A stretch of DNA of 64,000 nucleotides from positions 159,530 to 223,529 of the forward strand of contig JACJXS010000008.1 in assembly GCA_020636545.1 (NCBI GenBank), given 5' to 3'. Position numbers and translations under genes: made by a program. Positions within the stretch are counted from its first letter, which is position 1, and each line of letters starts with the position of its first letter. The notes under the pieces were generated by a model, which was given only the letters and a program-made list of their open reading frames with translations, had not been told where the DNA came from and did not search any database. The stretch comes from Chitinophagales bacterium. Its GTDB lineage: Bacteria > Bacteroidota > Bacteroidia > Chitinophagales > JADIYW01. Shown here one piece after another: positions 1 to 64,000 of this stretch.

Positions 1-917
1 GTCAATAAGCCATCAAAAGAATTTAAACCTAAGAAACCATGCACCATAATCAATACTGGCAATTTCTCTTTAGTATTTTCTTTGTAAGGATAAGTTGTAT
101 CTAAACGTATAGTTGTAACGCCATAAGGTGTTTCTCTATAAATCTCGATTTGTGGCCAAGTCAATGCTTTGTCATCAACAAAAACAGTAATTTTTTGTTT
201 ATTAGTATCGATAAATCTAATAAAACTAGGACTTTCATTTGCTTGTCCATCGGTGCTATACAGCCACGCTAATGGTCTTCTTTTATCGGCTTTTGTAGCT
301 AAGAATGCAATGCGTTTTGTTTTTAATAAAAAACTAGGTGTGCACGTTAATTCTTTTTCTTTATCAATTGTAACAATAGTAGTGATTTCGTTGGATTCAA
401 AGGCTTTTGATTTTCGTTCAATGCCTGCAATCCTTCCTTTTGGATTAGAAGTAATCATGGCATAATCTAAACCTTCCTTATTGTTTTCATCTAAGAATTT
501 TTGGACGGTTTGATTAAAATCAAGCATATACTGTTCGATTTCTGCTTCTACAAATCGCTTTCCTAAAACTTGTTCGATTTTTATCAATCCTAATTTTAGT
601 AAAGTTTTAATGAACGAACGAGCATCCATTGTATCTAGCTCTACTGATTCTTGACTTTTAAGCGGAGAATTTACAAATGTGAAGTACAAATTGTGTGGAT
701 GGATAATTTTATCAAAATGCTTTACAACATATTTATAAGCACCAGATGGCGATTTTCCATGCGACATTCCAATAAGAAATTTTTCTCCTTTTTTTAATGA
801 ACGGTTTGCATATTCTATAAAATCTTTGGCTACTGATTCATTAAATTCTTCTTTTGATTTAAAATATTTTGTTTCTGGAGCTTGATATTTTAATTCCGAG
901 ACTTCTTCTTTCGACAT
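1..917 (-). CDS. Partial CDS (N-terminal ~305 aa; gene continues past the window start): 6-phosphogluconolactonase/glucosamine-6-P isomerase-like domain followed by the start of an alpha/beta-hydrolase domain
   Basis: Manual reverse-complement translation from ATG at 915-917: MSKEEVSELKYQAPETKYF..FLIGMSHGKSPSGAYKYV.. The frame stays open to position 3 and ends ..LPVLIMVHGFLGLNSFDGLL. It is absent from the ORF track because there is no stop inside the window. Confidence 0.55.
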   Translation of the reverse strand, partial: MSKEEVSELKYQAPETKYFKSKEEFNESVAKDFIEYANRSLKKGEKFLIGMSHGKSPSGAYKYVVKHFDKIIHPHNLYFTFVNSPLKSQESVELDTMDARSFIKTLLKLGLIKIEQVLGKRFVEAEIEQYMLDFNQTVQKFLDENNKEGLDYAMITSNPKGRIAGIERKSKAFESNEITTIVTIDKEKELTCTPSFLLKTKRIAFLATKADKRRPLAWLYSTDGQANESPSFIRFIDTNKQKITVFVDDKALTWPQIEIYRETPYGVTTIRLDTTYPYKENTKEKLPVLIMVHGFLGLNSFDGLL

Positions 918-1029
918 TGCTTATATCTATTTTAAAATAAAGCAAACAATTTATAAATATTAAATGGAATTTTAATTTAATTGAATATTAAGTTATTGGA
1001 AAACATACTAAATATTTATCTAAAATCAA

Positions 1030-1989
1030 TTATTTCGCAGCTGCTCGTTGTAGCCTATCATTAATTGCTAATCCCAAACCTGTTTCAGGCAAGTAATCTG
1101 TAACAATTATATCAATAGCACTATTGTCTAAAATCCGCATTGTGCCAAAAAGATTTTGTGCGGCTTCATAAGTATCTCCAACTAAAGATAAGTTATATTC
1201 AACTATATTTTGCTGTTTAAAATTGGCGTTTTTGCCGAAACTAATTATTCCTACTTTTTTATCACGAAATTGATATATCAATTCTTGGATATCTCCAATA
1301 TAAAATGGCTTTTTTGGTGCATAATGACTTTTGATTTGTCCAGGTGATTTTGGATTTGAGGATTGATTGATATTAATTTGTACTTTTCCTACAACAGATT
1401 CAATAGCATTCAAAGAAAGTCCGCCTAATCGATATAAAATTATTTCATCATTTTCGACTCCAATAATGGTTGATTCTATCCCGATAGAACAATCTCCGCC
1501 ATCAAGTATATAAGGAATTTGTTTGCCTAATTGTTGATTGACGTGAGCGGTACTTGTTGGGCTGATATATCCAAAAGGATTGGCACTAGGTGCCGCCAAT
1601 GGAAAATCTAAAGAGGATAATAACGCTAATGTAAGTGGATGTTTTGGAATTCTAATGGCAACTTGGTCTAAGCCAGAAGTTACTAAGTCAGGGATAATTG
1701 ATTTTTTTGGCAATAATAAGGTCAATGGACCAGGCATATATAAATCTGCCAAAGGTTTTAATGTATGAGGGAATGATAAGGTATATTTTTCAATTTCATT
1801 AATGGAGGCTATATGCACAATTAAAGGGTCAAACGATGGACGTTTTTTAATGTCAAAGATTTGTAAAACGGCGGTTTCATTTAAAGCATTTGCAGCTAAG
1901 CCATAAACAGTTTCTGTAGGAATGGAAACGACACTTCCTTTCTTAAGCCAGTCTGCAGCTTTCTCAATATTTGAACCAATTTTAGCCAA
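1030..1989 (-). CDS. L-threonylcarbamoyladenylate synthase (YrdC/Sua5 family, long form with Sua5 C-terminal domain)
   Basis: 319 aa; N-terminal ..SIPTETVYGLAANA.. YrdC-type motif; length fits YrdC plus Sua5 domains. Confidence 0.85.
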   Translation of the reverse strand: MAKIGSNIEKAADWLKKGSVVSIPTETVYGLAANALNETAVLQIFDIKKRPSFDPLIVHIASINEIEKYTLSFPHTLKPLADLYMPGPLTLLLPKKSIIPDLVTSGLDQVAIRIPKHPLTLALLSSLDFPLAAPSANPFGYISPTSTAHVNQQLGKQIPYILDGGDCSIGIESTIIGVENDEIILYRLGGLSLNAIESVVGKVQININQSSNPKSPGQIKSHYAPKKPFYIGDIQELIYQFRDKKVGIISFGKNANFKQQNIVEYNLSLVGDTYEAAQNLFGTMRILDNSAIDIIVTDYLPETGLGLAINDRLQRAAAK

Positions 1990-1994
1990 TTTTT

Positions 1995-2936
1995 TTATTT
2001 AAGGATAATTTTTTTTGCTATTACATTAAATTCATTACTAATGTCCGATAATTGTATTAAATACATTCCTTTTGAAAGTGTTCTTAAATCAAATTGTTTT
2101 ATAAGTGTTACTCCAGAGCTTGATACTTTAGTTTCGTAAATAACTAAGCCTGATGTATTCAATATTTTAATATCAAAAGATGCTATGGATTTTGTAGCTA
2201 TAGTTATCGTAAATAAGCCATCACTTGGGTTTGGTGAAATTCCAAAAGTATGAAAATCTAAAATAGGTTTTTCGATATCTACTTTTTTATTTTCTGATTG
2301 CTCTGCTTCGGTTAAGGTTTTAATATAAACAATATCATCTGTGTTTATTTTTCTTTTCTCTTGGCTTTCCTTAATTCTTTTAATTGTAAATAGTTTATCT
2401 TCCAAATCCAAATAACATTGTGGTATTTCATCGTCTTTATAATTTTTTTGAATATACCAAGTATCTAATAAACAATCATTTCCCTTTTTATTAATGGAGA
2501 TTGGGTTATTTGTTTCATCAAAAACAACAACGGTATTATCATCATCAAAAACCCAATGTTGATTTTTGTCAATTATTTGTTTATGAACATTATATGTTTT
2601 CGTATTTTTTTTATATCCTAAAATGATATCCATTTTGTTTAAGCTACTATTTCTATAATATTGTAAATGAATTTTATCACCCCATTTCTTTTTATTTAAT
2701 AAGCTGACTAAGTCTGATTTATTCGTAACTGAGTCATTATCAAGTTGAGCGATAATATCATTTTCTTTTAGCCCACTATTTTTAGCTGCTCCATCATCTA
2801 AAATATTGAGAACAACAGCACCTTTAATTCCAGAGTGGTCATAATCTTTAACCAAAACACCTAAATAGCCTTGTGCAAACGATTTTGATAAAATAATCAT
2901 CAACAAAAAACCTAAAATTATTTTAATTACTTTCAT
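1995..2936 (-). CDS. Secreted PDZ-domain protein with C-terminal T9SS (Por) sorting domain
   Basis: Start moved to MKVIKIILGFLLMIILSKSFAQ (signal peptide). PDZ-like GAVVLNILDDGAAKNSGLKENDII. C-terminal ISPNPSDGLFTITI..GMYLIQL typical of a T9SS CTD. Confidence 0.6.
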   Translation of the reverse strand: MKVIKIILGFLLMIILSKSFAQGYLGVLVKDYDHSGIKGAVVLNILDDGAAKNSGLKENDIIAQLDNDSVTNKSDLVSLLNKKKWGDKIHLQYYRNSSLNKMDIILGYKKNTKTYNVHKQIIDKNQHWVFDDDNTVVVFDETNNPISINKKGNDCLLDTWYIQKNYKDDEIPQCYLDLEDKLFTIKRIKESQEKRKINTDDIVYIKTLTEAEQSENKKVDIEKPILDFHTFGISPNPSDGLFTITIATKSIASFDIKILNTSGLVIYETKVSSSGVTLIKQFDLRTLSKGMYLIQLSDISNEFNVIAKKIILK

Positions 2937-3038
2937 ATCAATATAAAAAAATGTTAAATACAAAATTATTAAAAAATATATGCTTTTACAAATTAAAAAT
3001 GGTCCGTATTTTGCATACAAATTAAAAAAACGAGATAG

Positions 3039-3641
3039 ATGAAGTATTTTATATTTAGTATATTAGTGATGAGTATATTAGGCAACGTACAAGCTCAGAA
3101 CGAATGGGCTTTAGAAAGAGATAAAAACGGAATAAAAGTTTGGACAAGGAAGAGGTCAAATTCTAGCTTAAAAGAGTATAAAGGTATAACCATTATCAAT
3201 GCAACGGTTGATGAATTGGTGGAAATTTTTAAGAATACAAAATTGCATGATCAATTTTTGTATAAAGCACAACCGGGAAGTGTTAAAGTAGTAAAAAAAA
3301 ATAGCGATGATGATTTTTATACTTATATGATTGTGAATGCCCCAATTGTGAAAGATAGAGATGTTGTAACTCATTATAAGCTAACTAAAGATTCAAAAAC
3401 TGGGATTGCGACTTTTGAATTAGAAGCAGCTCCCAATCTTGTGCCTATTAATAGTGATTATGTAAGAGTACCAGAGATGAAAGGCTATTGGAAGTTTATT
3501 CCTAAAGGTAATTCAACTGAAGTAATACATCAAGCTTATAGTTTGACTGGTGGGAATATTCCTTCAGGATTAGCCAATTCTGCAGCAGTAGATACGCCCT
3601 TTTCGATGTTGTCTAAATTGAAAAACTTAGCGGAGAAATAA
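3039..3641 (+). CDS. START/SRPBCC-type lipid-binding domain protein with signal peptide
   Basis: 200 aa; signal peptide MKYFIFSILVMSILGNVQAQ; W..E.DKNGIKVW..K motif pattern of bacterial START domains. Confidence 0.55.
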   Translation: MKYFIFSILVMSILGNVQAQNEWALERDKNGIKVWTRKRSNSSLKEYKGITIINATVDELVEIFKNTKLHDQFLYKAQPGSVKVVKKNSDDDFYTYMIVNAPIVKDRDVVTHYKLTKDSKTGIATFELEAAPNLVPINSDYVRVPEMKGYWKFIPKGNSTEVIHQAYSLTGGNIPSGLANSAAVDTPFSMLSKLKNLAEK

Positions 3642-3645
3642 ATAA

Positions 3646-3676
3646 AAATGAGAGCTCTAAGGCTCTCATTTTTTAT
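3646..3676. terminator. Bidirectional rho-independent terminator between convergent genes
   Basis: 10-bp stem AAATGAGAGC/GCTCTCATTT, 6-nt loop, A-run upstream and T-run downstream. Confidence 0.7.
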
Positions 3677-3692
3677 AAATAATTTGTAAATC

Positions 3693-4889
3693 TTACGATA
3701 GTTTTTCTAATGCATTTTTTACTCTAGTAAATGCTTCTTTTAAGTTTTCCTCAGAAGCAGCATAAGAAAAACGAATACATTCAGGTGCTCCAAAGCCACT
3801 TCCTGAAACTGCGGCTACATGACCTACGTTTAGTAAATATAAACATAAATCATCGGCATCTTTCAATACTTCGCCTTCAAAAGTTTTTCCGAAATAGGCA
3901 CTTACATCAGGGAAAACATAAAATGCTCCTGTTGGAATATTACATTTTATATTTGGAATTGTGTTTAATATACTCAACACTAAATCTCTTCTTTTCTTAA
4001 AAGCTTCACGCATTGCATAAGTTGGTTCTTGGTCGCCCAAAAGTGCTTCAATTGTACCTCTTTGAGCAATAGAATTTGTACCTGAAGTAATTTGACCTTG
4101 TAATTTATCGCAAGCTTTTGCAATGTATGCAGGAGCAGCAATATAACCGATTCTTGCACCTGTCATAGCATAACCTTTTGCTTGTCCATTTACAAGGATT
4201 ACTCTATCTTTAATACTTGGAAATTCTGCAATTGAAACGTGTTTGCCTACATAATTGATATGTTCATAAATTTCATCAGAAACAATATAAACTTGAGGAT
4301 GTCTTTCTAATACTTTCACAAAACTTTCAATTTCTTCTCTAGTATAAACAGAGCCTGTAGGATTGCTTGGCGATGAATACACTAAAAATTTAGTTTTAGG
4401 TGTAATTGCATTTTCTAATTGTTCAGCGGTAATTTTAAATTCTGCATCAACATTAGTAGAAATATAAATAGGAGTAGCATTACACATTTTTACTTGTTCA
4501 GGATAAGAAACCCAAAATGGTGCTGGAATAATAACTTCATCACCTTCATTTAAAAAAGCAACAAAAACATTAGCTAATGATTGTTTCGCACCTGTTGATA
4601 CAACGATATTTTCTGGTTTATAGTCTAAGTTATTATCTCTCTTTAATTTATCGCAAATTGCTTGTTTTAAATCTGCATAACCAGAAATTGGAGAATATGA
4701 ATCGTACTTGCCACTATCAATAGCAGTTTTCATGGCTTCTTTTATATGTTTTGGTGTCTGAAAATCTGGTTCTCCAAGAGAAAGAGAAATTACGTGAACA
4801 CCTTTTGCAGCTAATTCTCTACTTAATTGTGCCATTTTGATAGTTGCCGATTCCGACATTCTATTTAAAGTATCTGAAGTTTGTAACAT
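3693..4889 (-). CDS. Class I PLP-dependent aminotransferase (aspartate aminotransferase-like)
   Basis: 398 aa; ..SPSNPTGSVY.. and ..AKGYAMTGARIGY.. (PLP-lysine region) motifs. Confidence 0.85.
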   Translation of the reverse strand: MLQTSDTLNRMSESATIKMAQLSRELAAKGVHVISLSLGEPDFQTPKHIKEAMKTAIDSGKYDSYSPISGYADLKQAICDKLKRDNNLDYKPENIVVSTGAKQSLANVFVAFLNEGDEVIIPAPFWVSYPEQVKMCNATPIYISTNVDAEFKITAEQLENAITPKTKFLVYSSPSNPTGSVYTREEIESFVKVLERHPQVYIVSDEIYEHINYVGKHVSIAEFPSIKDRVILVNGQAKGYAMTGARIGYIAAPAYIAKACDKLQGQITSGTNSIAQRGTIEALLGDQEPTYAMREAFKKRRDLVLSILNTIPNIKCNIPTGAFYVFPDVSAYFGKTFEGEVLKDADDLCLYLLNVGHVAAVSGSGFGAPECIRFSYAASEENLKEAFTRVKNALEKLS

Positions 4890-4990
4890 AAGAACTAATT
4901 TTAAACAAAAATAATTATTATGCTTTTTCTATACTAAGGTTAAATATTATCATAAAATGAAATACTAAGTTGGATTAGATGCATTTTTTT

Positions 4991-4998
4991 TAACTTTG
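4991..4998 (+). promoter_or_regulatory. Candidate Bacteroidetes sigma-A -7 box (TAACTTTG) upstream of 5021 ORF
   Basis: Exact match to TAnnTTTG, 22 nt before the GTG start. Confidence 0.4.
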
Positions 4999-5020
4999 AT
5001 CTGAAAAATGCATAGAAATA

Positions 5021-5719
5021 GTGGGATTAATCCAAAATATAAGACATAAAATAGTTGATTTTATTGTAAAGAAAGCAATTGAGAATAGAACTATAGATAT
5101 TCTTGAAGTTCGAACAAAAGCAATTAATTTAACTTATGTTGATTTGGAAACAGATATAAAAATAAGCAATTCGTTTTTTTTGCCTATAAAAGTTTTAGAA
5201 ATTAAGACGGATATTATTAATACAGCAGAACTCAAAATTGGTGCTTTGCATTATGATAAAGTACAGAAAATAAAAGGGCATCAGTCGGCTATTTTTACAA
5301 CACATACTCAGATTAGTAATATTACAGCTCTTTTTAATTTAATTTCTAAATTATTGACCTTGTCAATTAAAATGAGAAGTGTAGGTATTGCAAAAATTAA
5401 AGTTTTTTGGTTTGTAGTAGATATTCCTGTCGATGATGTTTTTGAAATTAAATCGCATCAATTGAGAATTATTGGAGAATTAACAGCAGAAGAAAAAGCG
5501 GCGAGAGAAGAACAAAAAAAAGTAAAGAAAGATGCTTATGAACAGAAAATAACGGAACGCAAACAAAAGCGTCTAGAAATTAAAGAACAAAAAAAGCAGA
5601 AGTCTGAAGATATGAAAGATGCTGAGAATACTATGGATATCACCATCAATGAAGATGCCTTGAAATCAATGGAAAAGGAATTAGATGATGAGCTGAATCG
5701 TCAAGAAAATAAAGAATAG
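5021..5719 (+). CDS. Hypothetical protein with Lys/Glu-rich C-terminal tail
   Basis: 232-aa ORF with GTG start and no internal Met until residue ~117; the C-terminal ~80 aa is a charged coiled-coil-like tail. Confidence 0.4.
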   Translation: MGLIQNIRHKIVDFIVKKAIENRTIDILEVRTKAINLTYVDLETDIKISNSFFLPIKVLEIKTDIINTAELKIGALHYDKVQKIKGHQSAIFTTHTQISNITALFNLISKLLTLSIKMRSVGIAKIKVFWFVVDIPVDDVFEIKSHQLRIIGELTAEEKAAREEQKKVKKDAYEQKITERKQKRLEIKEQKKQKSEDMKDAENTMDITINEDALKSMEKELDDELNRQENKE

Positions 5720-5870
5720 ACGCTTAATATTTCCAAATTAAATTACCATCACTTTTATCAAAAGCGTAAGCATTTTTGGAATGATAAATCAAAATGTCAT
5801 TGCCTGAAATAGTTGTTTGAGTTGTTCGTTTTGAATGCCATCAATTTTTCTACGCCAAGTTTTGTTGTTT

Positions 5871-6881
5871 TTATATTATAATAAATAACTTCATTTTTGG
5901 CTCATTTACACAAACAAATTCAGTTTCGTTGCTGTATAAAATTTCAGAATTGCTAAAATCTACATCTTTTAAATTAGGCTCAATAGCAACTATGGCATAA
6001 TTTTTTTTCATCCAATCAGCACCTTCCAAAATTGTTTGGATATCAGAGCTTGATAATTCCATCGTATATTGTTGTACTTTTTTAGTAATGGCAAATAATT
6101 TTCCATTTGAAATGATGTATTTCTTCTCAAACTTCCAATTGTCGCCAGTTTGTTCCATTTTTCTCAATTGAGTTAATTCTATGTTCGAGACAAAAAGTTG
6201 TGTTTTAGGAAAGTAATAGAATGTTGCACCATCTAAATTTTGAAATATAATGGCTTGCATCGCTTTGGAATATTCTATTTTCTGTATGCCATTTTTTAGT
6301 TCTTTATATTTAGCAATAAAGGCATTGTTTTTAGCAACAATTTCTTTTGAAGCAATGTTAATTTCAATAATTTTATTTTGATTTATGATAGCAAATAAAC
6401 TTTTTTCAAGTGGTACAGTAACTAAATCATAAGGATTGTCTTCTTTTACTTGAATTACATCTAAAGCAATTTCATCGTCAATTTTTTTATTATCGGCATC
6501 AATGATTTGAAGTGAAATTGTAATTAAATCAGAATTTGCATCAATTCTACTTTTCCAAATTTTATTATTATGGATAAATTCAATTTTTTCAGTAATAATT
6601 TTTCGCTTAGAGGATTCGTTTTTTTGAGAAGTTTGAGTTTGTTGTTGCATTAATTCTTCCATAGCCTTTTGCTCATCAAACTTTGGGATAGTGTATTGAA
6701 TAATAGCAATCAATCCAACAATAAAGAGAATACCAATTAAAATAATTTTGGGTGAGTTTTTTTGTACAAGATGTACATTAAATTTATGATTACAATTTAA
6801 ACAAACCCTTACTTCACCAAACTCAGTTTTTATTTGATTAGAACCACAATTTGGACATTTTATTTCTTGTTCTTCTACCAA
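5871..6881 (-). CDS. Membrane-anchored protein with N-terminal zinc-ribbon (CPNCG..CLNCNH)
   Basis: 336 aa; two CxxC pairs, then a TM helix (IILIGILFIVGLIAIIQY); 7-nt overlap with the upstream M13 peptidase gene. Confidence 0.5.
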   Translation of the reverse strand: MVEEQEIKCPNCGSNQIKTEFGEVRVCLNCNHKFNVHLVQKNSPKIILIGILFIVGLIAIIQYTIPKFDEQKAMEELMQQQTQTSQKNESSKRKIITEKIEFIHNNKIWKSRIDANSDLITISLQIIDADNKKIDDEIALDVIQVKEDNPYDLVTVPLEKSLFAIINQNKIIEINIASKEIVAKNNAFIAKYKELKNGIQKIEYSKAMQAIIFQNLDGATFYYFPKTQLFVSNIELTQLRKMEQTGDNWKFEKKYIISNGKLFAITKKVQQYTMELSSSDIQTILEGADWMKKNYAIVAIEPNLKDVDFSNSEILYSNETEFVCVNEPKMKLFIII

Positions 6882-8902
6882 ATTCTTACACGTTTATCCG
6901 GTGCGACATACATTTTACTATCTGGTTTGATATTAAAAGCATCATAAAATTCTGGTGTATGAGAAAAGGGAATATTTACACGATGGAAATATAAAGCATG
7001 AACATCTGTCAAAACTCTATTCGCAATTTCTTCATTACGCATGTGCATTCTCCAGCCTAAAGCATAACCTAAAAAGAATCTTTGTAATGGTGTATAACCA
7101 TCTATTAACTGATTTTCTTTATACTGTTTTGTTTGCTTAAAAGCGTCTAAAGCAATTGCAATGCCACCTAAATCCGCAATATTTTCTCCTAATGTAGCAG
7201 AACCATTTACTTTTAAACTGTCTAAAACTTTCAGATTATCAAAAACATTGACATAAGCTTTTGTTTTTTCTTCAAACATTTTGTCGTCTGTTGCTGTCCA
7301 CCATTTATTTAAGTTGCCTTTATTGTCAAATTCTTTACCTTCATCATCAAAGCCGTGTGTGATTTCGTGTCCAATTGTAGATGCACCTGCATAACCATAA
7401 ACTAAAGCATCATCTAGTTGATAATCCTTATATCCAGGAACAGTAAAAATTGCGGCTGGCAAAACTATCTCATTATTACTTGGATTGTAGTAGGCATTAT
7501 AAGTTTGTGGTGTCATTTCCCAAATACTTTTATCAACTGGTTTGCCTAATTTATTTATTGCATCATCTAACCAAAACTTAGAAATATTTTTTTGATTTTG
7601 CACCAAGCTGTTTTTTGAAATTTCTAATTTTGAAAAATCTTTCCATTTATCTGGATAGCCAACTTTGTAAGTAATACTGTGTAGTTTTTCTATCGCTTTT
7701 TGTTTCGTGCTATCGCTCATCCAACTCAATAGTTTGATTCTTTTTTCGTAAGCTGTCATCACATTTTTTACAATATCAATGTATCTTTTCTTTGCAGTTT
7801 CTGAGAAATTTTCTTTAACATATAATTTACCAAGTTCCTCACCCATAGCATCTTCTTCCCAAATCAAAGCACGTTTCCATCGTGGTAATTGCTCTTTTTT
7901 TCCTTTTATTAATTTAGAATAAAAATTAAAATCAACCTCATCAATTGCTTTATTCAAATATGGAGCATAGTTTGCAATTAAATGATATTGCATATAATTC
8001 TTTAATGTTTTCAAATTTTGTTCTTGTAGTAAATTATTTAAAGCAACAAAAAACTCAGGCTGTCCTACAATTACACTCTCTATATTTTGGATATTTAATT
8101 CTTTGAAATAAAGATTCCAATCAAAATTTGGAGTTAGTTTTTGTAAATCTCGTATTGACTTTTTGTTATAATTGGCGTAAGCATCTCTTAAATCTTCCAA
8201 TTTTCTTGAGCTTTTTGCCATTTTTTCCTCTAATTTAAAAATAGCATCTGCTGAAAAATTAAATTCAGTTGTTTTATCTGTGGAGAACGTAAATATGTTT
8301 TTGATAAAATTATTTTGATATTCTTTTCGGATTTCTGAAGTTCTTTGGTCAGTATTGAAATAATAATCCCGATTAGGCAAGCCTAAGCCACCTTGATACA
8401 AATAAATAATATTTTTATCGCTGTTCATCAAGTCTTGATAGATACCAAAATCAAAGAATAAAGGAACCCCAATGGTATTAAAATAAGCTACAGCTTCTGT
8501 TAAATCTTTTAAATTTGAGATTTTATTAATTCTATCGAGTTCAGGTTGTAAATCTTTTAAGCCATTTTTTTCAATTGTATTGGTATCCATAGCAGACGTA
8601 TAGAAATCGCCTATTTTTTGTTCAGTAGTATTGTTTGCTCTTTTCTGAGCATTTTCATTTGTTTTTTTGAGTTGTTCCCAAATTTGCTCTTGTACTAAAT
8701 TTCCAATTCCCCAATTAGAATAAGCATCAGGAATTGGATGTTCTTTTATCCATTTTCCATTGGCAAACATAAAAAAGTCATCATCTGCTGCAATGGTGGT
8801 ATCAATTGCTTCTACTAAAGGATCGGTTTTTATTTTCTGATTATTGGTACAAGAAACTAAACCTACTGAAATAGTAAATAGAATTAGGAACGTTTTTTTC
8901 AT
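6875..8902 (-). CDS. M13 family zinc metallopeptidase (PepO/neprilysin-like) lipoprotein
   Basis: 675 aa; HEITHGFDD (HExxH) and ENIADLGG motifs; lipobox ..GLVSC. Confidence 0.88.
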   Translation of the reverse strand: MKKTFLILFTISVGLVSCTNNQKIKTDPLVEAIDTTIAADDDFFMFANGKWIKEHPIPDAYSNWGIGNLVQEQIWEQLKKTNENAQKRANNTTEQKIGDFYTSAMDTNTIEKNGLKDLQPELDRINKISNLKDLTEAVAYFNTIGVPLFFDFGIYQDLMNSDKNIIYLYQGGLGLPNRDYYFNTDQRTSEIRKEYQNNFIKNIFTFSTDKTTEFNFSADAIFKLEEKMAKSSRKLEDLRDAYANYNKKSIRDLQKLTPNFDWNLYFKELNIQNIESVIVGQPEFFVALNNLLQEQNLKTLKNYMQYHLIANYAPYLNKAIDEVDFNFYSKLIKGKKEQLPRWKRALIWEEDAMGEELGKLYVKENFSETAKKRYIDIVKNVMTAYEKRIKLLSWMSDSTKQKAIEKLHSITYKVGYPDKWKDFSKLEISKNSLVQNQKNISKFWLDDAINKLGKPVDKSIWEMTPQTYNAYYNPSNNEIVLPAAIFTVPGYKDYQLDDALVYGYAGASTIGHEITHGFDDEGKEFDNKGNLNKWWTATDDKMFEEKTKAYVNVFDNLKVLDSLKVNGSATLGENIADLGGIAIALDAFKQTKQYKENQLIDGYTPLQRFFLGYALGWRMHMRNEEIANRVLTDVHALYFHRVNIPFSHTPEFYDAFNIKPDSKMYVAPDKRVRIW

Positions 8903-9069
8903 ATCTATTTGTTTGTATTAAAGATAATAGAATAAACAGAAATATAGAAATTTGATTTTCAGTAGCATTTTATTTTTAACATTTATTAGTTTTATTATTT
9001 ATTAATAATATCAAATTGCTTTATTAAGTGAAATAAATTTTGGAAATTGCGTATTGTTTTAAACTAAAA

Positions 9070-12000
9070 ATGTTGATTAGAAAATCTATATATATAATTG
9101 TCTTTTTATGCACTTTCTTTTTGCCTCAGCAAAGTTTTGGAAAAGGCAAAAAAAAACAGCCTAGTCAATATAAGAAAGCTACACTGATTCAGAAAGCATG
9201 GGGCGATTTAACCACAAGAAATAATTGGTATTTTAATGCCAATGAACGATACAAAGAACTTTTAAGACAGAATGCTCTAAATTTCAAAATTGATTTCTCA
9301 AAAGAAATACCTTTCTATTGGGCGAATAAAGATAACTTAAAGAGTTATACTTCGGAATTGCAACAGATTGAGAAAAAAATGGGTATTGTTCTTCAAATCA
9401 GGAATTATGGTCGATGGCGAGATAATGCTTATTTGTTACTAGGAAAAGCTCAATATTTTCAAAATAAAATTGATACTTCTTTAATTACATTTCAATACAT
9501 TGTTACCACAATGAAGCCTGAAAAAATGAATGCACAAGTTGGTTTATCCAATAAGGCAAGATTGAAATACCTACAAAAAAGACAAAAAGAAATTAAGAAA
9601 AAAGCGGGAGAAAATCAGAAAATAATTGAACTAAAACTGAGCCAACAAAAGAAAGATGCTGCTAAAAAAGCTGATGAGCTAAAGCAAAAACAAGCAGAAG
9701 CTATTGCTAATAAGAAAAAATCTATAGAAGAAATTATTAAGGCAAAGAAAAAAATAATTGCACTTCAGAAAAAGGGAAAGAAAATCCCACCGGAACTATT
9801 GGCAAAAGTAAAAAAATCATCAACACCTATTGATTCAACTGCAATAAAACAAAAGCAACAAGAAGTACAAATTCAAAAGAAACAAGAGCAAAATAAGAAT
9901 CAACCTTATATTTTGTTAGATGATGAATGGATAAAAAATCCTTATTATATTGATACAACACAAAATAGGAAAGATGAGAATCCTTTGGCTGATTTGTCTA
10001 AAAAGGAAGATGCAAAATGGGATAAATTGACATTTTGGGAAAAGATTAAACATAAGAAAAGTCGCCCAGAAGCATTGGTCTGGATGGCTCGAAGCTTGAT
10101 TGATATGAATAGATATGCCGATGCACAGAGTATGATTGCTTATGCAAAAGCACTTCGTAAATTAACAACAAATCAGAAAAAAGATATTTTTTTAATAAGT
10201 GCTTATTATCAATTGAATAGTAAAAATATTCCATTGACAATTGAAGAATTGGAAAATGCAATGCCATTCATTAAAAAGAAACAAGAAAAAGCCTATTATG
10301 AATTTTTATTAGCTCAGTTATATAAACAGAATGACCAACCAGCAGATGCCGTAGATTATTTTGTAAAAAATATCAAGCATACAAATGATGATAAATTTGC
10401 CTTTTATTCCAAATTAAAAATGGCAGATATTTTTGCAAAATACCCAGGTTTGTCAGATGCTAATATTGAAAAAATGTTGGCTAAACTTGTACGATTTGGC
10501 AAGAATAAAGACCAAGCAGATGAAGTTTATTATGAGCTGGCAAATTATGCTTTAAATAATAATAAAGATACAGCTCAAGCATTAATCTATTTAGATAAAT
10601 CTGTAAAATTGAGTACTTCAAATTCCATACAAAAAGGCTTATCCTATTTGTTGATGGGAAAAATAAATTTTGATACAGAAAAGTATGCAGTAGCAAAATT
10701 AAATTATGATAGTGCTGTGGCATTTATTCCAAAAGAAAATTTTGAATACCCAGAAGCAATTACAAGACAAAGCGTATTAGATGAATTAGCCAAGAATAGA
10801 GAAATTGTAAGTGTTCAAGATAGTTTACAACGCTTAGGAAAAATGTCGCCAAAAGAGTTGGCCCAGTTTTTAGCTGAAAAGGAAGCAGAAAAAGAAAAGA
10901 TAAATAAGAAAAAAAGTAGAATTTCAATAGAAGACAATGTTGGTGGCGGAAATGTAGATTTAAGTGCTGGATTTACACCTCAAAATTATTCATCTAATGG
11001 TTTGTGGTACTTTTATAACGACGAATTAAAATCAAAAGGGTATAATCAATTCAAAGCAGTTTGGGGAAATCGACCATTTGAAATTAACTGGCGTAGAAGT
11101 AGCAAATCTATTTTTGATACTGAAGATGGCGAAAATACTACAGAAAATGTACCAGCAGAAAATGAAAATTTAAGTACAGATAAAAATAGCAAACAGCCGA
11201 CTAAAGAAACAAAAGTTGATATACCTAAAACTCCTGAAGATTTTATAGCTTCTGATAAAAAAATTGCGAATGCTTTGTTTAATATCGGTGTTGTTTTTAA
11301 AAATAAACTACAAAATATACCTAAAGCAAAACAAGCTTTTGATGAATTGATAAGACGATTCCCAAATAGTGAGTTTGATGCAATAGCACATTATTACCAA
11401 TACCTCATTTATTTGGAACAAGATTTAAAAGGATTGGCATCAAAAGAAAAGAACTATATTTTAGAAAATTATCCATTGAGTGATGTCGCTGCAAAGCTGC
11501 AAGAACAACCACAAAAAGTACAAGAGACAACACCAACGCAAAATCAAAACGAGGCTTTGTATGCACAAACTTATCAAGCTTATCTTAATGATGATTTTGA
11601 AACCGTTTTGAATAATAAAAAATTAGCCCAAAAGAGCAAAATGCCAGATGAAGAAATGGCAAAAATTGATTTTTTAGAGGCGATGGTTTATGGTAAACAG
11701 AAAGTATTTAAAAAATACAAATTGGCCTTGTCAGATATTGTTTTGAAGTACCCAAATACAGAAGTAAAAAAGAAAGCTCAAGAATATTTAATTGCATTGA
11801 TACAATTTGAAAATGGATTAGAAGATTCGACCAAAACAGTACAAGAAATGATAATAACACCACAAAAATCAGATACAACCAATATAGAGCAGATTGAATT
11901 TAATATGGATACTAGTGATTTTATGATTGTTGTACGCCTGAATGATTCCTATTTTAAATTGCAACAAGTCGTAAGCGATTTACAAGGATATTGTGAGTCA

Positions 12001-12267
12001 AAAGCATCAAATCAAAAAGTAAAAGTGAACCCAGTTTTCTTTGAAAAAGGAGAAGCGCTAATTACATTGAAACGATTTGATGATATGGAAATCGTTAGTA
12101 AATTATTATTGAATTTGAATATAGATAAACAGAAATTATTTAATGAAAAAGCAAATTCTGTGAGCTATTATGTTATATCAACGGATAATTTTAAAAAGAT
12201 AAAATCTTTTAAAGATTTAGATACTTATGAACAGTTTTTTACTAAGAAATATATAAATAATGAGTAA
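9070..12267 (+). CDS. Large TPR-repeat protein with Lys-rich coiled-coil insert (possibly SprE/PorW-like; not established)
   Basis: ORF track starts at TTG 9040. I prefer ATG 9070 (MLIRKSIYIIVFLCTFFLPQQSFG signal). TPR-like helical repeats; 8-nt overlap with the PBP1A gene. Confidence 0.55.
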   Translation: MLIRKSIYIIVFLCTFFLPQQSFGKGKKKQPSQYKKATLIQKAWGDLTTRNNWYFNANERYKELLRQNALNFKIDFSKEIPFYWANKDNLKSYTSELQQIEKKMGIVLQIRNYGRWRDNAYLLLGKAQYFQNKIDTSLITFQYIVTTMKPEKMNAQVGLSNKARLKYLQKRQKEIKKKAGENQKIIELKLSQQKKDAAKKADELKQKQAEAIANKKKSIEEIIKAKKKIIALQKKGKKIPPELLAKVKKSSTPIDSTAIKQKQQEVQIQKKQEQNKNQPYILLDDEWIKNPYYIDTTQNRKDENPLADLSKKEDAKWDKLTFWEKIKHKKSRPEALVWMARSLIDMNRYADAQSMIAYAKALRKLTTNQKKDIFLISAYYQLNSKNIPLTIEELENAMPFIKKKQEKAYYEFLLAQLYKQNDQPADAVDYFVKNIKHTNDDKFAFYSKLKMADIFAKYPGLSDANIEKMLAKLVRFGKNKDQADEVYYELANYALNNNKDTAQALIYLDKSVKLSTSNSIQKGLSYLLMGKINFDTEKYAVAKLNYDSAVAFIPKENFEYPEAITRQSVLDELAKNREIVSVQDSLQRLGKMSPKELAQFLAEKEAEKEKINKKKSRISIEDNVGGGNVDLSAGFTPQNYSSNGLWYFYNDELKSKGYNQFKAVWGNRPFEINWRRSSKSIFDTEDGENTTENVPAENENLSTDKNSKQPTKETKVDIPKTPEDFIASDKKIANALFNIGVVFKNKLQNIPKAKQAFDELIRRFPNSEFDAIAHYYQYLIYLEQDLKGLASKEKNYILENYPLSDVAAKLQEQPQKVQETTPTQNQNEALYAQTYQAYLNDDFETVLNNKKLAQKSKMPDEEMAKIDFLEAMVYGKQKVFKKYKLALSDIVLKYPNTEVKKKAQEYLIALIQFENGLEDSTKTVQEMIITPQKSDTTNIEQIEFNMDTSDFMIVVRLNDSYFKLQQVVSDLQGYCESKASNQKVKVNPVFFEKGEALITLKRFDDMEIVSKLLLNLNIDKQKLFNEKANSVSYYVISTDNFKKIKSFKDLDTYEQFFTKKYINNE

Positions 12268-14497
12268 TTTTAATATAAGTCCAAAGATAATTTGGAAATT
12301 CTTTTTTGCCGGTTTAGGTTTTGTTTTTTTATTTTTTCTTCTGATTAGAATCGGATTGTTTGGTAAATTACCATCTTTTGAAGAAATAGAAAACCCAAAT
12401 TCAAACTTAGCATCAGAAATCTATTCTGCAGATTCTGTTTTGATAGGTAAATTTTATGTGAATAATAGAAGTAATGTTTCTTTTGATCAATTATCGCCTT
12501 GGTTGGAAAAAGCACTCATCTCAACAGAGGATAAACGCTTTTATGAACATTCTGGAATTGATATTTTTAGAACATTTAAAGCGGTTTTTACACTTGGACA
12601 AGATGGTGGAGGAAGTACCATTACACAACAATTAGCCAAAAATATGTTTCATAAAAGAGGCGGTGGAATTATCACTAGAGTAATTCAAAAAGCTAAAGAA
12701 TATGTTATTGCTGTAATGTTGGAACGAAGATATACCAAAGAAGAGATCATTGCCATGTATTTTAATACATTTGATTTTGTAAATAATGCCATAGGTATAG
12801 AAAGTGCATCAAGGATTTATTTTAATAAGCAACCTAAAGATTTGAATATTGAGGAAGCTGCAATGTTTGTTGGGATGTTACAAAATCCATCTTTATATAA
12901 TCCAAATAGAAATGAAACATTTAGAAAAAGATGTGAAGAAAGAAGGTCTATTGTACTTAGATTAATGCGGGATAATGGGCATATTTCTAATGCACAACTA
13001 TCAGAATTATTGATGAAACCAATTGAGTTGAATTTTCATCCTGAATCTGCGAGTGATGGTTTGGCACCTTATTTTAGACAGACATTAGCAGAGTATTTAA
13101 AAAAATGGGCTAAAGAAAATAAGAAACCAGATGGAACTTCCTATAATATTTATACAGATGGATTGAAAATCTACACTACCTTAGATACAAGAATGCAAAA
13201 ACATGCTGAAGAGGCAACTGTTGAGCATTTAAGAAATCATCAGAAAATTATAGATGCACAATTTAGAAGTGGTTGGAATCCATGGAAAAAAGAATTGGGA
13301 CAAAAGATATTATTATCAGCTTGTAAGAATACACCACGTTGGAGAAATATGAAAGCGGAAGGGATGAGTGATGATGCAATATTAGAAGTTTTTAAAACTC
13401 AGAAGAATAAAATGACGGTATTTTCCTACAACGGAATGAAGGATACTACCTTTACACCTTATGATTCTGTTAGATATTATAAGTCTTTTCTGCAAGTAGG
13501 ATTTATGGTAATGGAGCCAAATACTGGATATGTAAAAGCTTGGGTTGGTGGTCCTAATTTTAATTATTTTAAAGTAGATCATTGCAATACGCAAAGACAA
13601 GTAGGCTCAACTTTCAAGCCAATTGTATATGCATTGGCAGTTGATAATGGATGGTCGCCTTGTATGGTTGTTACGCCAGGAAAAGTAACGATTGGAAATT
13701 GGAGTCCAAGAGGCGGAAGTGGAGGTCCACAAACCTTGAAGCATGCATTAACCAAATCGGATAACCAAGTGGCTGCTTATATTACATTAAAATTTGGAGT
13801 CTCTGCAATTATAGATATGTCCAGAAAGATGGGTATCGTATCAGACTTGCCACCGTATGCACCAATTTCATTAGGAGCTTCGGATATCACATTGTCAGAA
13901 ATGATGACTGTTTATAGTACATTTCCAAATGCTGGAATTAGTACGAAGCCCCAATTCTTAGTTAGAATTGAAGATAAAGATGGTAATATAGTTCAGAATT
14001 TTACAACAGAGATGCGAGAAGTATTGTCAGATAATATAGCCTACAAAATGGTTGATATGTTAAAAGGTCCAGTTGGTCCAGGCGGGACAGGTGGAAGCTT
14101 GAGAGGTAGATTTGGATTGGGCGACATTAAAAATATTTGTGGAAAAACAGGAACAACTAATAATAATACCGATGGTTGGTTTATTGGATTTACACCACAA
14201 TTGGTTGCTGGAGCTTGGGTCGGTTGCGATGACCCAATCTTACACTTCTTGACTACAGGAAATGGTATGGGTGCAGCATCTGCAATGCCTATATTTGGAA
14301 AATTTATGTATAAAGCCTATAATGATCCAAAACTGAAAAAGCTCAAAAAAGATATGGATTTCTTTATCCCTTCTGATGCAGAATTGGCTAAAAATGTATG
14401 TTCTGGAGATGAAGTAGAGACTGATATTTATAATAGTACTGTTGGAGGAAATACCGATGCGGTTGAAGAGAATTATGATACTGAATATAAGTTTTAA
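12260..14497 (+). CDS. mrcA: Penicillin-binding protein 1A (bifunctional glycosyltransferase/transpeptidase)
   Basis: GT51 motifs EDKRFYEHSGID and GGSTITQQLAKN; transpeptidase motifs STFKP, SDN, KTGTT. Confidence 0.9.
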   Translation: MSNFNISPKIIWKFFFAGLGFVFLFFLLIRIGLFGKLPSFEEIENPNSNLASEIYSADSVLIGKFYVNNRSNVSFDQLSPWLEKALISTEDKRFYEHSGIDIFRTFKAVFTLGQDGGGSTITQQLAKNMFHKRGGGIITRVIQKAKEYVIAVMLERRYTKEEIIAMYFNTFDFVNNAIGIESASRIYFNKQPKDLNIEEAAMFVGMLQNPSLYNPNRNETFRKRCEERRSIVLRLMRDNGHISNAQLSELLMKPIELNFHPESASDGLAPYFRQTLAEYLKKWAKENKKPDGTSYNIYTDGLKIYTTLDTRMQKHAEEATVEHLRNHQKIIDAQFRSGWNPWKKELGQKILLSACKNTPRWRNMKAEGMSDDAILEVFKTQKNKMTVFSYNGMKDTTFTPYDSVRYYKSFLQVGFMVMEPNTGYVKAWVGGPNFNYFKVDHCNTQRQVGSTFKPIVYALAVDNGWSPCMVVTPGKVTIGNWSPRGGSGGPQTLKHALTKSDNQVAAYITLKFGVSAIIDMSRKMGIVSDLPPYAPISLGASDITLSEMMTVYSTFPNAGISTKPQFLVRIEDKDGNIVQNFTTEMREVLSDNIAYKMVDMLKGPVGPGGTGGSLRGRFGLGDIKNICGKTGTTNNNTDGWFIGFTPQLVAGAWVGCDDPILHFLTTGNGMGAASAMPIFGKFMYKAYNDPKLKKLKKDMDFFIPSDAELAKNVCSGDEVETDIYNSTVGGNTDAVEENYDTEYKF

Positions 14498-14534
14498 AAC
14501 TAAAAGTTAAGATTATTGTTATACAATAAATAAC

Positions 14535-15188
14535 TTGTCCTTGAGTGCTTTTATTCCTAAGTTCTCTATAGTTTTAACAACTTATAATAGAGAGCAATAT
14601 ATTGAACGTGCTATCTTATCTGTAATCCAACAAACTGAAAGTAATTGGGAGTTATTGGTTATTGACGATGGCAGTACAGATAATACTGAAAAACTTATTC
14701 AACCCTATTTGAATATCAATCAATCTGTTTACTATTTCAAACAAGAGAATAGAGGAGAAGTGTCAGCAAAAAACAGAGGGATAAGTTTGTCATGCGGGGA
14801 GTATATTACCTTTTTAGATTCTGATGACGCTTATAAAATGGAACACCTACAATATAGAAGTCAAATAATAAATCAACACCCAATGGTTGATTTATTGTAC
14901 GGTGGAGTAGAGGTTATTGGTGATGAGTTTGTGCCAGATAGGAGAAATAAAGGAAAGAAAATTCATCTTTCAGATTGTGTTATTGGTGGTACTTTCTTTA
15001 TAAAAAGAGAGGTGCTATTTGAATTGGGAGGCTTTAGAACAATTGATATTGGTGCTGATGCAGATTTATTCGATAGGATAGTTCGTGCTAAAAAGAATAC
15101 CTTAAAGATGAATTCTCCAACTTATATTTATCACAGAGAGTATGAGGATTCTATAACGCATAATTATTTTCAGGAACGTAAGCACTAA
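14535..15188 (+). CDS. Family 2 glycosyltransferase
   Basis: 217 aa; ..IVLTTYNRE.., DDGSTDNT, FLDSDD motifs; TTG start. Confidence 0.75.
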   Translation: MSLSAFIPKFSIVLTTYNREQYIERAILSVIQQTESNWELLVIDDGSTDNTEKLIQPYLNINQSVYYFKQENRGEVSAKNRGISLSCGEYITFLDSDDAYKMEHLQYRSQIINQHPMVDLLYGGVEVIGDEFVPDRRNKGKKIHLSDCVIGGTFFIKREVLFELGGFRTIDIGADADLFDRIVRAKKNTLKMNSPTYIYHREYEDSITHNYFQERKH

Positions 15189-15192
15189 AATA

Positions 15193-15222
15193 AAAACGGT
15201 CGGAAATAATCCCGACCGTTTT
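15193..15222. terminator. Bidirectional rho-independent terminator (GT2 / mscL convergent pair)
   Basis: 11-bp stem AAAACGGTCGG/CCGACCGTTTT with 8-nt loop. Confidence 0.7.
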
Positions 15223-15239
15223 AATATTTATAGAATAAT

Positions 15240-15617
15240 TTATTTCTTTAATAAATCTCTAATTTCTCCAAGTAGTTTTTCTTCATTAGTAGGTTCAGGT
15301 GCAACAGCTGGAGCTTCCTTTTCTTCCTTCTTCATCTTATTGATAGATTTAACTACTAAAAACATAGAGAAAGCAATTACAATAAAATTGATTACAGCAG
15401 ATAGGAATACACCATATTTTATACCATTAGCAGATAATTGTGCAATCTGATCTACACCAGCGGCTTTTAGTGCAGGATTTAAAATTACTGGGGTAATTAT
15501 ATCTTCTATTAGTGAAGATACTATTTTACCAAATGCACCACCGATAACAACAGCAACTGCTAAGTCAATCACATTGCCTTTGAGTGCAAACTCTTTAAAT
15601 TCTTTTAGTAATGACAT
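15240..15617 (-). CDS. mscL: Large-conductance mechanosensitive channel
   Basis: 125 aa; MSLLKEFKEFALKGNVIDLAVAVVIGGAFGKIV canonical MscL N-terminus. Confidence 0.92.
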   Translation of the reverse strand: MSLLKEFKEFALKGNVIDLAVAVVIGGAFGKIVSSLIEDIITPVILNPALKAAGVDQIAQLSANGIKYGVFLSAVINFIVIAFSMFLVVKSINKMKKEEKEAPAVAPEPTNEEKLLGEIRDLLKK

Positions 15618-15644
15618 AATGTTTTGTTTTTAATGATTAAAAAA

Positions 15645-18600
15645 TTATCTAAATATTTGTTGCGGAGCAACCATATTAGGTTCTATTGTTGGACTCTGAA
15701 CATAATTTGGAAAAGCTTGATTCAACTGCTTCATGAAATCATTATCCTTATAATTAATAGCTAAATATTGCATTCTTTGAATCATATCTTCAGCAGATTT
15801 TTTCTCATCAGCATATCTTTCAGCATAAGAATTATTTGGCAGTGAATAGAATCTCAAACAATCAGCCATATCTTTTAAAAATAATTCTTTGATTTCTTTC
15901 GCACCTTCAGGCTTTCCAGCTCTATAATATAAATCTATCCATTGAATGGCTAAAATATTAAAGAAACGATTATTCGGAGCGTAATATGGAGCATTTACAT
16001 ACTGATATTCTTTTTTAGCTTTATCTAGTACTTTAATTGCTTCATCATTCTTTCCATTTCTAATTAAATCATCTGCTATTGAAAGATGTACACTTTTTTG
16101 ACTATTCATAATCCTAGCGGAATTTTCATCAACAAACATTTCTCTTTCTCCTAATCCGCCATATTTGAATTTGTTTTGTACTAAATCAAAATTTTTATCT
16201 GTATTCATAGCCATAAAACCACGTTGGTTTTCTTCAAATTTTACAGGAACAATTCTATTAATCAATCCTTCTTGAATCATATATTTATCCAAACCTTGAT
16301 AATAGGAGGATTCTACTGTATTTGCAAAACAAATAGGTCTGCTCCAATCTTCAGCAGCAATCATTGCTAAAACAGCTAAATCATAGATAATAACTCTGTC
16401 TTTTCCTAAATCCCAAACTATTTCATCTGTGATTAGGTCTTTGTACTTATCAGGTACTACATTATTTTTAAGAGCAGCTTCTTTATTTACTTTTAATTTG
16501 AATTTAGTACTTGGAAAATAATTAACGGTTTCGCCACCTTGAGTTTGAGCTTTATATTTCATATCATCACTCAAAACAAAAGAAAGGATATTCGATAAAT
16601 CATAATATTGATTTGGGTCTGCAAAACCCGATTGAGGATTATAAGACAGCACTTGTCTTGTACTTCCTCTGTATTTGTCAGGCGTAAAATCTTTTTGCAG
16701 AGGAATTGGAGTAGATTTGTTTTCTGCTCTAAATAACCCGTCAATATACCAATCAACACCTAATAAACTCAAATTTACGATTCTTACATCTGTTCTGATA
16801 CCTTCAACCTCTTGAGCATACCAAAGTGGGTAAGTATCATTATCGCCTTGTGTAAATAGAATCGCATTTGGCGGACAACTTTCTAAATAATTACTGGCAA
16901 AATCTCTAGCCATAAATCTATTATGTCTGTTGTGATCATTCCAACCTTCTTTTCCCATAATATAAGGAACGCCCAAGAATAAAAGTGATACAGCTATACT
17001 TACAGGTAATGCTAGTCCTTTAGATTTTTCACGTATCCATTCTGCAACTGCCAATACTGCAAAGCCTATCCATATACAGAAGGTATAAAATGAACCCACT
17101 AATGCATAATCTCTTTCTCTTGGTTCTCTTGGTGGTTCATTAATATAAATTATTAAAAATAATCCAGTATTTAAAAATAAGAGCAATAAAACTAAAGCAT
17201 ATTCTTTGCTTCTATTAACCATATAAACTAAGCCAATTAATCCTAAAATTAAAGGCAGTAAATAAAATTTATTTCTTGCTTTCTGATTGGTAATTTGATA
17301 AGGTAAATTTTCTTGAGACCCTAATCTTGAATTGTCTATAAATGAAAGGCCTGAAAGCCAATCGCCATTGATTTTTTGTGTACCTGCCATTCCTTGATAA
17401 TCATCTTGTCGTCCAGCAAAATTCCACATAAAATATCGCCAATACATATAGCCAACTTGATAAGATAAAAAGTAACTTATATTATCGCTGAATGTTGGTG
17501 TTCCTTGAAAATCTGTCCAATATTGAAACAGTTGTTTTGCATTTGCTCCATCATTTGTTGGTCCCATTCTGGGGAAAAATAACATTTCCTCATCTTTATA
17601 TTTATAAGCACGCTTGATGTCTTTAACCTCATATTTTTTTGTTTCCTTATTAGGATAAAGAACTTCACCTTTTTCATCAATAGCATAAGGTTGAGCGTCA
17701 AACATTGGGCCTTTTAACAATGGTCTTTCGCCATACTGCTCTCTGTTTAAGTAAGAAATAAGAGAATAGGCATCAGATGGGTTGTTCATATTGATTGGAG
17801 GAAATGCCGTAGCACGAATTGGAACCATAGCATAAGAAGAGAAGCCAATAAAAATCACTAAAGCACAAATTGCAGATAATTGCATATCTGCATGTTTGAT
17901 TTTATTGGCATAACGTATAATGGCTACTAAAATCCCAAAGAATAAGATAATAGCAAAAATTAAACCTGAATTAAAAGGTAATCTTAAAATATTTACAGCA
18001 AAGTATTCAAATTTACTTGCTATTAATGGAGCTGTAGATACAACACCAACTTGTACTAATCCTAATACAAAGAAACCTACTATAAAAGCGATTATAAATC
18101 CTTTAATATTTGGTTCATATTTTCTAAAATAATAGATTAAAGCAGCAGCTGGAATCACTAATAAAGAAAGCAAGTGAACACCAATAGATAAGCCTATCAT
18201 AAAACTTGCAAAGACCAACCATCTGTTAGCGTGTGGTTCATCTGCTTCTTCATCCCATTTCATGACTGCCCAGAAAGTGATAGAAATGAAAAATAATGAT
18301 GCGGCATAAACCTCGCCTTCAACTGCCGAAAACCAAACTGAATCAGAAAATGAACAAGCTAAAGCACCAACCAAACCACTGCCCATAATAGATATTACTC
18401 TGTCTGTAGTTAAATCTTCTTCATTGCGTGCAACAATTCTTTTTGCGATTATTGTAATAATCCAAAATAAGAACATAACCGCTCCAGCCGACATGACTGC
18501 TGATAAAAGGTTAATCATAAATGCAACGTGTGAAGGATCTGATGCAAATAAGGAAAATACCCTTCCCATCATCAAAAATAAAGGTGCACCAGGAGGGTGA

Positions 18601-18752
18601 GCAATTTGCAACTTGTAGGCACAAGAAATAAACTCACCGCAATCCCATAAACTTCCTGCCGATTCTGCGGTAGAAGCATATTGCCATAATGAAATGGCGA
18701 ATACAATTAACCCTAATAAAGTATTGATAATCTTATACTGCTTTAGTTTCAT
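15645..18752 (-). CDS. DUF2723-family polytopic membrane protein (GT-C-like glycosyltransferase fold) with C-terminal TPR-like region
   Basis: 1035 aa; N-terminal ..AESAGSLWDCGEFISCAYKLQIAHPPGAPLF.. typical of DUF2723; many TM helices. Confidence 0.7.
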   Translation of the reverse strand: MKLKQYKIINTLLGLIVFAISLWQYASTAESAGSLWDCGEFISCAYKLQIAHPPGAPLFLMMGRVFSLFASDPSHVAFMINLLSAVMSAGAVMFLFWIITIIAKRIVARNEEDLTTDRVISIMGSGLVGALACSFSDSVWFSAVEGEVYAASLFFISITFWAVMKWDEEADEPHANRWLVFASFMIGLSIGVHLLSLLVIPAAALIYYFRKYEPNIKGFIIAFIVGFFVLGLVQVGVVSTAPLIASKFEYFAVNILRLPFNSGLIFAIILFFGILVAIIRYANKIKHADMQLSAICALVIFIGFSSYAMVPIRATAFPPINMNNPSDAYSLISYLNREQYGERPLLKGPMFDAQPYAIDEKGEVLYPNKETKKYEVKDIKRAYKYKDEEMLFFPRMGPTNDGANAKQLFQYWTDFQGTPTFSDNISYFLSYQVGYMYWRYFMWNFAGRQDDYQGMAGTQKINGDWLSGLSFIDNSRLGSQENLPYQITNQKARNKFYLLPLILGLIGLVYMVNRSKEYALVLLLLFLNTGLFLIIYINEPPREPRERDYALVGSFYTFCIWIGFAVLAVAEWIREKSKGLALPVSIAVSLLFLGVPYIMGKEGWNDHNRHNRFMARDFASNYLESCPPNAILFTQGDNDTYPLWYAQEVEGIRTDVRIVNLSLLGVDWYIDGLFRAENKSTPIPLQKDFTPDKYRGSTRQVLSYNPQSGFADPNQYYDLSNILSFVLSDDMKYKAQTQGGETVNYFPSTKFKLKVNKEAALKNNVVPDKYKDLITDEIVWDLGKDRVIIYDLAVLAMIAAEDWSRPICFANTVESSYYQGLDKYMIQEGLINRIVPVKFEENQRGFMAMNTDKNFDLVQNKFKYGGLGEREMFVDENSARIMNSQKSVHLSIADDLIRNGKNDEAIKVLDKAKKEYQYVNAPYYAPNNRFFNILAIQWIDLYYRAGKPEGAKEIKELFLKDMADCLRFYSLPNNSYAERYADEKKSAEDMIQRMQYLAINYKDNDFMKQLNQAFPNYVQSPTIEPNMVAPQQIFR

Positions 18753-18868
18753 TCAGCTATTTTTTGCTCAAAAATAGTAAAAAAGTATAGATTATTTTGA
18801 TTGGCTTGTAAATAGTTGTTAAAATGCTTTGATTAAAGTGACGTTTACTTTTATTATTGATACATAAT

Positions 18869-19486
18869 TTACTTTCTAATTAGTGTGTTGTACCATTTAT
18901 TCCACCTATTTATTATCTCTTTAATTTCTTTGCTCGGCATATTGGGTTTTATAATTCCGTACTCATTTTTAGAAAGCCTTTTAAGAATCCAACTCGCTCG
19001 TCCTGCAACTGTAAATATATCATCATCTATTTGATAGTTTAGGGTATTGTGTACCATATCGCCTGTTTTTACTCTACTCCAAATAGTAACATCACTGGCA
19101 TTAATTAAACCAACAAATGTAGTGTCCGATAAATCGTTGATTAATTTAGGAATGAGCCAACTATATCTTATACTATCCATAGCTGCCCAAAATGGAATTC
19201 TGAAAATATATTCGTAATCTTTTCTTGAATGTATAAAAGTTTCAATATCTTCTTTTGTATAATTTCGAATATCACGCATCACAGAATCTTGACGCATTCC
19301 ATAAGCGAAGGTAAATTCGCTATTTACAATGTTTAATTGTTTTTTGAAAGCAGTAGGCAATAATTCAAAACTTAAAAATGGTTTATTTAAGTCATTTGCA
19401 TTACTATTTAAAGTAGTCAGACATAAAGCAAATACTATAATATTCAGCAATAAGCAATAATAATTATGGGAAAGTCTTTTTTGCAT
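18869..19486 (-). CDS. Hypothetical secreted protein
   Basis: 205-aa ORF with N-terminal hydrophobic signal; no motif recognised. Confidence 0.4.
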   Translation of the reverse strand: MQKRLSHNYYCLLLNIIVFALCLTTLNSNANDLNKPFLSFELLPTAFKKQLNIVNSEFTFAYGMRQDSVMRDIRNYTKEDIETFIHSRKDYEYIFRIPFWAAMDSIRYSWLIPKLINDLSDTTFVGLINASDVTIWSRVKTGDMVHNTLNYQIDDDIFTVAGRASWILKRLSKNEYGIIKPNMPSKEIKEIINRWNKWYNTLIRK

Positions 19487-19534
19487 CCGCTATTTTACTT
19501 CAAATTATATGCCATCAATGGTTTAAAAAATTGA

Positions 19535-21388
19535 TTAAGCAAATTCACTTAATTCTAACCAACGCATTTCTTTTTCATCAAGTAAGTCAATGATTTCTTG
19601 TAAACGACTTGAAATATTCTGAATTTCATTGTGGTCTATTTTTCCAGAGCTTAATTGGGACGTTAATGTGCCCTTTTCTTCGCTAAGTTTTGAAATATCT
19701 TTTTCTAATTGATTAAGTTCCTGTTGCTCCTTAAAACTTAATTTTTTTTTAATTGTATCTGCATTTGTTTTTGTAGGTTGGATGGTAGGTTTTGCTTGAA
19801 GCTCTTTTTCTATTTTAAGTTGTTCTTTTAAATCCTCTCTATATTCTTTATAATTTCCTAAGAATGTTTTTATTTTTCCATTTCCTTCAAAAACAAAAAG
19901 CCAATCTGTTAGTTTATCTAAAAAATATCTGTCGTGAGAAACAATAATCAAGCAGCCTTTATAATCCAATAAAAAATCTTCCAAAACATTTAATGTGAGA
20001 ATATCTAAGTCGTTGGTTGGCTCATCTAGAATTAAAAAATTAGGATTTTTTATTAAGATAGTTAATAAATATAACCTTCTTCTTTCGCCACCACTCAAAG
20101 TGGAAACATAATTATATTGTTGTTCTGGTGCAAATAAAAATCGCTCTAAAAGTTGTGAAGCGGAAAGTTGTCCACCTGCCACAGGAATATACTCCGCAAT
20201 ATCTTTAATTACTTCAATAACACGTTTGTCTTCTTTTAGATGCATACCGTTTTGATTGTAATAACCGAAAACTATTGTTTCGCCAAGAACAATATTGCCA
20301 TCATCAGGTTTTTCATTGCCTATGATAATATTTAATAAAGTAGATTTGCCACAACCATTTTTTCCAACAATACCAACTCTTTCTCCTCTTTGGAATTTAT
20401 AAGAAAACTTATCTAATAAAGCTTTTTGTCCAAATTTTTTAGAAACGTTATGAAGTTCGACAATTTTGCCACCCAAACGGTTCATTTTTATTTCAATTTC
20501 TACTTTTTTGTCTTGAGCTTTTTGTGTTGCAGCTTTTTTTACATTTTCAAAATTGTCTTCTCTTGATTTAGCTTTGGTTGTACGTGCTTTTGGTTGTCGT
20601 CGCATCCATTCCAATTCTTTTTTGTAAATATTCTGTGCTTTTTCTACATTCACACGTTGATGTTCTTCTCTAATTTCTTTATTTTCTAAATATTTACTAT
20701 AATTTCCTTTGTGTTTGTATAACTGCATATCTTCCATTTCAAGAATATCAGTACAAATATTCTCTAGGAAATACCTATCGTGCGTAATCATCAAAACAGT
20801 TATATTATCTCTCGATAAATACCCTTCCAGCCATTCAATCATATCTAAATCTAAGTGGTTGGTAGGTTCATCAAGAACTAGTAAATCAGGTTGTTGTAAC
20901 AAAAGTATTGCCAAGGCTAATCGTTTAATTTGCCCACCTGAAAATGTGCCTACCTTTTGTTCTAGATTATCAATTAAAAATCGAGAAAGTATTTGTTTTA
21001 TTTGTTGCTCATAATCCCAAGCTTGCAATTTTTCCATTTCTTCCATAGCTTCATTTAAGTTACTATGTCCTGCTAATGCTTTCTCATAATTCAAACATAC
21101 TTTTAGCAGCTCATTGTCGGAGCTTAAAATTGTTTCATATACAGTTTTGTCTTTATCAAAGATTGGATCTTGCACTAAAAAGCCTACTTTAATGTCTTTA
21201 TGAAATTTTATTTCACCACTTTCAGGCGGTTCTAATCCTTGAAGAATTTTAATAAGAGAAGATTTACCAGAACCATTTTTTGCAATCAATGCAATCTTTT
21301 GACCTTTGTCAATAAAAAAAGTAATATCTGTAAATAATAGACGTTCACCATAGTATTTACTGAGGTTCTGGACAGAGAGATAATTCAT
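19535..21388 (-). CDS. ABC-F family ATPase (two ABC domains, C-terminal coiled coil)
   Basis: Walker A motifs KNGSGKSS and GKNGCGKST; signatures FSGGQIKR and LSGGERRR; no TM domain. Confidence 0.88.
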   Translation of the reverse strand: MNYLSVQNLSKYYGERLLFTDITFFIDKGQKIALIAKNGSGKSSLIKILQGLEPPESGEIKFHKDIKVGFLVQDPIFDKDKTVYETILSSDNELLKVCLNYEKALAGHSNLNEAMEEMEKLQAWDYEQQIKQILSRFLIDNLEQKVGTFSGGQIKRLALAILLLQQPDLLVLDEPTNHLDLDMIEWLEGYLSRDNITVLMITHDRYFLENICTDILEMEDMQLYKHKGNYSKYLENKEIREEHQRVNVEKAQNIYKKELEWMRRQPKARTTKAKSREDNFENVKKAATQKAQDKKVEIEIKMNRLGGKIVELHNVSKKFGQKALLDKFSYKFQRGERVGIVGKNGCGKSTLLNIIIGNEKPDDGNIVLGETIVFGYYNQNGMHLKEDKRVIEVIKDIAEYIPVAGGQLSASQLLERFLFAPEQQYNYVSTLSGGERRRLYLLTILIKNPNFLILDEPTNDLDILTLNVLEDFLLDYKGCLIIVSHDRYFLDKLTDWLFVFEGNGKIKTFLGNYKEYREDLKEQLKIEKELQAKPTIQPTKTNADTIKKKLSFKEQQELNQLEKDISKLSEEKGTLTSQLSSGKIDHNEIQNISSRLQEIIDLLDEKEMRWLELSEFA

Positions 21389-21597
21389 AAAAAACGATGA
21401 AACTTAATATTTTTTAATAGATGACAAAGATAAATAAGATTTGTGAAATATAAGATTTCTAAACAATATACTTACTTATAATTAATAATAAAGAGTCATT
21501 TATTGATTTATTATTTCATATTGATTAAAAAAACATTAACAAAAATTAGCATTATTAAAAACTTATTGTATATTGCAACAGATAAATACAAATTATT

Positions 21598-24500
21598 ATG
21601 AACAAATTAACAAAAAACTTACTGGGATTAATGATGTTGCTGGTCAGTTTTGTTACCTATGCACAAACCGTCATAAGTGGCAAGGTATCTGATGAAGCAA
21701 AAGAGCCTGTAATTGGTGCAAATATTAGCATCAAAGGGACATCTGAAGGAACGATTACTGATATTGATGGTAATTTTGAATTATCAACAGAGCAATCAAC
21801 TCCATTTACTATTGTTGTTACAATGGTAGGAATGGAAAATGTTGAAAAAGAAATTACAGGAAGTACATCTGGCTTAGACATTGGAATGAAAGAAGAACAC
21901 AATATTTTAAATACTGTGGTTGTTTCTGCATCAAGAGTGGAAGAAAAAATATTAGAATCTCCAGTTACCATTGAAAAGATGGATCAAAAAATGGTCAAAC
22001 AATCTTCTTCAAATGATTATTATGATGATTTATCTAAATTAAAAGGTGTTCAGGTTATTAATGGATCAATGAACTTGACTTCGGTAAATACAAGAGGATT
22101 TGGGGGCATTTCAAATACTCGTTTTGTTCAGTTAATGGATGGAATGGATAATGCAGCACCATTATTAAATTTCCCTACTGGAAATATCGTTGGTATTGGT
22201 GAGTTAGACGTTCAGAATGTTGAATTAGTGCCAGGTGCAGCTTCTGCATTATATGGACCAAATGCTTTCAATGGTATCTTATTAATGAATTCAAAAAACC
22301 CTTTTGATTCTCCAGGTTTCTCAGCACAAGTAAAAGGTGGCTTTGCAAGTGCTAGTAATGGCTATGGTACAAAACCATTAGGAAGTGTTGCTATGCGTGT
22401 TGGTCATGTATGGAAAAGAAAAGGGCAAGACTACGTGGCTATTAAATTTAATGCAAATGCATTCCAAGGTACAGATTGGTATGCAAACGATATGTCCACA
22501 AGAGATGACAATGGTCCACTTGGTGCCCCAAATTATGATGGTATGAATGTATATGGAGATGAAACACCTATTCAAGTTCCTTATGGTGGAATTAGAGGCA
22601 ACTTAATTGCGAGTACTTCAGGTTCATTACAAAACAATCCTGCTTTTGTTAGTGCAGTTACAGCTGGTGTTACGGCACAAGTTACCGCAGCTGTAACTCA
22701 GCAAGTAAATGCAAACAGACCAGCAATTGAAGCTGGTGTAACAGCAGTAGTAAGACAAAATGCTTATGATCAAGCAATTGCTAATGGTGCTGATGCCGCA
22801 ACAGCAAATATGATGGCGGATACATATATTTCCTCACAAGATGGAATCACAATGATTCAAACTCAAACCAATCTTAAAATACAACAGTTAATTCAACAAA
22901 ATGTAGATGCTGTGTTACCTGGACAAATTGCAACTAATTTACCTATTCAGGCTACTAATACTGCAACTTCTAAAATTGATTCTATAAGTTCTTTATTGAA
23001 TTTAGATGTTAGAAGAACTGGTTTAGGCGAACATAAGTTATATGATGCAATTAATGATAAAAATAAGGCAACATCATTCAAGGGTGATGTAGGTATTTAC
23101 TATAGACCATTTAAAGACAAGTCTTATGAGTTTTCTTACAATTATAGAATAGGCTTTGGTAATTCAGTTTATCAAGGTACTGATAGATATGCACTAAGAA
23201 ACTTTACCCAACAATTCCATAAAGCAGAAATTAAAGGAAAGGATTTCTTTATTCGTTCTTATTTGTCTCAAACTAATGCTGGAAAATCATACAACTTGAC
23301 AGCTTTAGGTTCATACACTAATGAAGGAATAAGTGGTACGAAAGCAGTATGGGCACCAACATATATTGCAAATTATGCAGGTGTATTAATTCAAAATAGC
23401 ATTTTAACTTCAGCTGCAAATACATTGGCAAATGCTGAAACATTGGTAGCACAAGCTCACCAAATTGCGAGAGCAGCTGCTGATAAACCTTGGAATGATT
23501 TAACGCCAGAACAACAACAAGCTTTAATTAATAAAGTTAGAAATGGTTTATTCCAACAAGGTGGGGCCGGCTTTATTGATCATTCTCGTTTGTTCCATAC
23601 AGAAGGAATGGTAGATTTATCTCGATGGACAAATAAGATTGTAGATATTCAGATTGGTGGAAATCATAGAATGTATAGTTTATTTACGAATGGTACTATA
23701 TTTAATGAAGATCCAGATGGAACAGGTCATTTTAAAAGAATAAATATTCAAGAATATGGTGCATTCTTGCAATTAAAAAGAAAATTATTCAAAGATGCAT
23801 TAACATTACAAGGATCAATTCGTTTCGATAAAAATCAAAACTTTAAAGGGATTTGGTCGCCACGTATTGCTGCTGTGTTATCAGTAGGTAAAGACAAAAT
23901 GCATAATATTCGTATGTCTTATCAAACTGGTTTCAGAAATCCAGATACTCAAGCACAATATATTTATTTCCCTGTTGCATCTATCTTATTAGGAGGAACA
24001 GAAGCAAATGCTGGAAGATACGGCATCTATAATGGTGGTGCATGGACTATGGATTCTTATAAAGCTAGACAACAAGCTTTATTGTCTGGTAAATCACTTG
24101 CTTATGCTGATTCATTATTGGTTACTTCAGATATTGGATATGTAAAACCTGAAAGATTACAGGCTATTGAGTTAGGTTATAAAGCTATGTTTGCTAAGAA
24201 ATTTATGATTGATATTAATGGTTATTTTAATATTTATGATGATTTTATTGGACAAATATTTGTTGTAAATAAAGATACAGCATATCATAAAGGACAAGCA
24301 ATTGCACCAGGAACTACTTGGTATCCATATACAAATGTGGCAAGTAAAGTTTATTCTTATGGAGCAGGTATCGGAGCTTCTTATGTATTACCAAAAAATA
24401 TGTTGCTTAAAGCAAGTTATAACTGGATGGATTATACCATCTCTAAATCAAATGCAAGCGGTGGCTCTGATGAAGATTTAGGATTTAATGCAGCTAATCA

Positions 24501-24837
24501 CCAATTTTATGTTGGAATTAGTGGAGATAAAGTATGGAAAGGTTTAGGTTTTTCAGTTGATTACAGATGGCAGTCTAAGATAAATTATTTATCAAGTTTT
24601 GCTAGTGGAATTGTTAAATCTAGAGGAATCTTAGATGCAAATATCTCTTATAATATTGATAAGATATATACACAAGTCAAAGTTGGAGCAACAAATATTG
24701 CAGGTCCAAATTATTTCAGTAATATAGGTGGTCCTCTTATTGGTAGAACTTTTTATGTTGGTTTAACTTTTGATCAAGGAAAACAATGGAGAGAAAATTC
24801 AAGAAGAATTGAAACAGAAGGAAATACTTCTTTCTAA
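21598..24837 (+). CDS. TonB-dependent outer-membrane receptor with N-terminal CarboxypepD_reg domain
   Basis: 1079 aa; signal peptide ..SFVTYAQ; VISGKVSDEAKEPVIGANISIKGT..DIDGNFEL; plug-like region; terminal Phe. Confidence 0.8.
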   Translation: MNKLTKNLLGLMMLLVSFVTYAQTVISGKVSDEAKEPVIGANISIKGTSEGTITDIDGNFELSTEQSTPFTIVVTMVGMENVEKEITGSTSGLDIGMKEEHNILNTVVVSASRVEEKILESPVTIEKMDQKMVKQSSSNDYYDDLSKLKGVQVINGSMNLTSVNTRGFGGISNTRFVQLMDGMDNAAPLLNFPTGNIVGIGELDVQNVELVPGAASALYGPNAFNGILLMNSKNPFDSPGFSAQVKGGFASASNGYGTKPLGSVAMRVGHVWKRKGQDYVAIKFNANAFQGTDWYANDMSTRDDNGPLGAPNYDGMNVYGDETPIQVPYGGIRGNLIASTSGSLQNNPAFVSAVTAGVTAQVTAAVTQQVNANRPAIEAGVTAVVRQNAYDQAIANGADAATANMMADTYISSQDGITMIQTQTNLKIQQLIQQNVDAVLPGQIATNLPIQATNTATSKIDSISSLLNLDVRRTGLGEHKLYDAINDKNKATSFKGDVGIYYRPFKDKSYEFSYNYRIGFGNSVYQGTDRYALRNFTQQFHKAEIKGKDFFIRSYLSQTNAGKSYNLTALGSYTNEGISGTKAVWAPTYIANYAGVLIQNSILTSAANTLANAETLVAQAHQIARAAADKPWNDLTPEQQQALINKVRNGLFQQGGAGFIDHSRLFHTEGMVDLSRWTNKIVDIQIGGNHRMYSLFTNGTIFNEDPDGTGHFKRINIQEYGAFLQLKRKLFKDALTLQGSIRFDKNQNFKGIWSPRIAAVLSVGKDKMHNIRMSYQTGFRNPDTQAQYIYFPVASILLGGTEANAGRYGIYNGGAWTMDSYKARQQALLSGKSLAYADSLLVTSDIGYVKPERLQAIELGYKAMFAKKFMIDINGYFNIYDDFIGQIFVVNKDTAYHKGQAIAPGTTWYPYTNVASKVYSYGAGIGASYVLPKNMLLKASYNWMDYTISKSNASGGSDEDLGFNAANHQFYVGISGDKVWKGLGFSVDYRWQSKINYLSSFASGIVKSRGILDANISYNIDKIYTQVKVGATNIAGPNYFSNIGGPLIGRTFYVGLTFDQGKQWRENSRRIETEGNTSF

Positions 24838-24860
24838 TTCATTAAGAAAAATAGTTAAAA

Positions 24861-24896
24861 AAGAAGGGCAACTCTTTAGAGTTGCCCTTCTTTTTT
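24861..24896 (+). terminator. Rho-independent terminator after the TonB-dependent receptor gene
   Basis: 14-bp perfect stem AAGAAGGGCAACTC/GAGTTGCCCTTCTT, loop TTTA, followed by TTTT. Confidence 0.8.
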
Positions 24897-24910
24897 GTAC
24901 CTTGCAGTGT

Positions 24911-26806
24911 ATGTGTGGTATCGCTGGTAATTGCTCTTTTTCTAACTCAATTATTTCTGAAGCTATTTGGAATGAAATTGCCACATCTTTGAATAAACGT
25001 GGACCTGACCATCAATCAATTACTTCAATAAATAACACAACTTTAGTTCATGCTCGATTGTCCATTATAGATACAAGCTCGGTTTCGCATCAACCAATTT
25101 ATGATAAAACTGGGAGATTTGCTATTGTTTTTAACGGTGAAATTTTTAATTTTCAATCTCTTAAAAATGATTTAGAAGATAAAGGCTATACATTTAATAC
25201 ACATTCGGATACGGAAGTTTTGTTATATGCTTTTATTCATTATAAAGAAAAATGTTTGGATTTGCTGAATGGATTTTTTGCATTTGCTGTTTATGATAAA
25301 TTGGAAGATGAACTTTTTATTGCAAATGATAGGTATGCCGAGAAACCTCTTTATTATGCTTCAGATAAAGATGGATTTTATTTTGCATCTGAATTAAAAA
25401 CTCTTTTGAAATTTCCTATTGACAAAACATTAGATTGGATAGCCGTTTCGCTCTATTTTCAATTGAATTATATTCCTAATAATTTGTCAATTTTTAAGCA
25501 AGTAAAAAAGTTAAATGCAGGACATTTTATTTATGTAAAAAATAAACAAATTAAAATTCAGCAGTGGTATTTTCTACCTTATAGTGCTGAAAAGGCTGAG
25601 GGAAACTTATTGTCTTATGCTCAACAGCAAGAAAAATTAAGAGCACTTTTAGATGATGCTGTACGTTTAAGATTAATAGCAGATGTCCCGTTAGGTGCAT
25701 TTTTAAGTGGAGGAATAGACTCTTCGGTAATGGTTGCTCTGGCAAGTAAGCATTCGCCTCATTTGAATACTTTCTCCATTGGCTTTGAAGATAATGCTTA
25801 CTTTGATGAAACAGAATATGCAAATCTGGTGGCTAATCATTTTAAAACCAATCATACTGTTTTTAAACTTAAAAATGATGACTTATTACAGAGCTTACAA
25901 GAGCTTTTGGATTATACTGATGAGCCATTTGCAGATTCATCTGCCTTGTTGGTAAATTTGTTGTCTAAATATACCAAGCAACATGTTACAGTTGCTCTTT
26001 CTGGCGATGGTGGAGATGAATTATTTGCTGGTTATAATAAGCATTATGGCGAATGGCAAAGTAGAAATGGAGGTTGGAAAGCTTCTGTTATTCAATCTCT
26101 ATTACCTGTGTGGCAAAAATTGCCGAAGTCAAGAAGTGGAGGTTTCGGTAATAAATTCAGGCAATTGGAAAGATTTGCTACAGGAATGAATTTAAGTCCA
26201 GCAGAACGATATTGGCGTTGGTGTTGTTTTATGGACGATGACGAATTAAATTTTTTACTGAATGGGAAACCAGAAGCCGTATTAGAAAATATTATTAAGG
26301 TTCGACAGCAATTTACACAATTTGTACACTCAGATGGTACGCTAAATGATTGTTTGAGAGCTGATGTTGCTTTAGTTTTGGCGAATGATATGTTTGTAAA
26401 AGTCGATAGAATGAGTATGCGAAATTCATTGGAAGTGAGAGCACCATTTTTGGATTATCGAGTTGTGGAGTATGCATTTACATTACCAGTTTCATCTAAA
26501 ATTGATGCTCACTTAAAAAAGAAAATTATTCAAGATACTTTTAGAGATGTTTTGCCAAAAGAATTGTACAATAGACCCAAAAAAGGTTTTGAAGTGCCAT
26601 TGTTACAGTGGTTTAGAACTGACTTAAAAGACTATTTGGATAAAGAGATATTTGATGAGGATTTTATTAAAACCCAAAATATTTTTAATTTGGAATATAT
26701 TAGAAGTTTAAAACAACAATTATTTTCTAATAATCCTAATGATGTTCACGCAAAAATTTGGGCATTAATTGTCTTTCAGAATTTTTATAAAAAATACATA
26801 CTCTAA
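24911..26806 (+). CDS. asnB: Asparagine synthase (glutamine-hydrolysing)
   Basis: Start reset to MCGIAG (Ntn Cys2). The track ORF start at 24770 would run through the terminator hairpin. SGGIDSS PP-loop motif. Confidence 0.88.
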   Translation: MCGIAGNCSFSNSIISEAIWNEIATSLNKRGPDHQSITSINNTTLVHARLSIIDTSSVSHQPIYDKTGRFAIVFNGEIFNFQSLKNDLEDKGYTFNTHSDTEVLLYAFIHYKEKCLDLLNGFFAFAVYDKLEDELFIANDRYAEKPLYYASDKDGFYFASELKTLLKFPIDKTLDWIAVSLYFQLNYIPNNLSIFKQVKKLNAGHFIYVKNKQIKIQQWYFLPYSAEKAEGNLLSYAQQQEKLRALLDDAVRLRLIADVPLGAFLSGGIDSSVMVALASKHSPHLNTFSIGFEDNAYFDETEYANLVANHFKTNHTVFKLKNDDLLQSLQELLDYTDEPFADSSALLVNLLSKYTKQHVTVALSGDGGDELFAGYNKHYGEWQSRNGGWKASVIQSLLPVWQKLPKSRSGGFGNKFRQLERFATGMNLSPAERYWRWCCFMDDDELNFLLNGKPEAVLENIIKVRQQFTQFVHSDGTLNDCLRADVALVLANDMFVKVDRMSMRNSLEVRAPFLDYRVVEYAFTLPVSSKIDAHLKKKIIQDTFRDVLPKELYNRPKKGFEVPLLQWFRTDLKDYLDKEIFDEDFIKTQNIFNLEYIRSLKQQLFSNNPNDVHAKIWALIVFQNFYKKYIL

Positions 26807-26808
26807 GA

Positions 26809-28347
26809 CTATATTTTTAGATACTTCATCCTAATAAAATCCTTACTTGAAAACTTATAATTATTAGACTCAATAATAGCTTTTTGGATTTGTTGTTCTA
26901 TTTCAGTTTTATATTTGCTATCATTTCTTACATAGAAAAATAGATTGTAACTCGGCATAGATGCTAAAGTTCCAATATAAGTATGTTTTTTTTCTGCTTG
27001 AATAAAATCGTAAATTTTACCCATTGTCGATGTTTTTCCTTTTAAGTTTTCTACTTGATTTGTGAAATCAACCAGAATAACTAAGTCTGTTTTTATAGAA
27101 TCAAAATAGGCTTTGTTAATATGTTGTTTAGAAAGGTAAACATCTGCTAAACCTTGAGCATCATAGAATTTACAATCGCCAATATATGGAATGACACCAG
27201 CATCGCCCAACAAAATTTTCATATCTTTGTGTCCAATTTCCTTTATAGCTTTGCCAACTTTAATGTGTCCTTTTTGCATCGCAAATGGAAACATCGCATT
27301 GTTCTTTATGGATGAAATTTCAACAATATTATTGCTGAATAGACCTTTTGCAGTAATCAAAATAAGAAATATTGAAACAGCCACTAAACTTTGTTTTATC
27401 TTCTTATCTGATTTTAATTTATCAAAAATTACAATCATTCCGAAGATTATAATTGGATAGAAAATTTGAAATCCAAATCTATTGGCATAATTCATTAATA
27501 ATGCAGAAGAGCCATAAAATACATAGTATATCCCAAATGAAAGCAAAGCAGAATATCTAAAAAGTTTATGGCTTTTGGCAATGAAAAAAATTGCAAAAAA
27601 GCCTATTAAATATTGCCAAATCGTAAATGTATTATATACATAACCCCAAATTCCTAAATTATTTCCAACAGATTTATGATAGAATGAAAGGGGTAATGGT
27701 AAGCCAAAATACAAATATCTAGCTATAAAATATAGTACACCAATACTACCAAATAGGAATAATGTTGGAAAGTATATTTTCTCTTTTTTTATTAATGCGA
27801 TGTACACAAAAATAAATGCTGAGAAAATTGCACCTTCAGGACGTGTAAGCGGTAATAATAAGGCAAAAAGCCAAAGTTTGGTTTGTATTTTGTTGGAGAA
27901 ATCATTTTTATCTAATAGGGTAAAAATTTCTAAAAGCAACCAAAACCAAAAAGTGGTTTCTAATCCTGCATATATATGAACATGTGTTTGCCAATTTGAA
28001 ACATAAATTAAGATAGCCAACCTAGCCCAATATTTTTGATGAATACTGAGGTAAATTCGTCTAATAATCAATAAAAAAAAGAAGAAAGTAATGATTTTAA
28101 AAACAATTTGAGGTTGTACTTTAATCAATGGAGGAATAACAGAAAGCATCATGTAAGTAAAACTTGTATAGGCTTCAATAAGCTCATGATCTGCATTCCA
28201 ATTCCAAATTCCATAGTGAAATAAGTTGTATCCATATCGAAAACATATATACGCATCATCAACTGTCATCTGAACAAATAGAAAAAAGCCAGCAAGGATT
28301 GCTAAGAGAATGAGTAGCTTAAAGATAAAGGGAAACCTATTTTGCAT
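26809..28347 (-). CDS. Polytopic membrane protein, GT-C-like putative glycosyltransferase
   Basis: 512 aa, >10 predicted TM helices; acidic DDAYICFRYGYN motif after TM1, resembling the first-loop DD/DE motif of GT-C enzymes. Confidence 0.45.
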   Translation of the reverse strand: MQNRFPFIFKLLILLAILAGFFLFVQMTVDDAYICFRYGYNLFHYGIWNWNADHELIEAYTSFTYMMLSVIPPLIKVQPQIVFKIITFFFFLLIIRRIYLSIHQKYWARLAILIYVSNWQTHVHIYAGLETTFWFWLLLEIFTLLDKNDFSNKIQTKLWLFALLLPLTRPEGAIFSAFIFVYIALIKKEKIYFPTLFLFGSIGVLYFIARYLYFGLPLPLSFYHKSVGNNLGIWGYVYNTFTIWQYLIGFFAIFFIAKSHKLFRYSALLSFGIYYVFYGSSALLMNYANRFGFQIFYPIIIFGMIVIFDKLKSDKKIKQSLVAVSIFLILITAKGLFSNNIVEISSIKNNAMFPFAMQKGHIKVGKAIKEIGHKDMKILLGDAGVIPYIGDCKFYDAQGLADVYLSKQHINKAYFDSIKTDLVILVDFTNQVENLKGKTSTMGKIYDFIQAEKKHTYIGTLASMPSYNLFFYVRNDSKYKTEIEQQIQKAIIESNNYKFSSKDFIRMKYLKI

Positions 28348-30004
28348 TATTTGGAAGTAAATCTTTTCTGTAAATAATATATTCTTTTCTATCAGGTAAT
28401 TGTAATTTTACCCAACCTAAGCTTTCATAATTATTGATGAACTTAATCCAAGTAGTATCTTCAGAAAATCGCTTATCTTTTAATAAAACATCAGAAATAT
28501 ACATCATACCAATATCTTGTTCTTGCATCAATTGGTCGAATGGGCGGTCTTTTAAAAACTGAATATTAACTCTAAAATTTTTACCCATATAAACAGGCAA
28601 AATTTCACTGACTAAAAATGTTGTGGGTTTTACAATCTTTAAATCACGAACAGCATAGATGTATGGCAAATAAACAGGCGTATCATATTTGTGGTAGAAA
28701 CTATTGTATCTAGGATAGCTTTTAATATTTGGCGTTGCAAAAATCATAGATAATAAAATTAAAATATTTAAAAGCTTCTGATATTTGAAAGTAAAAGTAT
28801 GGTTTTCAATAAATGGAATAAACAATAAATAAAACAAATAATAAATGAATGCTAATTGCAAAATGTAATAATGTTCTCTCGGATAAATGATGATAGATGC
28901 CACCACAGAAGCACCTACTAAAATCATAATACATACTATGAAAATGAAATGTTGCTGGAATTTTTCAAGGAAAACTTGTTTGTATTTTTTTATTCCAGTG
29001 TGGTATAATAGAGCCAAAAATATAGCAATTAATAAAAGCCATTTTATTCTAAAATGAATTTTAAATAAAAATTTTGGAAAGAATAATTCTGTTGTAAACG
29101 CAAATATTTGGGTAATATAGGAATAGAAATTTTCGGTAATATGTCTTTGCAATTCTTTTGGATTAGCTTTATACATATCCGATAATGTCTCGCTATTGCC
29201 AAATTTATTTTTAAAAATTTGTTCCCAATATATAAAATCTGAGGCATCTCTTTTATGATTCCATTTTATAGTATTAAAAGTATAATGTTGTCCCATGGCA
29301 TAATACATTCTGCCTCCATAGAGTGGAGAATGCCAAGCTAAAGTCATTAAGGCGATACAAATTAAAAATACTACTAAAAATATTTTTTCTCTCACTGTTA
29401 GTAGCTTGTCCGTAATCTTATTTTTATATTGCTCATATAAAAAAGTAAAGAACGCTAATGTAAATAACGCCATACTGCTCATAAAAAATTCAGGTCGAAC
29501 AAACGCCATAAACAAAGCAAAACAAGCGGCTAATAAAAATATTTTTGAGAAACGTTTTGTGTATTTTGGTAGCCAACTAAAAAATATAAATATTAAGAAT
29601 AAAGAATAATGAGAAACTCTTGGCCACCAATCAAAAGCAACGATAAAACTGGATAAAAATAATGCCCAAGCTAAATAGGCTGAAATAATAAAAGGAAACT
29701 TCTTTTGTCGTAGAAAAAAATATAAACCAACACTTGGCACCCACGATAAAGAAATGATTGCAAAATGATGTAAGTTGATATAATCTTTGATGAAGAAATG
29801 AAAGAATTTATAAGTTAAAGTATATATCGGAGCAAATGAACCAATTAATTGCCAAATTTTAAAATTCAATCTTTGCATATAAACGGTTTCATCAGCCATG
29901 GAAACATCTAAATAAAGTTTATAATGATTGAAAAATAGGAAAAGTGTAATTAGAGAAAAGCCTAAAAACAATATATCTAAAAAATTCCTTTTGAAAAATT
30001 GCAT
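28337..30004 (-). CDS. Polytopic membrane protein of unknown function
   Basis: 555 aa, highly hydrophobic; 11-nt overlap with the downstream 26809-28347 gene suggests one operon. Confidence 0.45.
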   Translation of the reverse strand: MQFFKRNFLDILFLGFSLITLFLFFNHYKLYLDVSMADETVYMQRLNFKIWQLIGSFAPIYTLTYKFFHFFIKDYINLHHFAIISLSWVPSVGLYFFLRQKKFPFIISAYLAWALFLSSFIVAFDWWPRVSHYSLFLIFIFFSWLPKYTKRFSKIFLLAACFALFMAFVRPEFFMSSMALFTLAFFTFLYEQYKNKITDKLLTVREKIFLVVFLICIALMTLAWHSPLYGGRMYYAMGQHYTFNTIKWNHKRDASDFIYWEQIFKNKFGNSETLSDMYKANPKELQRHITENFYSYITQIFAFTTELFFPKFLFKIHFRIKWLLLIAIFLALLYHTGIKKYKQVFLEKFQQHFIFIVCIMILVGASVVASIIIYPREHYYILQLAFIYYLFYLLFIPFIENHTFTFKYQKLLNILILLSMIFATPNIKSYPRYNSFYHKYDTPVYLPYIYAVRDLKIVKPTTFLVSEILPVYMGKNFRVNIQFLKDRPFDQLMQEQDIGMMYISDVLLKDKRFSEDTTWIKFINNYESLGWVKLQLPDRKEYIIYRKDLLPNNAK

Positions 30005-30076
30005 CTTAACGAAAAACTGTACTAAGATACAATATTTTTAGTAATGAATAAGTAATAGAAATACTAAATATATCTA

Positions 30077-30289
30077 TTATTTGAGCTCTTCATACTCAAT
30101 TGTTTCAGCATCATCAAATGTTGATTGTCCATTGTTTGGATTGGACTGTTGGCTGTAATTGTTAGTTTCTACACGTTGTTTCTTAGGTGCATTCGACAAA
30201 GGTGTTTGCTGTTTCTTTTTGCCAAATAATTCATTGACAATTTTGTAACCTAAGAGAAAGATAATAATATATTTTAATACCTTGAGCAT
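30077..30289 (-). CDS. Small membrane-anchored protein (DUF4834-like by recollection)
   Basis: 70 aa; N-terminal TM, polar Q/N-rich middle, acidic C-terminal ..IEYEELK. Confidence 0.4.
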   Translation of the reverse strand: MLKVLKYIIIFLLGYKIVNELFGKKKQQTPLSNAPKKQRVETNNYSQQSNPNNGQSTFDDAETIEYEELK

Positions 30290-30511
30290 AATACAAAAAT
30301 AGAATATAAAGAATAATCTAAAAGTTAAATTTAATAAAATAAATTTACCTATTTAAGTTAATAATTTTTTATATAAATATCTAATAATCAAATGTATATG
30401 TGTTTAACTCGTATCTTTTTATTAGAATAACAAAAAAATGACGTTTAAAAATTGGTTATACTGAAATAATTTCTCAATTTCAGACTTTAGTAATTTCAAA
30501 AAATAAAGAAA

Positions 30512-31765
30512 ATGAAAGTAGATGTAATTCTTGGTTTGCAGTGGGGCGATGAAGGTAAAGGAAAAATTGTCGATTTTTTAGCAGACAAGTATGATGTGAT
30601 TGCAAGATTTCAAGGTGGGCCTAATGCTGGTCATACTTTAGTGATTGATGGTAAAAAACATGTATTGCATACCATTCCATCTGGAATTTTTAGAGCAGAT
30701 AAAATCAATTTTATTGGAAATGGTGTTGTAATTGACCCAGTTACTTTATTAAAAGAAATTAGAACAATTGAAAAAGAAGGTATTGATGTCAGCAAAAGAT
30801 TGATTATTGCCAAAAGAGCAAATATTATCCTACCTACACATAAAATTTTAGATGCAGCATCGGAAGCTTCAAAAGGCGATTCGAAAATTGGTTCTACTTT
30901 GAAAGGAATTGGACCAACCTATATGGATAAAACTGGAAGAAATGGTTTGAGAATGGGGGATATTTTAGAAACAGATTTTAAAGTAAAATATGAATTGCTA
31001 AAAAATAAGCATTTGCAATTACTACAAATCTATGATTATAACTTTGATTTAAAACCTATGGAAGAAGAATGGTTTGCAGCGATTGAAGAATTAAAAAAAT
31101 ATCAACAAGAAGAGTCTGTTTATTTTATAAATAATCTTTTAAAAGATGGGAAAAGAATTTTAGCAGAAGGCGCTCAAGGTTCTATGTTGGATATTGATTT
31201 CGGAACATACCCATTTGTAACATCTTCCAATACGATTACAGCCGCTGTTTGTACAGGTTTGGGCTTAGCTCCAAGTACAATAGGTAAGGTAATTGGAATT
31301 ACAAAAGCTTATTGTACAAGAGTAGGAAGTGGCCCATTCCCAACAGAATTAGATAATGAAGTGGGTGAAGAAATTAGAAAAGAAGGTGGCGAATTTGGTG
31401 CAACAACAGGTCGCCCAAGACGTTGTGGTTGGATAGATTTACCAGCCTTAAAATATACTTGCTTGGTAAATGGTGTTACTGATTTAGTTATTACAAAAGC
31501 AGATGTTTTAGAAGCATTTTATGAGTTTGGCGTATGTACAAGTTATCAATATAATGGGAATACAACACAAGAATTACCTTATGATATGATTAATGCTGAT
31601 ATAAAACCAAATTTTGAATATCGTCCATCTTGGGAGCATTTTTCTTATACCGATAAATTACCAGAAACCCTACAATCTTATGTAAATTTTATTGAGGAAT
31701 ATTTAGATACAAAGGTTAGTATGGTTTCAAACGGACCAGAGCGTGAGGCAATTATTGAATTGTAA
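30512..31765 (+). CDS. purA: Adenylosuccinate synthase
   Basis: 417 aa; QWGDEGKGK and GPNAGHT motifs. Confidence 0.95.
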   Translation: MKVDVILGLQWGDEGKGKIVDFLADKYDVIARFQGGPNAGHTLVIDGKKHVLHTIPSGIFRADKINFIGNGVVIDPVTLLKEIRTIEKEGIDVSKRLIIAKRANIILPTHKILDAASEASKGDSKIGSTLKGIGPTYMDKTGRNGLRMGDILETDFKVKYELLKNKHLQLLQIYDYNFDLKPMEEEWFAAIEELKKYQQEESVYFINNLLKDGKRILAEGAQGSMLDIDFGTYPFVTSSNTITAAVCTGLGLAPSTIGKVIGITKAYCTRVGSGPFPTELDNEVGEEIRKEGGEFGATTGRPRRCGWIDLPALKYTCLVNGVTDLVITKADVLEAFYEFGVCTSYQYNGNTTQELPYDMINADIKPNFEYRPSWEHFSYTDKLPETLQSYVNFIEEYLDTKVSMVSNGPEREAIIEL

Positions 31766-31779
31766 AACAATTACTGAAA

Positions 31780-33072
31780 ATGCATCAATTTTATACATTT
31801 TCAGTAGATGATATTTCTATTTTTAAAGAGAAAGTTTTAAAATTGTCTAGCATAGTAAATAACTTTTGTTATTTAGATGCTAATAATTATACGGGATATC
31901 CTTATTCTTCCTTTGGCTCTTTTTTTGCAATAGATGCTATTCATACGATTACATTTTCGAGAGAAGATAAAAATATATTACAACAATTTGAAGTTTTTAG
32001 AAAAGCACATCAATCGTGGCTTTTTGGCTTTTTAAGTTATGAATTAAAGAATGATATTGAATATGGAACACTATATTCTAATAATATTGATGGAATTGAC
32101 AATCCAGTTTTGAATTTTTTTATACCAAAATATATAATCAAAATTGAAGATAAAAAAGTAGAATTGGGTGTGCTGAATATTGATGCGGTTCAAGAATTTG
32201 AAACATTATTAAATCAAGCAGAGCAAATTATAAAAACAGCCTCTGAAGTCAAGATAAAACATAGAATTACAAAAGAGCAATATGTTGAAAATGTCCGACT
32301 AATTCAAGAGCAAATTAGAATTGGAAATGTTTATGAAATGAATTTTTGTCAAGAGTTTTATTCCGAAAATTCAAAGATAGATACATTGGAAACATTCCGA
32401 AAACTCAATGAATTATCACAAGCACCATTCAGTTGTTATTTTAAAAACAACCAGAATTATTTGATGTGTGCAAGTCCAGAAAGATTTCTTAAAAAATCAA
32501 AGCAAAAACTAATTACTCAACCAATAAAAGGTACAAGAAAAAGAAGTATTAATACCATTGAAGATAATAACAATAAACAAGAGCTATTGTCTAATGAAAA
32601 AGAGTTGAGTGAGAATGTTATGATTGTAGATTTGGTTCGAAATGATTTTTCAAAAATTGCTACTAAAAATAGTGTACAAGTAGAAGAACTTTTTGGTTTA
32701 TATTCTTTCAAGCAAGTACATCAATTAATTTCTACGATAAGCTGCCAAATTGGAGAAGAAAAATCGTTTAAAGATATTATTGAGGCGATGTTTCCGATGG
32801 GAAGCATGACAGGTGCTCCAAAGTTGGCAGCCATGCAATTGGCTGAAAAATACGAACAAACACAAAGAGGCATGTATTCTGGTGCGGTTGGATATATTAC
32901 ACCTAAAGGAAATTTTGATTTTAATGTAGTTATCCGAAGTATTTTATACAATGCTAAAAATCAGTATGTGTCCATACAAACAGGAAGTGCCATAACGATT
33001 GAATCTATTGCAGAGCAAGAATATGAAGAGTGTTTGGTAAAGGCTCAAGCTCTTTTTGAGGCTTTGAAATAA
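31780..33072 (+). CDS. pabB: Aminodeoxychorismate synthase component I (chorismate-binding enzyme family)
   Basis: 430 aa; SPERFL, GAPK, RGMYSGAVGY motifs; size fits PabB rather than TrpE. Confidence 0.7.
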   Translation: MHQFYTFSVDDISIFKEKVLKLSSIVNNFCYLDANNYTGYPYSSFGSFFAIDAIHTITFSREDKNILQQFEVFRKAHQSWLFGFLSYELKNDIEYGTLYSNNIDGIDNPVLNFFIPKYIIKIEDKKVELGVLNIDAVQEFETLLNQAEQIIKTASEVKIKHRITKEQYVENVRLIQEQIRIGNVYEMNFCQEFYSENSKIDTLETFRKLNELSQAPFSCYFKNNQNYLMCASPERFLKKSKQKLITQPIKGTRKRSINTIEDNNNKQELLSNEKELSENVMIVDLVRNDFSKIATKNSVQVEELFGLYSFKQVHQLISTISCQIGEEKSFKDIIEAMFPMGSMTGAPKLAAMQLAEKYEQTQRGMYSGAVGYITPKGNFDFNVVIRSILYNAKNQYVSIQTGSAITIESIAEQEYEECLVKAQALFEALK

Positions 33073-33127
33073 CTAATTTTAACAGTCTTCGTAAATAGAC
33101 TTTCACAATAAAAAGTATTTAAAATCA

Positions 33128-33135
33128 TACCTTTG
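33128..33135 (+). promoter_or_regulatory. Candidate -7 box (TACCTTTG) upstream of DUF423 gene
   Basis: Exact TAnnTTTG match 16 nt before ATG 33152. Confidence 0.45.
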
Positions 33136-33151
33136 TACTAAAATTTAGTAT

Positions 33152-33547
33152 ATGTATAAGTTATTTGGTCTAATTGCTTCTGCTTATGGCATTATTGCAG
33201 TGATTTTAGGAGCTTTTGGGGCTCATGCACTCAAAACAAAATTAGATGATTATCAACATCAAATTTATGATAAAGCGGTGCATTATCAATTTTTTCATAT
33301 TGTCGCTTTAATGGCAGTATTCTTATTGTCAAAATTTTATCCTTCTAAAGCATTGAATTTATCAGGTTGGTTTTTTACAATGGGTACTTTGTTATTTAGT
33401 GGCTCTTTATACTTATTAGCAACACGGCATTTATTGGGACTTGATAATTTTTCAAAAGTATTAGGTCCAGTAACACCATTAGGAGGATTGTCTTTTATTG
33501 TCGGGTGGGTTTTTTTGTTTGTGGCTATTCTAAAAATCAAAGCATAA
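33152..33547 (+). CDS. DUF423 (YgdD/TMEM256-like) small membrane protein
   Basis: 131 aa, four TM helices, ..LGAFGAHALK.. motif. Confidence 0.75.
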   Translation: MYKLFGLIASAYGIIAVILGAFGAHALKTKLDDYQHQIYDKAVHYQFFHIVALMAVFLLSKFYPSKALNLSGWFFTMGTLLFSGSLYLLATRHLLGLDNFSKVLGPVTPLGGLSFIVGWVFLFVAILKIKA

Positions 33548-36054
33548 TGTATTATAGGTGTATTTTTCTATTTCTTTTTTTATTCTTTTCTTTTAATAAA
33601 TTAAGTGCTCAAAATTCAGAAAGCATTAACCCAAAAGACGCTCCAGCCATTGGACGAGTTTTTGGAAAAGTTGTAGATGCTACAAATTATCAAGCCTTGA
33701 GTTACGCTACTGTTTTTCTTTCCAATTTAAAAGACAGCACGATTCAATATGCTAATTTGGTGGATGATGACGGAAAATTTGAAATCTCAACTATTAAAAT
33801 TGGTGCTTATAAATTAATCATCAATTATTTAGGATATAAAGATTATGTGATTGAAAAGTTGTTGATTATACCACCTGATAAAATCAATCAAGATATTGGA
33901 ATAATTAAAGTGGAAGAAGACAGCAAAGTGTTGCAAGAAGTACAAATCGTTGGCGAAAAAGCATTGATGCAATTGCAGGCGGATAAAAAAGTATTTAATG
34001 TAGAAAAAAGTGCATTAAGTGCTGGGGGTTCGGTTGTAGATGTATTGAGACAAACGCCCACTATTGATGTAGATGCCGACGGAAATATTTCTACACGAGG
34101 CTCTGGAAATTTGCAAGTTTATATTAATGGTAAACCTTCTGGAATTACTGGAGCAAATAAACAAGCTGTATTAGATGCTATTCCAGCAAGTGCTATCGAA
34201 AGTATTGAAATTATGAATAATCCAAATGCCAAATTTGATGCCGAAGGTGAAGCTGGAATTATTAATATTATCCTCAAAAAAAATTACACTAAAGGCATAA
34301 ACGGAAGTGTGTATGTTGGTTATCGAACAGTATATAAAAATAGTTTAGGAGCATCTATCAATTTTAGGAAAAAGAAAATTGGGGTCACAACTTCTTATAA
34401 TTTTAAGTTCCATGAAACACATTGGAGTGGATATGATAGAAGAAAAAACATTAACCAAGATAGCTCCTTTTTTTATTTGAATACAGATAATAAAGGATTG
34501 CAAAAGCATAGTTATTTTAATACAATTAGTACGCAGTTGGATTATGATATTAATGAAAAAAATACCATTACAATTGGGAGTTTGTTTGGTTCTAATTGGC
34601 GAGAGAATACAGGCACAACACAATATAATTTCTTAGATGAAAATCAAAGTACTTACAATTATTTTGAACGATATAGACATACTAAGAAATTTAATTGGAA
34701 TGTAGATGCAAATGTATATTATACTAAAACTTTTAAATCTAATAAGCATAATTTGATTGTCGCTTCTAATTATTCTATTTCGGTAGATAAAGATGATCCT
34801 CAATACCAACAACAAGCTTTTTTGAATGATAAAACCATCGATTTTAACATTCCACGCTCTATAGAAAATAATAGAACAAAAGATAGAGCACATTCTTATC
34901 AAATCCAAGTTGATTATTCACAACCATTTGATAAATCTAAATCTTTATTAGAAGTTGGTACAAAAGTTACTTATAGGAACTTAATCAATGATTTCTATGC
35001 TGATTCATTGAATAGAGCCACCAATATGATTATCCTAAATAATGGTTTGACGAATAATTTTAAGTATCAAGAAATTGTGAATGCTGTTTATGGCGTATTT
35101 AGCGGTGCTTATAAAAAATTCTCCTACAAAACAGGATTAAGAATGGAGCAAACAAATATTTTTGGAAGTCAAAGTGTTGGGAATTTGGACTTTAATCGTC
35201 ATTACTATGATTTCTTCCCATCTATATTTTTAGCACAAGAATTTAAAAATAATCATAAGTTACAATTTCAATATCGAAGAAGCATTAATCGTCCATCTGC
35301 CCATCAGTTAAATCCATTTGGAGAACAACAAGACCCATTTAATATACGCAAAGGAAATCCACTTTTATTGCCAATTTATACAAACGCAGTTGAATTAAGT
35401 TATGTGAAAAATTTTAAGAAATTATTTTTAACCACAACAGTTTATTATCGTCAATCTAAAAATCCATATACTATGTTTAGAACTGTAGATAGTACAGGTA
35501 TATCTATTATTGATTTTGGCAATTTAGATAAAGGGCGAAATATTGGAACAGAAATTATTGCTCGTATTCAATTGACAAAATGGTGGAATTTAATGGCAAA
35601 TACCAATGTATTTTATAATATGTTGGAAGGTAAAGTTCCTAATTTAGAAGTATCGCAAGATGCTAATAGTATGACTTGGAATTTGCGATTAATCAGTACG
35701 ATGAAGGTTTGGAAAACAGGAGAAATTCAGCTCATGTGGTTTTATAGAGGTAAGAATAAATTTCTACAAGGCGAAATCAGACCAATGTCTTTCTTTAATA
35801 TAGGATTCCGAAAAGATTTCTTGAAAGATAATAAAGCTAGTATAGCATTTAATTTTACGGATGTTTTCCGAACACAAAGTTTTAGAATTATAAATAAAGG
35901 TGCAAATTTTGAAGGAAATACCAAACGAAATTGGGATAGTACAATTGCTTCTATAACATTTACTTATAAATTTGGTAAGCAAGATAGCAAGCCAGCACAG
36001 CAACAAAAAAAGCAAGACGATAATAATCAAGGAATTGATGGAGGTGGGTTTTAA
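33547..36054 (+). CDS. Outer-membrane beta-barrel/TonB-dependent receptor-like protein with CarboxypepD_reg domain
   Basis: Start reset to MYYRCIFLFLFLFFSFNKLSAQ (TAATG overlap with the DUF423 stop). GKVVDA..DDGKFEI N-domain. C-terminal ..TFTYKFG.. plus Gly-rich tail ending in F. Confidence 0.75.
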   Translation: MYYRCIFLFLFLFFSFNKLSAQNSESINPKDAPAIGRVFGKVVDATNYQALSYATVFLSNLKDSTIQYANLVDDDGKFEISTIKIGAYKLIINYLGYKDYVIEKLLIIPPDKINQDIGIIKVEEDSKVLQEVQIVGEKALMQLQADKKVFNVEKSALSAGGSVVDVLRQTPTIDVDADGNISTRGSGNLQVYINGKPSGITGANKQAVLDAIPASAIESIEIMNNPNAKFDAEGEAGIINIILKKNYTKGINGSVYVGYRTVYKNSLGASINFRKKKIGVTTSYNFKFHETHWSGYDRRKNINQDSSFFYLNTDNKGLQKHSYFNTISTQLDYDINEKNTITIGSLFGSNWRENTGTTQYNFLDENQSTYNYFERYRHTKKFNWNVDANVYYTKTFKSNKHNLIVASNYSISVDKDDPQYQQQAFLNDKTIDFNIPRSIENNRTKDRAHSYQIQVDYSQPFDKSKSLLEVGTKVTYRNLINDFYADSLNRATNMIILNNGLTNNFKYQEIVNAVYGVFSGAYKKFSYKTGLRMEQTNIFGSQSVGNLDFNRHYYDFFPSIFLAQEFKNNHKLQFQYRRSINRPSAHQLNPFGEQQDPFNIRKGNPLLLPIYTNAVELSYVKNFKKLFLTTTVYYRQSKNPYTMFRTVDSTGISIIDFGNLDKGRNIGTEIIARIQLTKWWNLMANTNVFYNMLEGKVPNLEVSQDANSMTWNLRLISTMKVWKTGEIQLMWFYRGKNKFLQGEIRPMSFFNIGFRKDFLKDNKASIAFNFTDVFRTQSFRIINKGANFEGNTKRNWDSTIASITFTYKFGKQDSKPAQQQKKQDDNNQGIDGGGF

Positions 36055-36141
36055 TTGATGGAAACTTTTTCCTAAAGTATGATTGTTGTCTTGTTTGATT
36101 GTATTTAATTTTTGAAACTTAACTAATGATAAGTAACCGTA

Positions 36142-36172
36142 TTTGGTTATTTAAAAAATAGTTTTATCTTTG
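36142..36172 (+). promoter_or_regulatory. Candidate Bacteroidetes promoter (-33 TTTG at 36142-36145, -7 TATCTTTG at 36165-36172)
   Basis: Both consensus elements present with 19-nt spacing, 22 nt upstream of ATG 36195. Confidence 0.5.
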
Positions 36173-36194
36173 TTAATAAATTAATACACTAAAA

Positions 36195-36851
36195 ATGAAA
36201 AAATTATTTAACAGATTGGCAATTTTCCTTGCCGTAATCCTTTTTACAGGAGCTTGTTCTAAAGAAAGTAATTTAAAACCAACTTTAGAAGACAGAATCT
36301 CTCAAGATGTAAACTTGAAAAAAGCGATTGACAATGCAACAGATTTATATACAAGCTTGTCAAGAGAGTATGTACAAACAGCTGCACAAAACAGTGAGTT
36401 AGAACTTTTAGCAAATAAAATCAATAACAAAACAGCAACGGCTGCTGATTATGCTAGAGTTCAACAAATCGTTGGAATGCCTTATGATGAGTTCATTGGA
36501 AAAGTAAGAAATTTTGCTCTTTCTTTAAATGATTTAGCTAAATCAAATCCTGAATTAGCTAAAATGGATGCTGCACAAGCTCAAAAAGTTTTAACTAAAG
36601 CAATTGATTCAAATCCAGAATTAAGAAGCAGTTTAGGAAAAACTTTAGTTATCAACGGAAAAGCAGAAAAATGTCCATTAAGAGATATTTGCAACTTAGC
36701 AGTTACATTAACAAAAATGTTTGCTGGTGATGCTATCTGTGCTGCAATCAACGTTACTACAATTCCTGTAGTTGGTGGTTTATTATGTTCTTTAGTATTG
36801 AATTTAGGTGCTGGTTTATTGACTGCAATTTGCAATGCATTGCCTTGCTAA
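36195..36851 (+). CDS. Lipoprotein with helical N-domain and hydrophobic Cys/Gly-rich C-terminal segment
   Basis: 218 aa; lipobox LFTGAC; last 59 aa carry six Cys. Confidence 0.5.
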   Translation: MKKLFNRLAIFLAVILFTGACSKESNLKPTLEDRISQDVNLKKAIDNATDLYTSLSREYVQTAAQNSELELLANKINNKTATAADYARVQQIVGMPYDEFIGKVRNFALSLNDLAKSNPELAKMDAAQAQKVLTKAIDSNPELRSSLGKTLVINGKAEKCPLRDICNLAVTLTKMFAGDAICAAINVTTIPVVGGLLCSLVLNLGAGLLTAICNALPC

Positions 36852-36875
36852 TTTTTTCTAAAACTAAATATATTA

Positions 36876-36912
36876 CAAAGTCTTTTCCTTCTGGAAAAGA
36901 CTTTGTTTTTTT
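36876..36912 (+). terminator. Rho-independent terminator
   Basis: 13-bp perfect stem CAAAGTCTTTTCC/GGAAAAGACTTTG, loop TTCT, then T7. Confidence 0.8.
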
Positions 36913-36926
36913 ATAGTAAATTATAG

Positions 36927-36934
36927 TAAATTTG
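36927..36934 (+). promoter_or_regulatory. Candidate -7 box (TAAATTTG) for dcd
   Basis: TAnnTTTG match 15 nt before ATG 36950; it sits in a tandem 10-nt repeat TTATAGTAAA x2 (36911-36930). Confidence 0.45.
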
Positions 36935-36949
36935 TAGCAAAAATTACAC

Positions 36950-37486
36950 ATGATTTTATCAGATATAGAGATATTGAAAGAGATTGAAAAAGGTAATATT
37001 CTCATAGAACCTTATGATAGAAAATATCTCGGTACTAATTCTTATGATGTACATTTGTCTAAATACTTAGCTGTTTATGAAGATAAAGAACTCGATGCTA
37101 GAAAGCATAATAAGATTAGAGAAATTCTCATTCCAGAAGAGGGTTTTGTCTTGCAACCGGGTACACTTTATTTAGGATCAACTTTAGAATATACTGAAAC
37201 ACTTGCACATGTTCCTTTTTTGGAAGGAAAATCCAGTATGGGACGTTTAGGTATTGATATTCATGCCACAGCAGGAAAAGGAGATGTCGGCTTTTGTAAT
37301 CATTGGACTTTAGAGATTTCATGTATTCACCCAGTTCGAGTATATGCAGGAATGCCAGTTGGACAATTGATTTATTTTTGTGTTCAAGGAGCTATTGAAA
37401 ATCTATACAATAAAAAATCAAGTGCAAAATACACTCAACGTACATCAAAGCCTATGGAAAGTATGATGTGGAAGAATAATTTTTAA
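36950..37486 (+). CDS. dcd: dCTP deaminase
   Basis: 178 aa; MILSD..I; GKSSMGRLGI motif. Confidence 0.9.
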   Translation: MILSDIEILKEIEKGNILIEPYDRKYLGTNSYDVHLSKYLAVYEDKELDARKHNKIREILIPEEGFVLQPGTLYLGSTLEYTETLAHVPFLEGKSSMGRLGIDIHATAGKGDVGFCNHWTLEISCIHPVRVYAGMPVGQLIYFCVQGAIENLYNKKSSAKYTQRTSKPMESMMWKNNF

Positions 37487-37503
37487 AGATTGATTGTATA
37501 AAC

Positions 37504-38211
37504 TTATCCAAATAAATTTGGTTCAACAGGTAATTGCCAATTGATTTCAGATTTTCCTTGCTGTCTTAAAATTTGATTGACCTTTTCAAAATGGTTACAA
37601 CCAAAGAATCCATTGTGTGCCGAAAAAGGTGAAGGGTGTGCTGCTTTCAAAATATGATGTCTGTTTTCATCAATTAAACTTGCTTTTTGTTGTGCGAAAT
37701 TTCCCCAAAGTATAAATATTATACCTTCTCTATTTTGTGATAATTTGGAAATACTAGCATCTGTAAAATGCTCCCAACCTTTCTTTTGATGAGAAGCTGG
37801 TTTATTTTTCTCGACTGTTAATATCGAATTTAACAAAAGTACACCTTGCTTTGCCCAAGTCTCTAAATTTCCATGGTTTGGAATTTTAAAATTAGGGTAA
37901 TTATTTTTTATTTCTTTATAGATATTCACTAATGATGGTGGAGGTTTAATACCATATTGCACAGAAAAACACAAACCATGTGCTTGTCCAATGCCATGAT
38001 ATGGGTCTTGTCCAATAATAACCACTTTAACGTCATCGAATGGTGTAAAATTATACGCATTAAAAATTTGCACAATTTTTGGGAAAAATATACGATTTTC
38101 AGCTTTTTCTTGCGCTAAGAAATCTATTAAGTTTTTAAAATAAGATTTTTGAAATTCATCAGCTAATTGTAATTTCCAAGTAGCTTCTATCTGTATTTCG
38201 GTATTCAACAT
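37504..38211 (-). CDS. ung: Uracil-DNA glycosylase (family 1)
   Basis: 235 aa; GQDPYHG, ..LLLN.., HPSPFSA motifs. Confidence 0.92.
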   Translation of the reverse strand: MLNTEIQIEATWKLQLADEFQKSYFKNLIDFLAQEKAENRIFFPKIVQIFNAYNFTPFDDVKVVIIGQDPYHGIGQAHGLCFSVQYGIKPPPSLVNIYKEIKNNYPNFKIPNHGNLETWAKQGVLLLNSILTVEKNKPASHQKKGWEHFTDASISKLSQNREGIIFILWGNFAQQKASLIDENRHHILKAAHPSPFSAHNGFFGCNHFEKVNQILRQQGKSEINWQLPVEPNLFG

Positions 38212-38254
38212 AATTTTTTAATAATCAAATGTATAAAATTAACTAAAAACTTAA

Positions 38255-38262
38255 TATCTTTG
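38255..38262 (+). promoter_or_regulatory. Candidate -7 box (TATCTTTG) for tRNA-Arg
   Basis: TAnnTTTG match 17 nt upstream of the tRNA 5' end. Confidence 0.45.
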
Positions 38263-38279
38263 CAAACCAAAACAAGGTA

Positions 38280-38352
38280 GGTCGCGTAGCTCAGGGGATA
38301 GAGCAACTGCCTTCTAAGCAGTTGGTCGCACGTTCGAATCGTGCCGCGATCA
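38280..38352 (+). tRNA. tRNA-Arg (anticodon TCT, 38313-38315)
   Basis: Hand-folded cloverleaf: 7-bp acceptor (one G-U), 4-bp D stem, anticodon stem ACTGC/GCAGT with loop CTTCTAA, T arm GCACG-TTCGAAT-CGTGC, discriminator A; no encoded CCA. Confidence 0.9.
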
Positions 38353-38359
38353 CAGTAAA

Positions 38360-38399
38360 ATAAGGGTTTTGGCGGAATGCTGAAGCCCTTATTTTTTTT
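38360..38399 (+). terminator. Rho-independent terminator after tRNA-Arg
   Basis: 10-bp stem ATAAGGGTTT/AAGCCCTTAT (one G-U), 13-nt loop, followed by a T-run. Confidence 0.6.
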
Positions 38400-38420
38400 A
38401 TGTGACCTCAAATGTGACCT
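38400..38420. repeat. Tandem direct repeat ATGTGACCT x2 (12-nt period)
   Basis: Exact 9-mers at 38400-38408 and 38412-38420, directly after the tRNA terminator. Confidence 0.8.
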
Positions 38421-38522
38421 TAATTCGGTTAAATAAGTGAAACTCCACAACAATTAAAGGAAAATAAGTAGATGGGTTTAGGGTTGCCGGTTGTCTATCA
38501 TTAGCAAAGGCGGACTGAGATT

Positions 38523-38717
38523 TTAGTTTAATTGCTTGAAAACAACATCAAACTGTAATCCCATATACTGGCAAAATTCATCAATAGTAACAACTTGATG
38601 TTGCTCTTTATTGAAGTACTCCTTAATCTTCTTAATAAGGTATCTGCCATATCGGTCACTTTTGCCTGTGATTATCTGAATGTCTTTCGGATAGATACAC
38701 AGTCTATTCATTGTCAA
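38523..38717 (-). CDS. Small putative DNA-binding protein (HTH/excisionase-like)
   Basis: 64 aa; ..YPKDIQIITGKSDRYGRYLIKKIK.. resembles short HTH proteins of Bacteroidota islands; family not verified. Confidence 0.4.
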   Translation of the reverse strand: MTMNRLCIYPKDIQIITGKSDRYGRYLIKKIKEYFNKEQHQVVTIDEFCQYMGLQFDVVFKQLN

Positions 38718-38850
38718 ATATTCAATTTATATGTAAAGGTAATTAATTTTTCACACAGACAAAAGTGTGTTAGTTGGCATAATTATGCAAAATCGGAAAA
38801 GTCGGAAGCACATATTTTACAAGCGTGATAATCGTATCTATATTTGACAT

Positions 38851-39360
38851 ATGATTCGAGCGATGAAGGCAATATCAATCCTATTAATCTGTGCTTTTGG
38901 CATGAAAATGCAGGCAAACGATTCAGCAAGAGTTGTTAAAGTATTGGATGGTGATACTTATGTTTTTAGAAAAGGGAATAAGGATTTCACCGTTCGGCTT
39001 AACAATGTGGATGCTCCTGAGAGTAAACAGCATTATGGGTTTCAGTCTGGATTATATACCAGTCAGACGATACTGGGGAAAGTCGTTAGATATGACAGCA
39101 CCGGGACGGATGTTTATAAGCGTGTTCTTGCGGATGTGTGGGTGGATAATAAAAGGTTGGATAGCCTGTTGATAAGAAACGGATGGGCTTGGCAATATGT
39201 ACAGTATAGCAATGATTTAGTCTTGAAGAACTGTATGCAGCTCGCGATGGATGAAAAGATAGGATTATGGAAATGTGGCACTATGGCTGTATGTCCTCCT
39301 TCACTATGGCGGAGTTATTCAAAGAAAGACAGAATTAGATTTTGTGACAGATGTAAATAA
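38851..39360 (+). CDS. Secreted thermonuclease (staphylococcal nuclease, SNase) family protein
   Basis: 169 aa; signal peptide; VVKVLDGDTYVF..VRLNNVDAPES..YG SNase motifs. A TATATTTG box at 38839-38846 suggests the true start may be the second Met (38863). Confidence 0.8.
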   Translation: MIRAMKAISILLICAFGMKMQANDSARVVKVLDGDTYVFRKGNKDFTVRLNNVDAPESKQHYGFQSGLYTSQTILGKVVRYDSTGTDVYKRVLADVWVDNKRLDSLLIRNGWAWQYVQYSNDLVLKNCMQLAMDEKIGLWKCGTMAVCPPSLWRSYSKKDRIRFCDRCK

Positions 39361-39387
39361 TTAATTAAACATAAAAATTTTTAAGTT

Positions 39388-46660: not shown

Positions 46661-47911
46661 TTATCTGGTTTTAATAAAACTTTCGCTATCAATTAAATAT
46701 TGGGCGTTTGCAGCCACGGTATCATTTTTTGTAATGCCTTTTAAAATCTGTATATAATTATTGATTGTAATACCTGTATTTATTTCCCTTGCTTTAAATC
46801 CATTCTCCAGCTTTACAAATACCATTTTCTTAGTACCGATGCTCACCATTGCCTGCTTTGGCAACCAAAGGGCTTTCACCGGGTTTGCCCTGACAGTACC
46901 CTGTAAGCGCAAACCAACCGGCAGTTTCAGTTTACTATTGTTTAAATATACTCTTACTCTGAGGCTGTTTTCTGACTGATTTAACTGAGTTTCAATAAAA
47001 TCTATTTTTGCATATACCGGTTCTGAGTCGTTTATTTCAGTAGTAATAACCACTGTCTGATTGAGTTTGATTATACTTCCATAACCCTGCAATACATTGA
47101 AAACAGCCCAGACTTTATCCGTGTTCGATAATTTAAAAACCACGGCTCCTTTTTGAATATAATCACCTTCTTTTATTTTTAGTACATCTGTACTGCTAAC
47201 AGCATTTTGCATACTATTACTATTTACAGTTTCTGTCATTTTATCTGTACCCTGAATAATACCATAGGCAGGACTATAAATTGAAATAATAGGATTTGTC
47301 TTTTTTGTTTCATTGAGTGATTTTAACTGAGCATCCGTTATTCCATAGAGCATCAATTTTTGTTTGGAAGCAGCTATCAGTGATTCATTTTTAGCATCAT
47401 TCGTTATTAAATAAATATAATTCTGCTGTTCGGTGAGCAGTTCAGGGCTATATATATCAAATAGTTTCTGTCCTTTATTTACTTTTTGAAATTTATAATT
47501 TACGTACATCTTTTCAATCCTGCCACTCACTCTTGCTGCTATATTTACGATTGAATTTGGATTGTATTCTACAGTACCCGGTAAATATAGTTCTGTATTT
47601 ATTGAAGTGTCAAGAGGGGTTATCGTTTGATATTTACCCACAATGAAGTTGTCTGTGGGTTTAAGTAAGTTTTCAGATAGTGTTGTATCCACCTCCATAC
47701 TGTGGGTTTCCAGTTTAATTAATTTCATTCCGCAAATCGGGCAATTTCCCGGTTTATTTTTTCTGATTTCAGGATGCATTGAGCAAGTATAAACTTCCTT
47801 CTGATCATGGCTACCCATTATTTCATGCCGTTTCATCACCAAGAAATACACTCCGGCACCTATTGCAGAAATTAATAAAAGAATCAGACTATATTTTAGA
47901 AATTTTTTCAT
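46661..47911 (-). CDS. cusB: Second RND efflux periplasmic adaptor (CusB-like) with N-terminal heavy-metal-binding module
   Basis: 416 aa; YTCSMHPEIRKNKPGNCPICGMKL; paralogous to the downstream adaptor. Confidence 0.8.
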   Translation of the reverse strand: MKKFLKYSLILLLISAIGAGVYFLVMKRHEIMGSHDQKEVYTCSMHPEIRKNKPGNCPICGMKLIKLETHSMEVDTTLSENLLKPTDNFIVGKYQTITPLDTSINTELYLPGTVEYNPNSIVNIAARVSGRIEKMYVNYKFQKVNKGQKLFDIYSPELLTEQQNYIYLITNDAKNESLIAASKQKLMLYGITDAQLKSLNETKKTNPIISIYSPAYGIIQGTDKMTETVNSNSMQNAVSSTDVLKIKEGDYIQKGAVVFKLSNTDKVWAVFNVLQGYGSIIKLNQTVVITTEINDSEPVYAKIDFIETQLNQSENSLRVRVYLNNSKLKLPVGLRLQGTVRANPVKALWLPKQAMVSIGTKKMVFVKLENGFKAREINTGITINNYIQILKGITKNDTVAANAQYLIDSESFIKTR

Positions 47912-47913
47912 GC

Positions 47914-49170
47914 TTATTTGATTTCGAGTTGTTTTTCAATTTCCACCTGTGTTAAAAGAATAGCCTGTAATTTGTCCAATGCATCTATCTGTGCCATATT
48001 TAAGGCTTCCCATGCATCCAGTACCACAAATAAATCGCCTGTATTGTTTTGCCATGCAATTAAAGCTGTTTCATAATTTCTGCGTAATGCAGGAATTATG
48101 CTATTTTGTGTTATTTCGTACTGTTTATTCAGACTTATCAATTCGGTACTCATGCCTGAAATCATACCTGTGGCTTCATTTAGAATCATTTCTTTCTGCC
48201 ATTTTAAACTTTCATTCTTTAATAAATAACTACTGGCATTTGCCTTATACATTTTAGATGACCAGGGCATAAACGGCAAGTTTACCATCAGCATTGCTGA
48301 GAATTGCTGTGGCTGTTTGCCAAAGGCAAACATGTGTTCATACCGGAGACCAAATTCCGGTAATAATTTAGCCTTTTCCGCCTTTGCCTTGAGCTGATTT
48401 GTGGTAATAGATTTGTCGATAGCTTTAATTTCACTTCTATTTGCGGCAAGCTGTAAAGAATCCGTTTTTAGGTATTTGAGGTCATTCAAGTTATACGTTG
48501 TGTCAATGTCAAAATATAAATTTTTATCTCTTGCCATCAAGGTATTTATCATGATTCTTTTTTGAGTCACGTCATTTCGCAGCATGACAATCATATTCTG
48601 CAATTCACTGTATTGAGATTTTGCTTTGTAGTAAGTGGGCAGTTTATCCATATTGTACTGAAAACGAATTTCCATGCTTTTTATCATGTATTCCAGCAGC
48701 AATAAGTTATCTTCTGCGATTTTAATTTTTTTGTTTAAAACCAACCATTGATAATAATTAGATTTTGCCGCAGCATACAGCTGATTAATTGTGTAGTTCT
48801 TATTTTCTTTCTCTACGGCAGACATAGAACTCATATAGCTAAAATCCGCTTTGAGCTTTTTTGCATTGGGAAACATTTGGGTAACTCCTAACATATAGGA
48901 ACCCATGCCATCATTCATATCATCCGCTTTCCACATTTTAGCATTGTATGGTGTCATAAAGAAACCAGTATTTACCTGAGGAGGCATCCAGCTTTTTGCC
49001 CCTTTTGCCGCAGCATCCATGCTTTGTATATCTGCATCGTACATTTTGAGCTGCGGGTTATTCGCTTTTATAACTGCCAGCACTGAATCTAAATGAAGCA
49101 CCTGAGCCTTTAGGTTTGCAGTAATCAATATGCAACAACCAAGGATGAGAAAATATTTATTCTTTTGCAT
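47914..49170 (-). CDS. cusC: TolC-family outer-membrane efflux protein (CusC-like)
   Basis: 418 aa; signal peptide ..NLKAQ; helical-repeat OMF pattern; 14-nt overlap with the upstream cusA fragment. Confidence 0.8.
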   Translation of the reverse strand: MQKNKYFLILGCCILITANLKAQVLHLDSVLAVIKANNPQLKMYDADIQSMDAAAKGAKSWMPPQVNTGFFMTPYNAKMWKADDMNDGMGSYMLGVTQMFPNAKKLKADFSYMSSMSAVEKENKNYTINQLYAAAKSNYYQWLVLNKKIKIAEDNLLLLEYMIKSMEIRFQYNMDKLPTYYKAKSQYSELQNMIVMLRNDVTQKRIMINTLMARDKNLYFDIDTTYNLNDLKYLKTDSLQLAANRSEIKAIDKSITTNQLKAKAEKAKLLPEFGLRYEHMFAFGKQPQQFSAMLMVNLPFMPWSSKMYKANASSYLLKNESLKWQKEMILNEATGMISGMSTELISLNKQYEITQNSIIPALRRNYETALIAWQNNTGDLFVVLDAWEALNMAQIDALDKLQAILLTQVEIEKQLEIK

Positions 49171-51094
49171 CTATAATACTTATTTTACCTTTTGTTTTTA
49201 ATTCACGGAGTTTTACGATTTCAAATACTACCGGCGTAACCAATAGTACATAAATTGTGGATGTAATTGTACCGCCAATGAGCGGTACCGTAATAGGCAG
49301 CATAATATCTGAACCAGTGCCGGTAGCCCAAAGAATGGGCACTAATCCGAATAGGGAAACGGAAACTGTCATCAGTTTTGGCCTTAAACGTTTAGCAGAA
49401 CCATCGATAATAAATTGCCTTAAGATATCTTCGGTAATTACCTCTTTACTGTTGCCGTGTTTGGTTATCATCTTATTCATTGCCTCGTTCAAATAAATCG
49501 TCATTAACATGGCCGTCTCTATTGCCATACCGAACAATGCAATAAAACCAACAGCCACGGCAACAGATAAGTTAATACCATAAAAATATACCATAAAAAT
49601 TCCCCCGATAAGCGCAAACGGCACCGTTATCATAGTGATAATGGCTTCTTTCATGGAATGATATGTAAAAAACAGAATAAGGAAAATGATAAGCACCACT
49701 ATGGGCATTATCAGCTTCAATGTTTTGTTTGCTCTTAACTGGTTTTCCCATTGACCGCTCCATTCCACATAATATCCTTTTGGCATTTTAGCAATCAACT
49801 CATTTAATTTTTTCTGCGTATCTTTTACCGTACTTCCTAAATCACGCTCCCGGACATTAAATAAAACACTACCTCTCAGCATGGCATTTTCGCTGTTTAT
49901 CATCGGAGGACCATCGCTTATTTTTATATCAGCGACAGCTTCTAATGGAATGGGGCCAAACTGCATGGTTTGCACCTGTAATTTTTTTAATGCTTCGAGA
50001 CTGTTTCTGTATTCCTGCGCATATCTTGCATTTACTGAAAATCGCTGTCTGCCTTCGATGGTTGTGGTTAATTTCATTCCTCCAATAGCTGCTTCCACCA
50101 CGTTGTTTATATCGTCTATGGTTAATCCATATCTGCCAATCACCTCCCGTTTTGGCTGTATATCGATATATTTACCTCCGGTTATCGGTTCTGAATACAA
50201 ATCTTTTACACCATCCGTACCCTCCAATGCTTTTTTGATTTTTTGAGATAACACCTCTATGGTATCTAAGCTTTCCCCGTAAATTTTTATCCCGACATCT
50301 GTTCTTATACCCGTTGACAACATGTTAATCCGATTGATGATAGGTTGAGTAAAGCCATTGGTCACACCCGGAATTTGCAGCTTATTGTTGATTTCAGTTA
50401 TTATATCATTCTTAGTTAAGTTGCTTCGCCATTCGTTTTGGGGTTTTAGTAAAATGATTGTTTCTATCATACTCACCGGACTATTATCAGTGGCTGTATT
50501 CGCTCTCCCTGCCTTACCTAAAACATGGGCTACTTCCGGCACCGATTTTATCAATTTGTCCTGTACCTGTAATATTCGTTTCACTTCTGAATTTGATACA
50601 TCGGGCAAAGTAACGGGCATAAAGAGTATAGAACCTTCATCCAAAGGAGGCATAAATTCTGAACCCAAACGTGTATACATAAATACACCAACTAATAAGG
50701 CAATAATATTAACTGCTAAGACTGATTTTCGCCATTTTAAGCAAAACGTTAGTACAGGAGTGTATATTGATTCTAATTTTTTATTAATTGGATTCTTTTC
50801 TTCAGGACGCAGTTTGCCCTTTAGCAAGAAACTAATCAAAACAGGAGTTAGGGTAATGGCAAAGAACGCATCCACAATTAGTATAAATGACTTTGTGTAT
50901 GCCAGCGGACTAAATAATTTTCCTTCCATGCCTGTAAGCAGAAACACCGGTAAGAATGACGCTATTACAATAATGGTAGAATAGAATACACCAGGTCCCA
51001 CTAACTTTGAAGAAGCTTCAATTATCTTTAATTTTTCTTCATCAGAAACAGGGTCGTGTTCCTTTTTGAATAATTTTTTGATTTTATCTATCAT
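49157..51094 (-). CDS. cusA: CusA/CzcA-family RND pump, C-terminal fragment (TM5-TM12)
   Basis: 645 aa; aligns by eye to E. coli CusA from ..EVGPALF.. onward (..NRINMLSTGIRTDVGIK.., ..GPPMINSENAM..). Confidence 0.8.
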   Translation of the reverse strand: MIDKIKKLFKKEHDPVSDEEKLKIIEASSKLVGPGVFYSTIIVIASFLPVFLLTGMEGKLFSPLAYTKSFILIVDAFFAITLTPVLISFLLKGKLRPEEKNPINKKLESIYTPVLTFCLKWRKSVLAVNIIALLVGVFMYTRLGSEFMPPLDEGSILFMPVTLPDVSNSEVKRILQVQDKLIKSVPEVAHVLGKAGRANTATDNSPVSMIETIILLKPQNEWRSNLTKNDIITEINNKLQIPGVTNGFTQPIINRINMLSTGIRTDVGIKIYGESLDTIEVLSQKIKKALEGTDGVKDLYSEPITGGKYIDIQPKREVIGRYGLTIDDINNVVEAAIGGMKLTTTIEGRQRFSVNARYAQEYRNSLEALKKLQVQTMQFGPIPLEAVADIKISDGPPMINSENAMLRGSVLFNVRERDLGSTVKDTQKKLNELIAKMPKGYYVEWSGQWENQLRANKTLKLIMPIVVLIIFLILFFTYHSMKEAIITMITVPFALIGGIFMVYFYGINLSVAVAVGFIALFGMAIETAMLMTIYLNEAMNKMITKHGNSKEVITEDILRQFIIDGSAKRLRPKLMTVSVSLFGLVPILWATGTGSDIMLPITVPLIGGTITSTIYVLLVTPVVFEIVKLRELKTKGKISIIDAKE

Positions 51095-52383
51095 TCCGTT
51101 TCTGTTTTATTGTTATCAAATTCCTGCTGCCGTTCGGAGATACTCCGGTAGGCATTTTCTACCATTACAATCCCGTCATCCACCACCACGCCAATTGCAA
51201 GTGCAATACCTGTGAGTGACATAATATTAGATGAGATACCAAATGCTTCCAATAAGATGAAGCCAACCGCTACCGATATAGGCAGTTGAATGAGGATAAT
51301 CAGGGCACTTCTCCAATGAAACAGAAAGAGCAGTATGACTATGGAAACAACAATCATTTCTTCCAATAAAGTGCCTTTTACAGATTCTATCGCTTTTTCT
51401 ATCAGTTCGCTTCTGTCATAAGAAGTCTTAAAGGTTACACCGTCCGGCAGCCCTTTCTCCACATCTTTCATTTTTTCTTTTACCGCTTTAATTACCTTAT
51501 CCGCATTTTCCCCATACCGCATCACCACAATTCCACCTACGACTTCCCCTTCACCATTCTGGTCGAAAATTCCTAATCGCAGATCACCACCCATTTGTAC
51601 AGAGCCAATATCCTTTACTCTAACAGGAATGGAGTTGTAATTTTTAACAGCTATTTCTTCTATATCAGCTATATTTTTAATGTATCCTAATCCTCTTATA
51701 ATATAAGACATATCACTCATTTCAAATTTCCTGCCGCCGACATCGTTGTTGCTGCTTTTTACAGCATTCATTACTTCCATCATACTAACATTATAGTACT
51801 GCATTTTTAAAGGGTCTAATACCAACTGGTATTGTTTTTCAAAGCCACCAAATGATGCTACTTCCGCTACACCCGGAACGGTTTGCAACGCAAATTTTAC
51901 GTACCAATCCTGTAACGCCCTTTGCTCCCCTAAATCCATACCATTGGCTTCGAGGTGATACCAGAAAATATGACCGACACCTGTACCATCAGGACCTAAT
52001 GTCGGGACTACATTCTGAGGTAATAAACGCTGTGCATAATTGAGCCTTTCCAAGACACGGGTTCTAGCCCAGTAGACATCCACATCATCTTCAAATATGA
52101 TGTAAACAAAGCTCATTCCGAACATAGAAGCACCACGGATGTTTTTTACTTTTGGTATTCCCTGCAGATTGGATACCAAGGGGTAGGTAACCTGAGATTC
52201 AATTACCTGCGGGCTTCTGCCCATCCATTCGGTAAAGACGATTACCTGATTTTCAGACAGGTCAGGTATGGCATCTATCGGATTTTGCTTTACACTGTAA
52301 ATTCCCCAACCTAATAAGCCGGCTGATACAAGTAACACAATTATCCTGTTTTTCAGTGAGAATGCGATTAGTTTTTCTACCAT
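51091..52383 (-). CDS. cusA: CusA/CzcA-family RND pump, N-terminal fragment (TM1-TM4)
   Basis: 430 aa; MVEKLIAFSLKNR..; ends just after ..VVVDDGIVMVENAY..; ATGA overlap with the C-terminal fragment. Confidence 0.8.
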   Translation of the reverse strand: MVEKLIAFSLKNRIIVLLVSAGLLGWGIYSVKQNPIDAIPDLSENQVIVFTEWMGRSPQVIESQVTYPLVSNLQGIPKVKNIRGASMFGMSFVYIIFEDDVDVYWARTRVLERLNYAQRLLPQNVVPTLGPDGTGVGHIFWYHLEANGMDLGEQRALQDWYVKFALQTVPGVAEVASFGGFEKQYQLVLDPLKMQYYNVSMMEVMNAVKSSNNDVGGRKFEMSDMSYIIRGLGYIKNIADIEEIAVKNYNSIPVRVKDIGSVQMGGDLRLGIFDQNGEGEVVGGIVVMRYGENADKVIKAVKEKMKDVEKGLPDGVTFKTSYDRSELIEKAIESVKGTLLEEMIVVSIVILLFLFHWRSALIILIQLPISVAVGFILLEAFGISSNIMSLTGIALAIGVVVDDGIVMVENAYRSISERQQEFDNNKTETE

Positions 52384-52394
52384 AGAATTTTACT

Positions 52395-52859
52395 TTACTG
52401 ATTTGATGAGAGACTGTCTGTTGTTTTATTTGCCCAATTAATAATTGATAATTTATTTTTCTCTGTTAAAGCAGCATCCTTATGAAAAAGAGTGTAAGAA
52501 GGTAAAGGCATTTTATCATCCTGAATCTGACTGACCATAGATTTTAATTTACTTAATTGCCTTCTTCGAGAATATGCACCAAAATCACTAAAATTCAATT
52601 TATCTTTTCCATTCTTAACATGATTATTCAGCATCCAAGCAACAGGTTGAAAATTGGCGTAAAAAGGATAAATTGTATTGTTGCTGTGGCAATTGTAACA
52701 AGATATTTTTAATGCATCCAATACGCTGTCAGGCATATTGAATGTCATTGTTATATCTGTTAACAGTACCTGTTCGCTTTCGTTGCGAACAGGTCTGATA
52801 AATTGAATACCCACCACAATAATCAGCAACACTAACAATATCATTTTAATGATACGCAT
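52395..52859 (-). CDS. Membrane-anchored haem-binding-domain protein (CxxCH)
   Basis: 154 aa; N-terminal TM; CYNCHS motif; resembles the Haem_bd-type proteins often next to metal efflux genes. Confidence 0.55.
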   Translation of the reverse strand: MRIIKMILLVLLIIVVGIQFIRPVRNESEQVLLTDITMTFNMPDSVLDALKISCYNCHSNNTIYPFYANFQPVAWMLNNHVKNGKDKLNFSDFGAYSRRRQLSKLKSMVSQIQDDKMPLPSYTLFHKDAALTEKNKLSIINWANKTTDSLSSNQ

Positions 52860-52864
52860 AATGA

Positions 52865-53542
52865 TTATTTCAATTCTTCTTTAACAGAACCACAAGTTTG
52901 CATTGATTTTCCAAAATATGGATTTTTTATTTCCTTCGTTTCACTTAACCAAATTGCACCCTTGTTGTCGTTATACATTGGACAAAAATCTTTGTATAAA
53001 ATTTGACCTGCACCCAATGCTTTCACTAAATCGTACATATCTTTACTCAATAAATCAAAATGTTCTCTTTGATGTGCAATTTTACCTGCATTTGCACCAA
53101 TATGTTCTGCGTGTTCTCTTGCATCGCTTTCAATGTCTTCATACGTTTTCTTTTGTTCTGCTGTTAGTGCAGTCTTATCAAAACTTTTAAAGGCAGCTTC
53201 TAATGCTTTACCTGCTGTTGCTGCATCATCCGTATTGTCATTTGTCAACGCGTTTTTTAACTTTAAATAATTGCTTACTATCTCTTTGACCGCGATGGTT
53301 GCTTTTGTTTCTTCAGTTGCCTGAGTGGTCGTTGCATTCATATCTACCAGTACGGATAATTCCATGCCGCATTTAGAGCATTTATCGCCCTTGTTACCCA
53401 TCACTTCAGGATGCATAGGACATGCGTACATTACAGAAGAATTTTCTGCAGAGTTGCCTGCAGTTTCATTTGTCGTTTTATTATTACAAGCTGTAAATGC
53501 AATAAGGATTGCAAAACTTATAAGGATTAATTTTTTATTCAT
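52865..53542 (-). CDS. Lipoprotein with N-terminal heavy-metal-binding module and DUF3347-like helical domain
   Basis: 225 aa; lipobox AFTAC; YACPMHPEVMGNKGDKCSKCGMEL; helical C-domain. Confidence 0.6.
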   Translation of the reverse strand: MNKKLILISFAILIAFTACNNKTTNETAGNSAENSSVMYACPMHPEVMGNKGDKCSKCGMELSVLVDMNATTTQATEETKATIAVKEIVSNYLKLKNALTNDNTDDAATAGKALEAAFKSFDKTALTAEQKKTYEDIESDAREHAEHIGANAGKIAHQREHFDLLSKDMYDLVKALGAGQILYKDFCPMYNDNKGAIWLSETKEIKNPYFGKSMQTCGSVKEELK

Positions 53543-53594
53543 TGTTTAAGTTGTTTAAGTTGTGCTAAAGAATACTTTGTATTAAACGATTTCA

Positions 53595-53843
53595 TTATTG
53601 TTTAATGACAATACCATTTGGTTTTTTGCCGTTTACATCTTTCAGTTTTACCGTTGCCGTTACGTCTTTATTTGAATATGGCGAGTCCTTTTCATCTGTA
53701 ATAAACAGATATAACTTACCGTCCATTTTCATCAACTGTGCCTTTAGTTCCAAATCTGACTTAGTGGCTGTTTGAGCATTTGTGAATGCCATGTTCATTA
53801 TCATCATTATTATAATGAATGATAGTCTTTTTAAAGAGTTCAT
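53595..53843 (-). CDS. Small secreted hypothetical protein
   Basis: 82 aa with signal peptide ..FTNAQ. Confidence 0.4.
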   Translation of the reverse strand: MNSLKRLSFIIIMMIMNMAFTNAQTATKSDLELKAQLMKMDGKLYLFITDEKDSPYSNKDVTATVKLKDVNGKKPNGIVIKQ

Positions 53844-53931
53844 TTTTTTTGAATTTATAGTTGAATAATATCTTTAAAGGTTTCTATGTGTGAAACTTTA
53901 AGATTTCCTGAGAGGAAATAATAATCAACTA

Positions 53932-54366
53932 CTAACAACGGAAGATTTGCAACTCAACAGGAGTTGGTCGCAACAGGTATTTTATAGTGTATAGATTATC
54001 GGGAGGTGGAATACCTGTAATGTATCTATCGTAATTAAATTGATAACTAAATACGGATGAAATTACCCAGTAATCATTTACAATTAATTTTTCGAAAGGT
54101 TTTAACTCTATTTGAGTTGAAGTGTAGCCTTCAATTGGCAGTTTTTTGAAGAATTGCTTGTGTTCGCAGCAATCTTTTTTCTTTACTGCTTTTTCCGGAC
54201 AACAGGTAGCGACTTGCTTCTCCATTCCACAATCTGCTTTAGAAAAAAGAGCAAAATCGCGAGAGTGCGAAGTGTTACAAATATGTACCGATATTGCAAA
54301 GCCATTGCTTGTTACAAAAACAAGTAATGCCATGAATAATGCCGGTATGTTCGTTTTGAACTTCAT
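53932..54366 (-). CDS. Small membrane-anchored Cys-rich protein (possibly HYC_CC_PP-like; unverified)
   Basis: Start reset to MKFKTNIPALFMALLVF..; motifs VHIC, CCPEK, DCCEH, IPPPD. Confidence 0.4.
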   Translation of the reverse strand: MKFKTNIPALFMALLVFVTSNGFAISVHICNTSHSRDFALFSKADCGMEKQVATCCPEKAVKKKDCCEHKQFFKKLPIEGYTSTQIELKPFEKLIVNDYWVISSVFSYQFNYDRYITGIPPPDNLYTIKYLLRPTPVELQIFRC

Positions 54367-54502
54367 TTCTACTGCCAAAGTTAGACATAATTTCAGTTAT
54401 ATGCAACACAAAATAGTTTAAATATTGTTAAATAGTAATCATATAAAAATTCATTTACTGTATACCTGTTACAATTTAAGATAGCCAAATGAAGTTGTAT
54501 AA

Positions 54503-55228
54503 CTATTTTACCAGTTTTAGTGCTTCATTTAATCTCTGTGCAACATTATCCCAGTTTATAATATTAAATAGTGCATCTACAAAGTCTGTGCGCTTATTTT
54601 TGTATTTTAAATAGTAAGCGTGTTCCCAAACATCGATTACTAATATGGGAACTGCTCCCCATTGTATTAATTTCTCGTGATTTTCACATTGTAGAATTGT
54701 AAGACTGTTTCTATATGGTTGGTACGCTAAGATTCCCCAGCCATTGCCATCTACATTTTTAGACGTTTCGGCAATAAGAACTTTTAACCTGTCGTAACTA
54801 CCAAAATCTTTTTCTATGAATTTTAAAAGTTCGCCTTTTGGTTGTGTTTGCTTGTTTGTTAGGTTTGTCCAAAATATGGAATGTAAGATGTGTGATGATG
54901 AATGATAAGAAAGTTTCTTTGTCCAAAAATCAACTATTTCTATATTATTGTCATCCAATACTTTTTTTATCATCGATAAATCCTTATTTGCACCTTTTAC
55001 CGCACCACCATGATGAAATGTATAATGCAGGTGTAAGGTTTCAGCATCCATATATGGCTCTAAAAAAGTTTCATTGTATGGTAATGGTTGTTGAATAAAA
55101 TTACCATTAGCATCAGCTAATTTATCAATATTATTGTTGGTCAAATTTTGTGCAAATGCATTATTTGAACTAACAATAGCAGCAGCACCCAGTAATGCTC
55201 CTGATTTTAAAAAATCTTTTCTGTTCAT
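54503..55228 (-). CDS. Fe/Mn-family superoxide dismutase with Tat-like signal peptide (ChrC-like context)
   Basis: 241 aa; MNRKDFLKSGALLGAAAIVSSNNAFA; ..HHTFHHG.., ..DVWEHAYY.. ligand motifs. Confidence 0.85.
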   Translation of the reverse strand: MNRKDFLKSGALLGAAAIVSSNNAFAQNLTNNNIDKLADANGNFIQQPLPYNETFLEPYMDAETLHLHYTFHHGGAVKGANKDLSMIKKVLDDNNIEIVDFWTKKLSYHSSSHILHSIFWTNLTNKQTQPKGELLKFIEKDFGSYDRLKVLIAETSKNVDGNGWGILAYQPYRNSLTILQCENHEKLIQWGAVPILVIDVWEHAYYLKYKNKRTDFVDALFNIINWDNVAQRLNEALKLVK

Positions 55229-55261
55229 AATCTTAATTTATTAGATATTACTTCAAACTAA

Positions 55262-55924
55262 TTATTTATTTAGACAAGGACTCTTTCTTATTGCATTTCT
55301 TTTTCTTATAAATATTTGCTTTTCTGCATCACTTAATTCTGATTTGATATAATTAAAATCCTCATTCTGTTCGTCTAAAATATACTGTAATTCATCAAAT
55401 TTTGGTTTGTATTTTTCTGTGATAATTTTATTTTGTGCTGTAATTTCTTCTTGTATTTTTAATTGCTTTGCTTTTCCTGATTGGTAGGCTATATTTTTTT
55501 CTATTGTTACTTGTAGGGTAGTAATTTTATCATCTATAATTTTAACAGCAATATCGCTCATCTTTGTATTCTGTTCTATTTTTCTTTCATATGCCGGAGT
55601 TGAAATATGACCATAGATATCGCTGTGTGCATTGGTAATTTTTCTGTATTCGTCTTGGTATTTTTGAATTGTCTTTTCTTTTTCTTCATTCAATAAAGAA
55701 ATAGAATTTTGTATTGGCTTATTTATTGTTTCTATTTCATTATTTATGATTGTTAATTGATAACTGAATTTCTCTGTATTTTTTAATGTGTCTTTACTTA
55801 CTTCTTCTTCTAAAGAAAACCACTTACATTTTATTTTCTGATAATCTTGTAACCAATTTTCTTGTTTGCTTTTACAGGCAATCAGAAGCAGAGTAATCAG
55901 TATTAGTAGAGTTGTTTTATACAT
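55262..55924 (-). CDS. Coiled-coil lipoprotein, unknown function
   Basis: 220 aa; lipobox LLIAC; heptad-rich K/E/Q sequence. Confidence 0.45.
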   Translation of the reverse strand: MYKTTLLILITLLLIACKSKQENWLQDYQKIKCKWFSLEEEVSKDTLKNTEKFSYQLTIINNEIETINKPIQNSISLLNEEKEKTIQKYQDEYRKITNAHSDIYGHISTPAYERKIEQNTKMSDIAVKIIDDKITTLQVTIEKNIAYQSGKAKQLKIQEEITAQNKIITEKYKPKFDELQYILDEQNEDFNYIKSELSDAEKQIFIRKRNAIRKSPCLNK

Positions 55925-55929
55925 TATTT

Positions 55930-57126
55930 TTATGTAATTGATTTTATTGCCAACCCTAATATAGCAGCGACAAGTATTATATATGGTTCTTGAATTTTCT
56001 TAATATAAATCAGAGCGAGTATTGTAGCGATTGCAATAAGTGCAGTTATTATATCCGTGATACTACGCATACCTATTATAACAACAGCACCTACTAAAGC
56101 ACCTATAACAGTTGCAGTAATCCCTTCAACAAATGCCTTAATTGATTTATTATTGCCGTATTTTTTAAAGTATGGTGCAGGTATCACGGTAAATAAATAA
56201 CACGGTAGAAATGTTGCTAAGGCTGCAACGCTTGCACCTGCAAAGCCATTTACCAAATAACCGATAAAACCAACTGTAATAACAACCGGACCAGGGGTAA
56301 TCATGGCAACCGCAACAGCATCTACAAATTGTTTTTCATTAAGCCAATGATATTCTGTTACAACACCACTATGTAAAAACGGTACAATAGCCAAACCACT
56401 ACCAAATACAAATGCACCCGCTTTAGTAAAAAATAATGCTATTTTTCCAAGTGTTCCTATATCATATTGCCAAAACCCAATACCTGCCAAAATAACCATG
56501 TTTGTTGTCTTAGGTTTTTGTATCCACGCGGGAGGTGCTTTAACAATCATGTAAATTAATCCGGTTGCAATAAATAATAGAACACTTTCTGATTGAGTAA
56601 TAATTGTAACAATAGCAGCAATAATATAGAATATCCATAACAGCCAATTTTGCTTTATGGATGGTATATTTATTTTACCTACTGACTTAGTAGTAAGTTT
56701 ATAACTACTCATCACTATAATTCCAATAACTGCTGCACCAACACCATAAAAAACCGCTTGCATCCATGATAATCCACCGTATAATTTATAAGCAATACCT
56801 AAAGCAACTACCATAATAAAAGATGGTATTACAAACGCAATTCCGCATAATGTTGCTCCTAAAATACCATAGTGAACATAGCCTAAATATATGCCTAATT
56901 GTGCGGCTAAGGGACCCGGTGCAAGTTGCGCAAGCGCTAATCCTTCTTTATATTCTTCTTCTGAAATCCATTGTTTCTGTTCCACTAAATCACGGTGCAT
57001 ATATCCAACAAGCGCAACAGGACCGCCAAAGCCTGAATAGCCAAGTTTTAAGAAATATAAAATAAGTTGCCGTAACGTATAATGTTGTTTTAATTCTTCT
57101 GTCATATTTTTAAATTTTGATTCCAA
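55930..57126 (-). CDS. chrA: Chromate ion transporter (CHR family, two-domain long form)
   Basis: 398 aa; ..FLKLGYSGFGGPVA.. and a duplicated CHR-domain pattern. Confidence 0.9.
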   Translation of the reverse strand: MESKFKNMTEELKQHYTLRQLILYFLKLGYSGFGGPVALVGYMHRDLVEQKQWISEEEYKEGLALAQLAPGPLAAQLGIYLGYVHYGILGATLCGIAFVIPSFIMVVALGIAYKLYGGLSWMQAVFYGVGAAVIGIIVMSSYKLTTKSVGKINIPSIKQNWLLWIFYIIAAIVTIITQSESVLLFIATGLIYMIVKAPPAWIQKPKTTNMVILAGIGFWQYDIGTLGKIALFFTKAGAFVFGSGLAIVPFLHSGVVTEYHWLNEKQFVDAVAVAMITPGPVVITVGFIGYLVNGFAGASVAALATFLPCYLFTVIPAPYFKKYGNNKSIKAFVEGITATVIGALVGAVVIIGMRSITDIITALIAIATILALIYIKKIQEPYIILVAAILGLAIKSIT

Positions 57127-57560
57127 TTGTGTTTTTCATCTGAAACATATTTTGCCCAACTATAGAGCGCATCGTATATTTTCATTCCTATCTCTAATAG
57201 TTCAAAATCATCCTTGAAATTATAAGAGAGCCCCGCTGATATTGCCCATAATCCTGCCGATTGTTTGGCTATATCAAATCGGTCAGTATCAGCACCGCGA
57301 ACTATAACGGCTATTTGCAATAATGCAGCGTCTGTAATGTTATGTTTTTTAATGATGGTATCGAAAGTGCAAAATTCTCCATCATGTGTATATTCTACTC
57401 CGGGAATATCATAAGGAATAGCATCTGCTTTTTTTGCCTTTTCCAGAACCTGATTTGCAGGGACATATAAAAACTCTGCTTCTTTATCAACAAAGTTTTT
57501 GATTAACCAAGGGCAGGCTATTCTATCAATCTTTGGCTTTTCTCTGGTTATCCAACGCAT
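57102..57560 (-). CDS. ChrB C-terminal-domain (chromate resistance) protein
   Basis: 152 aa; MRWITREKPKIDRIACPWLIKNFVD..; 25-nt overlap with chrA. Confidence 0.7.
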   Translation of the reverse strand: MRWITREKPKIDRIACPWLIKNFVDKEAEFLYVPANQVLEKAKKADAIPYDIPGVEYTHDGEFCTFDTIIKKHNITDAALLQIAVIVRGADTDRFDIAKQSAGLWAISAGLSYNFKDDFELLEIGMKIYDALYSWAKYVSDEKHNWNQNLKI

Positions 57561-57634
57561 ATTATATTTTACGCTGGAAAATTAGTGTAGTTTACCAAAA
57601 TGAAATAGAACAGATTTAACCTTTTGTATTTTTT

Positions 57635-58480
57635 TTACCTTTTAGGTGGATTTTTTTGATAGATAGAAGGATTCTTACCTGTGTGTTTTTTGAAAATCCT
57701 ATTAAAATGACTTTGGTCTGAAAAACCTGTTAGAAATGCAATTTCTGAAAGCGAATACTTTGATTGTTCCATAAGCTGAATGGCTTTCTCAATACGGAGT
57801 TTCCGGATATATTCACCAAATGACAAATCATCAAAGTATTTTGAAAATTCTCTTGAAACATAGGAAGGATGAATGCTCAATCCTTTTGATACTTCCTTTA
57901 AACTTAAACTAAGATTCGTATCTATTTGATCCTGGATAATCTCTTTTAATTCTTTTGCCCAGACAGGTGTCTTTCTTCCTGTGCCTGGTTTTTGTTTTAA
58001 AAATTTATTATACACATCCATCAATAAATGTTCAATAGGATTTTGTGTGTGCTTTTCCTTTTGCAAATATTTTGCCCATGTATAAAGTGCGTCATACACT
58101 TCCATGCCTTTTTCAAGCAATTGATAATCGTCTGTAATGTTACGAGAAAGACCTGCTGAAATCGCCCATAATCCCGAAGCCTGTGATGCAATATCATGCC
58201 GATCTGTATCAGCACCTCTTACAATGATTGCCATTGTGTGTATAGCCGGGTCTTTTATCTTGTATTTTTTTACAAAGTAATCAAAAGTACAATTATCTCC
58301 ATAATGTGTAAATTCAACATCCGGCACATCAAACGGAGTTGCATTGAATTTTTTTGCTTTTGTTTTTACATCATCAAAAGGAGCGTATATAATCTCGGCA
58401 TCTTTATCAATAAATCTTTTTATAAGCCAGGGACATGCTATACGGTCAATCTTTGGTCGTTCTCTTGTTATCCATTTCAT
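57635..58480 (-). CDS. ChrB-domain / AraC-type HTH fusion protein (putative chromate-responsive regulator)
   Basis: 281 aa; the N-terminal ~145 aa is paralogous to the 57102-57560 product; C-terminal ..LSEIAFLTGFSDQSHFNRIFKKHTG.. AraC HTH. Confidence 0.75.
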   Translation of the reverse strand: MKWITRERPKIDRIACPWLIKRFIDKDAEIIYAPFDDVKTKAKKFNATPFDVPDVEFTHYGDNCTFDYFVKKYKIKDPAIHTMAIIVRGADTDRHDIASQASGLWAISAGLSRNITDDYQLLEKGMEVYDALYTWAKYLQKEKHTQNPIEHLLMDVYNKFLKQKPGTGRKTPVWAKELKEIIQDQIDTNLSLSLKEVSKGLSIHPSYVSREFSKYFDDLSFGEYIRKLRIEKAIQLMEQSKYSLSEIAFLTGFSDQSHFNRIFKKHTGKNPSIYQKNPPKR

Positions 58481-58522
58481 ATTTCTAAAAATTGAACAAA
58501 TCTTTGGATAAATTTATAAAAA

Positions 58523-59683
58523 TTACTCATCATCTGTGTTTTTCATTTTCATTAATAATGAGTATGCACCTTTTGTTACTATATTTTTATCAATAATGTC
58601 ATCTGTTGAAATGATTTCTGTATACCCATTTTCGCTATTGCCAATAGTTACTTCTTTCATTTCATATTGCTTGTTACCATTCTCAATAAAGACATAATCC
58701 TTATTTTCAAATTTTACTATTGCATCGGATTGTATAGCGTTTGAAGTATTGTTGTTCAGGTCAATTACCGCATTCATATACATACCCGGCAATAATGCTT
58801 TGTCGTAATTTTCAAAATGACAATGTACTTCTGTGCTATGGTTTTCTGTAAAATCTTTACCTATTAAAATAATCTTACAGAGATATTTCTTGTTTGGATT
58901 GGTATTGGTGTAAGCCGACAAAGATTGTCCAATAGATAACTTGTTTATGTCTTTCTCAAAAATAGTGAGCGCTAAATGTATGTCGGCAGGATTTATGATT
59001 TCAAACAATATATCACTTGGATTTACATACTTGCCGATGTTTACATTTATTTTAGAAACATAACCGCTGATAGGGGAATAGATATTGATACTTTTAGAGA
59101 TTTTATTAGCCGATACATTATCGGGATTGATACCGGCAAATCTTAATTTCTCTGCATACGATTGTAATAAAACCGTTAGTGAGTTGTATTCCGTTTGTGC
59201 CTGCTGATATACTTTGTCGCTACTGGATTTTGTCTGGTTCAATTCTTTTTGCCTTTCGTATTCTGATTTTGCATATTCAATTTTGGCTTTCACCATTAAA
59301 TAATCTTCCTGCAGTTGTATGTATTGTTTGTCTTCCACAACGCATAATGCTTGTCCTTTCGCAACAAACATGCCTTCCAATAAATTAGTTGACTTAAGAT
59401 ATCCGCCCATCGGTACACTAATGGAAACGAGGTTTTGCGGCGGGACGTCTATTTTCCCATTTACTTTTATGGTAGATGAGATCTGTCGCTTTTCAATCTT
59501 TCCAAGCTGTATGCCTGCGTTTTTTATCTGTGCGTCTGTGAGTGTGGTGCTGATTTCTGACATTGTTTTCCCTTCAGCCTCTTCTTTTACTTCTTTATTC
59601 TTACAGCCCGGCAGCGCCAATAATAAACATGTAATGCCAAGTATATTGAGCATGCTTTTGGTATGATTTATTGTTTTTCTCAT
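58523..59683 (-). CDS. RND efflux periplasmic adaptor lipoprotein (CzcB-like, no N-terminal metal module)
   Basis: 386 aa; lipobox ALPGC; adaptor-type lipoyl/beta-barrel pattern. Confidence 0.8.
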   Translation of the reverse strand: MRKTINHTKSMLNILGITCLLLALPGCKNKEVKEEAEGKTMSEISTTLTDAQIKNAGIQLGKIEKRQISSTIKVNGKIDVPPQNLVSISVPMGGYLKSTNLLEGMFVAKGQALCVVEDKQYIQLQEDYLMVKAKIEYAKSEYERQKELNQTKSSSDKVYQQAQTEYNSLTVLLQSYAEKLRFAGINPDNVSANKISKSINIYSPISGYVSKINVNIGKYVNPSDILFEIINPADIHLALTIFEKDINKLSIGQSLSAYTNTNPNKKYLCKIILIGKDFTENHSTEVHCHFENYDKALLPGMYMNAVIDLNNNTSNAIQSDAIVKFENKDYVFIENGNKQYEMKEVTIGNSENGYTEIISTDDIIDKNIVTKGAYSLLMKMKNTDDE

Positions 59684-59693
59684 TTTGTTGATT

Positions 59694-59921
59694 TTATTTT
59701 TTATTAAGTATTTTGTTCTCTTTCTTTTGTTTTAATTTTTTATCTACTTCGTCATGGTTTTGATAAAGCCTGGAGAATCCAAATTTTTTACCTAATCCAG
59801 TGTAATCTTTTCCATAGCGTTCAGGCAGATAGGCGACAAATATGATGAAAATGGTTACTATAAAAGCTGCAATTGAGAGGCTTTTAATCTGTTGTGATGT
59901 TAAGTTTTGTTGTGGTTTCAT
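59694..59921 (-). CDS. Small single-TM protein
   Basis: 75 aa; one TM helix, basic C-terminal tail. Confidence 0.35.
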   Translation of the reverse strand: MKPQQNLTSQQIKSLSIAAFIVTIFIIFVAYLPERYGKDYTGLGKKFGFSRLYQNHDEVDKKLKQKKENKILNKK

Positions 59922-59931
59922 GATTTATTAT

Positions 59932-60621
59932 TTATGAGTTAAAGAAGCCTTTTAATTGAAAAATCATTAACGCAAATCCTGCGACCATAAGCGCAATATT
60001 TGTTACCGTTGAAAATTGTTTAAAAGACTGATAATTTCTCCAAATGCTGATTATAATCAGTATATATAATAATGCAACGAATTGACCTATTTCTACACCG
60101 ATATTAAAACCTATCAGGTTAGTTATCAAACCTTGTTTACTGAAGTTAAATTCCTGCAGTTTGGTTGCCAATCCTAATCCATGAAAAAGACCAAATGTCA
60201 ATACCGCTAACCTGTTATTCGGCTGCACATTGAAATATTTAAAACCACCCAAATTATCAAATCCTTTATAGATAACGGATATGGCTATTATTGCATCTAT
60301 TATATAAGCATTGACTTGCAGGTTAAGAATAACACCTGATAACAATGTAATACTGTGACCGATAGTAAACATACTCACATAAAGTAAAATGTCTTTTGGT
60401 TTATATAAGAAAAATATGATACCCACTAAAAATAACAGATGGTCGTAACCGGTAAGCATGTGTTTCGCCCCTATGTACAAAAACGGTACAAATGCCGAAC
60501 CATTATTGTCCATTAAAAATACTCTTGTTTTGTCATCTACCCCATGTGCAAATGCACCAGAGCAGATGCAAAGCAACATTAAGGTTGTACCTAAAACGGT
60601 TATTCTTTTTTTTGTTTTCAT
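59932..60621 (-). CDS. HupE/UreJ-family (Ni/Co-associated) membrane protein
   Basis: 229 aa; signal peptide then ..HMLTGYDHLLFLVGIIF.. motif. Confidence 0.75.
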   Translation of the reverse strand: MKTKKRITVLGTTLMLLCICSGAFAHGVDDKTRVFLMDNNGSAFVPFLYIGAKHMLTGYDHLLFLVGIIFFLYKPKDILLYVSMFTIGHSITLLSGVILNLQVNAYIIDAIIAISVIYKGFDNLGGFKYFNVQPNNRLAVLTFGLFHGLGLATKLQEFNFSKQGLITNLIGFNIGVEIGQFVALLYILIIISIWRNYQSFKQFSTVTNIALMVAGFALMIFQLKGFFNS

Positions 60622-60631
60622 TCTAAATTTT

Positions 60632-61885
60632 TTACCGGTTAATTAATTTTTCATTCATATTTAACGAGGGCCTGAAAATAAGTATTGCTATAAGACCTAA
60701 AGCCATAGTTGCAATACCACCGTACAGGAAATCTGCTTTCGGAAAATTAGTTCCTAAATACCCTGCAATTGGATAAGCAATCGCCCACCAGAGATGTGAA
60801 AATGCAAAGTGAGAACCATATACCTTACCCTGATTATCTGATTCAATGTTTTCTGCTATTAAGGTTTCAGATGGCATTTCTGCAAGACTTTGGCCTAAAC
60901 CTGCGAACAACCAAAATACAATAAGGGCTGTATAAGGAACATAGTTAGCAAAACTTATTGAAACGCCTAACAATAAAGCACCGCTTACCAGTGATATGCT
61001 TCTGGTTTTAGTTTTATCCAAACTGCCTAAAAGAAATGCTGCAACCGCTGCACCAATACCAAATGCAGCCATTAACCAACCATAGTATTTATCGCTTAAT
61101 AATAAGTTGTTTTTTACATGGCTGATACTATTTACTAATATACATGCTCCGGCAATGGCTGAAATAAATTCAATACTCAGAGCAAAGCGAAGTGTCTTAT
61201 TCCCGAACAAAAATTTGATGCCATTTATTACATCATTCCAAGTTGTTTTTGAATCCTGGGCTTCCAACGAAACGCCTTTTTGCAACTCCGCACCCGGTAT
61301 TGAAAGAATTAACATAGCAGCTATTATAAACGACAGACCATCTAAAAAGAAAATGTCCCGTGCGCCGAACCAGACAGCTATGATTCCAGCAAATCCAGGT
61401 CCTAATATTCCTAATATCTGGAATGTTGCAGTAGATAAACCGACTGCTTCACGGAAATATTTACCTTCTATTATTTGAGGAATGATAGCACGATAAGTTG
61501 GCGTAAAAAAAGCATTAAATACATTTAGCAAAAACACCAGCAAATAGATATGCCACTTAGCCGTAATAAATGGCAGACAGCATATAATAGCCATTCTGAT
61601 AAAATGAGTCATATACAATATCTTTTTTCTGTCCACTTTGTCAGCTAACACTCCTGCAAAAGGCGAGAAGATGATAAATGCAGTTACTCTCAATGTTAGT
61701 GCCGTCGCTAAAATCTTTGATGAGTTTTCTTTGTCTATCTGGTATGCCAACAATGCCAATCCAACCCACGAAATCGCATCGCCTAACAAACTAATGGTTT
61801 GTGATACATATAGCTTTGCAAAGGTTTTATTCTCTAATGCTTTGAATGGCTCAATAAATATTTGTTTCACTTTGTCTTTCAGCAT
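60632..61885 (-). CDS. MFS transporter
   Basis: 417 aa; 12-TM pattern; ..GVLADKVDRKKIL.. loop motif. Confidence 0.8.
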   Translation of the reverse strand: MLKDKVKQIFIEPFKALENKTFAKLYVSQTISLLGDAISWVGLALLAYQIDKENSSKILATALTLRVTAFIIFSPFAGVLADKVDRKKILYMTHFIRMAIICCLPFITAKWHIYLLVFLLNVFNAFFTPTYRAIIPQIIEGKYFREAVGLSTATFQILGILGPGFAGIIAVWFGARDIFFLDGLSFIIAAMLILSIPGAELQKGVSLEAQDSKTTWNDVINGIKFLFGNKTLRFALSIEFISAIAGACILVNSISHVKNNLLLSDKYYGWLMAAFGIGAAVAAFLLGSLDKTKTRSISLVSGALLLGVSISFANYVPYTALIVFWLFAGLGQSLAEMPSETLIAENIESDNQGKVYGSHFAFSHLWWAIAYPIAGYLGTNFPKADFLYGGIATMALGLIAILIFRPSLNMNEKLINR

Positions 61886-61891
61886 AAAGGA

Positions 61892-64000
61892 TCATTTATT
61901 GACCAAAGAATTAATTTCTTCAATAGTATCATTCAATTGCCTTACCGTTTCCATGTAATTACTTTGAATTTCTGTAGCCTGATTGATAAGCATTACCCAT
62001 TCTATATAATTGATGTTTCCATTATCAAACTGTTTGTTGGCCGTTGATGTGATAACATCAGCATCCTTTAAAACAACATTTTCATAGTACAAGACTTTCT
62101 GACTGTATTTTTGATATTGGCTTAACAATAACCTGTACTTAGTATTGAGGTATTGTTTTTCCATCTCCACTTTATTCAATGTAATCTTGTTAGCGAATGT
62201 GTAGGCATTTATCTTATGCTTTAATGAAGAATTAAATAAAGGAATAGAAAAACCAAACTGACCATAAGTGCCTAAGTTATTAGATTTGAACGCTGTATTA
62301 TTGCGGAATGTCTGTACATATACACCACCGATCAGGTCTGGTAATCTTTTTGATTTTTCCAATACTATTCTGGCGTTGTTTATATTGATTTCATGCTCTA
62401 AGAGTTTTACCGCCGGCTGTAATGCTATAAAACCCGTATCAATATTGCTGTCAAAATTTAATTTAAAATTTTGTGCCGAAGGTGTATAACTTGTGTCGGT
62501 GTTTAATAAGTAATCAAATTGAATCTGCAAGGACTTGTAATCTGTTTGTAAATCTTTGAGTTGTATCTTGATTTGACCTGACTGCATTTCGGCTGTTGTT
62601 TTTTCCAAGATATTAGATTCGCCTTTTTCAAAACGAAGCGTTGATTTATTTAGAAATTCATTATATAGAGAATCAGTTCTTAATAATAGTTTTTCTTTTT
62701 CTTTCAGGTAAAGCATTTGATAAAATGCAGTTGTTACCTGCTTTTTCAACTCTCTTTTTTGTAATGCCTCATTCCATTCACCCACTTTAGATTCTTCTGT
62801 CAGCAGTTGTTTTTGTTTCCTGTAAACAGAAGGGAATTTAATGCTTTGCGAGATGCCGATTTTTCCATCAAAATAATTAGTGTTGAACTGACCAAATTCC
62901 GTACTGATATCTGTATTGGGAATGTCGTAAGCGGTTTTAGTGAGCATTTTCAGATACTCAGATTTAAGCTGCTCATTCTTTGTTTTCAGATTGTTGGCAG
63001 CAGCAATTTCTATCGCTTTATCTAAGGTGATTTTTTCCTGTGCTTCTGCATGTTGCCATGAGAGTACTGTAAAACCAATAACGACTAAGGTGGAGATACC
63101 GGTTTTGTCCTTACCCTTTATCTTAATTCCTTTTTCAAAGATTACATACAATACCGGTAACACAAACAGGGTAAGGAATGTTGCGATTAGTAAACCACCA
63201 ATTACAACAGTAGCTAATGGCCGTTGCACTTCTGCGCCATTGCCATTGCTTATCGCCATAGGTAAAAATCCTAATGAAGCAACAAAAGCTGTCATCAATA
63301 CCGGTCTCAATCTTATTTTAGTTCCTTTTAAAACAATTTGAATTAAGTCTGTTTCCCCAGAACCTTTTAACCGGTTAAATTCAGAAATCAGTACAATTCC
63401 ATTTAATACAGATACACCGAATAAAGCAATAAAACCGATGCCTGCGCTGATGCTAAACGGCATTCCGCGCAATGCTAAAAACAAAATCCCCCCAATGGCT
63501 GACATTGGAATGGCTGAATAAATCAATAAACCTTGTTTAATCGAACCAAACGCAAAGAAGAGCAATAAGAAGATCAATAATAAAGAAAGCGGGACGGCTA
63601 AAGACAGACGTTTTTTTGCTGCCACTAAATTTTCAAAAGCACCGCCATAACTTACATAATACCCAGCAGGCAACTTCAGCTTTTTTTCAACCTGCAACTG
63701 CAAATCTTTTACAATGGTCTGCACATCCCTGTCACGAACATTAAAACCGACAATAATCCTTCGCCTTGCATCTTCACGCTGAATCTGATTTACGCTTTCC
63801 TGAATAGAAACATCCGCAATGGAACTCAACTGAATTTGTGTACCCATCGGAGTAGGAATTAACAGATTCTGTACATCTTCTAAGTTTTGCCGTTTTTCCC
63901 CGGCAAGGCGCACGACTAAATCGAATCGTTTTTCATCTTCAAAGACCAACCCACTGCTTTGCCCTGCAAATGCCGTGTTTACAACTTCGTTGATGTCCCG
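61892..64000 (-). CDS. Partial CDS: C-terminal part of a CzcA/CusA-family RND pump fused in frame to a TolC-like outer-membrane-factor domain
   Basis: Frame is open to the window edge (the track Met at 63949 is internal). RND TM8-12 (..GFIALFGVSVLNGIVLISEF..) is followed by a signal-like segment and an OMF-type sequence (EKITLDKAIEIAAANNL..). Confidence 0.8.
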   Translation of the reverse strand, partial: RDINEVVNTAFAGQSSGLVFEDEKRFDLVVRLAGEKRQNLEDVQNLLIPTPMGTQIQLSSIADVSIQESVNQIQREDARRRIIVGFNVRDRDVQTIVKDLQLQVEKKLKLPAGYYVSYGGAFENLVAAKKRLSLAVPLSLLLIFLLLFFAFGSIKQGLLIYSAIPMSAIGGILFLALRGMPFSISAGIGFIALFGVSVLNGIVLISEFNRLKGSGETDLIQIVLKGTKIRLRPVLMTAFVASLGFLPMAISNGNGAEVQRPLATVVIGGLLIATFLTLFVLPVLYVIFEKGIKIKGKDKTGISTLVVIGFTVLSWQHAEAQEKITLDKAIEIAAANNLKTKNEQLKSEYLKMLTKTAYDIPNTDISTEFGQFNTNYFDGKIGISQSIKFPSVYRKQKQLLTEESKVGEWNEALQKRELKKQVTTAFYQMLYLKEKEKLLLRTDSLYNEFLNKSTLRFEKGESNILEKTTAEMQSGQIKIQLKDLQTDYKSLQIQFDYLLNTDTSYTPSAQNFKLNFDSNIDTGFIALQPAVKLLEHEININNARIVLEKSKRLPDLIGGVYVQTFRNNTAFKSNNLGTYGQFGFSIPLFNSSLKHKINAYTFANKITLNKVEMEKQYLNTKYRLLLSQYQKYSQKVLYYENVVLKDADVITSTANKQFDNGNINYIEWVMLINQATEIQSNYMETVRQLNDTIEEINSLVNK

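Follow-up and report, generated by a model that had tools for sequence, protein, structure and literature searches.

In textbooks, tripartite efflux pumps are encoded by three genes, and it is still debated how the inner-membrane and outer-membrane parts are paired at the right ratio. The locus described here is like the HME-RND systems CzcCBA, ZneCAB and CusCBA of Proteobacteria in combining an RND permease, an outer-membrane factor (OMF) of the SilC/CusC/TolC fold and a CzcB-type adaptor, and by analogy with these systems its pump presumably exports divalent metals across the two membranes, with protons as the driving force. It differs from them in that the RND permease and the OMF are encoded in one frame, joined via a putative internal signal peptide, and in its gene order, which is A-C-B compared to C-B-A in CzcCBA-type systems.

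The locus is located in a 64,000-nt stretch of DNA from a Chitinophagales bacterium, the whole of which is referred to as the window. On the basis of the sequence, we consider it probable that the product of the fused gene is a precursor ('polyprotein') comprising two of the components of one tripartite heavy-metal pump, and that this precursor would be cut between residues A320 and Q321 of the translated part (63041/63040).

One reading frame for permease and outer-membrane factor

The fusion gene is on the minus strand, with one open frame of 702 sense codons running from 64000 to 61895 in the translation of the window, followed by a stop codon at 61892-61894. The frame is still open at position 64000, with approximately 750 N-terminal RND residues lying beyond this edge; neither the strand nor the loss of this part of the RND permease was mentioned in the preliminary description. 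The chain consists of 288 residues from the C-terminal end of a CzcA/ZneA-type RND permease, a 32-residue linker and a complete 382-residue TolC-type OMF (Table 1), and the junction reads ...LPVLYVIFEKG-IKIKGKDKTG-ISTLVVIGFTVL-SWQHAEA/QEKITLDKAIE, with the slash marking the predicted cut. The in-frame RND-OMF fusion proposed previously is borne out by this open frame and by the Pfam domains ACR_tran and OEP.

Table 1. Features of the fusion locus, with positions in the window
Feature	Position	Strand	Basis
C-terminal 288 residues of CzcA/ZneA-type heavy-metal RND permease, to TM12 end	63137-64000	minus	Pfam, NCBIfam, ZneA match
Linker E289-A320	63136-63041	minus	Translation
Lys-rich linker EKGIKIKGKDKTG, predicted cytoplasmic, equivalent to n-region of internal signal peptide	63098-63136	minus	Charge in relatives; L082 comparison
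h-region ISTLVVIGFTVL, putative '13th TM', N-in/C-out	63062-63097	minus	Hydrophobic-run length; AF2
c-region SWQHAEA, predicted signal peptidase I site A-E-A/Q, cut 63041/63040	63041-63061	minus	-3/-1/+1 conservation
Predicted mature OMF Q321-K702, 382 aa, complete TolC/CusC-type protomer	61895-63040	minus	Pfam OEP x2; AF2; Foldseek
MFS antiporter	60632-61885	minus	Pfam MFS_1
HupE/UreJ	59932-60621	minus	Pfam HupE_UreJ_2
75-aa ORF	59694-59921	minus	Between fusion gene and adaptor
CzcB-type periplasmic adaptor (MFP), third pump component	58523-59683	minus	HlyD_D23 E 3.7e-29; TIGR01730, TIGR00999

Within the RND part, residues 2-288 matched positions 734-1020 of the 1021 in the Pfam ACR_tran profile (E 2e-88), and the nearest solved RND structure was ZneA (4k0e, residues 728-1017 of 1045, E 1.6e-65), with CusA also among the nearest; with the matches reaching these positions, the RND fold ends with TM12. 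The NCBIfam model TIGR00914 (CusA/CzcA) was matched over profile positions 745-1037 with 343.7 bits (E 2e-102), a score reached with only the last ~290 residues in the window and to be read against a curated whole-protein cut-off of 701.45 bits. The full-length relatives L001 (76% identical) and L077, which consist of a full RND permease plus two OEP repeats, scored 1155.7 and 1142.2 bits (profile 1-1036/1044). When the topology of the solved CusA and ZneA structures is transferred to the chain, the RND C-terminus after TM12 is cytoplasmic.

The read-through at the junction, for which a check had been suggested, was compared with contigs assembled from independent public runs of three studies (one with a depth of 108), and the region 62700-63500 showed 0 mismatches and 0 gaps; three contigs covered it completely, and for the fourth the coverage came in two parts, with 41 bases in TM12 absent between them. 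These exact matches exclude a sequencing or assembly error as source of the read-through. That an indel in an A-rich tract has artificially joined two ordinary genes is suggested by the unfused relative L082, where the overlap of RND stop and OMF start lies inside an indel-prone A-rich run, but the independent contigs, together with the presence of the same uninterrupted ORF in most of 80 loci from different species, leave this explanation with virtually no probability. The split CusA that had been noted in the same island was also recovered, as ORFs at 51091-52383 and 49157-51094 which share an ATGA overlap.

The OMF part gave two matches to Pfam OEP (PF02321) with E 3e-28 and 99.3 bits, versus a gathering cut-off of 22, and could be aligned over its full length with free-standing OMFs that are 400-440 aa long. 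Its AF2 model (pLDDT 86.9) has two beta-hairpins (strands 79-103 and 271-301) and four long helices (106-174, 180-215, 307-375 and 381-416), and a Foldseek search with this model returned TOprJ1, SilC, CusC, TolC, CmeC and OprM with E-values of 1e-16 to 1e-13 and a TM score of ~0.7. By fold, as judged from this model, the OMF part is a complete protomer. The likeness to solved OMFs is by fold only, since phmmer found no match for the OMF part among PDB sequences; in a profile search of the PDB with the fusion, RND matches dominated and the OMF was placed by the fold search only, and none of the NCBIfam OMF models matched the OMF part.

An adaptor homologue directly follows the fusion gene in 65/80 loci and is located further downstream in 9, with the remaining 6 loci having too little sequence to tell. 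HupE or MFS genes between fusion gene and adaptor were present only in the close relatives L001, L025 and L078, and the three genes in this position in the window (59694-61885, minus strand) are probably cargo rather than pump parts. A second OMF gene within 8 kb was detected in only one of the 80 loci. The operon has no separate OMF gene of its own, and the pump needs the fused OMF.

The linker as candidate internal signal peptide

The linker is built like a Sec/signal peptidase I (SPI) type signal, in which a Lys/Arg-rich beginning is followed by ~13 residues of hydrophobic core and then by a short polar stretch. This assignment was made with simple statistics on charge, run length and site residues. 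The n-region has a median net charge of +3 in relatives, and the Lys-rich linker has the composition that results when, in the unfused relative L082, the RND tail and the n-region of the signal are taken together. The unusual feature is the location of this signal, which follows ~1040 residues and 12 TM helices instead of forming the N-terminus of the precursor. The extra hydrophobic segment after the cytoplasmic end of TM12, as claimed in the preliminary description, is present in the translated chain, and the AxA-type site directly precedes the sequence aligning with the mature N-terminus of free-standing OMFs. In the AF2 model the h-region has low confidence (pLDDT 40-67) and does not pack on the OMF.

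Column identity in 75 relatives was 0.33 for the linker, compared to 0.92 for TM12 and 0.66 for the mature OMF N-terminus. Within the 75 aligned fused junctions, position +1 was Gln without exception (75/75), position -1 was Ala in 70, Gly in 4 and Ser in 1, and position -3 was occupied by Ala (31), Ser (20), Thr (8), Ile (8), Val (5), Gly (2) or Leu (1). In the fused proteins the hydrophobic run had a median length of 13-14 residues and the c-region measured 4-5; for 70 free-standing homologues, whose signals are N-terminal, the values were 12 and 5, and the two groups were indistinguishable in these measures. An [AGSC]/Q pair was present in 68 of these 70, either exactly where the fused site aligns or a few residues from there. 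A Gln directly after the SPI site (Q-rule) has been documented for SPI substrates of Bacteroidetes (PMC5837995), and both the invariant +1 Gln of the fused junctions and the boundary Gln of 68/70 free homologues fit this rule. Part of the conservation of this Gln could reflect a role in the OMF instead of processing.

We assign only a small chance to processing at another site or by another protease, such as lipoprotein signal peptidase, a rhomboid or periplasmic trimming. The site between A320 and Q321 is a predicted one, and in a few relatives other A-Q pairs occur a short distance from it, but the -3/-1 rule and the Q-rule coincide exactly at the position homologous to the site of the free-standing homologues. 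The fused OMF has Gln at +1 and is not a lipoprotein, in contrast to CusC and OprM, which have Cys there; no lipobox or Cys was found at the junction, the NodT-type lipoprotein signature of CusC and OprM is absent, and signal peptidase II is excluded by this together with the +1 Gln in 75/75 relatives.

Whether the segment is a cleaved signal or a permanent 13th-TM anchor had been left as alternatives previously, and the comparison favours the cleaved signal and disfavours the anchor, because the -3, -1 and +1 positions, for whose conservation an uncleaved chain would provide no reason, are conserved while the core varies; because the core of ~13 residues has the length of a signal peptide and not of a TM helix; and because fused and unfused forms interconvert often, which implies equivalence of both forms. 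We consider it quite improbable that the chain stays uncleaved, with the OMF-like part tethered to the inner membrane via a permanent 13th TM and either inactive or with a non-channel role. By its hydrophobicity the segment could span a membrane (the best 12 residues in the window protein have a Kyte-Doolittle mean of 2.45), but Q321 follows the hydrophobic core after only ~7 residues, and in the OMF model the mature N-terminus is located at the equatorial belt (strand 38-40 and helices 42-72, up to the first beta-hairpin). In assembled RND pumps (AcrAB-TolC and MexAB-OprM, cryo-EM) this belt is >100 Å from the inner membrane, and an OMF held by so short a spacer would be unable to extend to the outer membrane. 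The conservation of the OMF part as a complete protomer, in an operon without another OMF, also argues against such a tether.

A separate translation of the OMF from an internal start in the linker, as for overlapping genes and with the fused chain as by-product, appears very improbable. Bacteroidota initiate translation without strong Shine-Dalgarno sequences, and in ~26/80 relatives the Lys/Arg-rich portion of the linker includes an ATG (for instance ...FESKNMKKIAVV...), but most relatives lack a suitably placed ATG, and from TM12 to the predicted cut the linker in the window is free of in-frame ATG, GTG and TTG codons. Furthermore, the RND frame lacks a stop, so that the fused chain would be made anyway, and the Met codons that were kept are more plausibly remnants of the start codon that the OMF once had.

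Distribution of the fusion and its unfused relatives

A survey of how widespread the fusion is, as had been suggested, showed 80 loci in Bacteroidota genomes that match across the junction with 46-76% identity, and most of these carry an uninterrupted fused ORF of 1443-1501 aa; CzcA-type annotations of ~1400 aa had been mentioned for this phylum previously, and CzcA-type ORFs of ~1450 aa are indeed common in it. Cultured strains with the fusion include Chryseobacterium shigense DSM 17126 (L077) and Emticicia aquatica CECT 8858 (L031). The shorter ORFs of L048 and L078, which were left out of the alignments, are probably due to frameshifts in long-read assemblies. Database entries of ~928, 949 and 970 aa suggested a separate 'half-RND + OMF' type of gene, but these are gene calls from a conserved internal Met of truncated ORFs. 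P0084, a 950 aa entry from a complete Mucilaginibacter genome, is not accounted for by such gene calls.

The free-standing Bacteroidota homologues (L081, L082, L084/L085 and L086) share with the fusion the OMF subfamily (up to 56% identity), the type of RND permease and the gene order RND, OMF, adaptor, and they have an N-terminal signal peptide at the position matching the linker signal, ending in ...A/Q at the homologous position. They differ in that the RND gene has a stop codon and the OMF its own Met, with either an overlap of 4-20 nt or a small inserted ORF between the two; in L082, the overlap of RND stop and OMF start amounts to 20 nt and falls within an A-rich tract. In a rough neighbour-joining tree of 182 tips, fused and free forms are intermixed, with a Fitch minimum of 38 changes, which is an over-estimate because some of the 'free-standing' entries may be gene-calling or frameshift artefacts and because the tree is rough. 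The fusion has most likely arisen repeatedly from the usual Bacteroidota order RND-OMF-adaptor, where the overlap of RND stop and OMF start in the ancestral arrangement would make a small indel sufficient to remove the stop.

Proposed processing and comparison with known systems

We infer from the sequence that the CzcA-type RND part would enter the inner membrane during its translation, leaving the end that follows TM12 on the cytoplasmic side, and that the next ~32 residues would act as an internal Sec signal peptide, of which the Lys-rich stretch would remain cytoplasmic while the hydrophobic core of ~12 residues crosses the membrane N-in/C-out and initiates translocation of the 382-residue OMF. 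A cut by SPI at A-E-A/Q would leave the signal segment on the RND permease as a 13th, C-terminal helix, and would release the OMF to the periplasm, its N-terminal Gln probably being converted to pyroglutamate as in other SPI substrates of Bacteroidetes. The OMF would then trimerise, enter the outer membrane by the usual route and assemble with the RND permease and the downstream-encoded CzcB-type adaptor into a normal 3:6:3 pump, while the fusion would guarantee synthesis of RND and OMF at 1:1. The 'unusual assembly route' considered in the preliminary description is not needed. It is conceivable, albeit unlikely, that the RND trimer serves as an assembly platform, on which the three OMF chains would be translocated next to one another as they emerge and would already trimerise before SPI releases them or while it does so. 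On this view the 13th helix would be functional in the RND permease, the fusion would go beyond a neutral stop-codon loss, and a machine that spans the envelope would have its inner- and outer-membrane components made in cis, out of a single precursor.

The accepted view of the working of the pump itself is unchanged by the fusion. What the locus adds is a large natural family, distributed over much of Bacteroidota, where both membrane parts are apparently made as one chain that is cut at an internal export signal. If confirmed, this would be a rare natural bacterial case of SPI cutting after a 12-helix membrane protein, as well as a natural experiment in which the synthesis of pump and channel is coupled at 1:1, and it would require an annotation fix, since the 'CusA/CzcA' entries of ~1450 aa hide an OMF that is missed in counts of OMFs and efflux systems in Bacteroidota. 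Within the full-text literature, a coverage that excludes most subscription journals and TCDB, we found no description of a natural RND-OMF fusion; in the texts that matched, 'fused' referred to reporter fusions or membrane-fusion proteins. Papers on Riemerella anatipestifer describe the RND components B739_RS03800/03805, a possible two-gene pump.

Cutting by SPI after 12 preceding TM helices would be unusual, and to our knowledge the only natural bacterial precedent is the FbcH cytochrome b/c1 precursor of Bradyrhizobium japonicum, which Thony-Meyer et al. are said to have described as a polytopic protein joined via an internal signal to a periplasm-facing partner, and cut into two subunits of one complex; our full-text literature search gave no match for this precedent. 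Both FbcH products stay in the inner membrane, whereas the part released here would go to the outer membrane, and as the families are unrelated the likeness is one of mechanism only. Other examples of one chain encoding components of one machine, as given in the searchable text of PMC8277102 and PMC4446572, are SecDF of Thermus and fused dimeric adaptors such as DSY0927, and an RND-OMF fusion is not mentioned in that text. Fusions of the SecDF and DSY0927 type join parts from the same compartment that stay joined, unlike the RND-OMF precursor, which is predicted to be cleaved.

The fusion gene and its spread

The fusion gene is translated on the minus strand from 64000 to 61892 as 702 sense codons followed by a stop codon (61892–61894), and as the window edge truncates this open frame, its first (RND) domain is represented only by its C-terminal portion. 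Residues 2–288, numbered from that edge, align with the final stretch of Pfam AcrB/ACR_tran (profile 734–1020 of 1021, E 2e-88), and the C-terminal part gives two matches to the Pfam OEP model, which confirmed the in-frame fusion of an RND pump to a TolC-type outer-membrane factor (OMF) proposed in the preliminary description. The translated junction, ...LPVLYVIFEKG IKIKGKDKTG ISTLVVIGFTVL SWQHAEA QEKITLDKAIE..., is identical to that quoted there. The RND part was assigned by NCBIfam to TIGR00914 (CusA/CzcA heavy-metal RND), and among solved structures it comes closest to the zinc pump ZneA (residues 728–1017 of 1045, E 1.6e-65).

An AlphaFold2 model of residues 285–702 (mean pLDDT 86.9) is a canonical OMF protomer: the equatorial belt contains a short strand and helix, another helix ascends to a beta-hairpin (79–103), a 69-residue helix descends and a 36-residue helix leads back up, and this whole unit occurs a second time at 271–416. 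Foldseek matched the model to TOprJ1, SilC, CusC, TolC, CmeC, OprM, OprN, VceC and MtrE (E 1e-16 to 1e-13, TM about 0.7), and no solved OMF was detectable from this part by sequence alone. As modelled, the C-terminal part represents an entire OMF. Model residues 1–36, which cover the linker and hydrophobic segment, are of low confidence (pLDDT 40–67) and do not pack on the OMF.

Positions 62700–63500 were matched with 0 mismatches and 0 gaps by independently assembled contigs of four public activated-sludge/wastewater runs from three studies (depth 108 in one contig); three contigs span the region fully, and the fourth run gave two pieces with 63216–63256, inside TM12, uncovered. No stop or frameshift separates two genes at the junction in these contigs, and the read-through stands. 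A scan of relatives using one genome per species gave 80 loci at 46–76% identity, nearly all matching straight across the junction and most having an uninterrupted ORF of 1443–1501 aa, which bears out the ~1400-aa CzcA-type annotations mentioned earlier for Bacteroidota. Sequencing error as the source of the fusion is excluded by the exact contigs together with these ORFs. The carriers belong to Sphingobacteriales, Chitinophagaceae, Saprospiraceae, Flavobacteriales, Cytophagales and Ignavibacteria/Kapaibacteria, with two MAGs labelled Comamonas and Limnohabitans that may be binning errors. The full-length relatives at locus L001 (76% identical) and in Chryseobacterium shigense (L077) each contain a complete RND with two OEP repeats C-terminal to it, with TIGR00914 scores of 1155.7 and 1142.2 bits, respectively (cut-off 701.45).

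Nearly all of the best 120 protein-database hits contain both Pfam domains and carry the name 'CusA/CzcA family heavy metal efflux RND transporter'. Among these homologues (P0001–P0120), length clusters at about 928, 949 and 970 aa result from gene prediction starting at internal Met residues that are conserved in the RND; most such entries are truncated ORFs. One 950-aa protein from a complete Mucilaginibacter genome (P0084) begins inside the end of TM6, and may represent a frameshifted or split gene.

Features of the fusion gene and of other genes in the window (window positions)
Feature	Position	Strand	Remarks
Lys-rich stretch	63136–63098	minus	E289–G301
Hydrophobic core	63097–63062	minus	I302–L313
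Polar end with A-E-A	63061–63041	minus	S314–A320
Mature OMF	63040–61895	minus	Q321–K702, 382 aa
CzcB-type adaptor	58523–59683	minus	downstream of fusion gene, same strand
ChrB_C domain fused to AraC-type HTH regulator	57635–58480	minus	chromate module (55930–58480)
Stand-alone ChrB_C protein	57102–57560	minus	chromate module
ChrA transporter	55930–57126	minus	chromate module
Fe/Mn superoxide dismutase	54503–55228	minus	N-terminal extension of about 45 residues
DUF3347 protein	52865–53542	minus	HMBD motif
Haem_bd domain protein	52395–52859	minus	
Split RND, first gene	51091–52383	minus	430 aa, ACR_tran profile 2–418
Split RND, second gene	49157–51094	minus	645 aa, ACR_tran profile 417–1020
Free-standing OMF of second RND system	47914–49170	minus	14-nt overlap with RND stop; N-terminal signal ending ...NLKA/Q
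Tandem adaptors	46661–47911, 45436–46692	minus	N-terminal heavy-metal-binding HMBD motif in each; 32-nt overlap
P1B-type ATPase	42879–45419	minus	HMBD + HMA domains; after tandem adaptors

The linker as a probable internal signal peptide

Alignment of 75 junctions gave a column identity of 0.92 in TM12 and 0.66 in the first 30 mature OMF residues, and of 0.33 in the linker. The +1 residue is Gln in all 75, position -1 is Ala (70), Gly (4) or Ser (1), position -3 is Ala, Ser, Thr, Ile, Val, Gly or Leu, and the net charge ahead of the hydrophobic core is positive (median +3). A variable core combined with a constrained -3/-1 site is the mark of a signal peptidase I substrate. The Gln at +1 fits the Bacteroidetes 'Q-rule', whereby signal peptidase I cleavage exposes Gln in most substrates of the phylum, which is then cyclised to pyroglutamate (PMC5837995; PMC10653852).

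The mature OMF part, used as query in an exhaustive HMMER search, gave 150 cluster representatives, which were grouped by the sequence that precedes the homologous start. Of these, 70 stand alone, at about 400–440 aa and with a Met and presequence of their own, at least 39 are joined to an RND TM12, and the remainder are fragments or not classifiable. The presequence ends in [AGSC]/Q (the slash marking the predicted cut) at most a few residues from the counterpart of A320/Q321 in 68 of the 70 free proteins, and the AxA-type site noted in the preliminary description, A-E-A/Q, is thus placed where free-standing OMF signals end; side by side, the free-standing OMF of the window's second RND system begins MQKNKYFLILGCCILITANLKA/QVLHLDSVLAVIKANN. 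Median hydrophobic run and c-region are 12 and 5 residues in the free-standing signals and 13–14 and 4–5 in the fused linkers, so that the internal segment cannot be told apart from the authentic signal peptides in its relatives. It is also shorter than a typical membrane anchor. Judged by sequence, the linker would be a signal peptide in all but position. Of the earlier proposal of a 13th TM or signal anchor, possibly released by signal peptidase, the cleaved internal signal peptide is supported over the permanent anchor by the variable core, the fixed -3/-1/+1 positions and the signal-peptide lengths.

An uncleaved tether, in which the OMF part stays attached through the hydrophobic segment, leaves this conserved pattern unexplained and fails on geometry: the modelled mature N-terminus lies at the equatorial belt, only ~7 residues from the hydrophobic core, whereas in assembled pumps (AcrAB-TolC and MexAB-OprM cryo-EM) this belt is far more than 100 Å from the inner membrane. 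Separate translation of the OMF from a start in the linker is excluded for the window gene, which has no ATG, GTG or TTG there, but may act as a side route where a Met is kept, as in a minority of relatives. Lipoprotein signal peptidase is excluded as the cutter by the Gln at +1, and the OMF is not a lipoprotein, because it has no Cys or lipobox.

With a cleaved internal signal peptide, the RND part would insert co-translationally with TM12 ending in the cytoplasm, as in the known topology of CusA, ZneA and AcrB. With the Lys-rich stretch kept inside, the hydrophobic core would span the membrane N-in/C-out and start Sec-dependent translocation of the OMF part, a task no harder than moving the RND's own two ~300-residue periplasmic loops across. 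Signal peptidase I would then cut at A-E-A/Q; the RND would retain a 13th, C-terminal helix, and the OMF, with a Gln or pyroglutamate start, would take the normal route to the outer membrane.

Operon context and origin

An adaptor homologue is the immediate next gene in 65 of the 80 loci and lies 0.3–2.6 kb farther on in nine, with too little sequence to tell in the other six; a second OMF gene is present within 8 kb in only one, as part of a separate system. The fusion and adaptor genes thus account for exactly the three components of a tripartite pump, and no OMF is provided other than the fused one. Inserted between these two genes in the window (59694–61885, minus strand) are an MFS antiporter, a HupE/UreJ protein and a 75-aa ORF without a family match; the close relatives L001, L025 and L078 have one or more intervening genes of these kinds, and no other locus was found to have them.

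The order RND, OMF, adaptor is kept in the unfused loci L081, L082, L084/L085 and L086. In L082, the RND ends in ...IEKGFKNEKNKK at its stop codon and the OMF begins with MKKIKNKKQVSILTF...; a 20-nt overlap of the two frames lies inside an A-rich tract (3080–3130), likely an indel hot spot. From the sequence, a one- or two-base indel in such an overlap would give a linker as in the fused genes, with an RND tail EKGFK and a Lys-rich n-region. A Met codon is present in the Lys-rich stretch of about 26 of the 80 fused genes, and is plausibly the old start codon. Other unfused loci have a gene between RND and OMF: a PDDEXK_3 gene in L081 (3253–3829), where the OMF is nonetheless the free form nearest to the window OMF part (56%), and a 48-aa ORF in L084/L085 (L084 4825–5001).

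Fused and free forms are thoroughly interleaved in a rough neighbour-joining tree of 182 OMF parts (Fitch minimum of 38 changes, inflated by tree error and possibly mis-called genes), where the nearest neighbours of the window OMF include the fused L001 and L029 and the free P0121. Such frequent switching argues for functional equivalence of both forms, which would require cutting of the fused chain.

The metal-resistance island and known systems

The same island contains a second CusA-type RND split in two genes (49157–52383), as first described. Their stop and start overlap as ATGA (51091–51094), and contigs of four independent runs agree exactly on this junction, which is therefore real DNA rather than an assembly error. 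The Haem_bd, DUF3347 and superoxide dismutase genes also lie within this island. The second system has the gene order RND-OMF-adaptor, the arrangement from which a fusion can arise.

No mention of a natural RND-OMF fusion was found in the full-text literature, including major reviews, within an incomplete coverage. The sequences themselves are plentiful in databases, where their name conceals the OMF. The system occurs widely, has apparently not been studied and is open to direct tests in cultured strains; it is surprising and mechanistically tidy, and does not overturn the view of how efflux pumps work. It is of the same functional type as CzcCBA/ZneCAB, but differs in having RND and OMF made as one precursor, in its gene order A-C-B, and in its non-lipidated, very divergent OMF. 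The closest mechanistic precedent known to us is the cytochrome b/c1 precursor FbcH of Bradyrhizobium, which has an internal signal peptide; unlike in the route proposed for the window's system, neither FbcH product leaves the inner membrane.
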